The notes under the pieces: generated by a model
What the model saw: the letters and a program-made list of their open reading frames with translations, nothing else
Told to the model about the DNA's origin: nothing
Database searches by the model: none
Shown here: one piece after another, positions 1 through 64,000 of the stretch
How the letters are laid out: the number at the start of each line of letters is the position of its first letter
How positions within the stretch are numbered: the first letter of the stretch is position 1
Translations under genes and position numbers: made by a program
NCBI GenBank assembly: GCA_020860385.1
Contig: JAJBUK010000066.1
Span: 75 to 64,074, forward strand
Reading direction: 5' to 3'
Source of the DNA: Clostridiales bacterium
Lineage (GTDB): Bacteria; Bacillota; Clostridia; Oscillospirales; Oscillospiraceae
DNA length: 64,000 nt

Positions 1-225
1 GCGAATGAATGATGCTGCGCTCCGGGCCATACGCTATCCTCAGCGCAGCAGAGAGCAGGGGGGAGGCTGTCATGCTGTTGGACGAGAGAATGTGTCGGAA
101 TCACCGCCTGACCCTTGCAAAATGCTGACGGATTCGCTATACTTAGTCATGCCCGACGGAAGTGTTCGGGATATTCTTTCATGCAGTAGGTATTGAGCAA
201 CATAGAGTGGAAGGGTTGACGAATT

Positions 226-1734
226 ATGGAAGATTCCAACAATACGCAGAAGCGGGCGAACCCCCAGGGTTCCGCGCTCCCCGGAGGCATCATCACCGGC
301 CTCCTGTCCGCAGTCATGGTGGTTTTGGACGTTATGCTGGTGCGCAGCGCCTTGCTTCCGATGAAGTTCCTGGCGCCGGTGATGATTTTGCTGCTGGTCC
401 TGGTGGCGCTGCTGGGGGTTTTGACCCATCGGACGGGGCGGACAGGGCGGTTCGCAGCGGGGACGGTGGTCAGCATTCTCATGGCAATCATTATGATTTA
501 TGGGATTATCGCCCTGAGTATGCTCACCAACACCCTGAATAGCATCACCACAGTCAGCACAGAGGTGACCCATGTAGGCGTCTACGTTTTGACGGACGAT
601 GAAGCGGATACGCTGAACGACCTTGAGACGGATACCTTCGGCATTTTGTCCGAGCTGGACAGGACCAGCACGGACGGCGCGATTCAGCAGCTCAACGAAG
701 ATTTGGATACAGAAATTGCCACCGAGGAGTATGACAGTCTGGTGCAGCTGGTGGACGCCCTGTACAGTCAGGAATGCCGGGCTATTCTCCTGAACAGCGC
801 CTATCTGGACGTAATTGCGGAGATAGAAGGCTATGAGGATATTGAGGACCGGATCCGGGAGGTCACCGGACTGGAAGTGGAGGAAGTGGTGGAGGAACCC
901 GTCACGCAGGAGCCGGAGGAAACGGGGTCAGCGCTGACGGCGGAGACTGGCAGCGCCTTCACCCTGTACATCAGCGGCATCGACAGCCGGAACGGCCTGA
1001 AGGCGAAGAGCCGCAGCGATGTCAACATCCTGGCCACCGTCAACACCGAGACCCATCAGGTCCTCCTGGTGTCCACCCCTCGGGATTACTATGTGCCCCT
1101 GTCCATTTCCAACGGTGTAAAGGACAAGCTGACCCATGCGGGCATCTACGGCGTCTCCGTCAGCATGGATACCCTGGCCATGCTCTATGACGTTGACGTG
1201 GATTACTACTTCCGGGTGAGCTTTGAGGGCTTTGAGGATATCGTTGACGCGCTGGGCGGGGTGTCCGTATACTCGGAATACACCTTCACCTCCAGCCACA
1301 ATGGACAGACGTTCGTGGAGGGCTACAACTATGTAAACGGCGAACAGGCGCTGGCCTTTGCCCGGGAGCGGTACGCCTTTGCGACCGGCGACCGGCAGCG
1401 GGGCAAGAACCAGATGGCGCTGATTCAGGCCATCATCAAGAAGGCCCTTTCCCCGGATATCCTGGTGAAGTACGCCTCTATTTTGTCCGCTGTGGAGGAC
1501 AATTTTGAAACCAGCCTGTCCTATGACCTGATCGCCGCGCTGGTGAGTGACCAGCTCAGCACCGGCGCAGAGTGGGAAGTGATCACCTACAGCGTGGACG
1601 GCTCCAACGGCTCCGCAGTACCTTACTCCATGAGCACAACGGCGTATGTGATGATCCCGGATGAGGAAACGGTAGCCACCGCAAAAGAGCTGATGCAGGC
1701 CGTCCTCAACGGCGAGGTAATTTCCCAGCCCTGA
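226..1734 (+). CDS. LCP (LytR-CpsA-Psr) family cell-wall glycopolymer transferase, CpsA-like architecture
   Basis: Three N-terminal TM helices; LCP motifs SRSDVNILATVN, STPRDYYV, KLTHAG, FARERY and DRQRGKNQ. Confidence 0.92.
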   Translation: MEDSNNTQKRANPQGSALPGGIITGLLSAVMVVLDVMLVRSALLPMKFLAPVMILLLVLVALLGVLTHRTGRTGRFAAGTVVSILMAIIMIYGIIALSMLTNTLNSITTVSTEVTHVGVYVLTDDEADTLNDLETDTFGILSELDRTSTDGAIQQLNEDLDTEIATEEYDSLVQLVDALYSQECRAILLNSAYLDVIAEIEGYEDIEDRIREVTGLEVEEVVEEPVTQEPEETGSALTAETGSAFTLYISGIDSRNGLKAKSRSDVNILATVNTETHQVLLVSTPRDYYVPLSISNGVKDKLTHAGIYGVSVSMDTLAMLYDVDVDYYFRVSFEGFEDIVDALGGVSVYSEYTFTSSHNGQTFVEGYNYVNGEQALAFARERYAFATGDRQRGKNQMALIQAIIKKALSPDILVKYASILSAVEDNFETSLSYDLIAALVSDQLSTGAEWEVITYSVDGSNGSAVPYSMSTTAYVMIPDEETVATAKELMQAVLNGEVISQP

Positions 1735-1765
1735 GCGGAGATGCGTTTCCTGCCGCGAATTAGCC

Positions 1766-1794
1766 TTTACAATCCGACTTGAAAATGCTATGAT
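1766..1794 (+). promoter_or_regulatory. sigma-A promoter of trkAH
   Basis: TTTACA-N17-TATGAT with an extended TG. Confidence 0.55.
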
Positions 1795-1868
1795 GTACAG
1801 GAGCGGCTGCCCGGCTTGCAGCGCAAAACGGTTGCGGCGTCGGCCCTTTCATCATAGGAGAGAGATGC

Positions 1869-3227
1869 ATGAAGATATTAGTGGTAGGGTGCGGCAATGT
1901 GGGCTACACCATTGCGGAGACCCTGAACAGGGAAGGCCATAATATTACCGTCATTGACAGCGATGAAGAGAAGGTGCGCACCCTTGCCAACCGGCTGGAT
2001 GTGGCCGCCATCGGGGGCAACGGCGCCTCCTACAGCGTGCTGCAGGAGGGCGGCATTGAGGACTGCGACGTTCTGGTTGCCACCACAGGCCAGGATGAGA
2101 TCAATATGCTCTGCTGCCTGATTGCCCGCAGAGCGGGGAAGTGCCGGACGATCGCCCGGGTGCGCAACCCGGATTATTACAGTGAGATAGACTCCCTGCA
2201 GGAGAGCCTGGGGATTGATTTGGTCATCAATCCGGAATCCTCCGCAGCGGAAAGCTGTTACCAGCTGCTGTGGGCGCCGGGAGCCACCTATGTGGATTCC
2301 TTTGCCCAGGGCAAGGTGCTGGTGGTGACGGTGCGCCTGCCGGAGAACTCTACCTGGGTGCGGAAGAGCCTGAATGAAATCAACCGAAGCTGCCGGGCCC
2401 AGTTCCTGATTGCCGTTGTGGAGCGCAAGGGGGAGTCCTTCGTGCCCAATGGGTTCAGCGTCATTCAGGAGGGAGACCAGCTTTCGCTTCTTGTGGACAA
2501 GGCGAATCTGAACCTTGTCCTGCGCAGCATGGGCGTTGTCTTTAAGCCGGTCAGGAATGTGCTGATCGGAGGCTGCGGCACTATGGGGTACTATTTGGCG
2601 AAGCGGCTGCTGAAGGAGCGGTTCAACGTTAAAATCATCGAGCCGAATTTGAACCGCTGCAACGACCTGTCGGAGAAGCTGCCCGATGCGACGGTGGTAC
2701 ACGGCAGCTTTAACAATGAATTGATCCTCCAGGAGGAGGGCATCGGCGATATGGACGCTGTTGCCGCCCTGTCCGGCAATGACTCGGATAATATCGTCCT
2801 GTCCCTCTACGCCAATAAGGTGACCAACGCCAAGCTCATCACCCGCATCAATAAAATGACGATGGGCGGCGTCCTGTCGGAGATTCCCATTGGGGCCATC
2901 GTCTCCCCGAAGGCGCTGACGGCGGAATACATCCTGCGCTATGCCCGGGCTATCAGCAGCGATGACAGCGACAGCCGTATGGAAGCCATGCACTTCCTGG
3001 CGGATGGGAAAATCGAGGCGCTGTCCTTTACCGTCTATGCGGATTCTCCGCTGGTGGGGGTGCAGTTCAAGTCGCTGCGCCTGCGGAAAGGCGTCCTGTT
3101 CGGGGCAATCATCCGGGGGAAGTCTGTCATCATCCCCTCCGGCGCGGATGCGATTCGGACCGGAGATTTGGTCGTCGTCCTGACGGAGCATACGGGGACG
3201 CGGAAGATTCGGGACGTTCTGGCTTGA
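1869..3227 (+). CDS. trkA: Trk potassium uptake system, NAD-binding subunit
   Basis: Two RCK_N domains (VVGCGNVG, IGGCGTMG) each followed by RCK_C; 452 aa; adjacent to trkH. Confidence 0.95.
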   Translation: MKILVVGCGNVGYTIAETLNREGHNITVIDSDEEKVRTLANRLDVAAIGGNGASYSVLQEGGIEDCDVLVATTGQDEINMLCCLIARRAGKCRTIARVRNPDYYSEIDSLQESLGIDLVINPESSAAESCYQLLWAPGATYVDSFAQGKVLVVTVRLPENSTWVRKSLNEINRSCRAQFLIAVVERKGESFVPNGFSVIQEGDQLSLLVDKANLNLVLRSMGVVFKPVRNVLIGGCGTMGYYLAKRLLKERFNVKIIEPNLNRCNDLSEKLPDATVVHGSFNNELILQEEGIGDMDAVAALSGNDSDNIVLSLYANKVTNAKLITRINKMTMGGVLSEIPIGAIVSPKALTAEYILRYARAISSDDSDSRMEAMHFLADGKIEALSFTVYADSPLVGVQFKSLRLRKGVLFGAIIRGKSVIIPSGADAIRTGDLVVVLTEHTGTRKIRDVLA

Positions 3228-3243
3228 GGAGAGGCGCTTATCC

Positions 3244-4686
3244 ATGAATTATATCAGTATTCTGAACATCCTGGGCTGGATATTTGGGGTGGAAGGCGTC
3301 CTCATGCTGCTGCCGGCCCTGGTGGCGCTGTTCTACGGGGAGGCCCAGGGCTGGTACTTTGTGCTGTGTGCGGCGATTTGCGGAGCGCTGGGATTTGCGC
3401 TGACCAAAATCAGGAAGAAGAGTGACCGCTTCTATGCCCGCGAGGGCAATGTGACGGTGGCCCTGTCCTGGGTGTTCATGTCCCTGCTGGGGGCGCTGCC
3501 CTTTACTCTCAGCGGCGAGATTCCCAGCTATGTGGACGCCCTGTTTGAAATCGTCTCCGGTTTTACCACCACAGGCGCCAGCATATTAGAGGACGTGGAG
3601 GGCCTCAGCCGCTGTATGCTGTTTTGGCGCAGCCTGTCGCACTGGATTGGCGGCATGGGGGTGCTGGTGTTTGTAATGACGCTGATGCCCATGACCAACG
3701 GCGGCTCCAGCTTCGCCCTGATGCAGGCGGAGAGCACCGGGCCCACGGTGTCCAAGCTGGTGCCCCATCTGAAGCAAACGGCCCGGAACCTCTACCTGAT
3801 TTACCTGGGGCTGACGGTCCTGGAAATTTTGTTCCTGCTGGCCGGCGGCATGACCTTTTTTGAGGCGTCCTGCTACACCTTTGGCACGGTGGGCACCGGC
3901 GGCTTCGGCCTGCTCAGCTCCTCCATCGCCAGCTACAGCACCTATATTCAGGTGGTCATCACCGTGTTCATGGTGCTGTCCGGCATCAACTTTCAGTTTT
4001 TCTTCTTTTTGCTCCTGCGGCGCTTTAGCGATGCGGCCAAGCTGGAGGAGGTGCGCTGGTATCTGGCCATCTTCTTTGGTGCGACGGTCGCCGTCACCGT
4101 GGGGCTGACGGTGCAGCAGGGCGGCGGCTGGCTCTATAACTTCCAGCAATCCGCCTTCCAGGTGGCCAGTATTATGACCACCACCGGCTATGCTACCTGC
4201 GATTTCGATGTATGGCCGGTGTTCTGCAAGGTGATTCTGCTGGCGCTGATGTTCTGCGGAGCCTGCGCCGGGTCCACAGGGGGCGGCCTGAAGGTCTGCC
4301 GCATCATGATTTATTTCAGGGCGGGGATTCGTGAGGCAAAAGGCGTTATCTTCCCCCGGCAGGTGCGCAATGTGCGTATCAACGGCAGGGCGGTGGACAG
4401 CAAGGTGGTCAGGGCGACCATGATGTTCCTGGGCTGCTATCTGATGATTTATGCGGTCTCCATGGTCATCATCTCTGTGGACTGTGACGATTTGACCACC
4501 TGCTTCACGGCGGTGGCGGCCACCATCAATAATATCGGCCCCGGCTTCGGCGCGGTAGGGCCCACCGCCAATTTCAGCTTTTTCAATCCGCTGTCCAAGT
4601 TGGTGCTGATTTTTGATATGCTGGCCGGGCGGTTGGAGGTATTTCCCATGCTGATTCTGCTTTTCCCCTCCACTTGGCGGAAATAA
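3244..4686 (+). CDS. trkH: Trk potassium uptake membrane subunit
   Basis: Polytopic; pore motifs SGFTTTGAS, TVGTGGF, MTTTGYA, GACAGSTGGGLK and NNIGPG. Confidence 0.95.
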   Translation: MNYISILNILGWIFGVEGVLMLLPALVALFYGEAQGWYFVLCAAICGALGFALTKIRKKSDRFYAREGNVTVALSWVFMSLLGALPFTLSGEIPSYVDALFEIVSGFTTTGASILEDVEGLSRCMLFWRSLSHWIGGMGVLVFVMTLMPMTNGGSSFALMQAESTGPTVSKLVPHLKQTARNLYLIYLGLTVLEILFLLAGGMTFFEASCYTFGTVGTGGFGLLSSSIASYSTYIQVVITVFMVLSGINFQFFFFLLLRRFSDAAKLEEVRWYLAIFFGATVAVTVGLTVQQGGGWLYNFQQSAFQVASIMTTTGYATCDFDVWPVFCKVILLALMFCGACAGSTGGGLKVCRIMIYFRAGIREAKGVIFPRQVRNVRINGRAVDSKVVRATMMFLGCYLMIYAVSMVIISVDCDDLTTCFTAVAATINNIGPGFGAVGPTANFSFFNPLSKLVLIFDMLAGRLEVFPMLILLFPSTWRK

Positions 4687-4689
4687 CTG

Positions 4690-4718
4690 TTGCAAAAAAC
4701 AGAAGAAGTGGGTATAAT
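4690..4718 (+). promoter_or_regulatory. sigma-A promoter
   Basis: TTGCAA-N17-TATAAT upstream of an AAGGAGG RBS. Confidence 0.7.
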
Positions 4719-4745
4719 AGAGTATCATAAAGGAGGTATGTCAGA

Positions 4746-4949
4746 ATGCCTGAGATTACAAAAGAAACCATTATCGGTGATGTGTTGCAGTATTCCCCCG
4801 ACCTGATTCCGGTCTTCATGGAGGCGGGGATGCACTGCCTGTTCTGCGGTGCCGCACAGGGCGAGACCATTGAGGAAGCCTGCGTCGTGCATGGCATCGA
4901 TCCGGACGAAATGATGGAGCGCATCCATCAGGCGCTGAGCGCCCAATAA
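4746..4949 (+). CDS. DUF1858 domain small protein
   Basis: ITKETIIGDVL...GMHCLFC...ETIEEACVVHGID pattern; strong RBS. Confidence 0.85.
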   Translation: MPEITKETIIGDVLQYSPDLIPVFMEAGMHCLFCGAAQGETIEEACVVHGIDPDEMMERIHQALSAQ

Positions 4950-4992
4950 GCGTTTTCCCGGAGGCTGTGCTTCCGGGAATTCTTTTGCAGAG

Positions 4993-5709
4993 ATGATGGA
5001 ACAGCTACAATTAACGCCCCGGCTACAGGTGGTGGCGGACCTTGTGCCGGAGGGGGCCAACCTGGTGGATGTGGGCACGGACCACGCCCACCTTCCGGTG
5101 TGGCTGCTGCTGAACGGGCGCATCGCTGCTGCCATCGCCTCAGACATCCGCCCCGGCCCACTGGAGCGGGCCAGAGGGACGGTGGAGGCGTACCGCTTGC
5201 AGGAGCGGGTCTCTTTGCGGCTCTGCCCGGGGCTGGAGGGGGTGTCCCCCCATGAGGCGGATACCGTGACCATCTGCGGCATGGGCGGCGACATGATGAT
5301 CGGCATCCTGGAGGCCGCCCCCTGGACGAAGGAGGGGGTCACTCTGATTTTGCAGCCCCAGAGCGGCCAGCCCAGGCTGCGGCGCTGGCTCACCGCCCAC
5401 GGCTATGCAATTCAGCTGGAATGTCTGGCGAAGGAGGCCCACCGCTGGTATCCGGTGCTGCTGGTGCGGGGCGGCAGCTGCGCCGCCCTCTCCCCGTCGG
5501 AGGCGCTGGCGGGGCCGGAACGGGCCTGGCGGCAGGAGCCGCTGCGGCTGGAGTATCTTATCTTTTTGCGCCAGCAGTGCAGCCGCCAGCTGGACGCGGT
5601 GCTGCGCTCAGAGAAGGCGGCGGATGTGAACCGCCGGGCGGAGCTGGCAGAGTGCGTGGCGGCGTTGGATGGCTGGATTCAGGCGCGTAAGGAGGGCGCT
5701 GCTACATGA
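4993..5709 (+). CDS. trmK: tRNA (adenine22-N1)-methyltransferase
   Basis: DVGTDHAHLP, GMGG and LILQP motifs; followed by a Nif3 gene as is usual in Firmicutes. Confidence 0.9.
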   Translation: MMEQLQLTPRLQVVADLVPEGANLVDVGTDHAHLPVWLLLNGRIAAAIASDIRPGPLERARGTVEAYRLQERVSLRLCPGLEGVSPHEADTVTICGMGGDMMIGILEAAPWTKEGVTLILQPQSGQPRLRRWLTAHGYAIQLECLAKEAHRWYPVLLVRGGSCAALSPSEALAGPERAWRQEPLRLEYLIFLRQQCSRQLDAVLRSEKAADVNRRAELAECVAALDGWIQARKEGAAT

Positions 5710-6506
5710 CAACGGTACGGGATGTGTTCCTTTTTCTGGATAAAATGGCCCCGTTTTCCCTACAGGAGAGTTGGGATAATTCGGGTCTCCTTGTGGGGCA
5801 TGAGGCGCAGGAGGTCACTTCCATCTTTGTTTCCCTGGACATTACGGAGGAGACCATTCAAGAGGCAGCGGCCTGCGGCGCGGAACTGATGGTCTCCCAT
5901 CACCCGGTCATCTTTCACCCGGCAAAAACGCTGACCGACCGGCAGCTGGACGGGGACGGGAAAATTCTCCTATCCCTGGTGGAGCATCACATGGCGGCTA
6001 TCTGCTGCCACACCAACCTGGACAGCGTGGAGGGTGGCGTGAGCGACGCCCTGGCGAAGGCGCTGGGGCTGGTGCGGGTGGAGCAGTTGGCACCCATGGG
6101 TGTGGACTGCTATGACAGGCCCTATGGCATTGGCCGCATTGGTGAGCTGCCGGAGCCCTTGCCCTTTGACCGCTTTCTGGCAATGGTCAGGGATGCACTG
6201 CTCCCCAACGGCCTCCGCTATGTGGCGGGAAGCCGGGTGGTGCGGCGTGTGGCGGTAGGCGGCGGCGCCTGCGGCAGCATGATGGAGGACGCGGTGCGTG
6301 CCGGGTGCGACACCTTCGTCACCAGCGACCTGAAGTATAACGACTTCCTCTCCGCTGCCGCCCTGGGGCTGAATCTGGTCGACGCGGGCCATTTTCCGAC
6401 GGAGAATCCGGTGACGGAAGTGCTGGCCCACTGGCTGGCGGAGGCGTTTCCCGCGGTGAAAATCACAAAATCCGCTGTCAAACGGGAAGTGATTTCCTAC
6501 GCATAA
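5706..6506 (+). CDS. Nif3-like dinuclear metal centre hexameric protein
   Basis: WDNSGL, SHHP, HTNLD and DAGHFPTE motifs. Confidence 0.93.
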   Translation: MTTVRDVFLFLDKMAPFSLQESWDNSGLLVGHEAQEVTSIFVSLDITEETIQEAAACGAELMVSHHPVIFHPAKTLTDRQLDGDGKILLSLVEHHMAAICCHTNLDSVEGGVSDALAKALGLVRVEQLAPMGVDCYDRPYGIGRIGELPEPLPFDRFLAMVRDALLPNGLRYVAGSRVVRRVAVGGGACGSMMEDAVRAGCDTFVTSDLKYNDFLSAAALGLNLVDAGHFPTENPVTEVLAHWLAEAFPAVKITKSAVKREVISYA

Positions 6507-6510
6507 ACAC

Positions 6511-6539
6511 TTGCGCAGGCAAGGACGCTATGCTATAAT
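6511..6539 (+). promoter_or_regulatory. sigma-A promoter of yebC
   Basis: TTGCGC-N17-TATAAT with an extended TG. Confidence 0.65.
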
Positions 6540-6605
6540 AAATCTATTGTAATGCGTTCAGGCTGGGCCTGAAGGCGGATGAATCTTTTGAAGGGATGAT
6601 AAACT

Positions 6606-7346
6606 ATGTCTGGACATTCCAAGTGGCATAACATTCAGAAAACGAAGGGCGCTGCCGACGCGAAGCGCAGCGCGGCCTTTACGAAAATCGCGCGGGAAAT
6701 CGTCATCGCCGTGAAGCAGGGCGGCGGCGGCGACCCTGCCTACAACTCCCAGCTGGCCACCGTGGTGGCCAAGGCCAAGGCCATCAATATGCCGAAGGAC
6801 AACATCAAGCGCACCATTGACAAGGCACTCTCCGCCGGCTCCGGGGATAACTTTGAGAACCTGACCTTTGAGGGCTACGGCCCCTCCGGCGTGGCCGTCA
6901 TCGTGGAGGCCGTCACCGATAACCGCAACCGCACCACCCCTGCCGTACGTCACATCTTTGACAAGTATAACGGCAACCTGGGCGCTACGGGCTGTGTGTC
7001 CTGGTCCTTTGACAAGAAGGGCATGATCGTCATCAATAATGAGGACGAGGAGCTGGATGAGGACGAGGTCATGATGGACGTGCTGGACGCTGGCGGCGAT
7101 GATTTGAAGAATGAGGGCGATGTCTTTATCGTCTACACCGACCCCGATGCACTGTCCGCAGTGGTGGACGCGCTGGAGAGCAAGGGTTATACCTTTGAAT
7201 CCGCTGATATCGCTATGGTGCCCCAGAACACTGTCAAGCTGGAGCGGGAGGGCGACATCAAGAACATGACCCGCATGATCGAGCTGCTGGAGGAGGACGA
7301 CGACGTCCAGAACGTCTGGCATAACTGGGATCAGGAGGACGAATAA
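6606..7346 (+). CDS. yebC: YebC/PmpR family protein
   Basis: MSGHSKWHNI, EGYGPSGVA, TDNRNRT and DDVQNVWHN motifs. Confidence 0.96.
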   Translation: MSGHSKWHNIQKTKGAADAKRSAAFTKIAREIVIAVKQGGGGDPAYNSQLATVVAKAKAINMPKDNIKRTIDKALSAGSGDNFENLTFEGYGPSGVAVIVEAVTDNRNRTTPAVRHIFDKYNGNLGATGCVSWSFDKKGMIVINNEDEELDEDEVMMDVLDAGGDDLKNEGDVFIVYTDPDALSAVVDALESKGYTFESADIAMVPQNTVKLEREGDIKNMTRMIELLEEDDDVQNVWHNWDQEDE

Positions 7347-7381
7347 TCTCCCTGAGCCTGCTCGGAAACCGGTTCCATAAG

Positions 7382-7417
7382 AAAAAGCGAGCTGCATGAG
7401 GATGCAGCTCGCTTTTT
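7382..7417. terminator. Bidirectional intrinsic terminator between yebC and rnpB
   Basis: AAAAAGCGAGCTGCAT-gagg-ATGCAGCTCGCTTTTT. Confidence 0.88.
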
Positions 7418-7422
7418 AACAC

Positions 7423-7775
7423 AAGTAGGCCTGTAAGCCGGGTTCTGTTTTGACAGCCATCTATCTCGACCTGCTGTTGCCAACAGGCTCAAGCCACCTC
7501 CTGGGAACGGCCGGGCCGACCATATGTTCCACCCACGGTGTTGCTCCGAATAGAGTTTACAGAGCCGAGCTGTTCCCAGTCGGCTGGTGCGCTCTTACCG
7601 CACCTTTCCACCCTTACCAGCGCGCCGGAGACCGGCACCTGGCGGTATCTCTCTGTTGCACTTGTCCTGAAGTCGCCTTCGGCGGGCGTTACCCGTTATT
7701 CTTGCCCTGTGGAGCCCGGACTTTCCTCACGGGCGGGCCTTTCGCCCCGCCTGCGCGGCTGTCCAGCCTGCTTGC
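7423..7775 (-). ncRNA. rnpB: RNase P RNA, bacterial type A
   Basis: The minus strand has GAGGAAAGTCCGGGCTCC, GTGCAACAGAGAG, GGTAAGAGCGCAC and the 3' AACAGAACCCGGCTTACAG hallmarks. Confidence 0.96.
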
Positions 7776-7782
7776 AGGGTAT

Positions 7783-7811
7783 ATTTTAGCGAATTTTCTT
7801 CGGATTGTCAA
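7783..7811 (-). promoter_or_regulatory. rnpB promoter
   Basis: Minus-strand TTGACA-N17-TAAAAT just upstream of the RNA 5' end. Confidence 0.8.
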
Positions 7812-7819
7812 CTGAGACG

Positions 7820-7848
7820 TTGAATTTCCAGGAAAGAACGGGTATAAT
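7820..7848 (+). promoter_or_regulatory. murD operon promoter, back-to-back with the rnpB promoter
   Basis: TTGAAT-N17-TATAAT. Confidence 0.7.
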
Positions 7849-7949
7849 ATCCATGATTGCAGCCTTCCAACGGGGCGGGCCGACTGCCGTTGGCGGTGCG
7901 TATCCCGGAGGGCTACAGCGGTGTTGCAGCGGCAGAATGGAGATGCTTT

Positions 7950-9335
7950 ATGACCTTCACAGACTATCTTGATTCGTTACAGGGGAAAACGGTGGCCATC
8001 ATCGGCATTGGCGTCAGCAATACGCCGCTGATTCAACTGCTGCTGCGGCGGGGTATCGCCGTGACAGCCTGCGATAAGGCCAGCCGGGCGCAGTTTGGCA
8101 ACGATGGGCTGCTGCAGGAGCTGGAGGCCCAGGGCGCGGTGCTGAAGCTGGGGGAAGGCTACCTGGACGGGCTGAATCAGGATGTGATTTTCCGCTCCCC
8201 CGGCATTCGGCCGGACATTCCCGCGTTCCAGCAGGCCAGGGAGCGGGGGAGCGTTATCACCTCGGAGATGGAAGTATTCTTCCACGTCTGCCCCTGCAAG
8301 CGCATTGCGGTGACCGGTTCCGATGGCAAGACCACCACCACTACCATCATCGCCCGCCTGCTGGAGCGGGCGGGCTATACCGTCCATCTGGGGGGCAACA
8401 TCGGCAAGCCCCTTCTGCCGGAAACCGGGGAGATGAAGCCGGAGGACATCGCCGTACTGGAGCTCAGCTCCTTCCAGCTGATGACTATGGACGCCAGCCC
8501 GGAAATCGCGGTGATGACCAACCTGGCCCCCAACCATCTGGACGTGCATAAGGGCATGGAGGAGTATGTGGCCGCGAAGAAGAACATCTTCCTCCATCAG
8601 TCCCCGGAGGATAAGCTGGTCTTGAATCGGGACAACGCTATCACCAACGCCTTCGCCCAGGAGGCTCCCGGCCAGGTGACTCTCTTTTCCCGGCAGAACC
8701 CGCTAAGCAGCGGCGTGGCCATTGAGGACGGCGTGATTTGCGTGAAGAAGGACGGCGTCAAACGGGAAGTGCTGCCGGTGGAGGACATTCTGCTGCCCGG
8801 CGTCCATAACGTTGAGAACTATGAGGCGGCCATTGCCGCCGTGGACGGCCTGGTGCCCGATGAAGTGATTCGCGCCTTCGCAAAGGAGTTCGGCGGAGTG
8901 GAGCATCGCATCGAGCTGGTGCGGGAGAAGGACGGCGTCCGGTACTATAACGACTCCATCGCCTCCAGCCCCAGCCGCACCATGGCCGGGCTGCGCTCCT
9001 TCCGGCAGAAGGTGATTCTGATTGCCGGAGGCTATGACAAGCATCTGGACTATGAGGTGCTGGGGCCGGATCTGGTGGCCCATACGAAGCGCCTGGTGCT
9101 GACCGGCGCCACAGCCGGGGTCATCGAGGCCGCCGCCCGCCATGCGGAAGGGTACAGTGAGGAAAGCCTTCCCATCACCACCATTGACGATTTCGGGGAG
9201 GCGGTGCGCTTTGCGGCATCGGTGGCGGAGCCGGGGGATGTGGTCATTCTGTCCCCAGCCAGTGCCTCCTTCGATAAGTTTAAGAACTTTATGGTGCGGG
9301 GCGATACGTTTAAGGAGCTTGTCCGCAGTCTGTAA
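7950..9335 (+). CDS. murD: UDP-N-acetylmuramoyl-L-alanine--D-glutamate ligase
   Basis: VTGSDGKTTT, ELSSFQL, NHLDVH, EHRIE and SPASASFD motifs; start moved to the ATG at 7950. Confidence 0.95.
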   Translation: MTFTDYLDSLQGKTVAIIGIGVSNTPLIQLLLRRGIAVTACDKASRAQFGNDGLLQELEAQGAVLKLGEGYLDGLNQDVIFRSPGIRPDIPAFQQARERGSVITSEMEVFFHVCPCKRIAVTGSDGKTTTTTIIARLLERAGYTVHLGGNIGKPLLPETGEMKPEDIAVLELSSFQLMTMDASPEIAVMTNLAPNHLDVHKGMEEYVAAKKNIFLHQSPEDKLVLNRDNAITNAFAQEAPGQVTLFSRQNPLSSGVAIEDGVICVKKDGVKREVLPVEDILLPGVHNVENYEAAIAAVDGLVPDEVIRAFAKEFGGVEHRIELVREKDGVRYYNDSIASSPSRTMAGLRSFRQKVILIAGGYDKHLDYEVLGPDLVAHTKRLVLTGATAGVIEAAARHAEGYSEESLPITTIDDFGEAVRFAASVAEPGDVVILSPASASFDKFKNFMVRGDTFKELVRSL

Positions 9336-9349
9336 GGAGGTTCGCAGGT

Positions 9350-10387
9350 TTGAATACGTTTGAGATACTGGACACCCTGACCCAGGCTGGCGGCCCCTCC
9401 GGCTATGAGCTGTCGGGGGCGTCCCAAACCGCGGCGGCGCTGCTGGAACCGCTGGTGGATACGGTGCGTATCGACCCCATGGGCAACGTCATCGGTGTCC
9501 GCCGCTGCGGGAAGAAGCACGCGAAGCGGCTGCTCTTGGACGCCCACATCGACGAGGTTGGAATGCTCGTCACCGGCTATGAGGAGGGCGGCTTCCTGCG
9601 GTTCACCCAGCTGGGGGGCATCGACCCCCGGCTGCTGCCTGACCGGGAGGTGACGATTCTGGCGGAGCAGCCCCTGTTCGGGGTGGTCACGGCCCAGTCC
9701 GCCCACCTGTACGAGGGGGCGGACAGCGCATCGCCCATGACGAAGCTGGCCATTGACACCGGCTATGCTGCGGAGAAGCTGAAAGAGCTGGTGCCCGTCG
9801 GCACGCCGGTAGTCTACCGGGAATCCTGCTTTGCCCTTGGGAAAAAGCAAATCGCCTCCAAATCCATGGACGACCGCAGCTGCTTTGCCGTCATTCTGAA
9901 AGCGTTGCAGCTGTTGGCGGGGGAGACGCTGGACGTGGATCTGTACGTCGTCGGATCCTGCTGCGAGGAGGTCGGCGGTCAGGGGGCCGTAGTCACGGCC
10001 TACGACATTGCCCCGGACTGGGCGGTGGCGTTGGATGTCACCTTCGCCACAACGCCGGACGCGCCGGACAAGGGCTTTGCCCTGGGTTCCGGCCCGGCCA
10101 TCGGCATTGGCCCCAACGTGGCCTGGTGGATGGCAGAGCGTTTTATCTGTAAGGCAAAAGAACTTAACATACCATATAACGAGGAAGTCATGGCGGGAAA
10201 CACCGGCACCAACGGCTGGGAACTGCAAATCTCCCGGGAAGGGGTGCCCACCGCCATTCTCAGCCTGCCGGAAAAATATATGCACACCCCCATTGAGGTC
10301 ATTCACCGGAAGGATTTCAAGCAGTGCGCCAGGCTTTTGGCCGCTTTTGTGCGGGATTTGGGCAAGGAGGCGGAGCAATGCTGCTGA
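9350..10387 (+). CDS. M42 family metallopeptidase, paralog 1 (intact site)
   Basis: AHIDE, MDDR, CEEVG, LDVT and YMHTP ligand motifs; TTG start with AAGGAGG. Confidence 0.9.
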   Translation: MNTFEILDTLTQAGGPSGYELSGASQTAAALLEPLVDTVRIDPMGNVIGVRRCGKKHAKRLLLDAHIDEVGMLVTGYEEGGFLRFTQLGGIDPRLLPDREVTILAEQPLFGVVTAQSAHLYEGADSASPMTKLAIDTGYAAEKLKELVPVGTPVVYRESCFALGKKQIASKSMDDRSCFAVILKALQLLAGETLDVDLYVVGSCCEEVGGQGAVVTAYDIAPDWAVALDVTFATTPDAPDKGFALGSGPAIGIGPNVAWWMAERFICKAKELNIPYNEEVMAGNTGTNGWELQISREGVPTAILSLPEKYMHTPIEVIHRKDFKQCARLLAAFVRDLGKEAEQCC

Positions 10388-11409
10388 ATGAACTGAATTT
10401 ACTCTGCCTGCTGCCCGGTGTGTCCAGCCGGGAGGAGGCGGTGCGGGACTATCTCGTGTCCGCCGCGGAGCGGTATGTGGACGAGGTGCGGGTGGACCGG
10501 ATGGGCAACGTCATCGCCAGCAAGCGGGGCAAAAATCACAAAACGCCCGTTATGCTGACCGCTCACATGGATGAAGCTGGTGTAATGGCAACCGACTTTA
10601 CAGATTCCGGCTGTGTGAAATTTGACTTTGTGGGCGAGGTAGACCGCCGCACCGTCATTGGCAAGCGGGTTTTCCTGGGAAAGGCGGGAGTGCCCGGCGT
10701 GTTCGGCATGAAGCCCATCCACCTGACCAGCAGGGAGGAGCGCCAGTCCTACCCCAAAACCGGCAGCCTGTATATTGACATCGGCGCGAAGGACAAGGCG
10801 GAGGCCCAGAGCCTCGTCTCCAGAGGAGATGTGGGCGTGTTCGCCAGCGAGTTTCTGAGTTTTGGAGAAGGGCGCATCAAGTCCCGGGCCATCAGCGGGC
10901 GGCTCGGCTGCGCGGTGCTGCTGGAGTTGATGAAGCAGCCCCTGCCGGTGGACTGCACCTTCGTCTTTACCGTCCAGGAGGAGGTAGGCGCACGGGGGGC
11001 TTTCGGCGCGGCCTTCGGGGTGAAACCGGAGCTGGCGCTGGTCATCGGCAGCGCGGCGGCAGACGACCTACCGGATGTGCCGCCGGAAAAATGGGGCTGC
11101 GCCCTGGGTAAGGGCGCGGTGCTGCCCGCCATGGACGGGGGTACCATCTATGACCGGAGGCTGTTCGCCCTCCTGCGGGATACTGCGGAGAAAGCGCAAA
11201 TTCCCTGGCAGCTGCCGGGGGCGCAGGAAGAGAAAACTGATGCCCTGGCGGTGCAGCGCAGCCGTTCCGGCGCACGGGTGGCGGCCATCGCCGCACCGGT
11301 GCGTTACGCCAGAACGCCGTCTGAGGTGGCGGCGGAGGGCGACCTGGAGGCCGTGCTGCATCTGGCGGAGGCGTTTTTGGAAGCCGTTGGAAAGGAGCAG
11401 GAAGGATGA
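10378..11409 (+). CDS. M42 family paralog 2 with a degenerate metal site
   Basis: AHMDE and QEEVG are kept, but DDR reads SGR, DVT reads GSA and RYxH reads RYAR. Confidence 0.85.
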   Translation: MLLNELNLLCLLPGVSSREEAVRDYLVSAAERYVDEVRVDRMGNVIASKRGKNHKTPVMLTAHMDEAGVMATDFTDSGCVKFDFVGEVDRRTVIGKRVFLGKAGVPGVFGMKPIHLTSREERQSYPKTGSLYIDIGAKDKAEAQSLVSRGDVGVFASEFLSFGEGRIKSRAISGRLGCAVLLELMKQPLPVDCTFVFTVQEEVGARGAFGAAFGVKPELALVIGSAAADDLPDVPPEKWGCALGKGAVLPAMDGGTIYDRRLFALLRDTAEKAQIPWQLPGAQEEKTDALAVQRSRSGARVAAIAAPVRYARTPSEVAAEGDLEAVLHLAEAFLEAVGKEQEG

Positions 11410-12410
11410 ATTTGACACTGTTGCAGTCGCTGACGGCTACGTTTGGCGTCTCCGGCTGTGAGGAGGAGATTCGCACATTGATTTTGCAGGAGGCCACGCC
11501 CTTGGCGGACGATGTGACCGTGGACGCCTTGGGCAACGTTATCGCCCACAAACAGGGGAGCGGGCCAAAGCTCATGTTCTCCGCCCATATGGACAGCATC
11601 GGCCTGATGGTCACCCACATTGACGAGAAGGGGTATCTTCGCTTCTGCCAGGTGGGGGGCCTGGAGCCTGCCGCCATTTATCAGACCCCGGTGCGGTTCC
11701 AAAACGGCGTCCGGGGCGTGATTTCCGCCGACGAGGATAAGATGGAGAAGCAGTTCAAGCTGACCGACCTCTTTGTGGACATCGGCGCAAAGGACCGGGC
11801 GGATGCGGAGACCATGGTGAAGGTGGGGGATGTGGCCGCCTATGCTGGTTCCTTCCTGACGAACCGCAGCCAGATCATCTCCTCCTATCTGGACAACCGG
11901 GCGGGCTGCTTCGTGCTGCTGGAGGCCCTTAAGCAGGTGGAACGGCCCCAGAACGACCTGTACTTCGTCTTCTCCGTCCAGGAGGAGGTGGGCTGCCGAG
12001 GGGCCAGGACGGCGGCCTGGTCGGTTCACCCGGAGTACGGCATCGCTGTGGACGTTACCTGCCCGGACGATGTACCCGGCGCGGTACATGAGGGCAGCAC
12101 CGCCATCGGCAAGGGAGCCGCCGTCAAGGTGATGGATCGCAGCGTGATTTGCACCCCGTCCCTGGTGAAGCGGCTCCATGAAATCGCCGAGGCCAGCCAA
12201 ATCGCCGTTCAGGATGATATTCTCACCTGCGGCGGCACCGACGCGGGGCAGATGCAGGTCTCCCACAGCGGCGTGAAAACCGGAGGCATCTCCATCCCCT
12301 GCCGTTACACCCATGCCCCCGCCGAGGCGGCGGCCCAGGAGGATATAGCAGCCTGCATCGCGCTGGTGCGGGCAGTTTGTGAAAGTGAGCTGAATACCCA
12401 TGAATTTTGA
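11406..12410 (+). CDS. M42 family metallopeptidase, paralog 3 (intact site)
   Basis: AHMDS, LDNR, QEEVG, VDVT and RYTH motifs. Confidence 0.9.
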   Translation: MNLTLLQSLTATFGVSGCEEEIRTLILQEATPLADDVTVDALGNVIAHKQGSGPKLMFSAHMDSIGLMVTHIDEKGYLRFCQVGGLEPAAIYQTPVRFQNGVRGVISADEDKMEKQFKLTDLFVDIGAKDRADAETMVKVGDVAAYAGSFLTNRSQIISSYLDNRAGCFVLLEALKQVERPQNDLYFVFSVQEEVGCRGARTAAWSVHPEYGIAVDVTCPDDVPGAVHEGSTAIGKGAAVKVMDRSVICTPSLVKRLHEIAEASQIAVQDDILTCGGTDAGQMQVSHSGVKTGGISIPCRYTHAPAEAAAQEDIAACIALVRAVCESELNTHEF

Positions 12411-13662
12411 CGCGCCGCTGCCCTTTTCCCAGCGGGTACTGGAGCTGAGCGAGCGGGCCCAGCAGGAAATTGCGGGGCAGTTTGCCTCCATCGACGCCAT
12501 TGCGGAATATAACACCCGGAAGGTGCTGTCTGCCTTCCAGAACCATCGTGTGGCTGAGGGCTACTTCGCCGGCACCACCGGCTACGGCTATGACGACCAG
12601 GGCCGTGACGAGCTGGAGAAGATTTATGCCGAGATTTTCGGCGCGGAGGATGCCCTGGTGCGGCTCCAGTTCGTCAACGGCACCCACGCCATCGCCTCCA
12701 CCCTGTACGGCACGCTGAAAACCGGGGATATTCTGGTCAGCGCGGTGGGGGCCCCCTATGACACGCTGCTCAGCGTCATCGGTGTCACCGGCAGCGAGCC
12801 GGGCAGCCTGAAGGACTACGGCATCGGCTACCGCCAGGTGGACATTAAGGACAACGCCCCGGACAAAGCAGGGCTTGCGGAGGCAGTGCAAAACCCCCGG
12901 GTGAAGGCGGTGCTGATTCAGCGCAGCAAGGGTTATTCCACCCGCGCCACCCTGTCCGTGGCGGAAATCGGGGAGCTGACCGCCATTGTGAAGGAGCATA
13001 ACCCCAACGCCGCCGTCATTGTGGACAACTGCTACGGGGAGTTTGTGGAGACGATGGAACCCACCCAGGTGGGGGCTGACTTAATTGTGGGCAGCCTCAT
13101 CAAGAATCCCGGCGGAGGGCTGGCCCCCATGGGGGGCTATGTGGCGGGCCGCCACGACTTGGTGGAGGCCGCCGCCATGCGGCTGACGGTGCCGGGCATC
13201 GGCCGGGAGTGCGGCGCGACCCTGGGCTATAACCGCCAACTCTACCAGGGCCTGTTCCTGGCCCCCCATACCGTGGCCCAGGCAGTGAAAACCGCCGTCT
13301 TTGGAGCACGGCTGATGGAACTGATGGGCTATGAGACGGAGCCCCGCTCCAACGAGACGCGGCATGACATTATTCAGATGATTTCGCTGAATCAGCCGGA
13401 GGCCGTGGTGAAGTTCTGCAAAGGCATCCAGTCCGGCTCCCCGGTAGACAGCTATGTGACCCCGCTGCCCTGGGATATGCCCGGCTATGAGGATCAGGTC
13501 ATTATGGCGGCGGGGGCCTTTATTCAGGGGGCCTCCATCGAGCTGTCCGCCGACGCGCCCATGCGTCCGCCCTACACGGTCTATCTCCAGGGCGGGCTGA
13601 CCTACGAGTCGGGCAAGACCGGCCTGATGCTGGCGGCGGAGGAGCTGCTGAAGAAATCATAA
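12400..13662 (+). CDS. PLP-dependent methionine gamma-lyase family / aluminium-resistance (YnbB-like) protein
   Basis: GTTGYGYDD, NGTHAI, DNCYGEFVE, GSLIKNPGGG and IELSADAP motifs. Confidence 0.9.
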   Translation: MNFDAPLPFSQRVLELSERAQQEIAGQFASIDAIAEYNTRKVLSAFQNHRVAEGYFAGTTGYGYDDQGRDELEKIYAEIFGAEDALVRLQFVNGTHAIASTLYGTLKTGDILVSAVGAPYDTLLSVIGVTGSEPGSLKDYGIGYRQVDIKDNAPDKAGLAEAVQNPRVKAVLIQRSKGYSTRATLSVAEIGELTAIVKEHNPNAAVIVDNCYGEFVETMEPTQVGADLIVGSLIKNPGGGLAPMGGYVAGRHDLVEAAAMRLTVPGIGRECGATLGYNRQLYQGLFLAPHTVAQAVKTAVFGARLMELMGYETEPRSNETRHDIIQMISLNQPEAVVKFCKGIQSGSPVDSYVTPLPWDMPGYEDQVIMAAGAFIQGASIELSADAPMRPPYTVYLQGGLTYESGKTGLMLAAEELLKKS

Positions 13663-13703
13663 AACTGCCCCGGCGCGACTATCCTGCCTTTAGAGGTGGT
13701 GGT

Positions 13704-14393
13704 ATGCGCCGACGGAAGAATAAAGGCAAGGCGGGAACCGCCCGTAGAAGGGGGAGGCTCCTCCTGCTGGTCGGGCTGCTCCTGGGCCTGTGCGGAGCGG
13801 TGGCGTTCGTGACGGATGCGCAGCTGCGCCCGGCTATGATTGCGATGGTATCCTCGGAGCTACAGAATACCATCACGGTCAAGACGGCGGAGGTGTGGGA
13901 GACGCTGGAGGAGGAATCCGGCGTTTCCCTCTCCGATGCGTTGCAGCTCCACTATGCGTCGGACGGCAGCATTGCCGCCGTTTCCATGGACGCCGACACG
14001 CTAAACCGGCTGGGGTCGGCGCTGTCCACCCGGCTGACGGAGGTTTTGAGCGGCATGGAGCGGGAAACGGTGGAGGTTCCCCTGGGAACTGCCCTGGAGT
14101 TTCCCCTCTTTTCCGGCCTTGGCCCAGATGTGCAGGCGGAGATTTTGAACGTGGGCCATGTGACGGCAGAGTTCGACAGCGCCTTTCAGGACGCAGGCAT
14201 CAACCAGACGATTTACAGTGTGAACCTGCTGCTGACGGCGGAGGTGATTCTGCTGCTGCCGGGGGGCACCTACACGCTGGAGGTGGAGACCGTTTTGCCG
14301 GTGGCGGAAACCATTCTGCTGGGGGATGTGCCGCAGGAGTACGTCTCCGTTTCCGGTACCCACAGCGCGTCAGACAGCCTTGCGGAGGAATGA
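13704..14393 (+). CDS. yunB: Sporulation protein YunB
   Basis: N-terminal TM; VPLGTA...GP, FQDAGINQTIY and VAETILLGDVP patterns. Confidence 0.8.
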   Translation: MRRRKNKGKAGTARRRGRLLLLVGLLLGLCGAVAFVTDAQLRPAMIAMVSSELQNTITVKTAEVWETLEEESGVSLSDALQLHYASDGSIAAVSMDADTLNRLGSALSTRLTEVLSGMERETVEVPLGTALEFPLFSGLGPDVQAEILNVGHVTAEFDSAFQDAGINQTIYSVNLLLTAEVILLLPGGTYTLEVETVLPVAETILLGDVPQEYVSVSGTHSASDSLAEE

Positions 14394-16436
<2,043 letters not shown>

Positions 16437-16492
16437 CGTGGGGTGCTCCATAAATTGCCTGTACGGTCACTTGCAGGACATGAAAAACGCCC

Positions 16493-16521
16493 TTGCACAT
16501 TCGTGCAAACTGTCGTATAAT
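16493..16521 (+). promoter_or_regulatory. sigma-A promoter
   Basis: TTGCAC-N17-TATAAT. Confidence 0.65.
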
Positions 16522-16579
16522 AACAGACAGATGGCTTTGGGAGGCAGACCCTTCCGAAGCGGAATCAAGGTGAAGCAGA

Positions 16580-17746
16580 GTGGATATTCGTTTTGCCCAG
16601 CGCATGGATGCGTTTCAGCCGGGCATTTTCAACGTCCTGGACGAAAAACGGAAAGAGCTGGAAGCGGCGGGGCGGCAGGTCTATAACCTGTCTGTGGGTA
16701 CGCCGGACTTCCCGCCGGACGACCATGTGATGGCGGCGCTGGTGGGCAAGGCCTGTCAACCAAAGGAATACCAATACTCCCTGGGCGACCTGCCAGAGCT
16801 GCACACTGCCGTCCAAAACTGGTATCTGCGCCGTTACGGTGTCACGCTGGAGCCGGACGAAATCATGTCGGTGAACGGCAGCCAGGAGGGCCTGGCCCAT
16901 ATCGCCTGGGCGCTGTGCGACCCGGGGGACGTTGTGCTTTGTCCCAATCCCGGTTACCCCATCTTCGCCGTGGGGCCGGAGTTGTGCGGCGCAGAGATCG
17001 CCTACTACGACCTGCTGCCGGAGCGGCACTATCTGCCCGATTTGGACGCCATTGACCCGGAACTGGCCCGGCGGGCGAAGATGATGGTGGTCTCCTATCC
17101 GCTGAATCCGGTCTGTGTGACGGCTCCCCAGTCCTTCTATGAGGAGCTGGTGGCTTTCGCAAAGCGATATAACATTATCATCGTCCATGACAACGCCTAT
17201 TCGGACATCCTGTTCGACGGCAGGGAAGGGCGTTCCTTCCTGTCAGTGCCCGGCGCGAAGGACGTGGGGATTGAGCTGAACAGCCTGTCGAAAACCTACT
17301 GCCTGACGGGATGCCGCATCTCCTTTGCGGTGGGGAATCGGGACATTGTGAAGAAGTTTTCTACCCTGCGGAGTCAAATCGATTACGGTATCTTCTATCC
17401 CATCCAGTACGCGGCCATTGCGGCGCTGGAGGGCCCCCAGGACGGCGTAGCCCGGCGGAGAGCCGATTATCAGGCCCGGCGGGACGCCCTCTGCGGCGGC
17501 CTCCGGTCCATTGGCTGGAATGTACCGGACAGCGAGGGCACCATGTTCGCCTGGGCGCCCATCCCGAAGGGGTTTGACAGCTCGGTGGACTTCTGCTTCC
17601 GGCTGTTGGACAAAACCGGCGTGCTCTGCACCCCCGGCAGCGCCTTCGGCAGCCTGGGGGAGGGCTATGTGCGGTTTGCGCTGGTGCTGCCGCCGGAGCG
17701 TATTCAGGAGGCGGTAGCCGCCATTCAGGACAGCGGGATTTTATAG
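16580..17746 (+). CDS. Class I/II PLP aminotransferase, LL-diaminopimelate aminotransferase-like
   Basis: NGSQEGL, PNPGYP, YPLNP, HDNAY and SLSKTY (PLP lysine) motifs; GTG start. Confidence 0.85.
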   Translation: MDIRFAQRMDAFQPGIFNVLDEKRKELEAAGRQVYNLSVGTPDFPPDDHVMAALVGKACQPKEYQYSLGDLPELHTAVQNWYLRRYGVTLEPDEIMSVNGSQEGLAHIAWALCDPGDVVLCPNPGYPIFAVGPELCGAEIAYYDLLPERHYLPDLDAIDPELARRAKMMVVSYPLNPVCVTAPQSFYEELVAFAKRYNIIIVHDNAYSDILFDGREGRSFLSVPGAKDVGIELNSLSKTYCLTGCRISFAVGNRDIVKKFSTLRSQIDYGIFYPIQYAAIAALEGPQDGVARRRADYQARRDALCGGLRSIGWNVPDSEGTMFAWAPIPKGFDSSVDFCFRLLDKTGVLCTPGSAFGSLGEGYVRFALVLPPERIQEAVAAIQDSGIL

Positions 17747-17846
17747 CTGTCTAATCATCTGTAAAAGGGCATGCAGTGTGGAGGCTGTCTGCTTTTTTGC
17801 TGCGCTTGCAGCAGTATAAACCGTAGAAAAGGAGCGAAAAGAGCAT

Positions 17847-18701
17847 ATGTATCGAATCGTCCGAAAAGAAATTTTGAATCCGACCATCGCACTTCTGGAG
17901 GTGGAAGCGCCTTTTGTGGCAAGAAAGGCGCAGCCGGGGCAGTTCATCATTCTCCGTATTGATGAGAAGGGAGAGCGGCTCCCGCTGACCATCGGCGGCT
18001 TTGACCGGGAGAAGGGTACCATCACCATCATCTTCCAGCTGGTGGGCCTGACCACCAAGGCGCTGGCGAAGATGGAGGAAGGGGAGTACCTGCTGGACTT
18101 CGTCGGCCCTCTGGGGAAGCCCACCGAGATGGAGGGCGTCAAGAGCGCTTGCGTCATCGGCGGCGGCCTGGGCACCGCCATCGCCTACCCCGTGGCAAAG
18201 GGCTTCCACGACGCCGGTGTGGAGACGGATGTCATCGTCGGCTTCCGGAATAAAGACCTGGTGATTTTGGAGGAGGGCTTCAAGAATGCCTGTGACAACT
18301 TCTACCTCATGACCGACGACGGCTCCTATGGGGAGAAGGGCTTCACTACCGCCAAGGAGCAGCAGCTGCTGGAGGCGGGGAAGAAGTACGACGTTATCAT
18401 CGCCATCGGCCCGGTGCCCATGATGAAGTTCGTGGTGAAGACGGCGGAGCCCTTTGGGGTGCCCTGCCGGGTCTCCCTGAACCCCATCATGATCGACGGC
18501 ACCGGTATGTGCGGCGGCTGCCGGGTCAGCGTGGGCGGCAAGATGAAGTTCGCCTGCGTGGACGGGCCGGAGTTTGACGGCTACCAGGTGGATTTTGACG
18601 AGCTGATGAACCGCAACGGCACCTACCGCGATCAGGAGGCGCAGATGACCAAGGATCATATGTGCCGCTTTGAGAAGCTGGGCAAGGATCTCATTCAGTA
18701 A
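17847..18701 (+). CDS. nfnA: Electron-bifurcating transhydrogenase small subunit NfnA-like
   Basis: GERLPLTI, GGGLG and DGTGMCGGCRV...ACVDGPEF [2Fe-2S] motif; paired with nfnB. Confidence 0.85.
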   Translation: MYRIVRKEILNPTIALLEVEAPFVARKAQPGQFIILRIDEKGERLPLTIGGFDREKGTITIIFQLVGLTTKALAKMEEGEYLLDFVGPLGKPTEMEGVKSACVIGGGLGTAIAYPVAKGFHDAGVETDVIVGFRNKDLVILEEGFKNACDNFYLMTDDGSYGEKGFTTAKEQQLLEAGKKYDVIIAIGPVPMMKFVVKTAEPFGVPCRVSLNPIMIDGTGMCGGCRVSVGGKMKFACVDGPEFDGYQVDFDELMNRNGTYRDQEAQMTKDHMCRFEKLGKDLIQ

Positions 18702-18715
18702 GGAGGAATCGCATT

Positions 18716-20125
18716 ATGGCAAACATGAGCCCCAACAAGACTCCGATGCCCTCCCAGGAGCCGGATGTCAGAAATAAGAACTTTGAAGAGGTAGCCCTGG
18801 GCTACACGATTGAAATGGCTCAGGGCGAAGCGGCTCGGTGCCTGAACTGCAAGAAGCCGCTGTGCGTCCAGGGCTGCCCTGTGAATGTGCAGATTCCCCA
18901 TTTCATTCAGAAAATCGTGGCAGGCGACTTTGAGGGCGCTTACCAGGTGGTAGCCAGCACCAACGCTCTGCCCGCCATCTCCGGCCGGGTCTGCCCCCAG
19001 GAGAGCCAGTGCGAGTCCAAGTGCGTCCGGGGTATCAAGACCGAGCCGGTGGGCATTGGCCGTCTGGAGCGCTTCGTGGCCGACTGGCACCGGGAGCACA
19101 GCGACGAGCAGCCGGAAAAGCCCGCCTCCAATGGGCACAAGGTGGCCGTGGTGGGCTCCGGTCCCTCCGGCCTGACCTGCGCCGCCGACCTGGCGAAGAT
19201 GGGCTATGAGGTCACGATTTTTGAGGCGTTCCACACCGCCGGCGGCGTGCTGGTCTACGGCATTCCGGAGTTCCGTCTCCCCAAGAGCATCGTGGCCGGT
19301 GAGGTGGACAAGCTGAAAGCCCTGGGCGTCACCATCATGACCGATATGGTCATGGGCAAGGTGCTGTCCATTGACGAGCTGCTGGACGAGATGGGCTTTG
19401 AGGCCGTCTTTATCGGCACCGGCGCGGGCCTGCCCATGTTTATGAATATCCCCGGTGAAGGGCTGGCAGGGGTCTGCTCCGCCAATGAGTACTTGACCCG
19501 CATCAACCTGATGAAGGGCTATCTGGAGGACTACGACACTCCAGTACTGAAGAGCCATGCAGTGGCTGTGGTCGGCGGCGGCAACGTGGCTATGGACGGC
19601 TGCCGCTGCGCGAAGCGCTTGGGCGCGGAGCACGTTTACATTGTCTACCGTCGGGGCGAGGCGGAAATGCCTGCCCGGAACGAGGAGATTGAGCATGCTA
19701 AGGAGGAGGGCATCGAGTTCCTGACCCTGTGCAACCCGGTGGAGATTCTGGGCGGCGTCACCGAGGACGGCAAGCCCACCGGCCGGGTGGCCGGGATGCG
19801 CTGCATCCGCATGGAACTGGGTGAGCCGGACGCCTCCGGCCGCCGCCGCCCCATCCCGATCCCCGGCAGCGAGTTCGTGCTGGATGTGGACACCGTCATC
19901 ATGGCCCTGGGCACCTCCCCCAACCCGCTGATTCGTTCCACCACCCCCGGCCTGGAGGCCAACCGCAAGGGTTGCCTGCTGGTAGGGGAGGACGGCGTCA
20001 CCACCACCCGTGAGGGCGTGTTCGCCGGCGGCGACGCCGTCACCGGCGCGGCTACCGTTATCCTGGCCATGGGGGCCGGGAAGAAGGCTGCCGCCGCCAT
20101 CGATGCCTATATCAAATCCAAATAA
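18716..20125 (+). CDS. nfnB: Electron-bifurcating transhydrogenase large subunit NfnB-like (GltD family)
   Basis: CLNCKKPLCVQGCP, GRVCPQESQC, GSGPSG, GGGNVA and FAGGDAVTG; no gltB nearby. Confidence 0.85.
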   Translation: MANMSPNKTPMPSQEPDVRNKNFEEVALGYTIEMAQGEAARCLNCKKPLCVQGCPVNVQIPHFIQKIVAGDFEGAYQVVASTNALPAISGRVCPQESQCESKCVRGIKTEPVGIGRLERFVADWHREHSDEQPEKPASNGHKVAVVGSGPSGLTCAADLAKMGYEVTIFEAFHTAGGVLVYGIPEFRLPKSIVAGEVDKLKALGVTIMTDMVMGKVLSIDELLDEMGFEAVFIGTGAGLPMFMNIPGEGLAGVCSANEYLTRINLMKGYLEDYDTPVLKSHAVAVVGGGNVAMDGCRCAKRLGAEHVYIVYRRGEAEMPARNEEIEHAKEEGIEFLTLCNPVEILGGVTEDGKPTGRVAGMRCIRMELGEPDASGRRRPIPIPGSEFVLDVDTVIMALGTSPNPLIRSTTPGLEANRKGCLLVGEDGVTTTREGVFAGGDAVTGAATVILAMGAGKKAAAAIDAYIKSK

Positions 20126-20136
20126 ACCCCTATGCG

Positions 20137-20181
20137 CGCAGAGGGATTGCAGCTATATGCAGTCCCCCTGCGTATTTTTTT
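20137..20181 (+). terminator. Intrinsic terminator after nfnAB
   Basis: CGCAGAGGGATTGCA-gctata-TGCAGTCCCCCTGCG followed by a T-run. Confidence 0.75.
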
Positions 20182-20183
20182 GA

Positions 20184-20234
20184 AAAGAAAAAGAACTGTT
20201 TTTTCTTTCCAAAATAGTATTGCTATGGTATAAT
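20184..20234 (+). promoter_or_regulatory. Promoter of the RCC1 pair with an overlapping A/T palindrome (possible operator)
   Basis: TTCCAA-N16-TATAAT with TGn; inverted repeat AAAGAAAAA-N7-TTTTTCTTT overlaps the -35. Confidence 0.5.
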
Positions 20235-20320
20235 TGGGGCAAAGCTGCGTGGTCGGTGTCTGCGGCCCAGAGGCAGCGAGGAAGAACCGTTACGGAAAAC
20301 CGTTGAGGGGATGATGAAGG

Positions 20321-21502
20321 ATGACGTGGACTTGCCCTGTATGCCATGCCGACAACAGCAGCGGGTGGAGCTTTTGCAAGGAATGCGGCTTTGACCGCAG
20401 CTGTGACTATGAGGGATACCCGACCCTGGCCGCGTCCCTTCCCGCCGGGGCCAGGCCGGTGTCCGCTCTGGCCGCCGCCTGGCAGCAGAAGCTGGTGCCG
20501 GGGGCGCTGCTTTGCCCTGACTGCGGCAATGCGGCGTTTTACTACTCATCCCAGCTGGGGCAGCTGATTTGCACCCGCTGCCGCAGGGCGGTGACGCTGT
20601 CCGGGAAAGCTCAGGTGCGCAGGGACAGACCTTCCGCGAAAACGCCCTCCGTTGCCCTCCAGCGCGGCGCTTCCATCACCTGCGGGGCGGAAAACGTTGC
20701 TGCTGTCAAGGTGGACGGAACCTGTGTCGCAGCGGGGAATAACCGTTCCGGTCAGTGCAGGGTGGAAGGCTGGAAGGATTTAATCGCGGTGGCCGCCGGG
20801 GCCGAACACACGGTGGGCCTCCGTTCAGACGGAACCGTTGTGGCCACGGGGAGCAACTGGAGCGGTCAGTGTGGTGTAAGCGACTGGGCGGGCATCACTG
20901 CGATTGCCGCCGGACGCTGGCACACGGCAGGGCTGAAAGCGGACGGCACCGTTGTGGCCGCCGGGGGCAACGCGGGCAAACGGTGCAATGTGGGAAAATG
21001 GACCGACATCATTGCGGTGGCCGCCGGAGGCAACCATACGGTGGGGTTGCGGGCCGACCACACGGTCGTTGCTGAGGGGGAAAACGGCTTCTATGGACAG
21101 TGCAATGTGAGCGGTTGGCACGATATTGCGGCGATAGCCGCCGGGGCCTGCCACACGGTGGGGCTGCGCACCAACGGAACGGTGATTGCTTCGGGCAGCA
21201 ACGGCTCCGGGCAATGTAACGTGGAAAAATGGACAGGTATCATCGCGGTGGCTGCCGGAGAATACCATACAGTGGGCCTGAAATCCGATGGCACAGTGGT
21301 CGCTGTTGGAAGTAATGTTTCTGGCCAATGCAACGTAAAAAGCTGGAGAAATATCGTTGCGGTGGCGGCAGGAGCCGGGCATACGGTAGGGCTGCGGGCG
21401 GACGGTACGATGGTCGCCGTGGGGGAAAACCAGAGCGGCCAATGCAATGTGAAGAAGTGGCGGGGTATCGCCCTTCCTGCCGCAAATCCAATGCACCGAT
21501 AA
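20321..21502 (+). CDS. Zn-ribbon + RCC1-like 7-repeat beta-propeller protein, paralog 1
   Basis: CPVC..CKEC and CPDC..CTRC pairs, then seven ~38-aa repeats IxAxAAGxxHTVGLxxDGTVVAxGxNxxGQCNVxxW; no signal peptide. Confidence 0.88.
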   Translation: MTWTCPVCHADNSSGWSFCKECGFDRSCDYEGYPTLAASLPAGARPVSALAAAWQQKLVPGALLCPDCGNAAFYYSSQLGQLICTRCRRAVTLSGKAQVRRDRPSAKTPSVALQRGASITCGAENVAAVKVDGTCVAAGNNRSGQCRVEGWKDLIAVAAGAEHTVGLRSDGTVVATGSNWSGQCGVSDWAGITAIAAGRWHTAGLKADGTVVAAGGNAGKRCNVGKWTDIIAVAAGGNHTVGLRADHTVVAEGENGFYGQCNVSGWHDIAAIAAGACHTVGLRTNGTVIASGSNGSGQCNVEKWTGIIAVAAGEYHTVGLKSDGTVVAVGSNVSGQCNVKSWRNIVAVAAGAGHTVGLRADGTMVAVGENQSGQCNVKKWRGIALPAANPMHR

Positions 21503-21534
21503 CTTGACCCACCCAAGAAAAGAGGAAACGTACA

Positions 21535-22716
21535 ATGACATGGATTTGCCCAGTCTGCCAGGCGGAATGCTCCGCCCCGTGGATTTGCCCCAGCTGCGGG
21601 TTTGACCGCAGCTGTGACTGTGAACAGTATGGGACGCTGACCGCGCCTCCTCCCGCCGGGGGGAAGCCGGTGTCCGCCCTGGCTGCCGCCTGGCGGCAAA
21701 AGCAGATGCCGGACGCGCTGACCTGTCCCGGCTGCGGCGGCGTGACCTTCTATTATTCACTGAGCAGGAAAGAGCACGTTTGTACGAATTGCCGTACCGT
21801 GGTGCCGCTGAACCAAGACCAGCGGGCTGTGGCGCGCAGCGAGCCCCCCAGCCCGCCCGTTGCCAAGACCCTCATCGTCCCGCGCCAGTGCGCTACGATT
21901 GCCTGCGGCACAAATCATATGGCCGCCGTGAAAGCGGATGGAACGGTAGTCGCCAAGGCAACCTCGATCGTGCGCGCCTCAGGGCAGTTTGATGTCCTCG
22001 GTTGGAGCGAAATCGTGTCGGTGGCTGTCGGATACCGGCACACAGTAGGGTTGCGGCGGGACGGTACGGTAGTTGCTGTAGGCTCGAACAGCCATGGTCA
22101 GTGCGCTATAACCGATTGGAAGGGAATCGTGGCAATCGCTGCCGGAGATAACCATACGGTAGGGCTGCGGTCCGATGGCACGGTGGTCGCCACAGGGAAA
22201 AATTCATCCGGACAATGCAATACAACCGAATGGAAGCCAATTATAGCGATAGCGGCTGGGAACAGCCATACCGTGGGCTTGCGGCCTGACGGCACGGTGG
22301 TCTCGGCAGGCGAGTATGATAAATGCAATGTGTATTTATGGGAGAAAATCGTCGCTTTAGCAGCCGGAAACAGACATACGATAGGGCTGCGGTCTGACGG
22401 CACAGTGGTCGCCGCCGGGGACAACGGTTCCGGACAATGTGACGTGATCGCCTGGAGGGATATTGTGGCGGTAGCTGCCGGAGAATATCATACGGTGGGG
22501 CTGAAATCTGACGGCACAGTGGTGGCCGTGGGGAAGAGCGATTTTAACCAGTGCAATGTGCTTGCCTGGCGCGATATTGTGGCGGTGGCCGCCGGGCGCT
22601 ATCACACGGTCGGATTGCAGCGTGACGGCATGGTGGTCATTGCGGGAAGAAAGGGGTCCGGACAGCATGACCTGCCGGGCTGGTGGGGCATCGCCCTCCC
22701 GGAGACCCAAACCTGA
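21535..22716 (+). CDS. Zn-ribbon + RCC1-like 7-repeat beta-propeller protein, paralog 2
   Basis: Same 393-aa architecture; shares FDRSCD.E.Y.TL and KPVSALAAAW.QK with paralog 1. Confidence 0.88.
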   Translation: MTWICPVCQAECSAPWICPSCGFDRSCDCEQYGTLTAPPPAGGKPVSALAAAWRQKQMPDALTCPGCGGVTFYYSLSRKEHVCTNCRTVVPLNQDQRAVARSEPPSPPVAKTLIVPRQCATIACGTNHMAAVKADGTVVAKATSIVRASGQFDVLGWSEIVSVAVGYRHTVGLRRDGTVVAVGSNSHGQCAITDWKGIVAIAAGDNHTVGLRSDGTVVATGKNSSGQCNTTEWKPIIAIAAGNSHTVGLRPDGTVVSAGEYDKCNVYLWEKIVALAAGNRHTIGLRSDGTVVAAGDNGSGQCDVIAWRDIVAVAAGEYHTVGLKSDGTVVAVGKSDFNQCNVLAWRDIVAVAAGRYHTVGLQRDGMVVIAGRKGSGQHDLPGWWGIALPETQT

Positions 22717-22801
22717 CCCCATGACGGACTGACAGAAGCGGGGCAGGCATGGGGCAGTATCAGGCTGCCCGCCATAAAAAAACAAAAAATACATAAAACT
22801 A

Positions 22802-22830
22802 TTCCAAAGCCCGATAGATTATGTTATAAT
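22802..22830 (+). promoter_or_regulatory. Promoter of the Hsp70-to-HerA operon
   Basis: TTCCAA-N17-TATAAT with TGn in an AT-rich gap; same -35 hexamer as the RCC1 promoter. Confidence 0.65.
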
Positions 22831-22972
22831 AATCACAGTGTAATTTTTCTGTTTCGTTTTGACCGCGCAGCTGAAGCGCGCGTACCCCTTTGCAGGCAGG
22901 GCCTGCCGGGCGGAAGCTCCCGGCTTGCAGAGGGATGCGTCAGGGCGGAACGTGTGTTTAGAGGTGGCACGG

Positions 22973-24739
22973 ATGAACTTAGGCGTTGATTTTGGCAGTA
23001 CGTATTCCAGTTTTTCCTTTTATGACGAGATCGAAAAAAAGATCGAATTGTGCAAACCTGGGGAGAAGGATCCTGAGGCGATCCCTTCCATCGCCTGCAT
23101 TGATGACGACGGCAACCTTTTGACCGGATACAGCGCCAAGGCCCATATCCAGCTGGAGGACCCGGAAGCCCTCTCCTTTTCCGCGTTTAAGATGCTGCTG
23201 AACGAGCAGGATAAGCGCACCCTCACCAGCCGGAACTATTCGGCGGAGTACACCCCCAAACGGGTGGCGGGGGCGTTCCTACAGCAGCAGATTCACAGAA
23301 TTCTGAGCAATCACGCCGCCTCTGAAATTGAGAACCTCGTCATCTGCGCGCCGGAGGTGTGGACGACGCAGAACGCCGTCCGGCACGGCCAGATGGATGG
23401 CCGCACTATCCTGCGGGATATCTGCGGCAGCATCCCGGAGGTCAAAAACGTGAATGTGGTCAGCGAACCGGCGGCGGCCAGCGCCTACTTCGCTTACCGG
23501 TACCGGGAGACGGCCCCTCAGAGCTACCGCCTGCTCATTATCGACTACGGCGGCGGTACCTTGGACCTGACCCTGACAGAGGTGCATCCCCAGGGGGCCT
23601 CTGTGGAGATCAAGGTGCTGTACCGCACCGGCTTTGGGGAAAATGAAAACGGCAAAATCGGCAACGCCGGTATCGCGTATATGGAGCGGGTGATGCAGCT
23701 GGCCATTGCGGAGGAGACGGGCGGCGACCCGGATGCCATTCCGAAGGACGCCAATTTCCGTAAGGCGGTCAGTTCCCTGGAGAACAAGCTGATGGATCAG
23801 GTCTCCCTGGATGCCGTGGGAGAGAACGGCAAGGATGCCAGCAGCGACAACCAGAAGCGTCTCTGGTATGCGGTGGAGGAGTGCGGCGCGGAGCTGACCG
23901 ATTTGCTGGACAATACGGAGCAGTTCGCCAAAATCCGCTACGGCAGAAAACCAATCATTGTTACCTTCTCCCATCTCATGCAGGCGTATAACGAGATTAT
24001 CGAACCCACCCTGGAGCATTGCATGGATGAGGTCACAGCCTGGACGAAGAAGCACAACAAGCTGGACTTCTATGTGGTGCTGGCCGGTGGATTTGGAAAA
24101 TTTATCCTGGTGCAAAAGCAGGTGGAATGGCACTTTGAGCGCTCCCGGACAGGGGACCGCCGGTTCCAGTACAGTCTGGGGAAGGACCGGGAATATGCCG
24201 TCTCCATGGGGGCGGCGCTGCTGGCCTCCGGCATTATGACCATCAAGCGCACGGCACCCTATGGCATTGGCATTTATACGGAGACGGATAAGCGGTTCCA
24301 TTACGCCATCAACTTCCGGCAGGAGCTGATTCCGAAGCAGGAGTATTGGATTTGCAGCCAACCCGGCGCATCCGGAAAGGCCAGCGTCCCCACCCCCTTC
24401 GTGAACGGCTATAACGAGATCACCCACCTGTCCATCGGGACGGATGAGGACGCACACGCCGGTACCATCCTGCCGCTGGCCCCTGCGATGCAGGATAAAA
24501 TCGTAAAGGCGTATCAGGATATGACGGACGATTATCAGCGGCAGTTCCCTAACAAATATCCGAAGCCGCTCCATCATATCGGCTTTTCCATGGACGAGTC
24601 CGAAATCGTATCCATGCTGGTGCAGTATTATGAGCCGACGACCAGGTCGGTGGGGCGTACCATCCCCATCGAGCTGTCTGATTATAACAAAATGTTTGGC
24701 CTGACGGAGGCGAAGTTTGTCACGGAGAAGGGAAGATAA
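22973..24739 (+). CDS. Non-canonical Hsp70-family protein
   Basis: LGVDFGSTYS, SEPAAAS, IIDYGGGTLD and VLAGGFGK actin-fold motifs; start moved to the ATG at 22973. Confidence 0.88.
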   Translation: MNLGVDFGSTYSSFSFYDEIEKKIELCKPGEKDPEAIPSIACIDDDGNLLTGYSAKAHIQLEDPEALSFSAFKMLLNEQDKRTLTSRNYSAEYTPKRVAGAFLQQQIHRILSNHAASEIENLVICAPEVWTTQNAVRHGQMDGRTILRDICGSIPEVKNVNVVSEPAAASAYFAYRYRETAPQSYRLLIIDYGGGTLDLTLTEVHPQGASVEIKVLYRTGFGENENGKIGNAGIAYMERVMQLAIAEETGGDPDAIPKDANFRKAVSSLENKLMDQVSLDAVGENGKDASSDNQKRLWYAVEECGAELTDLLDNTEQFAKIRYGRKPIIVTFSHLMQAYNEIIEPTLEHCMDEVTAWTKKHNKLDFYVVLAGGFGKFILVQKQVEWHFERSRTGDRRFQYSLGKDREYAVSMGAALLASGIMTIKRTAPYGIGIYTETDKRFHYAINFRQELIPKQEYWICSQPGASGKASVPTPFVNGYNEITHLSIGTDEDAHAGTILPLAPAMQDKIVKAYQDMTDDYQRQFPNKYPKPLHHIGFSMDESEIVSMLVQYYEPTTRSVGRTIPIELSDYNKMFGLTEAKFVTEKGR

Positions 24740-24789
24740 GGCGGTCAGGGGGCGTATCCTCAACCGATCTGATGCAGGAGGAGCCATCT

Positions 24790-26583
24790 ATGAGATTTGA
24801 TAACGTCAGCAGTGATATTCAAAAATTCCGGGACCGGGACGACCTGACGCTGAACGAGCTGTTGGGGATGTTCCAAAATCTGGAGCTGGACGTGAAGAAG
24901 GCCCACCAGAAGATAGAAACCAGCGCTGTGGGCGATTCCGATGAGCTGACCAGCAAGCTGATCTGGCTGTGCAATCTGCCTGTCAAGATTGAGAAGAATA
25001 ATACCCAGGCGCTTTCCGCCGAATCCCGCTATCAGCGGCTCCAGGAGCGCACCCAGGCGCTCCGGCAGAAGGTAAGCAGCTATGAGCAGGAGCGGGCAAA
25101 GCTGGAGCAGGAGGTAGCCGCTGTTGCGGAGCTGGAGGAGGAGGCCGCAGAGCTCCGGGAGGAGATTCAGCGGCTCCAGGCGCGCAGGCAGGAGGCTGAG
25201 CGGCTGCAAGCGGAGCGTCAGAGGCTGACGGCCCAACTGGACAGCCTGCGGCAGTTGGACCTGGAGGGGCTGCGGGCGGAGAACCGCGCCCTGGAGGCCG
25301 CCGTGCAGGAGCTGCAAGCCACCCAGGCGCAGCTTACCGACCAGCGGCAGATGCTGGAAAGCACCAGGGCAGCCAGTCAAAACGGCATAGAAGCCCTACA
25401 GACAGAGATTCAGGCGCTTGAGGAAGGCAACGAGGCGCTGTCCGCCCAGACAGAGGAATTTCAGCGGCATAGGGAAGCGTTGGAGGAGCGGCAGGCCGAG
25501 CTTATGGCGCTGCAAGCGTCTCTGGCAGAGACGGAACAGACCTATCAGGAGATTTGCACCGCTATCGACCACTTCACCTGCCAGAAGGATGCGCAGGCTG
25601 CCCTCCTTGCGGAAAAGGCCCCCCTGGCGGAGCAGCTGAGGAACGAGAAGGAAACCCTGCAAACCCGCACTCAGGAGCTGGTCACGGAGATTGCCAATCT
25701 GGAGCATGAGAATCCGACCCTGGAACAGACGAACCGCCAGTATGGCGACCGGGCGGATCAGCTCAGACAGGAGAACGACGATTTGCGGCAGATGGAAGCG
25801 GACCTTCGGGCGCAGATCGACATACAGGAAGCGGATTATGCGAAGCTGGAAAGCGTGACCTTGCCTGGGCTGAGGGTTCAGCTGGAGCTGCACACCCAGG
25901 ATATGGAAAAGAGCCGGAAGAAGCAGGCGGAGCTCCGGGAGGCGATTTCGTGCAAGCTCCAGGAGAAAGAGGCAGAGAGCCGGCTCCTTGCTGAGGCGGA
26001 AGAGGCCCACCGGATGGCCAGCGAGGCGCTGGACGCCGTCAAGTCGGACAAGGAGCGTATGCTGCGCTCCGTTCAGGCGGTGGATGACAAAACCAGGCAA
26101 ATGAAGGCAGAGGTAGAAGCGCTGAACGCTTCTTTGGAGCAGAAGAATGAGGACAAAATCCAGGCCACCCTGGCGCAGCAAACGGCGGATTTGCAGCGCA
26201 GGATAGCAGACTGCGACAGAATGAATCAGGAAATCAGCCGGCTGCAGCAGGAGAATGAGGAGCAGGAGCGGCAGAGGAAATTGCTGGCAGAGCAGCAGGC
26301 AGAGGAGCAGACCCGCCAGCAGAAGGCCGTTGAGGATTATCAGCGGCTGGAGCTGGAGTTCCAGAGCCTGACCCAGAAGGACGCTGAGCTGTCAGGGCTG
26401 CAAACCAGGCTGTCCGCGATGAATGTAATCGTGAAGCGGCTGGAGGAGGACAGCAAATTCTTTGACGGGAAGCCGTTCTCGCTGACGAAGGGGCTGCAGG
26501 ATGAGATGAATCAGGCGGAACGGGCCCTCTCGGAGGCCCGGCAGGCCATCAAAAGCTATCAGGAAACGGTAAGCAGTCACTAA
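24790..26583 (+). CDS. Long coiled-coil protein (~597 aa), function unknown
   Basis: E/Q/L/A/R heptads over >500 aa; no P-loop, no TM; RBS AGGAG before the ATG at 24790. Confidence 0.8.
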   Translation: MRFDNVSSDIQKFRDRDDLTLNELLGMFQNLELDVKKAHQKIETSAVGDSDELTSKLIWLCNLPVKIEKNNTQALSAESRYQRLQERTQALRQKVSSYEQERAKLEQEVAAVAELEEEAAELREEIQRLQARRQEAERLQAERQRLTAQLDSLRQLDLEGLRAENRALEAAVQELQATQAQLTDQRQMLESTRAASQNGIEALQTEIQALEEGNEALSAQTEEFQRHREALEERQAELMALQASLAETEQTYQEICTAIDHFTCQKDAQAALLAEKAPLAEQLRNEKETLQTRTQELVTEIANLEHENPTLEQTNRQYGDRADQLRQENDDLRQMEADLRAQIDIQEADYAKLESVTLPGLRVQLELHTQDMEKSRKKQAELREAISCKLQEKEAESRLLAEAEEAHRMASEALDAVKSDKERMLRSVQAVDDKTRQMKAEVEALNASLEQKNEDKIQATLAQQTADLQRRIADCDRMNQEISRLQQENEEQERQRKLLAEQQAEEQTRQQKAVEDYQRLELEFQSLTQKDAELSGLQTRLSAMNVIVKRLEEDSKFFDGKPFSLTKGLQDEMNQAERALSEARQAIKSYQETVSSH

Positions 26584-26611
26584 AAGCATGGTAAGGAAGG
26601 CGGAAGGCACG

Positions 26612-27103
26612 ATGAAAACTTGTATTGTATGTGGGGGCAGCTATGCGGATGCGGAGTGCCCGTATTGCCATTTCCCGGAGATCAGCGTCATCGGGGACGA
26701 TAATGCGCCTCTGATGGACTACGCCAATCAGTACCGGAAGGAGTACCTGAAGGACATGAAAATTGGCGTGCTCTGCTACCGCTGGAAGGCCAGCGGAGAG
26801 CAGCTGGTCCTGGATGAAACGGCGTGTCAGCTCTTTGCCAGCGGAGAAGCGCTGGAGCAGCGCGAGGTGTGGTGCGAGCAGGAATTTGCCCGCTGCCCCG
26901 AAGGGGACGCCCTCCCGATCACGCTGGTGACGGAGAAGGACGGCGTACGGAAGGAAATCGGCGTCTCCGTTCCCAATCTGAAGGAGCCGGGGCTCCAGCA
27001 GGTGGGCCTCCGCCTCCGGGAGCAGCTCAGGGTCAATGTGCTGCTGCGCAGCGGACAGAAGCAGACCATGTCTGCCCCCATCTCCCTGGTGGGAGTGGAA
27101 TAA
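26612..27103 (+). CDS. Small Zn-ribbon hypothetical protein
   Basis: N-terminal CIVC...CPYC; host-like codon use; in-operon position. Confidence 0.7.
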   Translation: MKTCIVCGGSYADAECPYCHFPEISVIGDDNAPLMDYANQYRKEYLKDMKIGVLCYRWKASGEQLVLDETACQLFASGEALEQREVWCEQEFARCPEGDALPITLVTEKDGVRKEIGVSVPNLKEPGLQQVGLRLREQLRVNVLLRSGQKQTMSAPISLVGVE

Positions 27104-27139
27104 GGGAAGCGGCGCTTCATCAGGAGAGGAGGGTGGCGT

Positions 27140-28741
27140 TTGTTTTCCACACATAAACAGCTGTATTTCGTATTCCAGCACGAGGGCGAGACGTATTTTC
27201 TGGACAGCACGCTTCAGCTCAGGCTGGACGATTGGCTTCGGCTTTCCCTGCGCAGGAGCGGCTATCGCTATACCTACTTCCTGGATGCGGTGGGCAGCCA
27301 GATGAAGCTGACCATTCTGGATGCGGACAGCTACCACCAGTACTACGCCAGAAGCCTCTGGTTCAAGCCCGACTTTCAGGGGCAGGTCTGCATTGACCTG
27401 GATCAGGAGAGGGCTGTCCAGTGGCTGACGAAGGAGCTGGGCAGGAGGAACGGAGCGTCTGCATTCGTGTGCCGCATGGAGGCCTTCGCCCGGCTGTTCC
27501 AGCCGGATTATCCCTCGAAGGCCAGACTGCTGGACAGGCTGATACAGCGGCTCCACAGCTGCCGGGATGCCCTTGTTCTGGTGGGGCCAATGGAGATGAC
27601 GGAAGAGGTGCTTTCCCTGTATACTGCGCCGGGCAGCGTACTGGCCTATGTGGACAGGGAGACCGGGCAGAGCCTTTGCAGGAGCGCCCGGGAGCTGCTG
27701 CTGGATAAGGACAACCTGTGCTTCTTTGACAGGCTGCGGGAAAAGCTGGACGATCAGTTCCTTGAACTGGGTACCTTTACCTTTGACGGCCTGAAGACGC
27801 TGATGGGAAACGTCCGCTTTGCCCGGGACGAGGCCTGGGACGAAGGCACGCTCCTGGATTATACCAACTTCCTGTACTTCTGGACGTACAAGCCCAAGCT
27901 GAGGGCCTATTGCCAGGGGCTGTTTTCCTCGCTGAAGCAGCCGATTACCTATGCCGCCCTGTTCCGTTGCCTCTGCGATAACGGAATCACCGCAATGGAG
28001 GAGCGTATTCAGCGCCTGCGGCGCTCCGCCAGGAATAAGAACGAATCGGAGCGGCTGATCGACATTTTGGTACATCAATTCGGGCCGCTGCCCAAGGACT
28101 ATCCTTCCCAGGAGAGCCACGTCGTCTTTGCGGAGCCGGAGCTGTCCGCCCTGGCCGAGCTGCCCTGGCCTGAGTGGGCCTACCGGAAGGGAGCGTCGCC
28201 CTTCCAGATTTGGGAGCCTGCGGAGCGGGAGTGGGACGTGATGAAGCGGAGCCTTCTGAAGGCGCGGAACCGGCCCTTCCCCCGGACGCGCATCCGCTGG
28301 ATCGATAAATTCGTGGTGCGCATGAAGCGGGCGGAGAATCGCGGCGACCATTGGACGGTGCGACGCACGGTCAACGTGCTGCTGTATTGCGGGAATAACC
28401 TCTATACCGAGGGGGAGTTCGACCAGTACTGTCAGGGCTGTGAGCGGTACCTCACCGTCTCTGAGGGATATTTTGACAAGTACAGGGAGTATCTGCGCAT
28501 CAAGCCCTCCGGTACAGACGCGGTCGCTGCGGTGCAGGGGCAGCTGTACAGCTATGGAATCGCCCTGGAGAGCGCGGACGCGGAGTATCAGACCGTTTCG
28601 GAAATCAGCGGCATCGACCTGACCGACACCCTGCAAACGCTCTTGGAGAGCGTCCAGCCGACGCCGGACCACAGCGCCGATGCCGATATGGACAGTGAAA
28701 CTGCCAGCCGCATCCTGGAAGCACGCGCCAACAGGAGGTAG
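27140..28741 (+). CDS. Hypothetical protein (533 aa)
   Basis: Long ORF with GAGGAGG RBS and TTG start; no family recognised. Confidence 0.75.
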   Translation: MFSTHKQLYFVFQHEGETYFLDSTLQLRLDDWLRLSLRRSGYRYTYFLDAVGSQMKLTILDADSYHQYYARSLWFKPDFQGQVCIDLDQERAVQWLTKELGRRNGASAFVCRMEAFARLFQPDYPSKARLLDRLIQRLHSCRDALVLVGPMEMTEEVLSLYTAPGSVLAYVDRETGQSLCRSARELLLDKDNLCFFDRLREKLDDQFLELGTFTFDGLKTLMGNVRFARDEAWDEGTLLDYTNFLYFWTYKPKLRAYCQGLFSSLKQPITYAALFRCLCDNGITAMEERIQRLRRSARNKNESERLIDILVHQFGPLPKDYPSQESHVVFAEPELSALAELPWPEWAYRKGASPFQIWEPAEREWDVMKRSLLKARNRPFPRTRIRWIDKFVVRMKRAENRGDHWTVRRTVNVLLYCGNNLYTEGEFDQYCQGCERYLTVSEGYFDKYREYLRIKPSGTDAVAAVQGQLYSYGIALESADAEYQTVSEISGIDLTDTLQTLLESVQPTPDHSADADMDSETASRILEARANRR

Positions 28742-28813
28742 CTCAGGCGTACTTCATAGAAGAATCAACCATCATCCATCCTGAATCAATCAAACGAAAG
28801 AGAGGACAAAAGT

Positions 28814-30082
28814 ATGCCATTTACGGGAAAAAACAAGAAGCGGACCACATCCCGTTCATCTGCCAGCGGGGTGGGCAAGGTGATCGAAGATGTGAAGGCC
28901 GCCGTCGGCCTTGCGCCGCAGAAGGAGGAATCCCCTGCCGCCGTCATGAGCGAGAACCGGAGCAGAGGCGAGGAAATCGTCAGCACGCTGCGCAGCATCC
29001 AGTTCTCCCAGGGGCAGCTTCCGGACACGAAAAGCGATGAGAAGCAGCCCTGCGGCGACATGGAGATGACCCGCAACGCGATTTTGAAGAAAATCGACAA
29101 TGCCCCCACGATTTTTGACCAGATCGAAGGTATCGACCGGGTGCTGCTCTATGCGGCCCGGGCCTGGAAGACCGCCGTGGAGGATGGCTCGCCCAACAAG
29201 GCGGAGTGGGCCATGAACGCCCTCAGTGCGGGCGTCCTGTTCCTGCGGGACAATGTTCCGGAGGATCAGGAGGACCGCAAGGAGCAGATTTTGGCGGCCC
29301 GGGTCAAGTACATGGAGAAGTATGACAATATCATCCATACTTATGAGGAGATTGACAACCTGGAAAAGACCATCCGCGCCGCAGATGTCCTGGTGGACGA
29401 AAAGTGGAAGCAGGTGGAGGCCTTTAAAAAGCGCCTCAAGGAGATGCAGGAGACGGAGGAAGGGCAGCGGCTCTACGGCAGACTGAAGGCCCATGTGGAC
29501 CAGAATGACCGCCTCACGGCGGAGGAGAAGGCCTTCGATGATGAGCTGGGTGTCTACGCCAACATGGCCTATGCCATTGACCAGCAGAAGGATATTACCG
29601 CCGGCAACAAGGTGCAGCTTCTGGCGGCCTATCAGAAGGCGGAGACCTTCCGCATCGCCCTGAACGAGCAGCCGGTGGTCTATGACGAGACCATCAATGC
29701 GCAGTATGTCGCCCTGCTGGATGAGCAGGTCGCCCACCTGGCGGCCCAGTATGCGGTGGCCAGGGAGATGTCCGACGCTGCGGTGAAGTATGCCGCCGCC
29801 AGAAAGAGCGTCCTGAACGGCGAGGATGCGGTGGCCATCCGCAGCAATATGCTGGCATGGATGGAGAAGGTCCAGGAGGAGGATTACTCCGTGGATACCA
29901 TTTCCGAGCAGATTGCCCGCCGCAGAACGGAGCAGCTGGCAGAGATGAGGAAGAACAGAGCCGTTCTGGAGGAGACGCAGACGAATCAGACGGCGAACTT
30001 CGATATCAACTTCGACACCGAAGTGAACGAGAATACGGAAGAGAACGAGGCTGTCAACGAGCAGTACAATTACAACACCTGA
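28814..30082 (+). CDS. Alpha-helical/coiled-coil hypothetical protein with an acidic tail
   Basis: Basic N-terminus, helical heptads, E/N-rich C-terminus. Confidence 0.75.
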   Translation: MPFTGKNKKRTTSRSSASGVGKVIEDVKAAVGLAPQKEESPAAVMSENRSRGEEIVSTLRSIQFSQGQLPDTKSDEKQPCGDMEMTRNAILKKIDNAPTIFDQIEGIDRVLLYAARAWKTAVEDGSPNKAEWAMNALSAGVLFLRDNVPEDQEDRKEQILAARVKYMEKYDNIIHTYEEIDNLEKTIRAADVLVDEKWKQVEAFKKRLKEMQETEEGQRLYGRLKAHVDQNDRLTAEEKAFDDELGVYANMAYAIDQQKDITAGNKVQLLAAYQKAETFRIALNEQPVVYDETINAQYVALLDEQVAHLAAQYAVAREMSDAAVKYAAARKSVLNGEDAVAIRSNMLAWMEKVQEEDYSVDTISEQIARRRTEQLAEMRKNRAVLEETQTNQTANFDINFDTEVNENTEENEAVNEQYNYNT

Positions 30083-30113
30083 CCCGCCGGAATCAGAAAG
30101 GAGCATGACGAAA

Positions 30114-30755
30114 ATGCCGAATATTTTTTCCAAGCGCAGCCCCGAGGAGGCCTATATCGATAAGACAATGAAGCGTATCCGCCAGCGGCAGGAGCACGCC
30201 CAGACCATTGCGGCATACGCCGCTCAGCTGGAGGAATGCAGGCTGTTTTTCCAGCACACGGTGGATTCCAGCCGGTTGAATGTGCTGCGCCGCAGGGAAG
30301 CCCGTGTCAGCGACGCCATGGAAAAGGAGCGCATCCATGACGCCATCATCGGCCTGCTGGCCGTGGAGGAGGCCAAGCTGGACCTGAGCTCCATCAGCTC
30401 CGCGAAGGATATGGACTACGCCATGCGGAACCTGGAGAAGATCCTCCGCCAGATGTATCGCATGAACGCCGGCAGTACCTCCCTGACCAAGAAGGAACTG
30501 CGGGAGAATACGGGCATGGCCTTTGACGATACCATGGAGCCCATCACCTTCTCCAGCCGTGCGGAGCTGGTGGATGAGCGGTTCGTAGAGCGGGTGATCC
30601 AGGGCTACAGCATTAAGGAGTGCATGGAGCAGACGAATGTGGTCGGCAGCGGCGCTGCGGATATGGGCGGCATCAACTTTGAAACGCCCCCCGACGATAA
30701 GAAAATCACCAGCGACGAAGAAGAGATTCTCAAGAACCGGGCCGGCAGACGCTGA
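30114..30755 (+). CDS. Putative ESCRT-III/Snf7-like protein
   Basis: ~213 aa, helical; N-terminal MPNIFSKR; helix-2-like LLAVEEAKLDLSSISSAKDMDYAMRNLEKILRQM; acidic tail ending in ExxLxxR. The CDS is secure; the family call is an inference. Confidence 0.6.
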   Translation: MPNIFSKRSPEEAYIDKTMKRIRQRQEHAQTIAAYAAQLEECRLFFQHTVDSSRLNVLRRREARVSDAMEKERIHDAIIGLLAVEEAKLDLSSISSAKDMDYAMRNLEKILRQMYRMNAGSTSLTKKELRENTGMAFDDTMEPITFSSRAELVDERFVERVIQGYSIKECMEQTNVVGSGAADMGGINFETPPDDKKITSDEEEILKNRAGRR

Positions 30756-30794
30756 GCCTGGCAGAGAGGGCATCCGGTGCCGCAGGAGGGAATT

Positions 30795-32054
30795 ATGAAC
30801 ATTAGAACGATCAATCGCTTAAATAACGAATACCGTGCCTATGTCTATGAGGCGGAAACCATCCGCAGCATGAAGAAGGAGGCCAGCCGGGAGGAAGGGC
30901 TGAATTATCAGCGGGCCGCCCAGATCTGCGGCCAGCTGGCCACTATGACCACCGGTGCAGAGGCCCAGCGCTGGATGCGCTGCCAGACTATGTGCCAGGA
31001 GAAAATGCGGGAGATTTGGAAGGACCTGTTTCCGGAGGAGGAGACTGAGGCCGAGGCCGAGCCTGCGGCATCCGATGAACCGGAAGAGGAGAAGAAACCG
31101 GCTCCCGCAAAGCCCGCAGCCAAGAAGAAGGCCGCCGCAAAGGACGATGTTTCCGATGCGACGGTAGAGAAGTGGTTCAAGCCGGACCCGGGGTATGGCT
31201 TCGACGAAGTGGCCGGCATGGATGATGTGAAGAAGCTGCTGTCCGATTGTGTGCGGGATGTCTCCATGAGCGCCCTGAATGACTATCTGGGGATGCCCAC
31301 CGTCCAGTCCTTCTTCTTCTACGGCCCTCCCGGCTGCGGGAAGACCTTTATCATCGAGGCATTTGCCCATGAACTGATGCAGCAGGGCTACAAATATATG
31401 TCCTTGGCCACGGCGGATATCCACAGCAAGTTCTCCGGCGAGGCGGATAAAATCGTCCGTCGGGCCTTTGAAGAGGCGGCGAAGAATGCGCCCTGCATCC
31501 TGTTTATGGACGAGGTGGACGGCATCTGCCAGAACCGCTCCATCGCGAATCTTTCCGACTTTAATATGCAGCTGACGACCACCTTCCTGACCAGCTTCAA
31601 CCAGCTTCAGAAAGCGAACCGGGATAAGAAATCCGTCATCTTCATCGGCGCCACCAACTACCCGGCCAATGTGGATACGGCTATGCTGGACCGGGTGGAG
31701 CTGGTACAGATCCCTCTGCCCGACCAGGCCGCCCGCGCCCACGCCTTCCGCAAGAAGTTTGGAGACATCATCCAGCTGGAGGACGGCTTTGACTGGAGCG
31801 ACATGGCGGACTGCACCGAGTGCTATAATCAGCGGGACATCAACCGGGTCAGCACGAAGCTGCTGAACCTGATCCGTACCTCCGTGGCGGAAGGATGCGC
31901 CGATGGGGAGAGCGCCGTTACCCGGTTGCAGGACGGCTCCTTCCGGCTGACGCGGGAGCTGTTTGAGACTGCCAAAGCCTCCTATGTGCCATCGCCCAAG
32001 GACGATATTGAGCGGTCGCTGAACGAGTTTGAAGAGCAGATGCGTACCCTTTGA
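30795..32054 (+). CDS. Single-ring classical AAA+ ATPase with an N-terminal three-helix (MIT-like) domain, Vps4-like
   Basis: FDEVAGMDDVK, YGPPGCGKT, SKFSGE pore loop, LFMDEVD, GATNYP and DTAMLDR; E/K/A/P linker after an ~80-aa helical domain. Confidence 0.8.
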   Translation: MNIRTINRLNNEYRAYVYEAETIRSMKKEASREEGLNYQRAAQICGQLATMTTGAEAQRWMRCQTMCQEKMREIWKDLFPEEETEAEAEPAASDEPEEEKKPAPAKPAAKKKAAAKDDVSDATVEKWFKPDPGYGFDEVAGMDDVKKLLSDCVRDVSMSALNDYLGMPTVQSFFFYGPPGCGKTFIIEAFAHELMQQGYKYMSLATADIHSKFSGEADKIVRRAFEEAAKNAPCILFMDEVDGICQNRSIANLSDFNMQLTTTFLTSFNQLQKANRDKKSVIFIGATNYPANVDTAMLDRVELVQIPLPDQAARAHAFRKKFGDIIQLEDGFDWSDMADCTECYNQRDINRVSTKLLNLIRTSVAEGCADGESAVTRLQDGSFRLTRELFETAKASYVPSPKDDIERSLNEFEEQMRTL

Positions 32055-32077
32055 GGATCGTGGGAGGCGGTTGACGG

Positions 32078-33139
32078 ATGGAGCAGGCGGAGCAGACACG
32101 GCTGTGTCGGGAATGGGCAGAAAATGTATTTTACGGGCCTTCTTATGATGATATTACGCTGTCAGAACTGCCCGACACCTACTTCTGGAAGCCAGTGTTG
32201 GAGGGGCTGAACGACCAGTTCCTGTATCAGTATTTTCAGCTAAAAAACTATCCGGGGGTACTGTTCTCCGGCCCGCCCGGCAACGGGAAGCACACCCTGG
32301 CCAAGGCGCTGCTCAATTCCCTCTGGCGGAAGCGCGGCATCCCGGAGGACAAGGCCTGTTATGCGTATGTGCAGGCCCAGGCGTTTCCGAAGGGGCAGCC
32401 GCCGCAGGAGACAGTGGGACGGGTGAACGCAGTGTTTGAACAGGCGGAGGCGTCGCTCAAAGACGGCTCGGCGGAATACTGCGTCCTGCTGTTCGACCAG
32501 ATGGAGCAGTATAACAACGTGCAGCTGGTGCTGAACGCCATCGGCGAGGCCCTGGGGGAGTATATTGACAGCATGGGCTGCGCCCGGGAGTGCTTCCTCA
32601 TCTGCATCACAGAGGATTCCGCCCTGTATAATTCCAGCCTGTTTCCGGAGCTGCTGTGCTGCCCCTGTGAGAATCCCGGACTGCGGCAGCGGCGGAAGTT
32701 CCTGCGAAGCGGGCTGACCTACAGCGTTCCAGACTGGCGAAGCCCCGGAAGCGGGATGAACAAGGATATCAAGCTCTCCGTGTCCGGTCTGTCCGTGGAT
32801 GATTTGGCGGAGCAGACCGAGGGGCTCTCCTACCGTCAACTGTCAGACTTCCTGTTCCTGCTGAAGATGGAGCTGGTGCGGCAGGGGGAGCGCAGCGAAT
32901 ATCAAAAGCTGGACGTCTCCATTGCCCTGGAACAGGACACCGTTCTGGACATTCTGGAGGTGCTTCATCGGCCCCAGCCCACCGGCGGCGCCGTGGTGAT
33001 TGCCCAGGGTGCGGCGGTATTCGGGCAGTCTGCCGCTGCGGCTGCCAACGCCCAGACTCAGACGAACAAGGACCCGAAGGATATGTCGAGCAGCGAGCGG
33101 CTGAGCTATCTGGAACAGTATCAGTTCAACGGAGATTAG
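32078..33139 (+). CDS. Degenerate (probably hydrolysis-dead) AAA+ ATPase paralog
   Basis: GPPGNGKHT Walker A variant, LLFDQ Walker B, LAEQTEGLS lid motif. Confidence 0.72.
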   Translation: MEQAEQTRLCREWAENVFYGPSYDDITLSELPDTYFWKPVLEGLNDQFLYQYFQLKNYPGVLFSGPPGNGKHTLAKALLNSLWRKRGIPEDKACYAYVQAQAFPKGQPPQETVGRVNAVFEQAEASLKDGSAEYCVLLFDQMEQYNNVQLVLNAIGEALGEYIDSMGCARECFLICITEDSALYNSSLFPELLCCPCENPGLRQRRKFLRSGLTYSVPDWRSPGSGMNKDIKLSVSGLSVDDLAEQTEGLSYRQLSDFLFLLKMELVRQGERSEYQKLDVSIALEQDTVLDILEVLHRPQPTGGAVVIAQGAAVFGQSAAAAANAQTQTNKDPKDMSSSERLSYLEQYQFNGD

Positions 33140-33154
33140 AGAGGTGAATAACAA

Positions 33155-35095
33155 ATGCGCGAATTATTGTCCAATGCGATACGGCAGAAGGGCAGAGAAT
33201 ATGTTCAAAGCGAGCGGGTCACCGTGACAGACGAGCAGCGCCTCAGCGACACCTCGGCAGAGGTGCGGGGCAAGGTGTTTTGCAGCTTCGGCTTTGTCCA
33301 CCATCCCAAAATCAATGTGGTGGAGCTGAGGGACGCCAATGTGGTGACCGATTACACCTGTGACTGCTATGAAAGCACCGGCGCGTCCGGCTTTTGCTCC
33401 CACTGCGCCGCCCTTGCCATCGCGGCCTATGGTGACGACAGGGAGCTTATCTATGAAAAGCGCAGCGGCCAGGGTGCGGCTGCCGGAGCCGGGGGGCTGT
33501 TCCAGTCGATTCCCCTGGAGCAGGTGCAAATCGACGAGGACCGCAGGGACGCCTCCGGCCGTTACGCGGCGGCCAAGGTGTTCTGCGAGTTTGGTTTTGT
33601 CCATCACCCCAGGATGCATATTCTGGGCAGCGATGAGATTGCAGACTACGCCTGTGATTGCTATGAGTACGCCGAAACCAGGGGACTGTGTGCCCACTGT
33701 CAGGCGCTGCTTCAAAAATTGAAGCAGGCGGATGGGGCGGAAGCAGCGTCCGACGCGGAGGAGCCGGAGGCCCTCTGTCAGAAGGAACCGGCGCCGGAGG
33801 AAACGCCGGACAGCGCCCCGCTTGAAGCGGAGAGCTGGTTCGCTGCGGCGGAAGAAGCAGCGCCACTGGAGGAGGAAGCGCCCCCCTTGCAGGAGGAACC
33901 AACCCTCTTGCAGGAGGACGGCAGCTCCGACGCCCCCCGGTCTATGGAAATTTTGCTGGGGGAAGACGTGGAGACTCAGGAGCCGGTGTACTGGCGGCCC
34001 AATGACACGGAGCAGGTTTTTCATACGAACATGGGCATTATCGGCACCATGGGCACAGGCAAGACCCAGTTTACCAAATCCCTGGTGACGCAGCTCTATC
34101 GCCAGCAGTACAATAACTTTGACGGTCAGAGGCTTGGCATCCTGATTTTTGATTACAAAGGGGATTATAACGAGAGCAAGCCGGATTTTGTGCGGGCAAC
34201 AAGGGCCCGCATCCTGAAGGCGTACCGGCTGCCCTTCAACCCCTTCTCCCTGACTGAAATCAGGCCGAAGCCACAGCTGCCGATTCACATCGCCAACACC
34301 TTTACCGATACCATTGCGAAGATTTACAACCTTGGCCCCAAGCAGTCCGCATCCCTGCTGCGCTGCATCATTCAGGCCTATCAGAACTGCGGTATCCTCC
34401 CAGGGGACCCCGCAACGTGGAAGCGGCCCGCGCCCACCTTTGCCCAGGTGTACGACGTGTACTGCGCCAATGACGACATCAAGAAGAACGATTCCCTCTA
34501 CGCCGTCATGGAAAAGCTGTTCCAGTTCCAGATTTTTGAGGATAGCCCGGAGCGGACAAAGTCCCTGTTTGCGCTGCTGAACGGCGTCGTTGTCCTTGAC
34601 CTCTCCGGGTACGACTCTGACATCCAGAACCTGATTGTGGCCATCACCCTGGATTTGTTCTACGCCCAGATGCAGAATTCCGGCTCCAGCAAGATGGATG
34701 AGCGCTACCGTCAGCTGAAGAAGCTGATTCTGGTGGATGAGGCGGATAACTTCATGTCTCAAAACTTCCCTGCGCTGAAAAAAATCCTGAAAGAGGGCCG
34801 GGAGTTTGGCGTTGGCGTTATCCTCTCCACTCAGTTCCTGACGCACTTTGGCACGAGGGCTGATGATTACTCTAAGTATATCCTGACCTGGGCCGTTCAC
34901 AACGTAGCCGACCTGAAACGCTCCGACGTGGAATTTGTGTTTAAAACCGATGGAGTGCCGGCGGAGACGGAGCGCATCTTCCGCCAGATCAAGGCGCTGG
35001 AAAAGCACCGCAGCATGGTGAAGATCGGGAACGCGCCGATGGTTTCCATTCAGGATATGCCCTTCTGGAAGCTGGTCAGCGACCCACAGATTTGA
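33155..35095 (+). CDS. Tandem SWIM Zn-finger + HerA/FtsK-type ATPase (DptH C-terminal-like)
   Basis: Two repeats VFCxFGFVHHP...CDC-x8-9-CxHC; GTMGTGKT, IFDYKGDY, LVDEAD and KEGREFGVGVILSTQ. Confidence 0.8.
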   Translation: MRELLSNAIRQKGREYVQSERVTVTDEQRLSDTSAEVRGKVFCSFGFVHHPKINVVELRDANVVTDYTCDCYESTGASGFCSHCAALAIAAYGDDRELIYEKRSGQGAAAGAGGLFQSIPLEQVQIDEDRRDASGRYAAAKVFCEFGFVHHPRMHILGSDEIADYACDCYEYAETRGLCAHCQALLQKLKQADGAEAASDAEEPEALCQKEPAPEETPDSAPLEAESWFAAAEEAAPLEEEAPPLQEEPTLLQEDGSSDAPRSMEILLGEDVETQEPVYWRPNDTEQVFHTNMGIIGTMGTGKTQFTKSLVTQLYRQQYNNFDGQRLGILIFDYKGDYNESKPDFVRATRARILKAYRLPFNPFSLTEIRPKPQLPIHIANTFTDTIAKIYNLGPKQSASLLRCIIQAYQNCGILPGDPATWKRPAPTFAQVYDVYCANDDIKKNDSLYAVMEKLFQFQIFEDSPERTKSLFALLNGVVVLDLSGYDSDIQNLIVAITLDLFYAQMQNSGSSKMDERYRQLKKLILVDEADNFMSQNFPALKKILKEGREFGVGVILSTQFLTHFGTRADDYSKYILTWAVHNVADLKRSDVEFVFKTDGVPAETERIFRQIKALEKHRSMVKIGNAPMVSIQDMPFWKLVSDPQI

Positions 35096-35135
35096 CGGGC
35101 GCTTCTCCGCAACAAAACACGGTTCTTTCCGCAAA

Positions 35136-35169
35136 AAAAGCGTCTGCCGCAAAAACGGCAGACGCTTTT
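35136..35169. terminator. Bidirectional terminator closing the accessory operon and cotJ
   Basis: AAAAGCGTCTGCCG-caaaaa-CGGCAGACGCTTTT. Confidence 0.88.
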
Positions 35170-35176
35170 CTATTGC

Positions 35177-35779
35177 TTACTTCCGGTCAAAGGACGGGTT
35201 GCAGAGATAGACGTTCTTGTGGTTCATCTTCTCCTTCGCAAGCTCCAGCACCTCACCGAAGCGCTGGAAATGCACCACTTCCCGCTCCCGCAGGAAGCGG
35301 ATGACATCGGTCACATCCGGGTCGTCCCGGCAGAAGCGGAGGATGTTGTCATAGGTCAGCCGGGCCTTCTGTTCGGCGGCCAAATCCTCCGTCAGGTCGG
35401 CGATGGTGTCTCCCGTCACCTGAATCGTGGCGGCCGTCCAGGGGTCGCCGCTGGCGGCGGTGGGGTAGACGCCGGCGGTGTGGTCTACAAAGTAGGCGTC
35501 AAAACCGGCGGTCTCGATTTGCTCCTGAGTCAGGTTCCGGGTCAGCTGGTGGACGATGGTGCCCACCATCTCCAAGTGGCCCAGTTCCTCCACGCCGATG
35601 TCCGTCAGGACGGCCTTGCACTCGTCAAAGGGCATACTATACCGCTGAGAGAGGTAGCGCAGGGAGGCTCCCAGCTCCCCGTCCGGCCCGCCGTACTGGG
35701 AGATGATGAGGTTGGCCAGCTTGGGGTTGGGATTCTTGATGCGGACGGGGTATTCCAGCTTCTTTTCATAGACAAACAT
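35177..35779 (-). CDS. cotJC: Spore coat protein CotJC (Mn-catalase family)
   Basis: MFVYEKKLEYPV, QYGGPDGEL, EELGHLE, EDLAAEQKA and REVVHFQRF. Confidence 0.93.
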   Translation of the reverse strand: MFVYEKKLEYPVRIKNPNPKLANLIISQYGGPDGELGASLRYLSQRYSMPFDECKAVLTDIGVEELGHLEMVGTIVHQLTRNLTQEQIETAGFDAYFVDHTAGVYPTAASGDPWTAATIQVTGDTIADLTEDLAAEQKARLTYDNILRFCRDDPDVTDVIRFLREREVVHFQRFGEVLELAKEKMNHKNVYLCNPSFDRK

Positions 35780-35782
35780 AGG

Positions 35783-36232
35783 TCAATCCTCTCCTTTCAG
35801 GTCCCAGGGCCAGGGGGAATGGGTCCACTGCCAGCTGCTGTCCGCGGCTGCCGCTGCCAGGTCCAGGGGGCCGTTCTGCCGCTCGTAGGCGGCGCGGGAG
35901 CGTTCCATCATGGCGGAATACTCCTGGAACAGGGCGAAGGCATCCTCATCGTCCTGATGGGTGTCCAGGTACAGGGCCAGCTCCTGCAAAACGAAGTCCA
36001 GCGCCTGGAGTTGGGCCAGCGGCGTCATAGGCACCGGGGTGCCGTTCACCGCCAGATGGAAGGGGAGGTTCAGGCAGGGGAACAAAGTCCCTTGGCTCAG
36101 GGCGTCGCAGTCCTTATAAATCGGGGCGTTCTCCTGTTGGAAGGGTACATAGGGTACCGCCAACGGCGCACAGGAGGGCATGGTGCCGTTGCAGTCCGTG
36201 CAGCGGCTGGTTTCAGATGACTTTCTGGTCAT
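35783..36232 (-). CDS. cotJB: Fused CotJA-CotJB spore coat protein
   Basis: N-half LAVPYVPFQ..GTLFPCL (CotJA-like); C-half LYLDTH..GPL..WQWTHSPWPW (CotJB). Confidence 0.85.
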   Translation of the reverse strand: MTRKSSETSRCTDCNGTMPSCAPLAVPYVPFQQENAPIYKDCDALSQGTLFPCLNLPFHLAVNGTPVPMTPLAQLQALDFVLQELALYLDTHQDDEDAFALFQEYSAMMERSRAAYERQNGPLDLAAAAADSSWQWTHSPWPWDLKGED

Positions 36233-36424
36233 ACGCACAAGCTCCTTTTCCGTGAAAATAAGTCGAATGCTGCATGATGCGGCGTTCGACTTATTTTATG
36301 CGCTGGCGGGGGAAAGGGTGCAGGCCGGAGCACGCTGCGTTGGTGCCTGGAAAACGACATATCATTCCGTTTCGGCATGAAAGCGAAAAAGAGGCGGAAA
36401 TCCGCCGGTCAGGAGCGCACCGGG

Positions 36425-37345
36425 TCACGCTTCGTTCCGGCTGGCGATTTCCTCCTGGACGGACTGGACAAAGTGCTTCGCGGCGGGGGAAAGCTCCTCG
36501 TCCGCCCGGTAGCAGAGGTAGACCGGGGCGGTGACGTGGGGCTGGAGCTGGACGACGGAGAAGGGGGCGTGGTCCGGGAAGTTGGAGTCCTCTGGCCGCA
36601 CCGTCAGATTTTCCATCAAAATGGCGATACCCATCTCCTTGGTGACCAGATCCAGAACGCTGTCGATGCGATTGCAGAAGAAGGCGATTTTTGGGGAAAA
36701 CCCCACCCGATGGCAGCTTTCCAGCACCAGATTGTGGGCGACGCTGTTCTCCGCCAGGGCAATAAATGTCTCGTCCTGAAGCCGCTCCAGCGGCAGTACC
36801 TTCTCCTTTGCCAGTGGGTGGCTTTTGGGGAAGACGCAGACCAGGGAGTCCTCACAGTACTGAAAGCCGTGCAAACCGGCCTCTTCCAGGCTGTTATTCG
36901 GCAAATGGGCAAAAATCATATCGCATTTCCGCGCCTTCAGTTGGCCGATCAGGTCGTTGGGGTCGCCCTCTATCATGCGCACACTGCTGTTGGGGTACCG
37001 CCGCTTGTAATTGGCGAGGACCTCGGTGATGCGGTATTTTGCGGTGGCGGAAACCGTTCCCACCGTGACCCGGCCCCGCATGGATTCCAGTTCATTCTCC
37101 AGGTCGGCGGTATAGTCATACTCGGCCTGTACGATGGTTCTGGCGTGGGGCAGCAGCAGCTTGCCATACTTGCTCAACACCACCTTGCGGGAGGTGCGCT
37201 CAAACAAGGGAACCCCCAATTCCCGCTCCATAGCCATGATGTGCTTGGACAGGGTGGACTGGCCCATGAAGAGGCGTTCCGCCGCCTCCAGGTAATTGGA
37301 AGTATCTGCCAATACGATAAATTCACGAAAATAGCTCAGGTTCAT
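36425..37345 (-). CDS. LysR family transcriptional regulator
   Basis: N-terminal HTH AAERLFMGQSTLSKHIMAMERELGVPLFERTSR; 306 aa. Confidence 0.93.
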   Translation of the reverse strand: MNLSYFREFIVLADTSNYLEAAERLFMGQSTLSKHIMAMERELGVPLFERTSRKVVLSKYGKLLLPHARTIVQAEYDYTADLENELESMRGRVTVGTVSATAKYRITEVLANYKRRYPNSSVRMIEGDPNDLIGQLKARKCDMIFAHLPNNSLEEAGLHGFQYCEDSLVCVFPKSHPLAKEKVLPLERLQDETFIALAENSVAHNLVLESCHRVGFSPKIAFFCNRIDSVLDLVTKEMGIAILMENLTVRPEDSNFPDHAPFSVVQLQPHVTAPVYLCYRADEELSPAAKHFVQSVQEEIASRNEA

Positions 37346-37365
37346 TTGACATACCTCACAAATCT

Positions 37366-37380
37366 ATTCTAGTCTGGAAT
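37366..37380. promoter_or_regulatory. LysR-type binding box in the divergent intergenic region
   Basis: ATTC-N7-GAAT dyad containing T-N11-A, upstream of TTGCAA-N17-TATAAT (37401-37429). Confidence 0.6.
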
Positions 37381-37545
37381 CGATTATACAGGATTTTGAA
37401 TTGCAAGTCAAGTTTTTGGAAACTATAATATGAAACAGATACGAAAACCGGCTACCAAAGGTCGCGGAAACGCCGGAACACGCGGCGCGCCAGGGGGCCT
37501 ATCCAGCCAGTCAAGCGGTATCACATCAAAAGGAGGAGTATATCT

Positions 37546-38904
37546 ATGAACAAAAACAAAAAAGTTCCGCTTTGGCGGAAAACAGTCTATGGCCTTGGCA
37601 CTGGCGGCGGCAACGTCTTTAGTCAGATTGGCGCGGCATTCCTGCTGAGCTACTACACGGACACCGCGCTGATTGGTGCGGCGGCCATCGGTACCATGTT
37701 CGTCGTCTGCCGTATCTTTGACGGTGTCAGCGACCTGATTATGGGCGCTATCGTAGACAGAACCAACACCAAATGGGGCAAGGCCCGTCCCTGGCTTATC
37801 CTGTCCGGCCCGCTGACCTTCCTTGGCATTGTGCTGCTGATGCACGTTCCCTCTGGCGCAAGCGAGGGGATGAAGCTGGTGTATGCTTACGCTACCTACA
37901 TCTTCATGTCCGTTATCGTCTATACCATTTTCGGCATTGCCAACACCGCCATGCTGCCCCTGATGACCCGTGACCGGGATGACAACACTATGCTGGCCAC
38001 CTTCTCCGCTGTGGGCAACAGCGTCATCGGTCTGATTGCCGGTTCCTCTATCACCCCGCTGGTGCTGGCATTTGGTTGGCATTGGGCCAGCATTATTCTG
38101 GGCCTGGTCGCTGGCGTCCTGATCCTCATCTCCGGCCTGGTGAATAAGGAGATGAAGCCCGAAGAAGGGGATGCAGAACAGGTTCAGGGCGAACAGCCCA
38201 CCCTGAAGCAGCAGTTCCCCGCCGTTATGAAGAACCGTTATTTCTGGCTCCTTTTGCTGATTGGCATCTTCTCCCTGCTGATGAACGCCAACGCGATTGC
38301 TGCTCAGAGCTATTACGCCTCCTATGTGATTGGCGACCCCATGTTCATGTCCACCCTGATGACGGCAGGACAGGCTCCTGGCATCATTATCCTGTTCCTG
38401 ATGCCCGCTATCTCTAAGCGGTGGTCCAAGCGGGCTTATCTGACCATGGGTGCCGTCCTGCTGATTATTGGCTTCCTGATTTGCGGCTTTGCCGGCACCA
38501 ATACCACTCTGGTAGTCATCGGCGTGGTCATCCGCGCTCTGGGCGCAGGTCCTCTGCTGAGTGCTGTATTTGCCTTCGTGCCTGATGTGGTGGAATATGG
38601 CTACTGGAAGTACGGCGTCCGTTCTGAGGGCCTGATTTCTTCCGCCCAGTCCATCGGCTCCAAGATCGGTATGGGCTTCGGCTCCGCCATGTGCGCCTGG
38701 GTTCTGGCTGCTGTGGGCTACAGTGCCTCTCTGGAGACCCAGTCTGATGCCGTTATCAGCGCCATTCAGTTTGATTATACCTTTGTGGGCGCTATCATCG
38801 GTGTGATTATCCTCGTCCTGGTGCTGCTCACCGACGTGGAGAAGTATGCTCCTCAGTTCCATGAGGCCAACGCTATGAAGGATCAGACTGCCAACGACCA
38901 GTAA
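37546..38904 (+). CDS. MFS transporter, glycoside-pentoside-hexuronide (GPH) family
   Basis: 12-TM pattern; RIFDGVSDLIMGAIVDRTNTKWGKARPW and DVVEYGYWKYGVRSEG. Confidence 0.9.
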   Translation: MNKNKKVPLWRKTVYGLGTGGGNVFSQIGAAFLLSYYTDTALIGAAAIGTMFVVCRIFDGVSDLIMGAIVDRTNTKWGKARPWLILSGPLTFLGIVLLMHVPSGASEGMKLVYAYATYIFMSVIVYTIFGIANTAMLPLMTRDRDDNTMLATFSAVGNSVIGLIAGSSITPLVLAFGWHWASIILGLVAGVLILISGLVNKEMKPEEGDAEQVQGEQPTLKQQFPAVMKNRYFWLLLLIGIFSLLMNANAIAAQSYYASYVIGDPMFMSTLMTAGQAPGIIILFLMPAISKRWSKRAYLTMGAVLLIIGFLICGFAGTNTTLVVIGVVIRALGAGPLLSAVFAFVPDVVEYGYWKYGVRSEGLISSAQSIGSKIGMGFGSAMCAWVLAAVGYSASLETQSDAVISAIQFDYTFVGAIIGVIILVLVLLTDVEKYAPQFHEANAMKDQTANDQ

Positions 38905-39017
38905 TCAACCTTATCACTCATCACTGTGCATAAGTAAGCTTTGTACTCCCTTACCGGGACAGCGGAGGTGTTGTTTCTCGGCTGTCCCGGTTTTCTTTTT
39001 AGAAAGGATGGTTTAAA

Positions 39018-39974
39018 ATGAGTCTGGAAAATAAGCCCTTTAGTCTGGAGGACTATGACAAGCTGGAAGGCTCCCTGCGCTTTGACGCCCCTGCCGAAGG
39101 CGGCGCGCCAGCCATGGAAATGAAAATGGCCGACATCAGCTGGGTCAAACGGAAATTCCTGGACATTCCCTATGCTGACCAGTCCCCGGCCCAACGGCTG
39201 GACCTCTACCTCCCGGAGGAAGGGGAGGGGCCCTTCCCGCTGGTGGTGCATCTCCACGGCGGCGGCTTCGGCATGGGCGATAAGCGGGACGACCATATGG
39301 ACACCTACCTGAAAGGGCTGGCCCACGGCTACGCCATCGCCTCGGTGGAGTACCGCCTCAGCGGCGAGGCCATCTTCCCCGCCGCCGTGCTGGACTGCCG
39401 GGAGGCGTTCCGCTTCCTGCGCAAGCACGCGGCCCAGTACGCCATCGACCCCAACCGCATCTGCGCCCTGGGGGGCAGCGCCGGAGGCAACCTGTCCGCA
39501 CTGATGGGCATGAACATTCCCAACGGCCAGTTCCCAGGCGAGGAGGGCATGACCTTCGATACGGACTGCACCGTGCAGGCCTGCATCGACCAGTTCGGCC
39601 CCATCGACTTCCGCACCATGGACGACCAGGCCAGAGCCAACGGCGTCAGCTTCGTGGATCACGATACGCCCCAGTCTGCCGAGAGCAGCTATATGGGCGG
39701 CGCGTTGCCCGACCTGTCCGACGAGTGGCTGGCCAAGGCAAACCCTGCCACCTACATCAATGAGAACATGGCCCCCATGCTGGTGGAGCATGGCTGTGTG
39801 GATAAGTTGGTGCCCTTTATGCAGAGCGTCAACTTCGTCAACGCCATCTATCAGAAGCTGGGCCAGGGCCGGGTGGAGTTCGTCCCCCTGCCCAACGCCG
39901 ACCATGAGGACAAGGAGTATTCCAGCGAGTGGAATATGAATGTTCTGTGGACATGGCTGGACAAACATCTGTAA
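39018..39974 (+). CDS. alpha/beta hydrolase, HSL/BD-FAE-like carboxylesterase
   Basis: HGGGF oxyanion motif, GGSAGG nucleophile, HGCVDKLVP and ADHE. Confidence 0.88.
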   Translation: MSLENKPFSLEDYDKLEGSLRFDAPAEGGAPAMEMKMADISWVKRKFLDIPYADQSPAQRLDLYLPEEGEGPFPLVVHLHGGGFGMGDKRDDHMDTYLKGLAHGYAIASVEYRLSGEAIFPAAVLDCREAFRFLRKHAAQYAIDPNRICALGGSAGGNLSALMGMNIPNGQFPGEEGMTFDTDCTVQACIDQFGPIDFRTMDDQARANGVSFVDHDTPQSAESSYMGGALPDLSDEWLAKANPATYINENMAPMLVEHGCVDKLVPFMQSVNFVNAIYQKLGQGRVEFVPLPNADHEDKEYSSEWNMNVLWTWLDKHL

Positions 39975-40143
39975 GCTGTACTATAATAAAGAAAGCAGAT
40001 AAAACCGTAAAAAATATGTTTGCGAAGAAGCTATCAATGCTCCTGGCTTTCCTTCCCCTGTCTGAAACCGTCAACACAAAACCCGGAGCCCTACAGGGGC
40101 TCCGGGTGAAACCACATCGTCATCATAAAATGGAGGTAACGCA

Positions 40144-41883
40144 ATGAAAGAAATGATCCCCATCATCAACAAAACCCTGGAGCTGACAGAGGTGCAGAAC
40201 CAGTGGTTCTTTGACGACACCTATCAGTGCTGGTGCCTGGAGGACGTGCTGTATACCCTGAAGGCTACCACACCCAAGTTCCAGCGGCTCAGCATCTTTG
40301 TCCCCGCCCCCTACATGAAGGAGGGCGGCGTCATTGACCCGACCGACACCATGAACGGCTACACCGCCGCCACCGCCCCCGTCATCCTGAACAACAACTC
40401 TGCCGGTTATATGCAGATGCCCCATATGTGGCTGGGCGGCCCCCGCTGCTTCGGCCCCCAGTATCTGGAGCGGGGCTTCGTCTACGTCACCTGCGGCAAC
40501 CGGGGTCACGAGTCCAGGGACGAGAACGGCACCCTCTGCGGCAAGGCCCCCATCAACCTGGTGGACCTGAAAATGGTCATCCGCTTCCTGCGGCACAACG
40601 CTGCGTCTCTGCCCGGCGACCTGGAGAAGATCATCTCCGTGGGTTGGAGCGCAGGCGGAGCCATGTCCACCCTGCTGGCCGTCACCGGCAACAGCAAGAA
40701 CTATGACGCCTACCTGGAGGAAGCCGGGGCGTTTATGGACGAGCGGGACGATGTGTACGCCGCCCAAATCTACTGCCCTATCATCGACCTGGAGCACGCC
40801 GACCTGGCCTATGAGTGGATGTTCTCTGCCGATAAGGAGAACGAGCCCTCCCCGGCTGGCCCTGCCGGCACCATGACCCCCTTCCAGGAGGCTCTGTCCG
40901 GTAAGCTGAAGGATGCCTATATTCAGTACTTCAACGGCCTGGGACTGCGCCACCCCGACACCGGTGCGGCTATCACCCTGAACCCGGATGGCCGGAGCGG
41001 CAGCGCCTATGACTACCTGATGGAGCAGCTGAACGCCTCCGCCACCAAGTACCTGACCAAGCTGGGCAAGGGCGAGCTGCCGGAGCAGTACAGCCCGGAG
41101 GATTACCTGAGCGGGAACTACACTTACGAGGCCTCAGCCCCCATGGGCGGCGACGACAAGGAGCCGGACGATGCCGACCTGATGCAGGGCCATGCCGGGC
41201 CCGGCGTTGCCCTGAACAAGCCGCCTGCGGGCGGCCCGGAAGGGGCGCAGCCTGCGGAGTTTTCCCTGGGCGATATGCTGAGCCGCCCGCCCAAGGGCGT
41301 GCCTGCGCCGCCTCCCTTTGCCCCCGCCACCGTCACGCTCCAGGGCAAGGACAAGACCGCCTGGCTCTCCTGGGACGGGCAGCAGGCTGCCATCTCCGAC
41401 CTGGACAGCTATGTGCTGAACCATCGCCGCCGCATGAAGCCCTGCACCGCCTTTGACACGCTGAACTGCGACAGCGGCGAGAACAAGGTGTACGGCTCTG
41501 CTACGCAGCCCACCTTCCACTTTGACGAAGCCGTTGCCCCGGCCATTGCCGCCCTGGAGCAGCAGTTCCCGGAGGAGTACGAACGCTACTATGCCGCCTA
41601 CGCAACGGACGTTCAGGACGAAGCTTTGGCCCAGCGGAAGTACCTCAACAACCCAATGAACTACATCGGCACTGCGGAAGCCTGCGACCAGGCCAAGTTC
41701 TACCGCATCCGTGTAGGTGCCAGCGATGCGGACACTTCCTTCTCCATCGGTATGACGCTGGCGTTGAAGCTGGCCAACGCCGGAAAGCCGGTAGACTACG
41801 CTCTGGTGTGGGACCAGCCCCACTGCGAGGCGGACTACGCCGGTGAGGTCTGCGACTGGATCGAATCGGTCTGTGACCGGTAA
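40144..41883 (+). CDS. Subtype A tannase (TanA)-like esterase without a signal peptide
   Basis: GKAPINLVDLK..IRFLRHN, GWSAGG, DLEHADLAYEW and IRVGASDADTS...WDQPH. Confidence 0.72.
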   Translation: MKEMIPIINKTLELTEVQNQWFFDDTYQCWCLEDVLYTLKATTPKFQRLSIFVPAPYMKEGGVIDPTDTMNGYTAATAPVILNNNSAGYMQMPHMWLGGPRCFGPQYLERGFVYVTCGNRGHESRDENGTLCGKAPINLVDLKMVIRFLRHNAASLPGDLEKIISVGWSAGGAMSTLLAVTGNSKNYDAYLEEAGAFMDERDDVYAAQIYCPIIDLEHADLAYEWMFSADKENEPSPAGPAGTMTPFQEALSGKLKDAYIQYFNGLGLRHPDTGAAITLNPDGRSGSAYDYLMEQLNASATKYLTKLGKGELPEQYSPEDYLSGNYTYEASAPMGGDDKEPDDADLMQGHAGPGVALNKPPAGGPEGAQPAEFSLGDMLSRPPKGVPAPPPFAPATVTLQGKDKTAWLSWDGQQAAISDLDSYVLNHRRRMKPCTAFDTLNCDSGENKVYGSATQPTFHFDEAVAPAIAALEQQFPEEYERYYAAYATDVQDEALAQRKYLNNPMNYIGTAEACDQAKFYRIRVGASDADTSFSIGMTLALKLANAGKPVDYALVWDQPHCEADYAGEVCDWIESVCDR

Positions 41884-41905
41884 TGGATAACCGGTGGCGC
41901 GGAGG

Positions 41906-42757
41906 TCACTCCTCCGCGCCCTTCTGGGTCAGCGCCGCCTGATACAGTTCGTTCTTCGGCAGGCCGCTCTCCTGGGCCACCTGACGGGCGGCGTCTTTGA
42001 GCCGCAGCCCCTGGGTCTCCTGGAGTTGGCGCACCCGTGCGGCGCCCTCCTCCAGGGTGAGGGGGGCGGTCTCCTCCGGGGCCTCAGCCCCCTCGACCAC
42101 CAGCACGAACTCCCCTCTGGGCGGGTTCTCCCGGTACCAGGCGCAGGCTTCCCCTAGAGTAGTGCGCCGCACCTCCTCGTGGAGCTTGGTCAGTTCCCGG
42201 CACAGGGCCACCCGCCGCTGGGGGCCGAAGGTTTCCTGTAGGTCGCTGAGGGTGGCGCAGAGCTTGTGAGGCGCTTCATAAAAAATCATCGTGCGCGTTT
42301 CCCCCCGGAGGGCATCCAGATGTGCCCTCCGGTTCTTTTTGTTCGTCGCCAAAAAGCCCTCAAAGGTGAACCGGCCCGTGGGCAGGCCGGAGACCGCCAG
42401 CGCCGTCACCAGGGCGCAGGGGCCGGGGATGGCCACCACGGGGATACCTGCCTCGGCGCACAGCCGCACCAAATCCTCCCCTGGGTCACTGATGGCCGGG
42501 GTGCCTGCGTCGGTGACCAGGGCGCAGCTCTCGCCCTCCAGCAGCCGGTTTACGATGGCGGGGCCGCTGGTCTCCACATTGTGGCGGTAGTAGCTGACCA
42601 AGGGCTTGCGAATGCCCAGATGGTTCAGCAGTTTCAGGGAGACCCTGGTATCCTCCGCCGCAATGAAGTCCGCCTCGTTCAGCGTGTCCGTTATGCGGCT
42701 GCTGATGTCCCCCAGGTTGCCGATGGGCGTCGGCACCAGGTATAGTGTTCCTGCCAT
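41906..42757 (-). CDS. rsmI: 16S rRNA (cytidine1402-2'-O)-methyltransferase
   Basis: LYLVPTPIGNLGDI, AAEDTR, DAGTPAISDPG, FYEAPH and RELTKLHEE. Confidence 0.96.
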   Translation of the reverse strand: MAGTLYLVPTPIGNLGDISSRITDTLNEADFIAAEDTRVSLKLLNHLGIRKPLVSYYRHNVETSGPAIVNRLLEGESCALVTDAGTPAISDPGEDLVRLCAEAGIPVVAIPGPCALVTALAVSGLPTGRFTFEGFLATNKKNRRAHLDALRGETRTMIFYEAPHKLCATLSDLQETFGPQRRVALCRELTKLHEEVRRTTLGEACAWYRENPPRGEFVLVVEGAEAPEETAPLTLEEGAARVRQLQETQGLRLKDAARQVAQESGLPKNELYQAALTQKGAEE

Positions 42758-42759
42758 AA

Positions 42760-43425
42760 TTACCCTCCAGTTTGTTCGTTTAGCAGCAAAACCGGCTCCA
42801 CCGTCAGCCCTCTGCCGCCTTGCCGGACACCTTCCACCAGGGCCAGCCGGGGCCTGTGGCCGGGGCTGGATTGCACCAGCTGCAATCGCTTCGGCTCGAT
42901 GGATGCCCCCCGCATGGCTTCAAACAAATCCGCCAGCCGTTCCGGGCGGAGGCAGACCGCCAGCCGCCCGCCGGTTTTCAGCCGCTTTCCCGCTGCCAAA
43001 CACAGCTCCGGCAGCGTGCAGCATAGCTCCGCCCGGGCCATGCCTCGGCTCCCTTGGGCCACATAGCCCGTCTCCGGGGCAAAGTAGGGCGGATTGGAGA
43101 CGGCCAGGTCATAGTGCCCCTCCGTCAGCCAGCCCGGCTCCCGCAGGTCGCCCTGGATAACCGTTCCGGGCAGACCGTTCGCCCGGAGGTTCTCCCGGGC
43201 CAAATCAGCCGCTTCCGGGACGCACTCAATGCCGTCCAGCGTCAGGCCGTCAGCCCGATCCGCCAGCAGCAGAGGCAGCACCCCTACGCCGCAGCCCAGA
43301 TCCAGCACCCGCCAGCCCGGGCGGAGGGTGGCGAACCGGGCCAGGCGCACCGAATCTGTTCCCAGCTTCGGCAGGCCGTCCCGCTGGCGCAGGGTGTAGC
43401 GGCCCAGACGCTCCACCGTTTCCAT
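42760..43425 (-). CDS. tRNA1(Val) (adenine37-N6)-methyltransferase-like (YabB/TrmN6)
   Basis: GTDSVRL, VLDLGCGVG and SNPPYF; upstream of rsmI; start at 43425 with a GGGGAG RBS. Confidence 0.85.
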   Translation of the reverse strand: METVERLGRYTLRQRDGLPKLGTDSVRLARFATLRPGWRVLDLGCGVGVLPLLLADRADGLTLDGIECVPEAADLARENLRANGLPGTVIQGDLREPGWLTEGHYDLAVSNPPYFAPETGYVAQGSRGMARAELCCTLPELCLAAGKRLKTGGRLAVCLRPERLADLFEAMRGASIEPKRLQLVQSSPGHRPRLALVEGVRQGGRGLTVEPVLLLNEQTGG

Positions 43426-43516
43426 AGATGTACTCCCCCCTGTCTGATACTTCATTGGCCTCCATTGTAGCATATGGGCGGGACTTTTTCCACCGCTTTT
43501 TTCCCGGTCGCCAGGG

Positions 43517-43545
43517 TTGCCACCCCCCGGCGGCTGTGTTATACT
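43517..43545 (+). promoter_or_regulatory. luxS operon promoter
   Basis: TTGCCA-N17-TATACT with an extended TG. Confidence 0.6.
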
Positions 43546-43578
43546 GAGTGTAATACTTATCAAAGGAGCGCCTTTTCC

Positions 43579-44049
43579 ATGTCTATAGACCGCATTGCCA
43601 GCTTCACCGTTGACCATGACCTGCTGAAGCCGGGCATTTACATCTCCCGCATCGACGGGGATGTTGTCACCTACGACCTGCGCACCTGCACCCCCAACGC
43701 CGGGGTGTATATGGATAACTGCACCATGCACTCGGTGGAGCATATGTTCGCCACCTTCATCCGGAACTCCGAGATCGCCCCCGCTGTGCTGTACTTCGGC
43801 CCCATGGGGTGCCAGACTGGATTCTACCTGCTGGTGCGCAGCAGCGTCAGTAAAGAGCGGGTATTACAGGCCGTGCTGGATACCCTGCAACAGATTTTGG
43901 ACTACGACGGCCCCGTATTCGGCGCGTCCCGGAAGGAGTGCGGCAACTACCGCAACCTGGATTTGCAGTCCGCCAAGACCCTGTGCCGCAGTTATCTGAA
44001 TACGCTGCACGCCGCCCAGCCCATCGACTTTCAATATCAGAAGGAGTGA
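43579..44049 (+). CDS. luxS: S-ribosylhomocysteine lyase
   Basis: SFTVDH, HSVEH, PMGCQTGFY and ECGNY motifs. Confidence 0.93.
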   Translation: MSIDRIASFTVDHDLLKPGIYISRIDGDVVTYDLRTCTPNAGVYMDNCTMHSVEHMFATFIRNSEIAPAVLYFGPMGCQTGFYLLVRSSVSKERVLQAVLDTLQQILDYDGPVFGASRKECGNYRNLDLQSAKTLCRSYLNTLHAAQPIDFQYQKE

Positions 44050-44055
44050 CCCATC

Positions 44056-44742
44056 ATGATTGGTATCATCGGCGCAATGCAAATTGAAATCGACGGCCTC
44101 CGCGCTATGCTGGAAGCCCCCGCCACCCGTACCATCAGCGGCATCGAATACACCAGCGGAAGTCTTCACGGGGTGGACGTGGTGATGGCGGTCTGCGGCA
44201 TCGGCAAAGTGTTTGCCGCCATCTGCGCCCAGACGATGGTTTTAAGCTATCCGGTGGACGCCGTTATCAACACCGGCGTGGCGGGTACCCTTTCCCCCAA
44301 CATCGGGATTCAGGACATCGCCATCGCCTCCGACCTGGTGCAGCACGATATGGACACCTCTGCCATCGGCGACCCGCCCGGCCTGCTGTCCGGCATCAAC
44401 GTCATTCATCTGCCCTGCCAGCCCAAGCTGGTTTCTCTGGCGGAGGAAATTGCGGCGGAGCAGGGCTTCCACACCGAGACGGGCACCATCGCCAGCGGCG
44501 ACCAGTTTGTCCACACCGACGGGGAGAAGGAGCGCATCCGCACCGTCTTCGGTGGCATCGCCGCCGAGATGGAGGGAGGCAGCATCGCCCAGGTGTGCTA
44601 TGTGAACCGGGTGCCCTGCGTGGTGATTCGGGCCATCTCCGACGATGCCTCCGGCAATTCCCCGGCAGACTACAGCCAGTTTGCCGCCAAAGCGGCGGAG
44701 CGCTCTATCCAGCTGGTCTCCCAGCTGGTGCGGCGCTACTGA
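44056..44742 (+). CDS. mtnN: 5'-methylthioadenosine/S-adenosylhomocysteine nucleosidase
   Basis: IGIIGAM..E, GIGKV, NTGVAG, SGDQF, EMEG and RAISD motifs. Confidence 0.93.
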   Translation: MIGIIGAMQIEIDGLRAMLEAPATRTISGIEYTSGSLHGVDVVMAVCGIGKVFAAICAQTMVLSYPVDAVINTGVAGTLSPNIGIQDIAIASDLVQHDMDTSAIGDPPGLLSGINVIHLPCQPKLVSLAEEIAAEQGFHTETGTIASGDQFVHTDGEKERIRTVFGGIAAEMEGGSIAQVCYVNRVPCVVIRAISDDASGNSPADYSQFAAKAAERSIQLVSQLVRRY

Positions 44743-44759
44743 CACCGGAAAGGGTGGCA

Positions 44760-45794
44760 ATGATGGAACGCAGAAAATGGCTCACCGAGATTCCCAAGGT
44801 GGAGCTGCACTGTCACCTAGACGGCAGCCTGCCGCCGGAGGCCATGACGGACTACCTGACCCGGACAGGCCGCGTCCCAGCAGGGGAGAGGCTCCGGTAC
44901 TCCGTTCCGGCGGACTGCACCAGCCTGGCGGACTACCTGACCTGCTTTGACCTGCCCCTGCTGTGCCTGCAAACAGAGGACAGCATTGCGGACTTTGTCG
45001 CTGCCGTCCTGCGGGAGGCGGTGCGGGAGCGGGTGTTCTACCTGGAGCTGCGGTTTGCCCCCATGTTCTCCCAGGAGGAGGGGCTGACGCTGGAGCGGGT
45101 TTTTGCCGCTGTCCAGCGGGGCAGGGAGATTGGAACGGCGGAGACCGGCGTCCGCTGCGGTTTCCTGGCCTGCGCCATGCGGAACCTCACGCTGGCTCAA
45201 AATCTGGAGATGCTGGAGGAGGCCGCCCGATGGTACCCTGACCTGATTTGCGGGCTGGATCTGGCCGGGGACGAGGCAGCGCACCCCACCCGGGAGCAGG
45301 AGCAGCTGTTCCGCCGGGCCAGAGAACTGGGCATCCCCTTCACCATTCATTCCGGCGAGACGGGCAGCGTGGAGAACCTGGAAGTCGCCCTGTCCTACGG
45401 CGCGGCCCGGGTGGGCCACGGCATCGCCCTGCAAAAATCCCCGGCGCTGCTGCGGGCATATGCAGAGGCGGGCATCGGCGTGGAACTGTGTCCCCTCAGC
45501 AATTTGCAGACCAGGGCGGTACCCGGCTGGGAAGCATATCCCTTCCGGCAGTTCTATGAGGCCGGGCTAACCGTGTCCATCAACACGGACAACCGCACCG
45601 TCAGCGGCACCACCCTGACGGAGGAACTGGAGCGGCTCTGCGTTCACTGCGGACTGACTCCGGCGGAGGTTCCGGCGCTGCTCCGGAACGCCAACCGCTG
45701 CTCCTTTGCCCCGGCCCAGGTAAAAGCCGACTATGAGGCGGCGTTAAAGGCATTTTTGCGGCGGAATCCACCGGAGGAGGTCACTATACCATGA
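44760..45794 (+). CDS. add: Adenosine deaminase
   Basis: ELHCHLDGS, DLAGDE, HSGE, GHG, ELCPLSN and NTDN motifs. Confidence 0.9.
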   Translation: MMERRKWLTEIPKVELHCHLDGSLPPEAMTDYLTRTGRVPAGERLRYSVPADCTSLADYLTCFDLPLLCLQTEDSIADFVAAVLREAVRERVFYLELRFAPMFSQEEGLTLERVFAAVQRGREIGTAETGVRCGFLACAMRNLTLAQNLEMLEEAARWYPDLICGLDLAGDEAAHPTREQEQLFRRARELGIPFTIHSGETGSVENLEVALSYGAARVGHGIALQKSPALLRAYAEAGIGVELCPLSNLQTRAVPGWEAYPFRQFYEAGLTVSINTDNRTVSGTTLTEELERLCVHCGLTPAEVPALLRNANRCSFAPAQVKADYEAALKAFLRRNPPEEVTIP

Positions 45795-46261
45795 GAAGAA
45801 GCGACCGGGCCGTCACCGACCCCCAGAAAATCGACACTATCATTCAGTCCTGCGACTGCTGCCGTCTGGCCTTCGCCACCGGCGGCGCGCCGTATATCGT
45901 TCCCCTGAATTTTGGCTTTGCCTGGGAGGATGGCGTGCGTGTCTTTTACTTTCACAGCGCTACAGAGGGGCGAAAGCTGGAGCTGCTGCGGGAAAGCCCT
46001 GTGGTGGGCTTTGAGCTGGACGCCAACCATCGCCTGAACGCCGGGGATACCGGCTGCCAGTATTCCTACCGCTTTCGAAGCGTCATCGGCACAGGCCAGG
46101 CGGCGCTGGTAGAAGATGCGGAAGGAAAACGGCAGGCGCTGACCCTGCTGCTGGCCCATTATACCGGCCGGAGCGACTGGGCCTTCCCTGACGCCGCGCT
46201 GGAGCAGGTGGCGGTCTGGCGGATGGAGGTGCTGACCCTTTCCTGCAAGGAGCATCTCTGA
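45791..46261 (+). CDS. Pyridoxamine 5'-phosphate oxidase-like flavin-binding protein (NimA-like)
   Basis: PYIVPLNFG, YFHSATEGRK and FRSVIGTG motifs. Confidence 0.85.
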   Translation: MRRSDRAVTDPQKIDTIIQSCDCCRLAFATGGAPYIVPLNFGFAWEDGVRVFYFHSATEGRKLELLRESPVVGFELDANHRLNAGDTGCQYSYRFRSVIGTGQAALVEDAEGKRQALTLLLAHYTGRSDWAFPDAALEQVAVWRMEVLTLSCKEHL

Positions 46262-46293
46262 AATCGGAGAATAGAATTGACTTCCCAAACGCT

Positions 46294-46333
46294 GCACAGG
46301 AGCAGGAATCCGACCGGATTCCTGCTCCTGTGC
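46294..46333. terminator. Perfect 18-bp hairpin after the luxS operon
   Basis: GCACAGGAGCAGGAATCC-gacc-GGATTCCTGCTCCTGTGC. Confidence 0.7.
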
Positions 46334-46369
46334 GTTACTCTAAATTTCGTTTAATTCACATATTTGCGC

Positions 46370-46398
46370 TTGACACATACTCCTGAGCCTTGTATAAT
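46370..46398 (+). promoter_or_regulatory. Perfect-consensus sigma-A promoter of the Zn-ribbon/SPFH operon
   Basis: TTGACA-N17-TATAAT. Confidence 0.85.
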
Positions 46399-46451
46399 AT
46401 TTACAGATTTTGAATTATTTTGCAGCATTGCGTCGAAAGAAGGTTTGTTCC

Positions 46452-47045
46452 ATGGCTTATCAGGCGGTCTCCACCAAATGCCCCAACTGCGGCACGCCCG
46501 TTGATATTGACAATCCCGTTTGTGAATCCTGCGGCACAAAGCTGTATATCACCAATTATGATACGTTTTTCAATATGCCGCAGCAGCTGGCTCAAAACTA
46601 TGCCAACGCCTATCGTGAGCCTCTGGCGGCGCGGCCAAATGACGGCCAGCTGAACCTTTCCGCCGCCATGTGCTTTCTGAGGCTGCACCTTTACGACCAG
46701 GCGGAGAAAGCCTTTGAGCGTGCCATGACGGATGATATGAACAATCCGGAGCTTTACTTCTATGCGGCGGTTGCCCTGTTGAAGGGGCAGCGGCCCTTCC
46801 TGGCGGGACGGGCGGCCATCCTCAAAATTGAGGAATACGTCAATGCGGCGCTGATGATTCATCCGCGGGGCATCTATTATTATTTCTTTTCATATGTAAA
46901 ATACGACTTTTATTTCAACAAGCATCTGCGCACATCCCCCACTTATCAGGAAACGCTGCAAGCTGCGCTGAGGGCGGGCCTTACTACCCGAGAGGTCCAG
47001 CAGCTGTATGCAACGCTGGGCACCGCGAAGCCGGCCTGCCTGTAG
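46452..47045 (+). CDS. Zn-ribbon + TPR protein
   Basis: CPNCG..CESCG, then TPR-like AMCFLRLHLYDQAEKAFERAMTDDMNNPELYFYAAVALL. Confidence 0.75.
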   Translation: MAYQAVSTKCPNCGTPVDIDNPVCESCGTKLYITNYDTFFNMPQQLAQNYANAYREPLAARPNDGQLNLSAAMCFLRLHLYDQAEKAFERAMTDDMNNPELYFYAAVALLKGQRPFLAGRAAILKIEEYVNAALMIHPRGIYYYFFSYVKYDFYFNKHLRTSPTYQETLQAALRAGLTTREVQQLYATLGTAKPACL

Positions 47046-47163
47046 TCCTGTCGAAGTCCGCCAAATGGAGAGGGGCGGCATAATATCATCAGAAGGGCTG
47101 TTCTCCCGCCGCAGCGCGCGGCGGCCCGGCCTTTTTGAAATAAAATGAGAGAGAGGAAACATC

Positions 47164-48288
47164 ATGAACTGTCCTAACTGCGGAGCTACCCTGGAAAAGG
47201 ATGCCAGATTCTGCGTTGTCTGCGGGAATCCGGTACCTGAGGAGACCCCGGCGCAGGTCGGCGGAAGCTATACCCCCGGCGCTGATGCATCCACAACCTA
47301 CACCCCGGGAGGCTCTGGCTCCTACACCCCCGGCGGTTCGAGCGGCTACACCCCGGGAGGTTCGGGCACCTATACCCCTGGCGGAGCGAGCGGCTACACC
47401 CCGGGAGGTTCGAGTTCCTACACCCCCGGTGGTTCGAACGGCTACACCCCTGGCGGGTCTGGGAACTTTGGCGGCCCCGGCTACGGCTCCAATGTAGACC
47501 CTGATAATATACGGGAATACTTTTTTGGCCGTACATCCCGATTGCCCGCCATCCTGATTGTCGGTGGAGCTATCTTCTTTTGGACCGGTATTGGGCTGCT
47601 TGTGGCTCTGGTTGGCGTGGTTTTGTACTTTGTGTTCAAGTTCAACGGCTTCCCTTATGAGGATGAAGTGGACACAGCATGGAAAGAGCAAAAGGCTGTT
47701 ATGCACAAGCGGGGGCTGGAGAAGCTGAACCTGGTGCAGGAACAGATGAGCCTAATCAAACCGCTGGTATTAGTCGGCTTTGGCAAGTCTCCGGACAGCA
47801 GTTTTGCCACCGCCCAGGAGCAGGTTGCCAAGCAGAAGCAGAAGCAGAGCGGCTTCTTTGCCGCTCTGGGCGGATTGTTCAGCAGGAATAAGAAAAACGG
47901 AACAGAATACGACCCCGTTTTCGCCAGAAAAGTTGGGTCAGACGGCAGGACCCGCTCCCTGCTCCAGGAGGTCACCGTCTATGCCTTTACAGAGAATCAG
48001 GTTATGATGTATTCCGGCGACGTGGACATTTCCACCGGCCTTGTTTACAATGAGTATACGGCGGAATGCTTCTATGAGGATATTGAGGGCATTCAGCTCA
48101 GCGAATCTCTGTACAAGATTTTTAACACAAAGAAGCGCCGCTATGAGAATCGGCTCACTAACCAGTTCGTCTTATATCTGGGCGGCTGCAACTTCCCGTG
48201 CAGCGTGAACAGCGAAGTGGACTCCACGGTTGGAGAGGGCCAGTTCGCCGCCATGCGGAGCCTGATTCGGGAGAAGAAGAACGGCTGA
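47164..48288 (+). CDS. Zn-ribbon + YTPGG-repeat + TM-hairpin membrane protein
   Basis: CPNCG..CVVCG, 8-aa repeats, two TM helices, C-terminal soluble domain. Confidence 0.8.
   Translation: MNCPNCGATLEKDARFCVVCGNPVPEETPAQVGGSYTPGADASTTYTPGGSGSYTPGGSSGYTPGGSGTYTPGGASGYTPGGSSSYTPGGSNGYTPGGSGNFGGPGYGSNVDPDNIREYFFGRTSRLPAILIVGGAIFFWTGIGLLVALVGVVLYFVFKFNGFPYEDEVDTAWKEQKAVMHKRGLEKLNLVQEQMSLIKPLVLVGFGKSPDSSFATAQEQVAKQKQKQSGFFAALGGLFSRNKKNGTEYDPVFARKVGSDGRTRSLLQEVTVYAFTENQVMMYSGDVDISTGLVYNEYTAECFYEDIEGIQLSESLYKIFNTKKRRYENRLTNQFVLYLGGCNFPCSVNSEVDSTVGEGQFAAMRSLIREKKNG
47269..47460 (+). repeat. Degenerate 24-nt coding tandem repeat, (YTPGGxxx) about x8
   Basis: TA[CT]ACCCC[CGT]GG units at mostly 24-nt spacing. 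Confidence 0.9.
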
Positions 48289-48404
48289 GTGAAAGAAAAG
48301 CTTCCGTGAGCCTGTGCTCCACCGCCCTGTGCCGCTGCGCGGCGCAGGGCGTAGTGGGGCCAGGCAAATTGTTGTTAAGCTGTTAAAAGGAAAGGGAACC
48401 AGTT

Positions 48405-49457
48405 ATGATTTGTCCCTGTTGTGGAAAAGAGACGAAGGATGATGCTCAGTTCTGCGCCGCCTGCGGCTACAAAATCGCACGGTGCCCCGTCTGCAATCGG
48501 GTGCTGAGGACCAACGCCAGATTTTGTGCCTTTGACGGGACGCCGCTGCCGCCGGAGTTGGTAAAGGATTTGCCTGACCCGCCGATGCCGCGGGGAACGA
48601 TTCAGACGCCGCCGGAACCGCCGAAGCGCATTTATGTTACACCTGGAGGAGCCCATTCGTCGGGAAAGGGCCAGACAAGAGAGCAGTCCAAGCTGCCGAT
48701 CATCCTGGGGGCAGTGCTGATTGTGCTGCTGCTGGCCGGTATCGTGGTCGGCGTTGGCATCTGGCAGGGCTGGTTCTCCGGCGGACGCGCCGACCAGGAG
48801 GAGACGCTTTCCGTTCCGGCGGGCGAGACAGCCGACCAGAGCGAAGCGCCGGAGGACAGCGGGCTGGCTGCTGCTGACAGTGAGCTTCAGCCGGAGGACG
48901 CTGTTCAGAGCGAAACAGGCAGCGAGGCGGAGGAAAATGCTGTCCAGTCCTCCGAAGCGGAAGCGGAAGAGGAGGAACAGTCCGACACAGAAGCGGAGCA
49001 GGTGGAGATTCCCGTCTCTGAGCGCACTTATGAGATCGTGGCGTCTGACCTGTCCTGGTCCGAGGCTTATGAAGCGGCAATCGACGCAGGAGGCCATTTG
49101 GCGACTATCACCTCCGAGGAGGAGTATGAAGTCATCTGCGCCCTGGCGGACGAAAGCGGGCTGAAATACCTGTGGCTGGGCGCTGCCCTGACCTCGGATG
49201 AGATGGCATGGGGTGAGGACGGCTGCTGGATTACCGGGGAGGCCTGGAGCTTCGATGTCTGGTACCCTGGGGAGCCCAGCCTGGCTGACACCGACGGCAC
49301 TCAGGAATTTTGCCTGTGCCTGTGGAATGCCGCCTATGAAGGGGTGGATATCGGCTGGACCATGAACGACCAGCGGGATGACCTGGTGGAGGACTTCCCC
49401 TCCGTCAGCGGAAAGGTCGGTTACGTCATTGAGTTTGATGACGGGTACACGGAATGA
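48405..49457 (+). CDS. Double Zn-ribbon + TM + acidic linker + C-type lectin-like domain protein
   Basis: Four CxxC-type pairs, one TM; SWSEA..A...GGHLATITSEEE, WLG, WYPGEP and WTMND CTLD motifs. Confidence 0.8.
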   Translation: MICPCCGKETKDDAQFCAACGYKIARCPVCNRVLRTNARFCAFDGTPLPPELVKDLPDPPMPRGTIQTPPEPPKRIYVTPGGAHSSGKGQTREQSKLPIILGAVLIVLLLAGIVVGVGIWQGWFSGGRADQEETLSVPAGETADQSEAPEDSGLAAADSELQPEDAVQSETGSEAEENAVQSSEAEAEEEEQSDTEAEQVEIPVSERTYEIVASDLSWSEAYEAAIDAGGHLATITSEEEYEVICALADESGLKYLWLGAALTSDEMAWGEDGCWITGEAWSFDVWYPGEPSLADTDGTQEFCLCLWNAAYEGVDIGWTMNDQRDDLVEDFPSVSGKVGYVIEFDDGYTE

Positions 49458-50839
49458 GGGGAGAGGACCCGCGGCGGAGGCGATTCCGCATCCTTGGCCT
49501 TGCCCTCTGGTCTCTGGCTATGCTTGCCCTGGGAGTCGGGCTGGGGGCGTGGCTGACGGCGAGCCGGGCCGTCCCCGCCGCTGAGGATAGCGCAGACAGT
49601 GTGTCCTCCTCCAGCCTGACCGAGTCCTCTGAGGGGCTGGATGCCGAGGCTGAGGCCTCCCAGCCTGCGGCGGAGCAGCCGGAGGACCAGGAAGAGGACC
49701 AGACTGCGGAGGCGACTGATAGTTCCGCAGCGTCGGAAAGCAGCGTCGAGCCGGAGGCCCCGGAGCTTACCCGTGAGGAGGCCATCACGGCCCAGGCGCA
49801 GGAGCTTTTGGATTCCATGACGCTGGCGGAGCAGGTCTACCAGATGTTCATCGTCACGCCGGAGACGCTGACGGGGGTATCCACCGTCACTCAGGCGGGG
49901 GCGACTACTCAGGCGGCCCTCCAAAGCCATCCGGTGGGCGGGCTGGTCTACTTTGCTGCCAACATTGTTACGCCGGAGCAGTGTACCACCATGATTTCCA
50001 ACACCCAGTCCTATTCCAAAATCGGACTGTTCATCGCGGTGGATGAGGAAGGGGGACGGGTGGCCCGCATCGGCAAGAACAGAGCCATGGGCACCACCGC
50101 CTTCCCCAGTATGTCCGACATCGGCAGCACCGGCGATGTCAGCAAAGCCTATGAGGTGGGCAGTACCATCGGCACGGAAATCGCCCAGTTTGGCTTCAAT
50201 CTGGACTTCGCACCGGTGGCGGATGTCAACTCGAACCCCAACAACACCGTCATCGGGGACAGGGCCTTTGGCTCTGACCCGGAGGCGGTGGCTGAGATGG
50301 TGGCGTCCGCCGTCCAGGGCTTCCGGGACAGCGGAATGCTCTGCACGCTGAAGCACTTCCCCGGCCACGGGGACACCGACACTGACAGCCATTACGGCTA
50401 TACGGAGGTGCTGAAAACTCTCCAGGAGCTGCGGAGCGTGGAGTTCCTGCCCTTCCAGGCGGGCATTGACGCCGGAGCGGACTTCGTGATGATGGGCCAC
50501 ATCTCCGTCCCGGAGGTGACCGGGGACGATACCCCCGCCAGCCTGTCCGCTACGATGATCACTATCCTGCGGGACGAGCTGAACTTCCAGGGGCTAGTCA
50601 TCACCGATTCCATGGTGATGAGCGCGATTACCGACCGGTATACCTCCGCCCAGGCGGCGGTGCTGGCGGTGCAGGCCGGCGTTGACGTGATTCTGGAGCC
50701 GTCCAGCCTGACCGGCGCGGTGCAGGGTATCCTGTCGGCAGTGGAGGACGGCACGATTTCGGAGGAGCGTATCCGGGAGAGCGTGCTGAAAATCCTGGAG
50801 GTCAAAATCAGAAACGGCATCATTGCCTCGGAGTTCTGA
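49454..50839 (+). CDS. Membrane-anchored GH3 N-terminal domain glycosidase (NagZ-like beta-N-acetylglucosaminidase)
   Basis: VDEEGGRVAR, KHFPGHGDTDTDSH (Asp-His dyad) and ITDS nucleophile; N-terminal TM plus S/E/A linker. Confidence 0.85.
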   Translation: MRGEDPRRRRFRILGLALWSLAMLALGVGLGAWLTASRAVPAAEDSADSVSSSSLTESSEGLDAEAEASQPAAEQPEDQEEDQTAEATDSSAASESSVEPEAPELTREEAITAQAQELLDSMTLAEQVYQMFIVTPETLTGVSTVTQAGATTQAALQSHPVGGLVYFAANIVTPEQCTTMISNTQSYSKIGLFIAVDEEGGRVARIGKNRAMGTTAFPSMSDIGSTGDVSKAYEVGSTIGTEIAQFGFNLDFAPVADVNSNPNNTVIGDRAFGSDPEAVAEMVASAVQGFRDSGMLCTLKHFPGHGDTDTDSHYGYTEVLKTLQELRSVEFLPFQAGIDAGADFVMMGHISVPEVTGDDTPASLSATMITILRDELNFQGLVITDSMVMSAITDRYTSAQAAVLAVQAGVDVILEPSSLTGAVQGILSAVEDGTISEERIRESVLKILEVKIRNGIIASEF

Positions 50840-50880
50840 CGGCGCACGGTTGGAACTCTGCTTGTGTAGGAGGATTGTTT

Positions 50881-52572
50881 ATGGGTCAATTTGCCATAGA
50901 ATGCCCGCAATGCGGCAATTACGTCACCGCCTATAATGGGCTGCGTGGCCTGTTCCAGAACCGGATCACCTGCCGCTGCGGTGCGAAAATCGACATCCGT
51001 GCGGAGCGCATGACATCCATCGTGTGCCCTTCCTGCCGCAACTCCATCGTCTATGACCAGAGCAGGAAGAATCCCAGGTGCCCGGTCTGCAAATCCAGAA
51101 TCGCCCCGGCGACAGGGCTGAAAATGGTCAGCTTCCAGTGCCCGGAATGCGGCGTCAAGCTGACTGCCGAGGAGGGCACCAGATCCTATAGCTGCCCCAT
51201 CTGCGATTGCAGGATCGATGTGCAGCGGGAGCTGGCGAAGCAGCGCTACGCCAGCGAGGCGGCTGTCAGCATCATCCAATATGAGGGAGACAATCACACC
51301 TTTGCCTGGAAGCATCCCATCGAGGACTTTCAGACCGGCGCGCAGCTGGTGGTGCATGAAAACCAGGAGGCGGTGTTTTTTCGGGACGGACAGGCCCTGG
51401 ACGTGTTTCCTGCCGGGCACTATACCCTGGAGACCCAGAACCTCCCCGAAATGGACAAGCAATACCAGCTCCCCGTCGGAGCGGGGCGGACCCCCTTCCA
51501 TGCGGAGGTGTACTTCATCAACCTGACCACCCAAATGGGCATCAAATGGGGGACGGATTCCAAGACGCGGGTGTTTGACCCCGTCTCCGGGCTTCATGTG
51601 TCCATCGGTGCCAGCGGCGAGTTTAACATCCGGGCCACTGATTCCAAGCGTATCCTGCTGAAGCTGGTGGGGAATACCTCCGGCCTCATCATGGGGCAGT
51701 CCCTCCAGGCGCCCCAGGGGTCGGCCCAGCAGAGAAGCGGGTATCACTCTGACCCCTCCAACATGACGGGGTACTTCCGCGGGCTGGTCATGGGCCGGGT
51801 CAAGAGCTATCTGGCCACCGCGATTCGCCAGCAATCCATCAGCGTGCTGGAGCTGGACGAGCATATGACGGAGCTTTCCGATGCCCTGCGGGAGATCATT
51901 AACCAGGGCCTTGCGGAATATGGCCTGACCATGCCGGAATTCTACATCATGCGCTTCGCCACGCCAGAGGACGACCCGAATGACCCCATGCACGACCAGT
52001 ACATGGAGATGAAGAAGCTGTACGCCGAGCAATACCTGGGCGTGAGGCGGGAGCAGGTCGGCCAGGCGACAGCTGCGGCCGCCCGGGATCGCATCCTGAC
52101 GGAAGCGCAGACTAAGGCCCAGTCCCAGCTCATCGGCGCACAGGCGGAAGCGGAAGCATACCGCCTCAAGGCTGCCGCCGAGGCGGAGGAAATGCGGATG
52201 AAAGGCTATAGCTACCAGCAGGAAACGGCCCGTCAGGTGGGGCTGGAGGCCATGCAGAATGGCATTACCGGCGGCTCCGGCGGCGGAAGCGCCCTTGGGG
52301 ACATTGCCAGCCTGGGGATTACGTTGGGGGCCATGGGCAGCGTGGTCGATATGACCAGGGACGCCCTCCAGGGCACCGCGCCGGGTGCCGCTGCGCCGGG
52401 TGCCGCTGCGCCGGTCACACCGGGCAGGGCGGACGCCGCAGGAAGCAGCGCTCAGCCTGCCGGGGACGATCCGATGGCCGTCCTGCAAAGGTTGAAAAAA
52501 ATGCTGGACAGCGGACTCATCTCCCAGGAAAAGTATGACGCCAAGGTGGACGAGGTGCTGAGCCGGATGTAA
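50881..52572 (+). CDS. Multi-Zn-ribbon + SPFH/band-7 (YdjI-like) + SHOCT protein
   Basis: Several CxxC pairs; LVVHENQEAVFFRDGQ..F..GHYTLET, PFHAEVYFIN and KWGT; C-terminal LQRLKKMLDSGLISQEKYDAKVDEVL. Confidence 0.85.
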   Translation: MGQFAIECPQCGNYVTAYNGLRGLFQNRITCRCGAKIDIRAERMTSIVCPSCRNSIVYDQSRKNPRCPVCKSRIAPATGLKMVSFQCPECGVKLTAEEGTRSYSCPICDCRIDVQRELAKQRYASEAAVSIIQYEGDNHTFAWKHPIEDFQTGAQLVVHENQEAVFFRDGQALDVFPAGHYTLETQNLPEMDKQYQLPVGAGRTPFHAEVYFINLTTQMGIKWGTDSKTRVFDPVSGLHVSIGASGEFNIRATDSKRILLKLVGNTSGLIMGQSLQAPQGSAQQRSGYHSDPSNMTGYFRGLVMGRVKSYLATAIRQQSISVLELDEHMTELSDALREIINQGLAEYGLTMPEFYIMRFATPEDDPNDPMHDQYMEMKKLYAEQYLGVRREQVGQATAAAARDRILTEAQTKAQSQLIGAQAEAEAYRLKAAAEAEEMRMKGYSYQQETARQVGLEAMQNGITGGSGGGSALGDIASLGITLGAMGSVVDMTRDALQGTAPGAAAPGAAAPVTPGRADAAGSSAQPAGDDPMAVLQRLKKMLDSGLISQEKYDAKVDEVLSRM

Positions 52573-52616
52573 CGGGGCGCCTCTGTGCGCCGAGAGAGAA
52601 AGGAGCGTAGAGCCCT

Positions 52617-53318
52617 ATGAAGCGAACCCAAACGAGTGTCCTGATTTGGGCCATTGTGGTGGTGGTCTGCAACCTGGCCGCCTTTGTGATCCCCTTTCAA
52701 AAGACCGGGGTGTTCTGGCTGTCGGACGGCTTCCTGGTGGTTTCCCTGCTGGTCCTCTTTGCAGCGGAACGCATCGCCATGAAGGGCGCCGAGACGGCAA
52801 AGAGTAAATTCTATGGCTGGCCCATCCTGAGGGTGGGCTTTGGGTATGCAGCTGCCCTGTTGGCCTGCGCAGTGGTCTTTGTGGCCCTGTCTGTCCTCCT
52901 GCCACAGATGCCCCTCTGGCTGCCCCTGCTGGTCTATATCCTGCTGACCGGAGCCGCAGCTATCGGGCTCATCACTGCGGAGACCTCAAGGAGCTATGTG
53001 CAGGAGCAGGACCAGAAGGCGGAAACTAGCACGGACTTTATGCGTTGGTTTTACAGTCAGGTGCTGGCCCTGGGCGGCCAGGCTGAGGACGCCGCCTTGG
53101 CTGACGACCTGCGGCGGCTGGCAGAGGAGATACGCTACAGTGATTCTGTCAGCAGCGCAGCCACAAGGGAGCTGGAGGACAGGTTGTATGGGGAAGTCTC
53201 TGCCCTCGGTTCGGCCCTCAGCGGCGGCGATACGGTAGGCGCGGGCAGATTGTGCCAGCAGCTTTCCAGGGATTTGAAGACTCGGAACGCCCTGTGCAAG
53301 GCCAACAAGGGCCGCTGA
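52617..53318 (+). CDS. 4-TM membrane protein with a C-terminal helical bundle, function unknown
   Basis: Four hydrophobic segments in the first ~120 aa, then charged helices. Confidence 0.75.
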   Translation: MKRTQTSVLIWAIVVVVCNLAAFVIPFQKTGVFWLSDGFLVVSLLVLFAAERIAMKGAETAKSKFYGWPILRVGFGYAAALLACAVVFVALSVLLPQMPLWLPLLVYILLTGAAAIGLITAETSRSYVQEQDQKAETSTDFMRWFYSQVLALGGQAEDAALADDLRRLAEEIRYSDSVSSAATRELEDRLYGEVSALGSALSGGDTVGAGRLCQQLSRDLKTRNALCKANKGR

Positions 53319-53360
53319 CTGGGCGCTATACAACAAGAAGTGCAGTTGCGCGAGGCATGG

Positions 53361-53409
53361 AAAGCAGCAGCCCACCGGGGAAGGAACCCGGTGGGCTGCT
53401 GTTTGCTTT
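53361..53409. terminator. Bidirectional terminator between convergent operons
   Basis: CAGCAGCCCACCGGG-gaaggaa-CCCGGTGGGCTGCTG with A/T flanks. Confidence 0.8.
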
Positions 53410-53427
53410 CGCTGGATGACTCTGGGG

Positions 53428-54657
53428 TCAGTCTGTATGGCTCTGGTCGGCGACGCGGGACAGGGATTGATATAGCTCCCTGGCCCGGGCTGCATCCTCT
53501 TTGGTGGCCTGGTCATTGTACCGGGCGGCGATGTAGAGCTGCCGAAGGGCCTGGACTGCGGCGGGGTCAAAGGTGTAGCGGCTTTTGGCGGCCACGTCCT
53601 GGCTGGTGTCGCCAGCCTTCCGTTCCAGCCCCCGGCTGCGGTACAGCGCTAAAAACTTCTGATAGTACAGCCGCACCCGCTGAACAGGGGAGCGGGCGAA
53701 CCGGGGGAGGGGGCGGGGGCTGCTCCCGGCGACGGCGGAGCGCACCGTCCGTGCAGGCGGATCACCCTCCGCCCTCCTGGCGCTGCGGGAGAGCCAGCGG
53801 AACATCAGCACGATGAGGACTGCCCCCAAAAGCAGCGCAAGGGCGATACACACCCTGCTGAACAGCTCGCCATTGTTTCCGCTGGCTTCCAGGTCGCCAA
53901 ATAAGTCCTCCGTATCGCCCAGGGTCAGGGACTGCACCTCCTGCTCCTCCCCGGTGAAGCGAAACTGCACCCAGGAGAAGAGCCACAGCACGACCTGTAT
54001 CGCTGCCCCCAGCAGCTGGAACAGGGCCATCAGAATGGGGGCGAAAACGGTCTCGTACACCCACCGGAGGGCGGCGGCGCAGCCGTGCAAGAAGCCTCTG
54101 GAGCTGAGGCCCAGTGCGGCCAGTCCTATCCCTGCCGTCAGCGCCAGGTTCATAGCCTGGTACCGGGGCTGGCAGCACACCGCCAGGTCGTGCCGCAGGG
54201 AACGGTTCAGCAGGACGCAGCAGGCCAGCCCGATGAGCCCCGCGGGAATGGTGATGGCGGCGAGGAGGTCTCCGCAACCGACCATCAGTAGAAACAGGCA
54301 AAAGACCAGCAGCGCCTTCCAGAAAACGGAAAAAATATCCAGCTGGCGGCTCTGCTCCGGCAGATACCGCGTTCCCGCTGCCAGCCAAATCACATAGAGG
54401 GCCGGGGGCGCGATGGCGACCCAGGCGGCAAGGCTTCCGCCCGGCAGCAGCCAGCCCACCGCCAGCAGCGCCAGGGGCAGGAACCGGAGCCATCCCCGCT
54501 CCCGCAGCAGGTAGGTCAGCAGGCCTACGGCGCTCTGCACACCGTAGGCGGCCAGCAGCAGCGGGGCCTCCGCCCCGGCCAGCGCCGCAAAGAAGCCGCC
54601 GAAGGCGTAGTATATCCCCAGGTCGGACAGCAGTTTTAGCAGGACAAGGGCCGTCAT
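53428..54657 (-). CDS. Polytopic membrane protein with a C-terminal DUF4129-like domain
   Basis: Many TM helices; VRLYYQKFL...G......T..D.......ALRQLYIAARY pattern. Confidence 0.7.
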   Translation of the reverse strand: MTALVLLKLLSDLGIYYAFGGFFAALAGAEAPLLLAAYGVQSAVGLLTYLLRERGWLRFLPLALLAVGWLLPGGSLAAWVAIAPPALYVIWLAAGTRYLPEQSRQLDIFSVFWKALLVFCLFLLMVGCGDLLAAITIPAGLIGLACCVLLNRSLRHDLAVCCQPRYQAMNLALTAGIGLAALGLSSRGFLHGCAAALRWVYETVFAPILMALFQLLGAAIQVVLWLFSWVQFRFTGEEQEVQSLTLGDTEDLFGDLEASGNNGELFSRVCIALALLLGAVLIVLMFRWLSRSARRAEGDPPARTVRSAVAGSSPRPLPRFARSPVQRVRLYYQKFLALYRSRGLERKAGDTSQDVAAKSRYTFDPAAVQALRQLYIAARYNDQATKEDAARARELYQSLSRVADQSHTD

Positions 54658-55721
54658 AGGGCCGCCTCCTCTCCAATCAGCGTCCACAGTCCCACCCCGG
54701 CCCGGTCTGCCCACAGAGCGGCCAGCCGGAGGGCCTCCGGGTCGCGCTCCGGCGTGAGGAACAGCAAGCCGTGGGTGCCGTCAGAGCTGCGCACTGCCCG
54801 CTCCAACAGCACCTCGCAGGAGCAGGTGGGCTGATATAGCCCCCGGCCCAGCCCCTCCAGGATGTACAGGAGGTGGCGCTGGCCCAGCCCTTCGCTGACG
54901 GACTGCCAGGAGGCGAAGTCTCCGGCGGTGATGGCGTTGGTCTGGAAGGCGTACCGGATGCCCCGTTCCTCCAGCTGGCTGCAAAGGGTGCGGGCCAGGC
55001 TGTAGCAGGTTTCCATCAGCGGCTCCGGATCCTCCGCCTGACAGGCCACATTTAAAATCACGGTGACGGAGGTCTCCAGGGTGTAGTCATACTGCTTCAC
55101 CATCAGCTTACCGGTGCGGGCCATCTGCGTCCAGGACAGCATTTTCATCGGCTCCCGGCCTGTATAGTCCCGATAGCCAACCGTCAGCACCGGGTCCTCA
55201 TAGAGGAAGCGGTTCACGGAGAGGTCACCGGGGAAACCGCCGGAGAGCTGCCCCAAATCCTCCGCCGGGGCTTCCTTGGGCAGCACCACCACCTCCAGAA
55301 ACTGGTCATAGCTCTGCTGTTCCTCAGAAAGGCCCAGAAAATCCCCGCCGTAAACCGTCAGCCCATGCACCAGGTATCGCCCCCGCTTGTCGGCGGAGAG
55401 GGAGACGCGCTGGTCGAGCCGCTGCCTTGGGGACAGCCAGGTGGTGACGGACAGGTACTGCCCGCCCCGGTTGTCCGGCCGGAGCTGCCCGGAGGGCGCG
55501 TCCACCGTAAGGCTTCCAGGCAGGCGAACGACCACCCGCAGGAAGGGGAAGAAGGCCAGGCTGTGGTTCGTCAGGTGCAAAATCAGGTCAAACTGCGTCC
55601 CCGGCTCCACCAGCGGCTCTGAGAAAGACAACGTCGCCTCCAGCCCCTGCAGCCCCCGGCGGCGGGTCAGGTACTGAAGCAGGACAGCCAGCAGCACTAC
55701 GACGATGAGCAGGGCGATCAT
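54654..55721 (-). CDS. DUF58 domain protein (MoxR partner)
   Basis: RGRY.V......GDFLGL, GYRDYTGREPMKMLSWTQMARTGKLMVK. Confidence 0.85.
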   Translation of the reverse strand: MIALLIVVVLLAVLLQYLTRRRGLQGLEATLSFSEPLVEPGTQFDLILHLTNHSLAFFPFLRVVVRLPGSLTVDAPSGQLRPDNRGGQYLSVTTWLSPRQRLDQRVSLSADKRGRYLVHGLTVYGGDFLGLSEEQQSYDQFLEVVVLPKEAPAEDLGQLSGGFPGDLSVNRFLYEDPVLTVGYRDYTGREPMKMLSWTQMARTGKLMVKQYDYTLETSVTVILNVACQAEDPEPLMETCYSLARTLCSQLEERGIRYAFQTNAITAGDFASWQSVSEGLGQRHLLYILEGLGRGLYQPTCSCEVLLERAVRSSDGTHGLLFLTPERDPEALRLAALWADRAGVGLWTLIGEEAAL

Positions 55722-56668
55722 GGCTCAGCTTCCAGTGGGACGGGGGTCTTCTCCAGAATGCGCTGGAGAAAGTCCTCCGCCTTGGCATCCTTTGCGCCGC
55801 CTCCGGCCCCCAGCCGGTGGCACAGAACGAAGGGAGCCAGGTACTTCACATCCTCCGGCAGCACATAGGCCCGGCCGTTCAGGGCGGCGGTGGCCTGAGC
55901 CGCCCGGTACAATGCCTGCGCCCCACGGGTGGAGACGCCGGTGACAAAGGCGCTCTCCTGCCGCGTCCCCTGGATAATATCCATCAGGTAGCCCAGCACT
56001 GCCGGGGAGACCTTCACCTCCCGCCAGGCGGAGCGGACGTAGGCAGTCTCCTCCGCCGTGACAACTTGCCCCAGCCCGGCCAGCAAATCGGTGGCAGCGG
56101 GGCGGGCCAGGACGGACATCTCCTGTTCCCTGGTCATGTATCCCAGGGAGAGGCGCATGAAGAACCGGTCAATTTGGGCCTCTGGCAGAGGGAAGGTGCC
56201 GTAGGATTCCAGCGGGTTCTGGGTGGCCATCACCAGGAAGGGCTCCTCCAGGGGCATGGTGTCGCCGTCCACCGTCACCTGCCGCTCCTCCATGGCCTCA
56301 AGCAGGCTGGACTGGGTGCGGGGAGTTGCCCGGTTGATCTCATCCGCCAGGACGATGTTGGACAGCAGAGGGCCGGGACGGAACTGAAACGTACCGGTTT
56401 TCTGGTTGTAAAAGTGGATGCCGGTCAGGTCGGAGGGCAGCAGGTCGGGGGTGAACTGGATACGCTTAAAGTTGCCGCCCACGGTTTTGGCGAAGGCCCG
56501 GAGCAGCATGGTTTTGCCGGTACCGGGTACGTCCTCCAGCAGCACATGGCCGGAGCAGAGGAAGCTCGTCAGCACCAGGGTGATGACATCGTCCTTCCCG
56601 ACGATGACCTGGGAGCAGTTTGACAGCACCTTTTCTTTGTAATCTGTAAATTTGGAGAGCTCTAACAT
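55718..56668 (-). CDS. moxR: MoxR family AAA+ ATPase
   Basis: HVLLEDVPGTGKT, RIQFTPDLLPSD, LADEINRATPRTQSSLLEAMEE and LPEAQIDRF. Confidence 0.95.
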   Translation of the reverse strand: MLELSKFTDYKEKVLSNCSQVIVGKDDVITLVLTSFLCSGHVLLEDVPGTGKTMLLRAFAKTVGGNFKRIQFTPDLLPSDLTGIHFYNQKTGTFQFRPGPLLSNIVLADEINRATPRTQSSLLEAMEERQVTVDGDTMPLEEPFLVMATQNPLESYGTFPLPEAQIDRFFMRLSLGYMTREQEMSVLARPAATDLLAGLGQVVTAEETAYVRSAWREVKVSPAVLGYLMDIIQGTRQESAFVTGVSTRGAQALYRAAQATAALNGRAYVLPEDVKYLAPFVLCHRLGAGGGAKDAKAEDFLQRILEKTPVPLEAEP

Positions 56669-56776
56669 GGGATACCTCTGTTCTGGGATGGGGTTGCAGG
56701 CCGTCGGACGGGACGGGGCATGGTCGAGTTTTCGTCTAAGCTATTATAGTGGAAAACGGCGGGACCTGTCAAGGTC

Positions 56777-57619
56777 TCAGCACAGGCTGCCGTCCTGCCA
56801 AATCTGCTCCTTGGAGTAGACGATGTTGCCGGAGCCGCCGTCCAGCCGCCCCTCCGGCCCCATGGCCTTGGCAATCAGCCCCTTGGTGCCCCGGAACTCC
56901 ATGGGCTGGTCGTCTGTCCGCCCGGCCCGGATGTCCTCACAGACCTGGATGCAGCTGTCCAGAATGTCCAGAGGCAGCTCCCCGTTGCCGTGGGAAGCGA
57001 GGACGCGGTCATACTTTCCGTCCAGCGCCGCCCTGACCCGTCTCAGATGCTGCTCATAGTGGGCCACAGAGAGGGAGTAGGTGTCATACAGGAAGGTGAA
57101 GCCGTTGCAGGCGTCCCCCAGCAGCAGGATGCGGGCGTTTTCCATCAGCATGACCACGGAACCCTTCGTGTGGCCGGGCAAGGCGTAAATCGCGATGGTC
57201 TCCCCGCCCAGGTCGAACCGGTCGCCCTCCTTCAAATCCCGAAACAGGGAGAAGGGGGCGGTGGGGATATAGTCCTCCTCCGTAACGGTGACGCCCTCCT
57301 CCGCCAGCGCCATGCCCTGGTGCCGGAAGGCGTCGTCGCCATGGGGAAGGTAGATGTACCGGTCCTCATGGTTCAGGTAAATGGGGCAGTCAGCGAACTC
57401 TCCGCTGCCCATGGCGTGGTCTGTGTGGCCGTGGGTCAGCAGCACGGTCAGCGGCTTGTCCGTCAGCCGGGCCACCGCTCCCCGGAGGCTGCCGAAGCCG
57501 CTGCCAGTGTCGATGAGGGCGGCGCGGCAGTCGCCCTCCACCAGATAGCAAAGCTCGGTGCAGACGGCGTAGATGCGGGTGATGCGGTCGGTGACCTTTT
57601 CCGTTCGAAAATGAATCAT
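56777..57619 (-). CDS. MBL-fold metallo-hydrolase
   Basis: LIDTG, THGHTDHAMG, PGHTKGS, GDA and SHG motifs. Confidence 0.88.
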   Translation of the reverse strand: MIHFRTEKVTDRITRIYAVCTELCYLVEGDCRAALIDTGSGFGSLRGAVARLTDKPLTVLLTHGHTDHAMGSGEFADCPIYLNHEDRYIYLPHGDDAFRHQGMALAEEGVTVTEEDYIPTAPFSLFRDLKEGDRFDLGGETIAIYALPGHTKGSVVMLMENARILLLGDACNGFTFLYDTYSLSVAHYEQHLRRVRAALDGKYDRVLASHGNGELPLDILDSCIQVCEDIRAGRTDDQPMEFRGTKGLIAKAMGPEGRLDGGSGNIVYSKEQIWQDGSLC

Positions 57620-57718
57620 AGGACAACCTCCTGTCATAGATGCAAAGGCACACCCCATTCGGCGGCGCGGACGAACGGGATGTGCCTGCTATACTATATG
57701 CGAATCGTTAGGGGCAAA

Positions 57719-58477
57719 TCAGCCTGCGTTCCAGCCGCCGTCCACGACCAGCACTTCGCCGTTGACGTAGCTGGAATCGTCGCTGGCGAGGAACAGGGTG
57801 GCGGCAGCCAGCTGCTCCGGTTTGCCGGGTTCCGGTGCGGCGGCCAGCACACTCTTCACCCGGCCGTAGCCGTTCATGTTGGGCATACCCATGGAGGTGG
57901 AGATTTCAGTATTGACTCCGCCGGGGGCCACGGCGTTGCAGCGGATGCCGTTGGGGAGGTACATGAAGGCGGTGTTCTTCGTCAGGGAGAGGACAGCCGC
58001 CTTGGAGGCACAGTAAATCGCGCCGGCGCAGGTGCGCATACCGCCGAGGGAGGCGATATTGATGATGTTGCCGCCGTTGCCCTGGGCCAGGAACACCTGG
58101 ACGGCCTTGCGCATGGCGTACATGGGGCCGTAGACATTGACGGAGAACACCTGCTCCATCCGCTCATTGGTGGCGTCTCCGATGGGGGACATATCGTCCA
58201 TCACACCGGCGTTGTTCACCAGAATGTCCAGCTTGCCGAACTCAGAGACCGCCATATCAATGGCGGCGTTCACGTCCGCTTCCTTGGACACGTCGCCGGG
58301 GCAGGGGACGACCTTGCCGGGATAGTCCGCCGCCGCAGCGGCCAGAGCCTCCAGCCGCTCCTTGCGGCGGGCCACGGCGATGACGTTGGCGCCCTCCTTG
58401 GCGAACAAGTCCACAATGGCTTTGCCAATGCCGGAGGATGCTCCGGTGACAACGACGGATTTGCCTTCTAACTTCAT
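57719..58477 (-). CDS. SDR family oxidoreductase
   Basis: TGASSGIG, NNAG, YCASK and NAVAPG motifs. Confidence 0.92.
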   Translation of the reverse strand: MKLEGKSVVVTGASSGIGKAIVDLFAKEGANVIAVARRKERLEALAAAAADYPGKVVPCPGDVSKEADVNAAIDMAVSEFGKLDILVNNAGVMDDMSPIGDATNERMEQVFSVNVYGPMYAMRKAVQVFLAQGNGGNIINIASLGGMRTCAGAIYCASKAAVLSLTKNTAFMYLPNGIRCNAVAPGGVNTEISTSMGMPNMNGYGRVKSVLAAAPEPGKPEQLAAATLFLASDDSSYVNGEVLVVDGGWNAG

Positions 58478-58892
58478 GGGGTACACTCCTTCTTTTTTTT
58501 GTGGTACGGATATTCGGTCATACGGCAGGTCAGCGTTCCGAATGACCACATTATAACAATTATAACATGAATCGGGCGGCTGTCAAGGGGGCGCGTTTTC
58601 GTTGCTGATTTCTGGCCTTGAAGTAGCAAATACCGCAACCCGTGCGGGCTGCCGCCGGGCAGGGGGATTGGAGATGAGCAAAAGAGGGGGGTGAATCGCA
58701 CGCCAAAAGCGGCACAACACTCAAGTAGGACGGAAACATTTTCATAAACGAAAAATAAAAGCTTCTGCCGCGCAGATAAACAAAATATCGTACAGCAGAA
58801 ACTTTTTTGGCTGGAAATCATTCTTAAAGTAATCTCATATGCGATTGAGGGTGTCAAAAACGCTGAATTATCAGCCATTTTCGGAAGTGTCC

Positions 58893-59094
58893 TGACCACG
58901 ATTTTGACCACTGGCGGCGAGCGGCAGCGTCTGAATCTCTTGAATCCAATTCCTCCTTATCAAGCGGTCGAACAAAGACTTACGATTCAAAAAAACTTTT
59001 CTTTTTTGCGAATTTCGACAATTTTTGCATCGTGTAAGCATGCATAAAAAAGAAAACAGTGGTCAAGATATTTGACCACTGTTTTGACCACTGG
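58893..59094. repeat. Array of TTGACCACTG-type direct and inverted repeats
   Basis: Copies at 58904, 59072 and 59084 (direct), 59057 (inverted), and a variant TGACCACG at 58893. Confidence 0.8.
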
Positions 59095-59174
59095 AGGTAA
59101 GACAGCCCTCCCATTTTGCCCGTTTCATGTCGTACAATTTTACAAATTTTCCATTCAAATCTCCAAATTAAAGG

Positions 59175-59203
59175 TTGACTTCGCCGCCACAATGCAGTAA
59201 AAT
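59175..59203 (+). promoter_or_regulatory. sigma-A promoter upstream of the AP2-type gene
   Basis: TTGACT-N17-TAAAAT. Confidence 0.6.
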
Positions 59204-59380
59204 GAGAGTAATCTAGTTATCGTAGGATTTCATTTGTGGGATTGGCGTGAAATAGCCTCCAATTACAGTACGCTTATGAGATTACTTTAAGGGCATTTTC
59301 TGTCCTATAGCGTATCCTTTCGTTGGAAGTTATCTTATTTTCGGAGTAATTCACGCGGCAAAAATGGAGAAATGGAGGCT

Positions 59381-60031
59381 ATGATGTCAATCAACGAACA
59401 AACTACTGACATTTCTCTGTTAGAACAGTCGGAGCAAAAGCCGCGCCGCCCGCTGCGCCGGGGCCATCCCCCTGCGGATATTGCCGGGCAGCGCTTCCGA
59501 ATGCTGACCGCCCTCTATCCCACGGAAAAGCGGGACAGGAACAACACTGTGGTCTGGCACTGCCGCTGCGACTGCGGCCGTGAGGTGGATGTTTCCTACG
59601 AGGATTTGAAGTACAGCAAAATCGTCAGCTGTGGCTGCCGCAAAAAAGAGGTGGAGCAGCAGCTCAGCGGCTATCTCACCCACGTTGCGGGCACCTCCGT
59701 AGACCTGTTGAAAAGCGAGAAAATGCGGCCGGACAACAAAACCGGCGTGCGCGGCGTGTTCCGTGCGCGGAACAGCTACCGGGCAGAGATTCGCTTCCAG
59801 AGCAAGCGTTATCACCTGGGCACCTATAAAACCCTGGAGGAGGCCGCCGCCGTCCGCCAGCGGGCGGAGCGGCAGCTCCACGGGGAGTTCCTGAACTATT
59901 ACGAGCAGTGGAAAGCGAAAGCGGACGCCGACCCGGCCTGGGGAGAGGCAAATCCCGTCACAGTCCAGGTAGTGCGGAAGGACGGTTATAACTTTGAACT
60001 GTCACCGCTGATACCAGCGTATGGTCCGTAG
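59381..60031 (+). CDS. AP2-domain protein of the mobile-element/phage-associated type
   Basis: GQRFRMLTAL...WHCRCDCG...SCGC N-domain; NKTGVRGV..YRAEIRF..KRYHLGTY.TLEEAAAVRQRAE AP2 motif. Confidence 0.8.
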   Translation: MMSINEQTTDISLLEQSEQKPRRPLRRGHPPADIAGQRFRMLTALYPTEKRDRNNTVVWHCRCDCGREVDVSYEDLKYSKIVSCGCRKKEVEQQLSGYLTHVAGTSVDLLKSEKMRPDNKTGVRGVFRARNSYRAEIRFQSKRYHLGTYKTLEEAAAVRQRAERQLHGEFLNYYEQWKAKADADPAWGEANPVTVQVVRKDGYNFELSPLIPAYGP

Positions 60032-63000
60032 GCACGAAACAAAGCTTTACCCTTGATAATTCATCTACTGCGATAGATGTATACTTGTACCAGGACGAAA
60101 ACGGATATTATATCGAGATCGACACGCAGAACATGACAGGCGGCACCACGCTGAACTTCAATGTTTCCATGGGATACCCCAACGAGACCTCCGCAGGCGG
60201 TAGTGTGACGGTTTCCGGCGCGATTGGAACGGAGAATAAAACAGAAAGCCTTGCATTCAAATGGTACACCCAAACGGATACCTATTCCGTCAAGAAGAGT
60301 ACCAGCGGCACACCGACCTTTGTGAGCAATGAGGATGGCAACATTTACCTGACCGGGCTGAAGTACACGGTCATACCAACAAGATCGCCTGCTTCTTCGT
60401 ACGGCAAGGACCATGTTGCGAAATTTACATATGCGGATACACTGGTTTTGCCCAATGGCCTTTCCTGGAGAGACGGGTTGCTTGATGCAATTGACCCTCT
60501 ATGATGCAAATGTGACCGAACCTGTAACCAATGAAAAAGGTGACAGTGAGACCATCAATCAGCAGGAGCAGGGGACGGGCATCTCCTACACCGGAGAGAA
60601 GGAGAACAGCAATTCCGGAGCATTGGTTAGCAACGATAAAGGCACAAACACCGATGCTACCATCACCCTGACGCAGTCGAACGGCGTGATTACCATGGTG
60701 GTGCGAACCAGCGCCGGGACTGATACCTACACTATTGGCACGGGCGAATATACCGATCTTTCCACCACTCTGGACGCCATCGGCTACTATGTGACCAATG
60801 ACACGACCTATACTCTCCTTTGGACGGTAGAGGACGTACGCTGGCGGGGAACAGCTCCGAGGAGTATACCTACACCGCCACGGTGAAGGATACCTTCATG
60901 CGCCTGACCGGCGATCAGTTCTGGGATCTGAACCAGAGCGACAGCGAGTACTGGACGGCGAGCAACGTTACCGTGGATGGCCAGGTTTCCAACACAGTGG
61001 TAGCCTATAACGCAGAGGATACCCCGCTTGGTCAGGCTACAGTCAACGGCGAGATTTACCGCGATTTTGTTCTGACCAAGGACTATACGGTTTCCGGCAA
61101 TTCGGTTACAACGGGCAGCATCGTCACCTACACAGTGACGGTGAAGCACGAGGGGACTGCCACCTATGACGCCCTGCCCTTAGTGGATCAGCTGGCCAAC
61201 GGTCAGGTGCTTCTGGTGCCGGTATCTGAAAATAGCAGCAACAACAGCCTGAGCGATGTGAACACAAGGACCGTGAACGGCACCGATTATTATGTCCTCG
61301 ATACGGCTGGTACCTACAAAAATGTCAAAATCAATTCCAGCGTGACGGCGGATAAAATCATCGTGGACAGCGACGGCTCGACCCTGATTTACTGCTATCT
61401 CGTCGTGAATAAGGATGATACGAAGAACATCACCTACACCACCCTAGTCGAGCAAGAAGGAGATGCCGATGGGTTCTCTCTGAAAAACCAGGTCTGGTTG
61501 AACGACCACGAGACCCACCGCCTCTATGCGGAGACCTCCCTGAACGGCAGCGTGCTGAGCATCGAAAAGCAAATCGTTACTGTGGGGGGCAATACGCCCG
61601 AGGAGGATGCTACAGTTTCCTACTCCATACTTTCCGGCAATGGGGAACAGGTCATCTATCGCCTGGAACTGAAGAACAACAGCGACAACCCGCTCACAGT
61701 GACCGGCGACAAGGTGTATGACGCCCTGCCGGTGAATGTCTTCGGCACCCTCTGGGATGAAGGCAACATCTCGATTTCCGTTGCCTACGGCACAGACGCC
61801 ACTGTGACAGGCAGCAACTGGGAGACAGGTTGGAGCGTCACCACCGTCGAGCCGGGCAGCGATAGTACAGAGGAAAATTTGGAAGCCACCCAGTGTTACA
61901 TCGTGTGGACTGGCGACCATACCCTCACCTTCACCGGCAGCGTGTACATCTATGTGACGCTGACCTACCCGTCGGGTGACGCCTGGACCAGCTATTATAA
62001 TGCATATCAGTCCACCACTCTGGTGAACGCCTTCCACGCCTACGCGCTGGAATCCGAGGTCTCCCACACCATCAGTTCCAAGACCAAGGCCACCCTCTAT
62101 AAGGGCGTCTACGCTACCGGTCTGACCACCGACAAAACCAGCAGTGGAACGTTCACAGCCAGCGACGAGAACAGCGCCCTTCTCTACTACACCAGCGATT
62201 CCGGCAGCAGATACGGCTGTGTGCAGTACTATGTGGTGCTGTACAACGAGGGGCCGGTGAATCTCTACCTGAACACCCTGACCGACACCCTGCCGAGCGG
62301 CTTTACCTATATCAACGATAGCGTAACGATCGCGACGGACACAACGGGCATTACGGTTTCGGATAGCTCCGGGGAAAGTGTAGAACTCATCACGGATTGC
62401 AGTGTGGCGGATACTGCCAACAAAAATGCGACCGGAAGCGTATCGTTTAATATCTCAGGCGGAAGTCTGGGCAGCGATACTACGGGGTACTATCTGAAGC
62501 CCGGTCAGGCCGTCGTATTCACCTACAAGGTGCTGACTGGCACGACTACGGGGGATAGCGAGACCAACACCATCACCATGCCGTTCAATGACTATGTGGG
62601 CGGTGGCCTGTCCGTTAGTGAGAAAGTCAGCGCAGATACCGTCACTGGCAGTTGGTACAACAGGGAGTCCCTGAGAAACGACGGCGGCACCAACCTTGTG
62701 ACGGATAAGGACAGTGATGGCAACATCACCTATACCCTGAGCTCCAGCGTCACTGTGGCGTGCGGCGAGATCCGCCCCGCCATCACCAAGAGCGCGACAA
62801 GCACCTCGTATGGTACGGCAGACGTCATAACCTGGAATATCACGGTGACCAATGAGGGCGAGAGCACCATGACAGATTACTCCATTACCGATGTCATCGA
62901 GTCGCCCTATGTGTTCTATTCTAAAAATACTACAAGTTATAATAAGACTGGCTATACCTTGTATTACACTGTGACAGATGAGACAGGTACTAGCTACACA

Positions 63001-64000
63001 TATTATATTTGCAATTTTTATAACTTTGGCGCTGACGAATATCAGATTTATACGTTCACTAAGAGTTCTATCACTCCTAATAGTAAAAAGTCAGCAGGCT
63101 ATGGCACCTCGATCTCTTGCTATGCGTATTACTATAATATGGGAAGTGACTATGGCAGAGTTTCGGCTACAGTGACCGTGGATAAGGATGATGATGGCAA
63201 CTATGTTTTGAAGGTTGATTTTGCCGACGCAAGATTCGCCCTTGCAGCCGGCACCACAGGCGTCCTCACCGTCAGCACGCAGAACCCCACGTCCACCAAT
63301 ACAAACGGCACGATTGAAAACGCCGCCTATGTCACCCCTACCAGCCAGACCTTCACTGATGTGGGCAGTGTCGGCATCGAAGTACCGGAGGGCGAAGAGG
63401 ACGGAGAGGAGGTCGTGGATTACCAGCACTCGGTGGAGTCCAAGGCCCAGGTTCCCGTCAGCTACGCCTCCGGCACCACCTCCAGCAAGGGGGTGACCGA
63501 GCTGGATGACAATGGGGACATAACCGGTAATTCCGTTACATCCAGCACCACCACCTCGGCACTGGGGCTGACCGACGACAGCAGCACCTTCCAATACACC
63601 CTGACGGTGAACAATGGAACCTCTCCAATCAACAGCCTGACGCTGTGGGACAGTCTGCCAGAGGTTGGCGACGCCGACGTGATTACCGGCGCCTCACGGT
63701 ACAGCCAGTTCAAGGTGTCGCTGGCCGATGTTCCCGGCTTTACAGTGACGGTGACAGACGGCACCACCACCTATAACCTCGAGGCGGGGACGGACTACAC
63801 CATCCAGTATACCAGCGACACCTCGTCAACGGCTGATTTGACCGATGACTCGGTTACCTGGACGGAGGAACCCTCTGACGACACCCGCGCTTTCCATGTT
63901 ATCTTCAAGTTTGGCGACGGCTGTAAGCTCACTTCCATCCCAGCAAACGCCACGGTCACGGTGACATTCAACGCGGTCATCGACGGCGGCGCGGATTCCG
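59998..64000 (+). pseudogene. Giant T/S/Y/D-rich beta-sandwich-repeat surface protein gene, 5'-truncated with two frameshifts, running off the window
   Basis: Frame 1 open 59998-60504; frame 2 open ~60500-60840; frame 1 open from ~60841 to the end with no stop (>1050 codons). Repeated K..........V.Y.V...N......L.D.LP pilin/DUF11-like motifs; no signal peptide or RBS. Confidence 0.75.

Follow-up and report, generated by a model that had tools for sequence, protein, structure and literature searches.

A divergent helical protein with possible ESCRT-III-like features is encoded next to an AAA ATPase pair in a conserved operon of gut Clostridiales

INTRODUCTION

At 30114..30755 (+) of a 64-kb stretch of Clostridiales DNA (the window), a gene here referred to as g6 encodes a 213-aa helical protein and lies directly upstream of a gene for a classical AAA ATPase. 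This arrangement raises the question of whether a bacterium may encode a distant ESCRT-III-type filament protein together with an ATPase that remodels it. According to current reviews, ESCRT machinery coupled to Vps4 occurs only in archaea and eukaryotes, and the bacterial ESCRT-III relatives PspA and Vipp1 are without a Vps4-like partner (PMC7619361, PMC11188069). For bacteria, Ravi et al. 2024 (PMC11237479) noted PspA or Snf7 genes adjoining AAA+ ATPases, an arrangement that points to ATP-dependent remodelling, and in Vps4-like transfers to bacteria, a TPR-6TM protein is found in place of Snf7 (PMC11237479). The g6 family and its operon are absent from Ravi et al. 2024 (PMC11237479) and from the ESCRT surveys consulted. 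In an initial annotation, g6 had been described as an ESCRT-III/Snf7-like protein with a MIM1-like tail. Here, we analyze g6, its family, and its operon.

RESULTS

g6 is a real gene that founds a rare family

The window contains an ORF at 30105/30114-30755 (+), in which the ATG at 30114 yields a protein with the 213 aa originally proposed. Direct reading of the sequence revealed a Shine-Dalgarno-like AAAGGAG at 30097..30103 (+), which is located 10 nt upstream of this ATG and just 1 nt from the alternative ATG at 30105. With the start at 30114, MPNIF lines up with the MGLF/MSIF N-termini found in g6 relatives. All sequence strings previously quoted for g6 are found in the translation, i.e., MPNIFSKR at residues 1-8, LLAVEEAKLDLSSISSAKDMDYAMRNLEKILRQM at 81-114, LVDERFVERVIQG at 152-164, and the tail EEILKNRAGRR. 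A minus-strand ORF overlapping g6 (30093-30773) is a high-GC antisense artefact. Using a family HMM, we identified the g6 frame as the sole match in the window (E 2e-65); neither a second family member nor a canonical Snf7 or PspA gene is present within the 64 kb. Because homologues with identities from 94% down to ~17% keep the same neighbouring genes, g6 is a real gene and not a chance ORF.

The family founded by g6 is rare and unannotated. It has 71 cluster representatives in a set of 1.8 billion proteins and was found in 2 of ~185,000 species genomes in a search with the close-relative set, and the GC content of its loci ranges from 40% to 61%. A tblastn search with g6 against phage and plasmid collections gave no match, as did searches against Pfam HMMs at E<=1 and against NCBIfam, and public records label g6 as well as its upstream neighbours g5 and g4 "hypothetical protein." The Pfam profiles of Snf7 and PspA_IM30, either of which would be expected to match under the original assignment, did not match g6, and neither was among the 25 most-matched of the 81 Pfam families obtained with 64 g6 relatives at E<=10. 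Against the PDB sequences, phmmer with g6 and hmmsearch with the family profile returned chance matches only and no ESCRT-III protein.

The predicted helix order of g6 matches that of ESCRT-III proteins

An AlphaFold model of g6 based on an alignment of 64 sequences (pLDDT 87.2, pTM 0.72) has helices at residues 10-62, 68-92, 97-119, 126-133, 148-152, 155-162, 167-178, and 200-212. The same helix pattern was obtained in an independent model based on a shallow alignment (7 sequences, pLDDT 70). Helix 1 (residues 10-62; 30141..30299, +; AlphaFold DSSP, pLDDT 95-98) was earlier described as long and basic; with 53 residues, it is long, but only mildly basic (net charge of +4 over residues 1-62). 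The originally proposed helix 2 is helical as well, but the model breaks it at residues 93-96 into helices 2 (68-92) and 3 (97-119), which, based on the model and the family alignment, span 30315..30470 (+), include the conserved blocks IGLLAVEEA and LRQMYRMN, and together equal helix 1 in length. Based on the pTM and the Foldseek alignments, we infer that helix 1 packs against helices 2/3 as a hairpin. The turn of the model is at residues 63-67, while the hhalign register described below places the Snf7 hairpin tip ~10-15 residues earlier. Similarly, the "late helix" of the initial annotation is helical but consists of two short helices (148-152 and 155-162). These belong to the block with the highest conservation in the family, F146-C170 (FSSRAELVDERFVERVIQGYSIKEC; 30549..30623, +), which contains invariant columns and is modelled as short helices with a pLDDT of about 96. 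In the model, g6 has the helix order of ESCRT-III proteins, i.e., a long helix 1 with helices 2/3, short helices, and a flexible C-terminus.

Based on the family alignment, the N-terminal motif of g6 comprises residues 1-13 (MPNIFSKRSPEEA; 30114..30152, +). The family consensus reads M-G/S-L/I-F-K/S/G followed by K-T/S-P-E-E; relatives start with MGLF, MSIF, or MGIF, g6 itself starts with MPNIFS, and a hydrophobic-F motif is present within the first 14 residues in 36 of the 64 family members. The motif resembles the N-termini of CHMP2A (MDLLFGRRKTPEEL), CHMP3 (MGLFGK), and PspA (MGIFSRF), for which the reference sequences were verified against Pfam, and represents a putative membrane-insertion motif of hydrophobic/amphipathic type. 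The N-terminus is short as previously stated, but not strongly amphipathic (hydrophobic moment 0.26). The proposed basic-to-acidic polarity holds in direction, with the N-terminal half more positive than the C-terminal half in 62/64 members, but not in CHMP-like strength; the mean charges of the two halves are +3.5 and -7.2 in the g6 family compared to +8 to +16 and -11 to -27 in the far more polar Snf7-family references.

The tail of g6 is shared with g4 and differs from MIM1

In the AlphaFold model, an acidic linker of low confidence (pLDDT about 59) precedes a C-terminal helix of putative docking type (residues 200-213, SDEEEILKNRAGRR; 30711..30752, +). The MIM1 consensus is (D/E)xxLxxRLxxL(K/R) in a C-terminal helix. 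Of this consensus, the g6 tail has E203-x-x-L206-x-x-R209 only and ends at R213 without LxxL(K/R). Among close relatives, L206 and G211 are invariant, while position 209 varies. Thus, the ExxLxxR noted in the initial annotation is present, but R209 is not conserved, the second half is absent, and the tail does not conform to MIM1. It matches the C-terminal tail of g4 (SRILEARANRR), and the two tails co-vary across three cassettes.

Profile and structure comparisons point weakly to ESCRT-III

Using hhalign, we compared the 64-member g6 family with 10 Pfam-verified Snf7-family proteins. The resulting alignment was colinear and full-length (columns 4-240 to 1-224), with a score of 24.5 against 13.8 +/- 2.4 (maximum 22.0) for 80 block-shuffled decoys; P was 0.0057 in local and 0.003 to 0.0002 in global mode, at an hhalign probability of only 6-21%. 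In reversed controls, P was 0.09-0.3. When the three g6 subclades were aligned separately, two gave the signal (global P 0.0002 and 0.0033), and the third gave none. By comparison, the g6 family scored no better than decoys against five verified PspA/Vipp1/LiaH sequences (P 0.58), while the positive control, Snf7 versus PspA in the same set-up, was detected with ~70% probability and P 4e-5 to 4e-6. The diverse Pfam-verified reference sets used here replaced narrow fungal Snf7 and enterobacterial PspA alignments; the comparison with the latter was uninformative because the Snf7-versus-PspA control failed in it, too. The reproducible, albeit weak, profile similarity to Snf7 and the lack of any to PspA fit the original proposal that g6 is closer to Snf7/CdvB than to PspA/Vipp1.

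In Foldseek searches of the PDB, the best match of the g6 model was a filament of the archaeal ESCRT-III protein CdvB2 (9s99_B; E 0.084, probability 0.85), followed by Vipp1 (8qbr). A TM-score of 0.44 was obtained with closed CdvB (9s9j), and CdvB, CdvB2, and Vipp1 account for 12 of the top 50 matches. No PDB match had E<0.05, TM-scores were 0.3-0.44, and scores similar to those of ESCRT-III were also seen for designed helical bundles, arfaptin, and translin. Among the top 30 matches in BFVD are phage PspA and giant-virus Snf7. An earlier 7-sequence model, which gave Foldseek matches at E~1 only, was replaced by the 64-sequence model. The model has a long helix 1 and helices 2/3, and its best match, CdvB2, was not at a significant E value. 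These weaker lines of evidence converge on an ESCRT-III-like fold. Taken together, the original ESCRT-III/Snf7 assignment is partly supported: it survives on sub-threshold evidence, with the helix order, the best structural matches, the colinear profile alignment, the CHMP-like N-terminus, and the AAA gene directly 3' of g6, on which the initial annotation was silent, in its favour, and the lack of an HMM match and of a Foldseek match at E<0.05, the low hhalign probability, the non-MIM1 tail, and the lack of a sequence-detectable MIT domain in the neighbouring AAA protein against it.

g6 is followed by an active and a degenerate AAA protein

In every locus examined on a long enough contig, including those of relatives with 17-50% identity, an AAA ATPase is encoded directly 3' of the g6 homologue. 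In the window, this gene is g7 (30777..32054, +), which encodes a 425-aa classical AAA ATPase (Pfam AAA 5e-29) that is predicted to be active. By direct reading, its motifs are intact, with Walker A GPPGCGKT, Walker B ILFMDEVD, and the aromatic pore loop SKFSGE, as expected for a single AAA domain of the classical clade. HMM matches include NCBIfam CDC48 (4e-32) and CdvC (3e-31). The best pairwise match was VPS4B with 112 bits; because this is a small margin over katanin, p97-D2, and spastin (100-103 bits), the placement of g7 in the Vps4 branch is marginal.

The N-terminal region of g7 (~80 aa) is probably helical and is followed by a charged low-complexity linker, an architecture that appears compatible with an MIT-bearing Vps4. 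An assignment of this region as MIT, made by eye (NYQRAAQICGQL versus NYKKAIEVLAQL), was rejected, as it failed all sequence tests: Pfam detected no MIT in residues 1-145, the PDB gave no match to the N-domain by phmmer or with a five-sequence profile, and hhalign against six MIT-containing sequences was no better than decoys (P 0.5). Pfam MIT recognised five of the reference sequences. Vps4_C (PF09336) was detected neither in the whole protein nor in the last 84 residues of g7, while in a control, the model matched four AAA-containing references; the C-terminal region is also too short for a beta-domain insertion.

The next gene, g8 (32078..33139, +), is present in all cassettes and encodes a 353-aa AAA-like protein (Pfam AAA 7e-7) with degenerate motifs, i.e., Walker A GPPGNGKH, Walker B LLFDQME, and no pore-loop motif.

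g6 is part of a conserved operon

A promoter-like site is located at 20206-20234, and no strong terminator is present between this site and 35136, where a strong terminator hairpin with a 14-bp stem (35136..35169) closes the operon. The first genes of the transcription unit (20321..22716) are probably those for two proteins (20321-21502 and 21535-22716, +; Pfam matches) in which an N-terminal zinc ribbon is combined with RCC1 repeats. An RCC1 gene is also located upstream of the distant cassette in L008, and the repeat-protein neighbours vary among g6-family loci between RCC1, LRR, and Sel1.

The following gene, g1 (22859..24739, +), encodes an ATPase resembling the nucleotide-binding domain (NBD) of Hsp70/DnaK (Pfam HSP70 7e-7; DnaK NBD in the PDB, 5.5e-6), for which the true start is probably MNLGVDFGSTYS at 22973. 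Scans with Pfam, NCBIfam, PADLOC, and PHROGs returned nothing for g2-g6 except a weak, sub-threshold Pfam ZapB match for g2 (24772..26583, +), a 603-aa long coiled-coil protein; its homologue in L008 has 949 aa and matches Rod_CreS/CCDC39. PADLOC models match none of g1-g6. The product of g3 (26588..27103, +), which is conserved, has 171 aa and, by sequence, an N-terminal zinc-ribbon-like CxxC...CxxC. g4 (27140..28741, +; 533 aa) and g5 (28814..30082, +; 422 aa, helical) encode proteins of unknown family, of which g5 is always directly upstream of g6 and has no Pfam or PDB match and no ESCRT-III signal. No support was obtained for g5 or g4 as a CdvA analogue or as a further ESCRT-III-like subunit.

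The product of the last gene, g9 (33155..35095, +), has 646 aa and combines an ATPase of HerA/FtsK type with two SWIM zinc fingers (Pfam DUF87, SWIM). Residues 230-641 match PADLOC DndH at 9e-186, and the ATPase and the C-terminal DndH motor domain are members of one family. In L015, g9 is missing beside the g5-g8 module, while the AAA gene is always adjacent to g6.

Transmembrane segments and signal peptides are absent from all nine cassette proteins (g1-g9). Within the 64-kb window, we found no effector domain and no mobile-element or defence-island context. The genes flanking the operon are housekeeping genes and cotJ. By sequence, this is a conserved, entirely unannotated operon of human-gut Clostridiales for three predicted active ATPases and a degenerate fourth.

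DISCUSSION

Here, we asked whether g6 is a bacterial ESCRT-III-type protein with its own AAA partner. Archaeal and eukaryotic ESCRT-III proteins (PF03357: CdvB/CdvB2, CHMP2/3/4) resemble g6 in size (about 210-250 aa), in the N-terminal hydrophobic F-G/K motif before a KTPEE-type helix start, and in the predicted succession of long helix 1, helices 2/3, short helices, acidic linker, and C-terminal helix; they share a basic N-half and an acidic C-half with g6, in which this polarity is much weaker. They also provide its best structural matches and its sole profile signal above controls, and the adjacent classical-clade AAA protein with an N-terminal domain and charged linker is reminiscent of the ESCRT-III and Vps4/CdvC pairing. 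Conversely, g6 differs from ESCRT-III proteins in having no Pfam match, a similarity to Snf7 far weaker than that of PspA, a longer helix 1 with the turn at 63-67, the extra highly conserved block at 146-170, and a tail that is neither MIM1 nor MIM2. Unlike Vps4/CdvC, g7 has no detectable MIT, Vps4_C, or beta-domain, and its partner, g8, is a dead AAA paralogue. The host is bacterial (Clostridiales), and the operon includes Hsp70-like, coiled-coil, and SWIM-HerA genes, which are found in none of the described ESCRT systems. As in the cases of Ravi et al. 2024 (PMC11237479), a candidate ESCRT-III-superfamily gene shares an operon with an AAA+ ATPase gene; in those cases, however, the PspA/Snf7 proteins are recognisable.

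Our leading explanation, which we regard as evenly poised, is that g6 is a highly divergent ESCRT-III-fold filament protein that is remodelled by the adjacent AAA pair within the operon. In such a scheme, for which we infer homology to ESCRT-III, polymerisation, membrane binding, and a tail-AAA interaction, g6 would start with a short hydrophobic motif and continue with a long hairpin, in which helix 1 packs against helices 2 and 3; short helices and an acidic linker would then lead to a docking helix at the C-terminus. The protein would self-assemble into filaments, possibly on a membrane. The g7/g8 pair, with g7 as the active motor and g8 as a catalytically dead partner, would engage the C-terminal helices common to g6 and g4 and remodel or disassemble the filaments. 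The g5-g6-g7-g8 module would act inside a conserved cytoplasmic operon of 9-11 genes that also supplies the RCC1-repeat proteins, the Hsp70-like ATPase, the coiled-coil and zinc-ribbon proteins, g4, and the SWIM-HerA/FtsK ATPase.

The chance is below even, and still considerable, that g6 is instead an all-helical adaptor or regulatory subunit unrelated to ESCRT-III, with a convergent hairpin or bundle. Such a protein would act by contacting the AAA proteins and the HerA ATPase in a novel conflict or defence system with several ATPases and would not carry out ESCRT-III-type membrane remodelling. Every sequence or structure match of g6 to ESCRT-III is below the usual thresholds, and long hairpins of helices are found repeatedly in unrelated folds, among which designed bundles, arfaptin, and translin score similarly. 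However, ESCRT-III proteins are strongly enriched among the Foldseek matches, at the top and in 12 of the top 50, the full-length colinear alignment with Snf7 profiles scores above all decoys and reversed controls, as seen in two independent subclades, and the N-terminal motif is CHMP-like. The rare, patchy, and fast-diverging distribution of the family (2/~185,000 species genomes; GC of 40% to 61%), the variable RCC1/LRR/Sel1 neighbours reminiscent of NTP-dependent conflict systems (PMC7159879), the frequency of HerA-type and classical AAA ATPases (IetA, TRIP13) in defence systems, and the lack of membrane-spanning segments in g1-g9 suit a conflict system. Against it, no PADLOC model matches g1-g6, and the window has no effector domain, mobile-element, or defence-island context, with housekeeping genes and cotJ on the flanks. 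CoCoNuT type III-A extensions and NTP-dependent conflict systems were considered for the operon as a whole; they have similar themes but are different systems. Likewise, g9 resembles DndH/HerA defence systems in the ATPase domain matched by PADLOC DndH models (9e-186), but has two SWIM fingers instead of the ~1,200-residue N-terminal part of DndH, and unlike in dnd systems, DndF, DndG, and the dnd modification genes are absent.

The helical hairpin of g6 and its conserved extreme C-terminal motif, in an operon with an FtsK/HerA-superfamily ATPase, could also bring to mind a substrate or chaperone-like protein of a secretion or translocation device (cf. WXG100/LXG), the C-terminal signal of which is read by g9; conflict loci with soluble FtsK-like ATPases and WXG100-like proteins have been described (PMC11090510). 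We consider this improbable: g1-g9 include no membrane component or signal peptide, g9 is missing beside g5-g8 in L015 while the AAA gene is always adjacent, and g6, at 213 aa, is twice the size of WXG100 proteins, lacks the WXG motif, and has no WXG100/LXG match in Pfam, nor do its relatives among the best 25 of 81 families. Least probable of all, in our assessment, is an ordinary envelope-stress protein of the PspA/Vipp1 branch. PspA/Vipp1/LiaH proteins (PF04012) are, like the g6 family, bacterial and soluble, have N-termini of MG(L/I)F type, and share the long hairpin predicted for g6; helix 1 of g6, with 53 residues, is nearer to PspA in length, and Vipp1 filaments are the second-best Foldseek match. 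Yet PspA_IM30 matches neither g6 nor its 64 relatives among the best 25 of 81 families, the hhalign signal is at decoy level (P 0.58) in a comparison that detects Snf7 versus PspA at P 4e-5, and the known Psp partner genes are all absent, with none of PspB, PspC, PspF, LiaI, and LiaF encoded nearby.

With regard to the function of the operon, our most plausible guess is that it serves in conflict or defence as an accessory system or is specialised in handling DNA or membranes. A bolder version of the ESCRT-III-fold filament reading, which we put forward tentatively and regard as less likely than not, is that g6 represents a third, deeply divergent ESCRT-III branch beside Snf7 and PspA/Vipp1. 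The family would then form a bacterial filament and AAA-disassemblase pair with its own docking code, shared with g4, inside an 11-gene cytoplasmic Hsp70-like/coiled-coil/SWIM-HerA/FtsK machine by which spore-forming gut Clostridiales remodel membrane or DNA. The components of the operon are small, soluble, and readily amenable to in vitro assays. If g6 is ESCRT-III-like, its family adds a new branch to the superfamily that bears on the origin of the ESCRT-III/AAA partnership; otherwise, g6 and its AAA partner would represent a clear case of convergence on a polymer-plus-unfoldase design.

The g6 gene and its family

The g6 ORF on the forward strand has two possible ATG starts (30105/30114-30755). 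Translation from 30114 gives 213 residues; a ribosome-binding site, AAAGGAG at 30097-30103, lies 10 nt upstream of this ATG and only 1 nt from the alternative ATG at 30105, and the start at 30114 aligns MPNIF with the MGLF/MSIF starts of relatives. A minus-strand ORF overlapping g6 (30093-30773, 226 aa) was rejected as a high-GC antisense artefact, since the g6-family HMM matches the forward frame alone (E 2e-65 on the window). All strings quoted from g6 in the initial annotation, which proposed a Snf7-like ESCRT-III protein with a MIM1-like tail, were found in this translation, and its observation as a whole was confirmed.

In public records, g6 is labelled "hypothetical protein". Among 5.8 billion proteins, a word-indexed search found six g6-family clusters. 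A full profile search across 1.84 billion cluster representatives found 71 proteins at E≤0.001, of which 30 also passed E≤1e-10; all are ~200-280 aa long. Only 2 of ~185,000 species genomes, both Clostridiales metagenome-assembled genomes, carry the family, and searches of phage and plasmid collections with g6 gave no match. Homology among the three subclades is clear (hhalign probability >99%).

Structural and profile comparisons with ESCRT-III

g6 matched no Pfam, NCBIfam, PADLOC or PHROG model, and Snf7 and PspA_IM30 were not among the 25 most often matched of the 81 Pfam families matched at E≤10 by 64 family members; within this scope, the Pfam match proposed initially as a check was found neither for g6 nor for its relatives. 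The family profile likewise found no ESCRT-III protein among PDB sequences.

Two AlphaFold models, built from 7 sequences (pLDDT 70) and 64 sequences (pLDDT 87.2, pTM 0.72), agree on helices at residues 10-62, 68-92, 97-119, 126-133, 148-152, 155-162, 167-178, and 200-212. Helices 2 and 3 together match the length of the 53-residue helix 1, and are followed by short helices, an acidic low-confidence linker and a terminal helix. Using Foldseek with the 64-sequence model against the PDB, we found that the best match was the archaeal ESCRT-III CdvB2 filament 9s99_B (E 0.084, probability 0.85) and the second a Vipp1 filament; closed CdvB matched with a TM of 0.44, and CdvB, CdvB2 or Vipp1 made up 12 of the best 50 matches. 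None reached E<0.001, and arfaptin and designed bundles scored similarly to the ESCRT-III matches. Nothing significant was found in BFVD, where the best 30 include phage PspA and giant-virus Snf7. The helix order and the best matches agree with the fold proposed initially, and the evidence from these predicted structures is weakly positive.

For profile-profile comparison, reference sequences were verified using Pfam (Snf7, 10/10; PspA_IM30, 5/5), which also recognised the MIT, AAA, and Vps4_C domains. Using hhalign, the g6 family gave a local P of 0.0057 against the Snf7 set, and on relaxed alignment the two run colinear along their full length (columns 4-240 versus 1-224), with M..IFS placed over M..LFG and the g6 tail over the CHMP3 MIM region. 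None of 80 block-shuffled decoys (13.8 ± 2.4, maximum 22.0) reached the family's score of 24.5; globally, the family scored 16.9 versus 5.4 ± 3.3 in decoys, and reversed controls gave P values of 0.09-0.3. The signal reappeared independently in two of the three subclades (global P 0.0002 and 0.0033) and not in the third. Against PspA, Vipp1 and LiaH, the family gave no signal (P 0.58). The positive control, Snf7 against PspA in the same set-up, gave P 4e-5 to 4e-6 (probability ~70%) and was far stronger than the g6-family signal; therefore, if the family belongs to this superfamily, it is separated from both known branches by a much greater distance than separates the two. The profile evidence is weakly positive for Snf7 and negative for PspA, which fits the initial suggestion that g6 is closer to Snf7/CdvB than to PspA/Vipp1.

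The termini of g6 and its AAA neighbour

Family members begin with MGLFK/S, MSIFK or MPNIFS followed by K-T/S-P-E-E, which on direct reading is closely alike to the N-termini of CHMP2A (MDLLFGRRKTPEEL), CHMP3 (MGLFGK) and PspA (MGIFSRF). The basic-to-acidic polarity noted initially is a weak feature, shared by 62 of the 64 members. In the g6 tail, modelled as helix 200-212 behind the acidic linker, E203-x-x-L206-x-x-R209 corresponds to the first half of a MIM1, but only four more residues follow, and the tail does not match the MIM1 consensus. Among close relatives, L206 and G211 alone are invariant in this tail.

The C-terminal tails of g4 and g6 co-vary between the three cassettes compared: ILEARANRR (g4, 28690-28741) and ILKNRAGRR (g6, 30711-30752) in the window, ALLEKYAGMH and KLSQKYAGER in L011, and LIKNFSGAS.. 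and WLREQSGQNW in L001. One co-evolving C-terminal peptide on two different proteins argues for a shared docking site, for which the g7 N-terminal domain would be the obvious candidate; judged from their sequences, the recurring tail pairs across operon proteins suggest a set of docking peptides.

In the adjacent g7 protein, both Walker motifs (A and B) are intact and the pore loop is SKFSGE; it is predicted to be an active classical AAA ATPase. CDC48 and CdvC HMMs score it about equally, and in pairwise comparisons VPS4B was slightly best (112 bits; katanin, 103; p97-D2 and spastin, 100 each). Its ~80-aa, likely helical N-terminal domain precedes a charged linker, a layout shared with Vps4, katanin and spastin. 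No MIT homology was detected in this domain by Pfam, phmmer, PDB profile search or hhalign, and g7 has neither a Vps4_C match nor a beta-domain. "Classical AAA ATPase" is the appropriate label for g7, rather than "Vps4 orthologue".

The operon and its conservation

g6 belongs to a conserved cassette of nine genes, g1-g9, spanning 22859-35095. Upstream, g1 encodes an Hsp70/DnaK nucleotide-binding-domain-like ATPase (+). Its listed TTG start at 22859 adds ~38 residues (22859-22972) absent from the L001 homologue, and translation probably begins at the ATG at 22973 (MNLGVDFGSTYS, Hsp70/actin phosphate-1 motif). g2 is a 603-aa coiled-coil protein, g3 a zinc-ribbon protein, and g4 (533 aa) and g5 (422 aa) have no assigned family. 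g8 (32078-33139, +), kept in all cassettes, is a degenerate AAA protein with Walker A GPPGNGKH, Walker B LLFDQ (DQ replacing DE) and no pore loop, and probably serves g7 as a non-catalytic partner. g9 (33155-35095, +) combines two N-terminal SWIM zinc fingers with a HerA/FtsK ATPase matching the C-terminal ~400 residues, the motor domain, of PADLOC DndH models (9e-186); the other dnd genes are absent here, so the DndH motor domain exists also as a stand-alone module. No transmembrane segments were found in the nine cassette proteins. The end of g5 in the window (NEQYNYNT) resembles that of g8 (LEQYQFNGD), and in L008 g4-like and g5-like proteins have the common end DYEEV.DA.

Directly upstream of g1 are two RCC1-repeat (beta-propeller) paralogues with N-terminal zinc ribbons (20321-21502 and 21535-22716, both +). 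Because a promoter-like site (20206-20234) precedes them and g1 follows, they probably belong to the same operon, and the stretch from this site to a terminator with a 14-bp stem (35136-35169) suggests one transcription unit. The distant L008 cassette is also preceded by an RCC1 gene; near other cassettes, the repeat proteins are LRR or Sel1. N-terminal zinc ribbons recur in the window, in the RCC1 proteins, g3 and a 374-aa protein (47164-48288, +).

Cassette gene order is kept around g6 relatives in L001-L004 (49% identity), L011-L013 (~50%) and L008 (24%). In L015 (GCA_965351865.1, 40% GC), the relative P0066 (~17% identity) lies within g5-g6-g7-g8; unrelated genes come next, with no HerA gene adjoining, and on the upstream side the contig soon ends. 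The minimal conserved module thus appears to be g5-g6-g7-g8 without an adjacent HerA gene. In every locus whose sequence extends far enough, the gene directly downstream of the family member encodes an AAA ATPase.

The operon has chromosomal flanks, with aminotransferase, PyrK-like and GltD-like genes upstream and cotJA/B/C, a LysR regulator and RsmI downstream, and the locus shows no obvious sign of mobility. Just downstream on the opposite strand, cotJC (Mn-catalase-like) and a fusion of the spore-coat genes cotJA and cotJB (35177-36238, -) indicate a spore-forming Clostridiales host. Forward ORFs at 35219-36220 and 36377-37372, the latter overlapping the LysR regulator (36425-37345, -), were rejected as antisense artefacts. 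Two further ORFs, 37423-38862 (-) and 38883-39968 (-) of 479 and 361 aa, had no Pfam match.

Interpretation

The best-supported reading, to which we give about an even chance, is that g6 is a very divergent ESCRT-III-fold polymer handled by g7/g8 via C-terminal docking helices within a larger machine: g6 would polymerise, and the AAA pair would act on it through these helices. The weak likeness in structure and to the Snf7 profile speaks for this interpretation, while the missing HMM match and the tail outside the MIM1 consensus speak against it. The interpretation proposed initially is partly supported. The main rival, somewhat less likely, is that g6 is a non-homologous helical adaptor of a new multi-ATPase conflict system; sub-threshold ESCRT-III statistics throughout, the patchy distribution of the family and the varying repeat-protein neighbours favour it. 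It is unlikely that g6 is a secretion substrate, or an ordinary PspA protein, a branch to which profile comparison gave no signal.

According to reviews and surveys, bacteria lack Vps4-type ATPases and ESCRT systems (PMC7619361, PMC11188069). Ravi et al. reported some PspA/AAA+ pairings and Vps4-like transfers without Snf7 (PMC11237479), but did not describe the g6 family and operon. CoCoNuT extensions and NTP-dependent conflict systems share themes with the operon but are different systems. g6, a candidate ESCRT-III homologue, and its AAA partner are best regarded as a new and as yet unannotated variation on the ESCRT-III-plus-AAA theme.

Follow-up and report, generated by a model that had tools for sequence, protein, structure and literature searches.

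Why would a motor closely related to that of the restriction protein DptH be carried behind tandem SWIM zinc fingers, in an operon where no other component of phosphorothioate-dependent restriction can be recognised? This question is raised by g9 (33155..35095, plus strand; 646 aa, ATG start), an open reading frame found in a six-frame ORF list of the window, i.e. the whole 64-kb stretch of DNA analysed here. Gene calls on independent Logan contigs include an identical copy. In a conserved multi-ATPase operon found in gut Clostridia, g9 occupies the last position. The protein is not DptH itself and most probably has no part in phosphorothioate-dependent restriction.

Architecture of g9

The first-pass annotation had described g9 as two SWIM modules followed by an acidic linker and an ATPase, a layout that is confirmed by the ORF translation together with domain matches. 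All the motifs that it quoted are present in the translation: VFCSFGFVHHP...YTCDCYE...GFCSHC and VFCEFGFVHHP...YACDCYE...GLCAHC in the head, and NMGIIGTMGTGKTQFTKSL, LVDEADNFMSQ and KEGREFG in the motor. SWIM module 1 (33212..33439, plus strand; residues ~20-95) is recognised on residues 63-91 by the Pfam SWIM model, whose score in g9 is barely over the gathering threshold (20.1 versus 19.6 bits), and module 2 (33515..33730, plus strand; residues 121-192) is recognised on residues 122-190 by the PADLOC SWIM model (E 5e-8). The internal duplication is real, since residues 20-95 and 121-192 are 43% identical over 68 aa (E 2e-20). The CxCxnCxH zinc-ligand signature is present twice, with C69, C71, C81 and H83 (nt 33359-33403) and C167, C169, C179 and H181 (nt 33653-33697) as predicted ligands. 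In an alignment of 17 full-length relatives sharing 46-87% identity (A1), all these ligands are invariant, as is the FGFxHxP strand upstream of both CxC...CxH(C) sets. The invariant positions are F45, G46, F47, H49, P51, C69, D70, C71, C81 and H83 in module 1, and F146, F148, H150, P152, C167, C169, C179, H181 and C182 in module 2.

In the AlphaFold2 prediction, module 1 folds into four strands and two helices, one short and one long (pLDDT about 90), and module 2 adopts the same fold. In the model of the complete head (pLDDT 83), the CxC pair lies at a strand end and the CxH pair at a helix start in both modules, zinc binding itself being a prediction. A fold search with this model gave no match at E < 1e-3 and no informative structural neighbour. 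SWIM fingers (PF04434) are known from MuDR/FAR1 transposase relatives and from SWI2/SNF2 and MEKK1 proteins; g9 likewise displays their signature, twice, at the canonical strand-end and helix-start positions, but its fingers differ from the others in forming a distinct subfamily with the conserved FGFxHxP strand. This type occurs almost only at the N-terminus of such motors. Out of 1.84 billion cluster representatives, a search with the tandem-SWIM head retrieved just 28 proteins; of the full-length matches, nearly all share the head-plus-motor layout. The architecture is thus as unusual as had been suggested, and is not common in unrelated contexts.

The linker (33725..33943, plus strand; residues 191-263) is proline-rich, presumably disordered, and acidic as first described, with 22 D/E, 2 K/R and 10 P in 73 residues. 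Its length and sequence differ among the A1 relatives. In P0029, which belongs to the same operon type, it contains a GrpE segment, YLRLQAEFENFRK, scoring over the Pfam cut-off (E 4e-10). The head also varies among relatives, with two SWIM modules, a single one or a domain of another kind, whereas acidic linker and motor are retained.

The motor (33944..35077, plus strand; residues 264-641) is a P-loop ATPase of the FtsK/HerA class and of the DptH/DndH C-terminal type. It matches the C-terminal domain of DptH (PDB 7ES4) with an E-value of 3e-119, and residues 230-641 are matched by seven PADLOC DndH models through their C-terminal ~400 positions (best E 8.7e-186). The Pfam models for the DUF87/HerA central domain and TrwB_AAD_bind match as well. 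With 55-68% identity to the motors of canonical ~1,750-aa clostridial DptH, what had been claimed as a DptH-like ATPase turns out to be very closely related to the C-terminal motor of DptH/DndH. In an unrooted bootstrapped neighbour-joining tree, the ATPases of the system were monophyletic in only 15 of 200 bootstraps, and the tree indicates neither the direction nor the number of motor exchanges with DptH.

All the FtsK/HerA hallmarks are found in g9 (plus strand): Walker A GTMGTGKT (G297-T304; 34043..34066), invariant or nearly so in A1; Walker B ILVDEAD (I525-D531, with D528 and E529; 34727..34747), invariant; and, nearly invariant, an arginine finger upstream of strand 4 (R549, in KEGREFG) with a sensor-1 glutamine (Q560, in LSTQ; 34799..34834). 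The same arginine finger and sensor-1 features have been described for the HerA/FtsK domain of DndH, which was placed in the HerA/FtsK DNA-pump clade (PMC10853773). Judged from its motifs, the g9 ATPase is catalytically intact.

What separates g9 from DptH is everything outside the motor. Canonical DptH relatives measure 1,708-1,800 aa versus 646 aa for g9, from which the ~1,300 other DptH residues are missing and whose N-terminal 263 residues are made of the two SWIM modules and the linker. As a protein of 646 aa devoid of the restriction-endonuclease (REase) and other DptH domains, g9 is unable to stand in for DptH, which answers the suggestion that it might supply the DptH function of a dnd cluster. 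The reported absence of dnd genes also stands: Dnd/Dpt models match none of the eight other operon proteins nor any of 39 further ORFs of the 64-kb window, where neither dptF/dptG (DndF/DndG) nor a dndABCDE modification cluster was found. Similarly, no nuclease is recognisable in the window, and nuclease families were undetected in the operon. The 533-aa g4 and the 163/171-aa g3 had been singled out as possible carriers of hidden nuclease folds; PDB profile searches were negative for both, their alignments contain no conserved catalytic constellation, and comparison of g4 with two AAA families by hhalign was negative.

The operon and its distribution

The operon encodes an Hsp70-like ATPase, a coiled-coil protein, a Zn-ribbon protein, three proteins without a recognisable domain, a classical AAA+ ATPase, an AAA-like protein with a Walker B E-to-Q change and the g9 motor, all on the plus strand. 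The strongest promoter candidate in this region (TTTCCA-17-TATAAT, with TG; 20206..20234, plus strand) was found by consensus scan only, as was a terminator-like hairpin just before it (20155-20175). Two paralogous genes for Zn-ribbon and RCC1-repeat propeller proteins of 393 aa each (20321..22713, plus strand; Pfam RCC1_2 E 4e-52 and 8e-56) are probably the first genes of the transcription unit, and RCC1 paralogues also flank the operon at loci L022 (five copies) and L029. They are followed by g1 (22859..24739), an Hsp70-like, actin-fold ATPase (Pfam HSP70 E 7e-7; NCBIfam DnaK on residues 41-250), whose true start is probably M39, near nt 22973; it is called as a 588-aa gene on an identical contig. 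The coiled-coil protein g2 (24772..26583; 603 aa) gave only weak ZapB, SMC, Rad50 and JetC coiled-coil matches. In g3 (26588..27103; 171 aa if begun at the first start codon, 163 aa on the Logan contig), a CxxC...CxxC Zn-ribbon with invariant C12, C15, C24 and C27 (alignment A6) is joined to a domain of no recognisable family, and a profile search against the PDB gave no match.

The next three proteins have no recognisable family. Pfam, PADLOC, NCBIfam and PDB searches were all negative for g4 (27140..28741; 533 aa), in which D403 (invariant), T406, R409, C417 and S441 are the conserved polar residues among 14 homologues. Pfam and PDB searches were negative for the helical g5 (28814..30082; 422 aa) and g6 (30105..30755; 216 aa), the latter being the ESCRT-III candidate of the first-pass annotation. 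Word-index searches with g4 and g6 retrieved 3-4 relatives only. Then come g7 (30777..32054; 425 aa), an AAA+ ATPase of the classical clade (Pfam AAA E 5e-29), and g8 (32078..33139; 353 aa; Pfam AAA E 7e-7), which has the Walker A motif GPPGNGKH and, for Walker B, FDQM with glutamate replaced by glutamine (A9). From these motifs, g8 probably binds ATP and hydrolyses it poorly; every operon with the first gene order has it. A second terminator-like hairpin found by consensus scan (35136..35169; 14-bp stem) lies 40 nt past the g9 stop codon, between convergent genes, cotJ and a Mn catalase gene being encoded downstream on the minus strand. The hosts are spore formers, and yunB is also in the window.

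Wherever flanks could be used, SWIM-bearing relatives of g9 lie in one conserved operon, carried by Clostridia of gut and rumen. Of the 120 closest protein clusters at 90% identity, 79 have one or two SWIM motifs before the motor, and the system was found in ~26 of the 80 best-matching species genomes, all of them Clostridia, in two gene orders. Among the carriers seen, Hominifimenecus microfluidus CLA-AA-H215 (locus L022) is the sole cultured one. Its distribution is patchy and its chromosomal neighbours differ from genome to genome. The motor is 57-68% identical between operons; the partners are far more diverged, with identities between the window and L003 of 23% for g2, 29% for g4, 32% for g5 and g8, 35% for g1, 42% for g6 and 58% for g7. 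Besides, motors and heads are exchanged between lineages. One sister operon (loci L085 and L086) keeps the tandem-SWIM head and the eight partners in the same order, with FtsK_alpha plus FtsK_SpoIIIE as its motor (Pfam E 1e-25 and 6e-66), both domains being present in the sister protein P0135. In P0129 and P0137, a ~450-aa C-terminal extension contains a shared Cys...His...Asp motif set; its assignment as a peptidase was rejected, Pfam support being absent.

No plasmid or phage record with the full g9 architecture was found, and plasmid matches with an annotation that names a function are mostly dptH genes matched in the motor region only. IMG/VR contigs yielded no g9 relative. A look-up of sequencing runs returned three low-share contig runs only. 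Defence islands were not seen at five loci, whose large neighbours are rpoBC and genes for surface and cellulosomal proteins.

Proposed function and alternative explanations

The reading that we tentatively prefer, with somewhat less than even confidence, is that g9 serves as the motor subunit for nucleic acid in a conserved, chromosomal and cytoplasmic multi-ATPase system that most likely acts against mobile genetic elements. As its family suggests, the motor would bind double-stranded DNA and translocate it, probably by forming a ring as other FtsK/HerA ATPases do. A caveat to the ring comes from the published DndF:G:H stoichiometry of 2:2:1, according to which this motor type may not act as a hexamer. 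The tandem SWIM head and the linker would hold the motor to the chaperone-like portion of the complex, the Hsp70-like g1 being the best candidate partner for the head. The output could be an ATP-driven remodelling or extraction of DNA-bound proteins, or a lineage-specific effector, rather than canonical nuclease cleavage.

The DNA-engaging role already proposed for g9 gains support from the sister operon, where the same head is combined with a bona fide FtsK alpha/beta motor; this swap suggests that the operon needs a DNA pump. The tether role is suggested by the persistence of linker and motor while the head varies, and by the GrpE segment in the linker of P0029, GrpE being the nucleotide-exchange partner of Hsp70. 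However, this segment is found in one lineage only, which weakens the argument, and we know of no bacterial SWIM domain with an established binding target, DNA or protein, which counts against our explanation. The flavour of a conflict system comes from the closest relatives of the motor, which are restriction proteins, from the patchy distribution and varied chromosomal neighbours, from partners much more diverged than the motor, from the motor and head swaps and from the Cys...His...Asp extension of P0129 and P0137. Three observations argue against it. No nuclease, NADase, lipase, pore-former or protease family was found in the operon of the window; no system model of PADLOC-DB v2 covers the operon, its matches being at the level of domains only (DndH C-terminus, IetA/TRIP13-like AAA and JetC-like coiled coil); and the neighbours examined (ligA, gltD-like, cotJ, rpoBC and cellulosomal enzymes) are housekeeping or surface genes and not defence islands.

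An ESCRT-like character had been ascribed to the operon at first, a label that the searches do not support but do not refute either, and a cell-biological machine is the strongest competitor, although we consider it unlikely. An Hsp70/actin-fold ATPase, polymer-forming proteins of coiled-coil and helical type and a Vps4-like disassemblase would remodel a filament or a membrane, and g9 would clear or move chromosomal DNA, as FtsK/SpoIIIE does at a closing septum. The lack of any detected effector or nuclease in the operon, the housekeeping genes around it, the true FtsK alpha/beta motor of one sister operon and the sporulation of the hosts, with cotJ and yunB in the window, would suit such a machine. 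So would the layout of g7, in which a low-complexity linker joins a conserved helical domain at the N-terminus to a single AAA module (A10), and that of g6, which is all-helical and of ESCRT-III size, with a pair of long helices at the N-terminus and, beyond a weakly conserved stretch, a short conserved one at the C-terminus. The model of g6, built from five sequences with a pLDDT of 51, places helices at 13-52, 55-89, 100-121 and 203-213. Finally, operons with the second gene order have g5 in 2-3 paralogous copies.

Against this, g7 is nearer to Cdc48 than to Vps4, its best PDB matches being Cdc48/p97 D2 (E 3e-51) versus just 1e-28 for Vps4B; the NCBIfam CDC48 and CdvC matches are far under cut-offs, the CdvC model aligns only from its position 78 onwards, and no MIT domain was detected in g7 with Pfam or NCBIfam. 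No Snf7 or PspA match was obtained for g5 and g6, either with Pfam on all aligned homologues (E up to 10) or in PDB profile searches; hhalign detected no relation between the two proteins, and in Foldseek all matches of the low-confidence g6 model had E > 2. No membrane anchor was found in g9 or in the other system proteins, which are all soluble, and the partner proteins diverge fast. Different flanks, two gene orders and a presence in about a third of the best-matching genomes (~26/80) are more in keeping with an accessory module that moves horizontally than with a core role in division.

A somewhat longer shot is that the operon represents a new class of machine, namely an apparently effector-less cytoplasmic complex of four NTPases that couples DNA translocation to protein remodelling. 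These would be the Hsp70-like protein, a classical AAA+ unfoldase, its partner unable to hydrolyse ATP, and a SWIM-tethered DNA pump of the FtsK/HerA type that can be exchanged. Such a complex could confer immunity by stripping or unfolding the proteins of invading DNA without cutting DNA, or could be a bacterial polymer system similar to Vps4/ESCRT-III with its own DNA pump.

It is improbable that the g9 motor handles protein instead, as VirB4, VirD4/TrwB or EssC do, in a three-stage chaperone cascade of Hsp70-like ATPase, AAA+ unfoldase and FtsK/HerA-type ATPase that would process or assemble a protein, for example the RCC1 propellers encoded upstream. The TrwB_AAD_bind match, weak NCBIfam matches to VirB4, EccC and TraD, two further types of protein-remodelling ATPase in the operon, the GrpE segment of one linker and the recurrence of RCC1-propeller paralogues beside the operon point that way, but the secretion-type matches are far under family cut-offs, membrane components are absent, the nearest relatives are by a wide margin the DptH motors of a DNA-translocating restriction complex, and the natural replacement in L085 is an FtsK alpha/beta pump for dsDNA. 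Lastly, that g9 is a decayed or chimeric dptH remnant, or a spare motor for a dnd/dpt cluster elsewhere in the genome, is already largely refuted and keeps a negligible probability: the motor is as close to full-length clostridial DptH as reported above and fragmentary DptH ORFs do exist in databases, but the SWIM-linker-motor layout is kept with intact catalytic motifs down to 46% identity and recurs in those 79 of 120 clusters, always in the same operon where flanks are readable, g9 has no N-terminal DptH domain and no dptF/G nearby, and canonical DptH loci hold none of the system genes.

Comparison with known systems

To our knowledge, DptH-type motors have been discussed so far only within restriction proteins or nuclease-carrying 'capture' systems. 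Here, such a motor is found at about 60% identity outside any Dnd context, on a SWIM tether, and its host operon is made almost entirely of ATPases and of proteins without a recognised fold. If the system we favour is immune in nature, it would be a case of defence in which no nuclease is recognisable; if not, it would be a new DNA-handling apparatus of spore-forming anaerobes. In the full-text literature searched, including the Dnd reappraisal, NTP-dependent conflict, CoCoNuT and PSP papers, no description of a SWIM-HerA/FtsK-Hsp70-AAA operon was found, and the text and one supplementary file of PMC10853773 mention neither SWIM, Hsp70 nor Vps4.

The likeness to Vps4/ESCRT-III (Cdv) is in architecture only, with a single-module classical AAA+ ATPase with a helical N-terminus encoded beside small all-helical proteins, whereas MIT, Snf7 and PspA signals are absent by sequence methods and no membrane link is evident. 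HerA-effector pairs (HerA-NurA, SIR2-HerA and DUF4297-HerA) belong to the same superfamily as g9 (Pfam DUF87/HerA). However, g9 matches HerA proper weakly and partially (E 1e-5 to 1e-12, far under NCBIfam cut-offs), a HerA-type N-terminal barrel was undetected in g9, and NurA, SIR2 and DUF4297 are absent from the operon. The FtsK/SpoIIIE dsDNA translocases are also of the g9 superfamily and provide the motor of the sister operon, but g9 itself matches neither the FtsK_alpha nor the FtsK_SpoIIIE Pfam model and, unlike them, has no membrane anchor.

The same domain family as the g9 motor is found in the C-terminal ATPase domain of DptH/DndH, the motor of DndFGH/DptFGH restriction (E. coli B7A DndH residues 1313-1687, PDB 7ES4), with which g9 shares Walker A and B, the arginine finger and the sensor-1 glutamine. 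The core of DptH/DndH comprises eight domains in ~1,700 aa, a restriction-endonuclease domain among them (PMC10853773). In contrast, g9 has neither this domain nor the inactive SWI2/SNF2, methylase-like and target-recognition domains, carries a tandem SWIM head, and has no DptF/DptG partners in its operon.

Related in evolutionary theme are the 'HerA/FtsK capture' systems (Aravind group, NAR 2024, PMC10853773), in which interchangeable motors occur in conflict-type neighbourhoods. There, the motor is paired with D5-type SF3 helicases, Orc/Cdc6 ATPases and active restriction endonucleases (PMC10853773), whereas no endonuclease was found in the g9 operon. The shared theme is the alternation of motors, here of the DptH and FtsK-alpha/beta types behind one SWIM head, and this swap of the motor offers a concrete way into a system, common among Clostridia of gut and rumen, that has yet to be characterised.

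Domain architecture of g9

The gene under study, g9 (33155-35095, + strand), is an ATG-started ORF from the six-frame list that encodes 646 aa, and an identical gene call was obtained on two independent Logan assemblies. Every motif quoted for it in the first-pass annotation is present in the translation, and the internal duplication proposed there is borne out by the alignment of residues 20-95 with residues 121-192 (43% identity over 68 residues, E 2e-20). Across 17 aligned full-length relatives (46-87% identical), neither module shows any variation in its CxC...CxH(C) ligands or in the FGFxHxP strand that precedes them. The Pfam SWIM gathering score is only just exceeded, and a PADLOC SWIM model matches module 2 with an E-value of 5e-8. 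In an AlphaFold2 model of residues 1-201 (26 input sequences, mean pLDDT 83), each module is predicted to consist of four strands, a short helix and a long helix, with CxC at the end of a strand and CxH at the start of a helix; residues 105-116, between the modules, are modelled as disordered. This SWIM head is followed by an acidic linker of 73 aa (residues 191-263; 22 D/E, 2 K/R, 10 P) whose length and sequence differ among relatives. In a few operons (loci L049 and L054), the head that precedes this acidic linker is not a SWIM domain.

The remainder of the protein is a motor of the DptH type. Residues 264-641 match 7ES4, a crystal structure covering the DptH C-terminal domain (residues 1313-1687 of E. 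coli B7A DndH; PMC10470545), with an E-value of 3e-119. Seven PADLOC DndH models align with residues 230-641 through their C-terminal ~400 positions (best E 8.7e-186). The catalytic motifs are intact: Walker A (GTMGTGKT), Walker B (LVDEAD), the arginine finger R549 and the sensor-1 glutamine Q560 are all conserved, and such Walker, arginine-finger and sensor-1 features are the basis on which the DndH domain was assigned to the HerA/FtsK pump clade and not to RecA (PMC10853773). Models of HerA, VirB4, CedB, EccC and TraD gave only weak matches to g9, far under their cut-offs. DndFGH, which uses the same type of motor, has been reported to bind, translocate and nick DNA. Its published DndF:G:H ratio of 2:2:1 calls for caution in presuming a hexamer for the g9-type motor.

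The operon and its distribution

The nine genes are all on the + strand. They start with the Hsp70-like g1 (22859-24739), for which the mechanical ORF has a TTG start at 22859. Since homology and an independent gene call both begin at Met39 (MNLGVDFGSTY..., about nt 22973), the first 38 codons (22859-22972) are probably untranslated. The coiled-coil protein g2 (24772-26583) is followed by g3 (26588-27103), with a Zn-ribbon and a domain of no recognisable family, g4 (27140-28741; 533 aa) and the helical proteins g5 (28814-30082; 422 aa) and g6 (30105-30755; 216 aa). Pfam, PADLOC, NCBIfam and PDB-profile searches returned no match for g3-g6. Homologues of g6 share a short amphipathic C-terminal helix (D/E-h-x-x-h-K/R-x-x-A) after a poorly conserved stretch, which may resemble the C-terminal peptide motifs bound by AAA+ N-domains such as MIT. 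Next comes g7 (30777-32054), a classical AAA+ protein that has a low-complexity linker and, at its N-terminus, a conserved helical domain; its best PDB matches are Cdc48/p97 D2, Vps4B being much weaker. The AAA-like g8 (32078-33139) retains an intact Walker A (GPPGNGKH, residues ~65-72), and its Walker B reads FDQM (~150-155), with glutamine replacing the catalytic glutamate across homologues. This substitution suggests a natural 'EQ trap' configuration, in which g8 would be an ATP-binding, non-hydrolysing partner of g7.

Directly 5' of g1 lie two paralogous genes (20321-21499 and 21535-22713, + strand; 393 aa each) that combine an N-terminal zinc ribbon with an RCC1-repeat beta-propeller. Of the promoter-like sequences in this region, the best (20206-20234, + strand) is located upstream of the first of them, after a terminator-like hairpin, and a hairpin with a 14-bp stem (35136-35169) follows the g9 stop codon. 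On this account the RCC1 pair and g1-g9 likely form an 11-gene transcription unit, as judged solely from consensus scans. Genes of the RCC1 type also flank the operon in locus L029 and, with five copies, in L022, so such genes may encode variable sensors, or else substrates, of the system.

Outside the operon, the Pfam inventory of the window is that of ordinary housekeeping (LigA, M42 peptidases, LuxS, CotJ, YunB, MoxR and others), the MoxR-type ATPase being of the AAA_3 family. Three consecutive genes at 46410-49454 (+ strand) encode proteins with N-terminal zinc ribbons of the DZR type; TPR repeats occur in one of them, a strongly hydrophobic segment in two and a C-type-lectin-like region in one. 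The PADLOC mads_2 model hits one ORF outside the operon (E 1e-21). Another such ORF is hit by a CARF-adenosine-deaminase model (E 6e-58) and is probably the housekeeping adenosine deaminase of the Pfam inventory.

Of the 80 best species genomes, about 26 contain the g1-g7 plus g9 core, which was also recovered from metagenome contigs. Two arrangements of the genes exist: in order I the final genes are AAA, AAA-like and a double-SWIM motor, and order II starts with a single-SWIM motor and the Hsp70-like gene. Order II loci (L046, L050-L053, L055, L057, L062, L064, L066 and L075) continue with the coiled coil, the Zn-ribbon, g4, two or three g5 paralogues, g6 and the AAA+ gene, and hold no g8 homologue. 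In some of their motors the second Cys of CxC is substituted (CDG...CxHC), and the L062 operon lies immediately 3' of rpoB and rpoC. Every carrier seen belongs to the Clostridia and comes from a gut or rumen sample; the sole cultured one is Hominifimenecus microfluidus CLA-AA-H215.

A search of 1.84 billion cluster representatives with the 197-residue SWIM head (E <= 1e-3) matched 28 proteins. Nearly all full-length matches (roughly 550-780 aa, plus two longer) are head-plus-motor proteins, about ten shorter ones are probably fragments, and one weak match is an unrelated Kelch-repeat protein. Of the 120 clusters (90% identity) nearest to g9, 79 have SWIM motifs, two in 31 cases and one in 48, the rest being mostly DptH or fragments of it; one g9-family cluster has 1,185 member sequences. 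The architecture, described as unusual in the first-pass annotation, is thus uncommon in unrelated contexts, yet it belongs to a well-populated family.

Module exchange and possible function

Three sets of relatives depart from the standard protein. In P0135 (650 aa; L085 10001-11953, also L086), the domains behind the tandem SWIM head are FtsK_alpha (Pfam E 1e-25) and FtsK_SpoIIIE (Pfam E 6e-66). It is encoded by the last gene of a nine-gene operon in which g1-g8 homologues precede it in unchanged order, both loci being matched by g9 residues 1-204 only. The operon therefore tolerates a genuine dsDNA translocase motor in place of the DptH type, with the head kept. In P0029 (777 aa; L084 10001-12334, an otherwise standard operon), a GrpE segment (YLRLQAEFENFRK; Pfam E 4e-10, above cut-off) is inserted in the linker between SWIM head and motor. 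GrpE serves Hsp70 as its nucleotide-exchange factor, and the presence of this segment suggests that the Hsp70-like g1 is contacted by the g9 tether. Finally, P0129 (1,098 aa; L087 500-3796, with a g8 homologue just upstream) and P0137 (1,162 aa) have ~450 residues added C-terminal to the motor. These extensions have no Pfam match and share the motifs WxGxCxG, GxH and YDxN(F/Y)P, which are reminiscent of a Cys-His-Asp peptidase and may be taken as a lead only.

We infer that g9 would be the DNA-engaging, ATP-driven motor of a complex, to whose chaperone-like components it would be tethered by the SWIM head and the flexible acidic linker. For the system as a whole, we tentatively favour an anti-mobile-element role, which we rate somewhat short of probable. 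This preference comes from the motor's nearest relatives being restriction proteins, a patchy distribution with unrelated flanks between genomes, fast-evolving partners beside a conserved motor, the swapping of modules between lineages and the occasional extra C-terminal domains. The operon has no recognisable effector and no PADLOC system match, and no defence-island context was seen in the flanks of the examined loci. The full-architecture element was not found on plasmids, phages or IMG/VR contigs, which speaks against a function in phages or plasmids and is no proof of defence.

A cell-biological machine for DNA handling and polymer remodelling, as implied by the ESCRT-like label of the first-pass annotation, would be compatible with the absence of an effector, with flanks of housekeeping genes and with the FtsK swap. 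We consider this rather unlikely, since neither sequence nor structural evidence of ESCRT-III or MIT was found, nor any membrane link; the operon protein set contains no hydrophobic segment of membrane-helix length. That g9 acts as a protein-handling motor within a chaperone cascade is improbable, given that its motor has affinities to DptH and FtsK.

Relation to DptH and other known systems

Scanning one genome per species (GTDB) for g9 relatives gave 397 loci, and the related ORFs of the best 80 fall into two classes. Those of the first are canonical DptH proteins (1,708-1,800 aa) with a C-terminal motor 55-68% identical to that of the window, and no window operon gene lies near them. Those of the second are proteins of 530-740 aa that always adjoin homologues of the window's neighbours. 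In contrast to DptH, g9 lacks all parts upstream of the motor, and DptH function cannot come from a protein that has neither the endonuclease nor the recognition domain; g9 is not DptH. The reported lack of dnd genes in the window also holds, as DndF, DndG and the other Dnd models match none of the eight operon partners or the 39 other ORFs. A DptH remnant or spare DptH motor is contradicted by conservation and context and can hardly be credited.

An unrooted neighbour-joining tree of 74 motor domains (200 bootstrap replicates) separates E. coli 7ES4 and Clostridium-type DptH from system motors and Lachnospiraceae-type DptH in 196 replicates. Single-SWIM motors form a clade in all 200 replicates and double-SWIM motors in 108, whereas all system motors group together in only 15. 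Double-SWIM motors have a mean identity of 62% to Lachnospiraceae-type DptH motors versus 56% to single-SWIM system motors. Together with the FtsK swap, this pattern fits the "HerA/FtsK capture" theme of PMC10853773, in whose text and one supplementary file SWIM, Hsp70 and Vps4 go unmentioned. Neither the SWIM-linker-motor architecture nor the Hsp70-like/AAA+/FtsK-HerA operon appears in PADLOC or the searchable literature. The individual domains are already known, as is motor exchange among HerA/FtsK systems, and the system may turn out to be more novel when folds can be assigned to the four unassigned proteins g3-g6.

Follow-up and report, generated by a model that had tools for sequence, protein, structure and literature searches.

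A putative membrane-attached SPFH scaffold with zinc-ribbon-headed clients in an uncultured gut Clostridium: analysis of a six-gene operon

The operon includes six co-oriented ORFs of the + strand (g1 to g6, 46452-53318) in an uncultured gut Clostridium. The window is the whole stretch of DNA that was analysed (64 kb). The features are sorted according to their position. Loci used for comparison are designated by L and a number.

46294..46333, + strand: hairpin 5′ of the operon; inverted repeat of 19 bp without mismatch; centroid energy -38 kcal/mol, z -6.4.
46370..46398, + strand: promoter of the sigma-70/sigma-A type, TTGACA-17-TATAAT; 12/12 positions match.
46452-47045, + strand: g1, 197 aa.
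47089..47138, + strand: GC-rich hairpin of the g1-g2 gap, followed by UUUUUG; MFE -44.9 kcal/mol, z -2.9.
47164-48288, + strand: g2, 374 aa.
48310..48365, + strand: GC-rich hairpin of the g2-g3 gap, without clear U-tract; MFE -54.3 kcal/mol, z -4.1.
48405-49457, + strand: g3, 350 aa.
49454-50839, + strand: g4, 461 aa; start ATG and g3 stop overlap by 4 nt.
50881-52572, + strand: g5, 563 aa; AGGAGG 8 nt upstream; alternative TTG start at 50875.
52617-53318, + strand: g6, 233 aa.
53362..53404, no strand assigned: terminal hairpin between g6 and a convergent DUF4129 gene (ends at 53428); 18-bp arms, 94% complementary, followed by TTTGCTTTC.

The 5′ hairpin is the terminator of the upstream PNPOx-like gene (45791-46261) and sets the limit of the unit on its 5′ side. 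An earlier note on this DNA had described six co-oriented genes behind a perfect promoter. The ORFs are confirmed, and the perfect TTGACA-N17-TATAAT occurs once in the window and in 0/100 shuffles. This promoter is kept 5′ of g1 in the close relatives L001/L007 (two overlapping loci of one contig), L008, L009, L010 and L067 and in the distant L066; the gene order g1-g6 is retained among related MAGs. The g1/g2 and g2/g3 gaps are both of about 117 nt and each contains one of the GC-rich hairpins. The first hairpin is terminator-like with its U-run, a possible partial terminator or attenuator; the second may have a role in RNA stability, processing or attenuation. Together they could divide the operon into sub-transcripts. 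Three sub-consensus promoter-like sites were found within the operon (48023-48051, 10/12; 48122-48150 and 50466-50493, 9/12 each), all of them in coding sequence, and the scan found no better internal site. According to the ATGA overlap, g4 is predicted to be translationally coupled to g3. The g4/g5 and g5/g6 gaps are short (41 and 44 nt). The terminal hairpin is the predicted operon terminator. It is strong and lies before a convergent gene. An imperfect U-tract follows it on the + strand and a poor one on the - strand; that it is bidirectional, as previously stated, is therefore only plausible.

Zinc ribbons begin four genes, as the earlier note had stated: CxxC...CxxC motifs are found at the start of g1, g2, g3 (Pfam Zn_ribbon/DZR matches above cut-off for these three) and g5, and g4 has none. 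In g5, two ribbons are given by regex and three by eye, because the first one has CxC as its second half-site.

g1 matches Pfam Zn_ribbon_3 (7e-8) and, weakly, TPR; it has no TM segment. It is predicted to be a cytosolic zinc-ribbon and TPR protein, a stand-alone version of the head of ZnR-TPR-TIR proteins encoded by related loci (see below). Its head is homologous to theirs: comparison with the N-termini of 60 TIR proteins gave hhalign probabilities of 96-97% (E 3e-9 to 3e-10), a similarity that may be partly generic, zinc ribbons and TPRs being common motifs. Full-length g1 homologs adjoin g2 homologs at about ten loci. g2 starts with a zinc ribbon (Pfam Zn_Ribbon_1) and eight disordered YTPGGSxx repeats, seen in the DNA as a tandem repeat of 24 nt (47274-47467). 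A hairpin of 2 TM segments follows, then a cytosolic domain made of a beta-sandwich and a helix. This C-terminal domain (AF2 model, pLDDT 70-90) is tentatively considered PH-like, its top Foldseek match, the bacterial PH domain 3hsa (E 0.034, prob 0.9), being below significance. The g2 family is small (28 proteins found).

The previous domain calls for g3, g4 and g5 (C-type lectin, NagZ-like GH3 and SPFH, respectively) hold. In g3, a cytosolic double zinc ribbon (Pfam DZR 3e-8) is followed by a single TM segment (93-125) and by an acidic stalk that bears an external C-type lectin-like domain. The latter scores below the Pfam Lectin_C cut-off (19.7 vs 22.6 bits), matches many animal CTLDs of the PDB (phmmer, E 1e-10 to 1e-4) and carries EPS...ND residues that are conserved in five orthologs. 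g4 has an N-terminal hydrophobic segment and an acidic stalk followed by a GH3 domain (Pfam Glyco_hydro_3 1e-83; NCBIfam PRK05337, 191.8 vs a cut-off of 207) that carries the KHFPGHGDTDTDSH motif. Its best PDB matches are GH3 beta-N-acetylglucosaminidases (6k5j and 3bmx, ~1e-64; B. subtilis YbbD/NagZ, 2e-64). GH3 NagZ enzymes recycle muropeptides. The L009/L010 orthologs have a lipobox (LTAC), which the protein of the window has lost (LTAS). Given the hydrophobic segment and the lipobox of these orthologs, g4 is predicted to be an exported NagZ-type GH3 beta-N-acetylglucosaminidase, either anchored or cleaved, and may be released from the cell. Of the two external domains on acidic stalks proposed earlier, that of g3 stands with its single TM segment, and that of g4 stands as an exported domain. 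Orthologs of g3 and g4 are restricted to the narrow clade of the window, i.e. closely related MAGs (L007-L010) and L067; in L067, g2 and g4 are both apparently frameshifted and g5-g6 are intact.

In g5, the three zinc ribbons of the N-terminus precede a Band_7_1 SPFH domain (Pfam 2.5e-34), which is followed by a coiled coil, then by a linker rich in G/A/P and a tail that resembles SHOCT; a TM segment was looked for in g5 and none was found. The SHOCT part of the earlier SPFH-SHOCT assignment is backed through a homolog: the tail of g5 is itself below the Pfam cut-off (17.7 vs 27 bits) and aligns (i-E 3e-8) with that of a homolog passing it at 28.7 bits. Thousands of g5 homologs are found in Clostridia and none was found in phages. 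g6 has four TM helices and a helical bundle (residues 125-231) in its AF2 model (pLDDT ~90), and no match in Pfam, NCBIfam or PADLOC. Its family includes 3,813 cluster representatives, with 24-39% identity between distant loci. The two genes are linked in 53 of the 58 genome loci of Clostridia (adjacent in 45, separated by one to three genes in 8 more) and are present without g1-g4 in more than 50 loci. g6, with its cytosolic helical bundle, is the conserved partner of g5 and likely its membrane anchor. Neither the four TM helices of g6 nor the two gap hairpins were mentioned in the earlier note.

In 39/58 loci, the g5-g6 dyad is flanked by one to three ZnR-TPR-TIR paralogs (59 proteins), whose C-termini are variable (RCC1 propellers, ectodomains). 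The motif W[VIL]x[NQ]E[WFL], including a conserved Glu, is found in 59/59 of these TIR proteins and an N-terminal CxxC..CxxC in 56/59. Of 79 ORFs of the family in a larger set, roughly half encode a TM segment and, after it, an ectodomain that varies. In other Clostridia, the g1-g2 dyad is found with further Band_7_1 proteins in L065, L066, L070, L073 and L075, the first four having also a g6-like gene, and without nearby SPFH gene in L072. A kinase is sometimes encoded alongside g1-g2 and Band_7_1 proteins. The order g1-g2-X-SPFH-g6(-like) is repeated with an X that differs between independent lineages (L066, L073). The X slot of L066, L069 and L073 encodes a HerA-like ATPase and large proteins; that of L073 includes a papain-fold glutamine-deamidase toxin domain, and a TIR and beta-propeller protein is encoded upstream. 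No component of the window operon matches a defence model of PADLOC, and no recognisable effector or output domain was found in this operon.

The reading preferred here, at a probability of about 0.5, is that of an SPFH scaffold attached to the membrane, whose clients bear zinc-ribbon heads; the operon would combine two conserved dyads (g1-g2 and g5-g6) with a variable cargo slot between them. Oligomeric g5 would be attached to the inner membrane face by g6 with the aid of g2, in the way that YdjI/SamI is tethered by YdjG/YdjH in B. subtilis. The precedent invoked by the earlier note, a YdjI-type SPFH protein and a zinc-ribbon protein encoded with PspA, is a real one. The TM-less YdjI/SamI, an SPFH protein of the Band_7_1 type, is recruited by the membrane proteins YdjG and YdjH and encoded with PspA (PMC8581546; bioRxiv 10.64898/2026.02.06.704340). 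YdjG combines a TM segment with two zinc ribbons, and its SPFH partner (written 'YdjL') has a C-terminal zinc ribbon (PMC11237479). The zinc-ribbon or ZnR-TPR heads would be docking modules bringing clients to this platform, a role proposed by pure inference. In this clade, the cargo would consist of g3 as a transmembrane receptor with a C-type lectin domain and of g4 as the exported NagZ-type enzyme (beta-N-acetylglucosaminidase). Instead of a TIR output, the platform would thereby be coupled to the binding and trimming of cell-wall glycans that contain GlcNAc. Given the TIR proteins, HerA-like ATPases and toxin-domain protein of the relatives, the parent system resembles an envelope-associated system of conflict or immunity, and the window operon looks like a TIR-less, glycan-directed derivative of it. 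The membrane microdomain sensing or trimming glycans that was proposed from the window alone is reasonable for the operon of this clade; it does not extend to most relatives, lectin and GH3 being clade-specific and most partners being ZnR-TPR-TIR proteins. In this comparative context, the scaffold is mostly paired with TIR immune-type proteins and not with glycan enzymes.

Among the alternatives, an unlikely one sees in the operon the counterpart of PspA-YdjGHI/SamGHI of B. subtilis, with a housekeeping role in envelope stress. A protein of the PspA/ESCRT-III type, encoded outside the operon, would be recruited by the SPFH platform for the repair of membrane damage, and the lectin and NagZ would simply tie this module to peptidoglycan turnover. 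The constitutive-type sigma-A consensus and the recycling of muropeptides by NagZ enzymes are consistent with it. Cell-wall synthesis is mislocalised in ydjG and ydjH mutants (PMC8581546). Like YdjI/SamI, g5 is a TM-less member of the Band_7_1 SPFH subfamily encoded alongside zinc-ribbon membrane proteins (PMC8581546; PMC11237479). However, PspA_IM30, TPM (YdjH-like) and NTF2/YpeB-like domains are absent from the window operon (Pfam) and from the genes with precomputed Pfam calls of six related loci, and the TIR, HerA-like ATPase and toxin-domain partners and diversifying client paralogs of the relatives are atypical of housekeeping stress systems.

A mosaic of independent units that share a strand (g1-g2, peptidoglycan-recycling g3-g4, g5-g6) and form no joint complex is less probable still. 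The gap hairpins, one of them terminator-like, the confinement of g3-g4 to one clade, the loci with g5-g6 and no g1-g4, the g1-g2 dyad of L072 and the frameshifts of L067 agree with such a mosaic. It is opposed by the sub-consensus level and coding location of all internal promoter-like sites, the short gaps around g5, the repeated order of the dyads around different X and the head that g1 has in common with the TIR clients of g5-g6.

The earlier note had also proposed that the operon may be the membrane-anchoring half of an upstream locus (20-35 kb; Hsp70-like, coiled-coil, AAA and HerA proteins, u1-u13).

20321..22716, + strand: u1 and u2, two paralogous zinc-ribbon and RCC1-propeller genes (Pfam RCC1_2, 1e-52 and 1e-56).

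That both would form one machine is the most doubtful alternative: the upstream locus encodes no TM protein and three zinc-ribbon-headed ones (u1, u2 and u5, 26588-27103, whose head is weakly like the g1/TIR head, hhalign 77%, E 2e-5), and HerA-superfamily ATPases occur in related g1-g2/SPFH operons, but u3-u13 homologs are found within 10 kb of g5-g6 in 0/58 genome loci, the P-loop is all that the HerA-like proteins of L066/L073 detectably share with u11, the two loci are kept apart by housekeeping genes over about 10 kb (rsmI, a methyltransferase gene, PNP, adenosine deaminase), and sequence searches found no ESCRT-III/PspA similarity in the upstream coiled-coil proteins. The part of the proposal that stands is the shared zinc-ribbon and RCC1 theme. 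RCC1 domains are linked or fused to module clients in 20/58 loci, including fusions to ZnR-TPR(-TIR) clients beside g5-g6 in other lineages. In L009-L011, an inversion with a breakpoint just between u1/u2 and the Hsp70-like gene (u3) parts the RCC1 pair from u3 onward, which counts against one machine, and places the u1/u2 orthologs next to g6, in convergent orientation. Under the preferred scaffold reading, u1 and u2 may tentatively be considered as further clients.

The six genes g1 to g6 lie on the forward strand behind a perfect TTGACA-N17-TATAAT promoter, as the earlier note on this DNA had stated; the ORF call, the promoter scan and the shuffled sequences confirm this observation, and the interpretation attached to it is only partly supported.

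Features of the operon (positions in the window; genes are from the ORF call)
46370-46398, forward strand: promoter TTGACA-17-TATAAT, 12/12 consensus match
46452-47045, forward strand: g1, zinc-ribbon/TPR protein
47164-48288, forward strand: g2, zinc-ribbon protein with a TM hairpin
48405-49457, forward strand: g3, C-type lectin-like membrane protein
49454-50839, forward strand: g4, predicted GH3 enzyme
50881-52572, forward strand: g5, SPFH protein
52617-53318, forward strand: g6, protein with four TM helices (4TM)
53362-53404, between g6 and the convergent DUF4129 gene: terminal hairpin, 18-bp, TTTGCTTTC tail

The promoter is the sole such site in the 64-kb window (0/100 shuffles contain one) and sits 3′ of a perfect 19-bp terminator hairpin belonging to the PNPOx-like upstream gene. 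The same consensus promoter is found 5′ of g1 in every close relative and at one distant Lachnospiraceae locus. The g3/g4 overlap is ATGA; the g4/g5 and g5/g6 gaps are 41 nt and 44 nt. The g1/g2 and g2/g3 gaps (~117 nt each) both contain a GC-rich hairpin, with a U-run at that of g1/g2; the unit may therefore be subject to internal attenuation. The Rfam scan of 45.8-53.9 kb gave a single chance miRNA match, on the terminator hairpin, and so no riboswitch or leader. The repeats found in the operon are a YTPGGS-coding tandem repeat and the hairpins, and nothing else. Operon sequence is contained in three sequencing runs, all DNA-type. In a Lachnospiraceae MAG (L066:1924-2860), a pair encoding an ECF sigma factor and a zf-HC2 anti-sigma factor is located directly upstream of a g1-g2-HerA-SPFH operon; a perfect TTGACA-17-TATAAT is still found 5′ of g1.

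The g5 protein is a member of Band_7_1 (PF13421), SPFH superfamily (119.2 bits, cut-off 24, E 2.5e-34). It includes N-terminal zinc ribbons (three by eye, two by regular expression), the Band_7_1 SPFH domain, a coiled coil and a SHOCT-like tail, and has no TM segment. The tail scores 17.7 bits for SHOCT (PF09851; cut-off 27); its residues 527-563 align to the tail of the SPFH protein of the homologous locus L065 (i-E 3e-8), which itself scores 28.7 bits for SHOCT. No solved structure in the PDB was matched by the g5 sequence. Homologs of g5 number thousands in Clostridia. The g6 protein consists of four TM helices and a cytosolic helical bundle, confidently modelled (AF2). It matches no family in Pfam, NCBIfam or PADLOC, and Foldseek gave generic helical bundles and GPCR noise only. 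The family that g6 defines is large and unannotated (~3,800 clusters): an exhaustive profile search yielded 3,813 cluster representatives at 50% identity. In one representative (P0297), a Ser/Thr kinase is fused N-terminally to the 4TM/bundle module.

SPFH scaffolds are ubiquitous and poorly understood in bacteria. To our knowledge, YdjGHI/SamGHI is the only Band_7_1 system that has been dissected; it ties membrane stress to PspA. YdjI/SamI of Bacillus subtilis is a soluble Band_7_1 SPFH protein that reaches the membrane only with YdjG and YdjH (PMC8581546; bioRxiv 10.64898/2026.02.06.704340). YdjG carries two zinc ribbons and a TM segment (PMC11237479). The window operon resembles pspA-ydjGHI (samGHI) in several features: the Band_7_1 SPFH protein lacks a TM segment and carries zinc ribbon(s) (no hydrophobic segment and CxxC pairs in g5); g3, like YdjG, is a membrane protein with two cytosolic zinc ribbons, one TM segment and an ectodomain, a resemblance in architecture only; a second membrane protein is encoded as an anchor, or candidate anchor in the window operon; and both operons are linked to the cell wall. 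They differ in other features. The window operon encodes neither PspA, nor the TPM-domain YdjH, nor an NTF2/YpeB-like ectodomain: PspA_IM30, TPM_phosphatase and YpeB-like Pfam domains have no match in g1-g6, and PspA_IM30 has none among the precomputed-Pfam genes of L001, L003, L005 and L065-L067. As candidate anchor, the window operon has g6, from an unrelated 4TM family. In g5, the zinc ribbons lie at the N-terminus; in the B. subtilis SPFH protein, the position is C-terminal. The promoter is of the sigma-A type versus sigma-W in pspA-ydjGHI, and the g1-g2 dyad, the lectin and the GH3 enzyme are additional.

Because of the YdjI/YdjG/YdjH precedent, the most economical model is that g6, together with g2, would anchor oligomeric g5 beneath the membrane, that zinc-ribbon (ZnR) or ZnR-TPR heads would dock partner proteins (hereafter clients) onto the g5 platform, and that the client set would vary by lineage. 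The operon can be regarded as a variant of the SPFH/zinc-ribbon membrane scaffold, with a mechanism that we infer only from architecture and gene neighbourhood. It would repeat the YdjGHI/SamGHI design, in which a TM-less SPFH protein is combined with membrane recruiters and both sides carry zinc ribbons; here the anchor would come from another family and the clients would be exchangeable.

The g1 protein is soluble. Its family matches the ZnR-TPR head of the TIR proteins encoded in related clusters (96-97% probability, E 3e-10 by profile-profile comparison). This head, common to g1 and dozens of TIR proteins, provides a concrete, testable docking hypothesis. The g2 protein carries a zinc ribbon, eight YTPGGSxx repeats (24-nt tandem repeat), a TM hairpin and a conserved C-terminal domain. 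The latter is modelled (AF2) as a seven-strand sandwich and a helix after the TM hairpin (pLDDT 70-90). Its top Foldseek match is a bacterial PH domain (3hsa, E 0.034; no match reaches 1e-3), and Pfam bPH has no match in g2. The assignment of g2 as a 2TM protein with a bacterial PH-like domain is tentative: the modelled topology fits, the Foldseek match is sub-significant. That the TP-rich YTPGGS repeats are kinase targets is a speculation.

In g3, a double zinc ribbon is followed by one TM segment, then by an acidic stalk and a C-type lectin-like domain (CTLD). The protein scores 19.7 bits for the Pfam C-type lectin family PF00059 (cut-off 22.6) and has >60 CTLD matches in the PDB (single-domain E 8e-6 to 1e-4); the CTLD landmarks LWLGA, EPS and ND are kept in five orthologs.

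The g4 protein is predicted from its sequence to be an exported NagZ-type GH3 beta-N-acetylglucosaminidase. The GH3 domain scores 281.8 bits (Pfam), the NagZ motif KHFPGHGDTDTDSH is present, and the top PDB matches are beta-N-acetylglucosaminidases, including B. subtilis YbbD/NagZ; the score for NCBIfam PRK05337 is 191.8 against a cut-off of 207. The likeness to YbbD includes the GH3 N-terminal catalytic domain (E 2e-64), the KHFPGHG..DSH motif, export, and a lipobox in some g4 orthologs; unlike YbbD, g4 has a long acidic linker and lacks the C-terminal domain. In contrast to the muropeptide recycling pathway, g4 is translationally coupled to a lectin receptor in an SPFH operon, not associated with amiE/murQ-type genes. 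The N-terminal hydrophobic segment of g4 is conserved. The signal region (49454-49570) reads LTAS in the window and LTAN in two other relatives; the lipobox, LTAC, is found in two orthologs (L009:6845, L010:6855). As the segment is kept and the lipobox lost in the window, g4 could be anchored or released; the lineage would thus have given up the lipoprotein for a signal-anchored or secreted form.

The clients of the window operon would face the wall: the putative lectin receptor g3 and the coupled, predicted beta-N-acetylglucosaminidase g4. For this clade, sensing or trimming of cell-wall glycans, as proposed in the earlier note, is thus a reasonable reading; it is not the conserved function of the module.

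A pattern search with the g6 alignment gave fifty-eight loci (one genome per species; Lachnospiraceae, Oscillospiraceae, Ruminococcus, Pseudoflavonifractor and others). Among the carriers of the module are cultured strains such as Pseudoflavonifractor capillosus An827 (L038), Eubacterium sp. MSJ-21 (L046), Lachnospiraceae AC2031 and NE2001 (L057, L058) and Bacterium 1xD42-67 (L018), whereas the clade of the window is represented by MAGs only. The g5 gene is immediately 5′ of g6 in 45 of them and 1-3 genes apart in 8; contig edges explain most others. In 39/58 loci, 1-3 large paralogs of common architecture flank the dyad in its own orientation: N-terminal zinc ribbon (KCxxCG...CxxCG), TPR, TIR_2, TPR, variable C-terminal region. 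This last region can be an RCC1 propeller or a coiled coil; in ~half of the 79 ORFs of the family that were analysed, it is a TM segment followed by an ectodomain. The W-V-x-N-E-W motif, including its Glu, is kept in 59/59 TIR proteins; this Glu is presumably catalytic, by analogy with other TIR NADases. In several loci, a ZnR-TPR-RCC1 gene lies between g5 and g6. The g5-g6 dyad of these ZnR3-SPFH/4TM/ZnR-TPR-TIR clusters (Lachnospiraceae, Oscillospiraceae) is orthologous to that of the window, and their clients share the ZnR-TPR head with g1; some are membrane-anchored with variable ectodomains, analogous to g3. Unlike them, the window operon encodes no TIR domain and no expanded client paralogs, and carries the g1-g2 dyad, the lectin and the GH3 enzyme in place of the TIR clients. 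The SPFH-4TM-TIR gene cluster is widespread in Clostridia and apparently undescribed: a literature search (SPFH with TIR, zinc ribbon, anti-phage; PF13421) found no description of it.

Directly 3′ of g6, a convergent trio encoding a MoxR AAA, a DUF58-like and a DUF4129 membrane protein (53428-56668, reverse strand) is also found in L007, L008 and L067. At a distant Lachnospiraceae locus (L034:4127-7619), a homologous trio is encoded 3′ of g5-g6-TIR in the same orientation (MoxR, E 1e-120). The association may be recurrent or due to chance.

The window operon unites both dyads, g1-g2 and g5-g6. The family of the g2 C-terminal domain is small (28 proteins found), and a full-length g1 homolog adjoins the g2 homolog at every locus that could be examined. 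The g1-g2 dyad is accompanied by a Band_7_1 protein in L065, L066, L070, L073 and L075, which ends, among those scanned, in a C-terminal DZR or SHOCT; all of these except L075 additionally carry a g6-like 4TM gene. The position between g2 and the SPFH gene is a cargo slot. It contains the lectin and GH3 genes in the window and in the nearest relatives, which are MAGs with no label beyond 'Clostridiales bacterium' (g5 83-98% identical); in L066, L069 and L073, it contains a gene for an 891-aa HerA-like ATPase, then genes for large proteins. In L073, one of the latter (699 aa) ends in a papain-fold glutamine-deamidase toxin domain. The L073 cluster (L073:2547-19249, metagenome contig) encodes a TIR and beta-propeller protein (1074 aa), a double-ZnR protein, g1, g2, the HerA-like ATPase, the toxin-domain protein, a Band_7_1 protein, a g6-like protein and a zinc-ribbon protein of 999 aa; as a whole, it resembles a complete conflict-type system. 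A Ser/Thr kinase gene is located directly 5′ of the g1-g2 dyad in L072 (7325-9316). In one close relative, GCA_021203105.1 (L067), g2 and the GH3 gene are each broken into two ORFs (2856-3933 and 5078-6479), likely by frameshifts or assembly errors; g1, g3, g5 and g6 are intact.

In the relatives, the partners (TIR, HerA, toxin-domain) and the diversification of client paralogs point to a conflict or immunity role of the parent system, which receives no support from known defence models or from phage or plasmid carriage. PADLOC-DB v2 gave nothing meaningful on g1-g6 (low-complexity matches only, E >= 2.6e-4) or on the g5, g6 and TIR proteins of relatives (TIR proteins: weak TIR-level matches, E 2e-5 to 5e-3). 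The relatives, not the window operon, resemble anti-phage systems based on TIR, e.g. Thoeris ThsB and further TIR sensor-effector proteins (TIR_2 with conserved Glu, variable sensor-like C-termini, patchy distribution); unlike in Thoeris, there is no ThsA-like partner, and no PADLOC-listed TIR system includes an SPFH/4TM platform. A tblastn search with g5 found none in phages and three weak SPFH-only matches in plasmids; the Butyrivibrio plasmid pNP21 carries a lone SPFH gene, without g6 or TIR partner.

A bolder reading is given a probability of about one in four: the ZnR3-SPFH/4TM dyad would serve an envelope-surveillance system, widespread in gut Clostridia and undescribed, as its membrane platform. 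Its docking domain would be the ZnR-TPR head, which would gather clients of several kinds onto an SPFH ring: TIR NADase-type proteins bearing variable ectodomains or RCC1 propellers, toxin proteins linked to HerA, and kinases. The window operon would be a derivative lacking TIR, with clients that read and trim wall glycans bearing GlcNAc, e.g. phage-receptor polysaccharides; the zinc-ribbon-headed u1, u2 and u5 proteins of the upstream 20-35 kb locus would dock on the same platform. In abundant Clostridia of gut and rumen, the data tie SPFH scaffolds to conflict components of the TIR, HerA and toxin type. If the docking hypothesis holds, SPFH proteins would act as assembly platforms for immune-type effectors, and the frequency of zinc ribbons on Firmicute membrane proteins would be accounted for.

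The earlier note also proposed that the operon may be the membrane half of the ESCRT-like 20-35 kb locus. This locus (genes u1 to u13) encodes two ZnR-RCC1 proteins (u1/u2, 20321-22716), an Hsp70-like protein, two AAA ATPases, a HerA-like ATPase (u11) and proteins that lack Pfam domains, one of which has a weak ZapB-like coiled-coil match. The u9 protein is a classic-clade AAA (Cdc48/VCP D2 1e-51, Vps4B 1e-28); sequence searches found no ESCRT-III/PspA similarity in the coiled-coil proteins u7 and u8. Housekeeping genes lie between the locus and the operon. In favour of the link, RCC1 propellers recur as client domains; u5 (26588-27103, 171 aa) has a CxxCGG...CPYC zinc ribbon at its N-terminus and then a helix, and its head aligns weakly to that of g1 and the TIR proteins (hhalign, 77%, E 2e-5); HerA-superfamily ATPases, not orthologous to u11, are found in related operons. 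Against the link, no homolog of u3-u13 was found within 10 kb of g5-g6 in the 58 loci. A link may exist, but most of the locus lends it no support.

In L009-L011, the counterpart of 12.6-22.7 kb lies next to g6 in inverted orientation. Between the window and these three related MAGs, ~22.7-53.3 kb is inverted; the breakpoints (22742 and 53338) are located between the second RCC1 gene and the Hsp70-like gene and exactly 3′ of g6. As the former splits the RCC1 pair from the Hsp70-like gene, the pair is separable from the rest of the locus, which also counts against the link. The RCC1-g6 adjacency was rejected as an operonic linkage, being convergent and accounted for by the inversion; it may be incidental. 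From the HerA-like gene to the BD-FAE hydrolase (35219-39968), long ORFs with no Pfam match are found on both strands; several resemble antisense translations.
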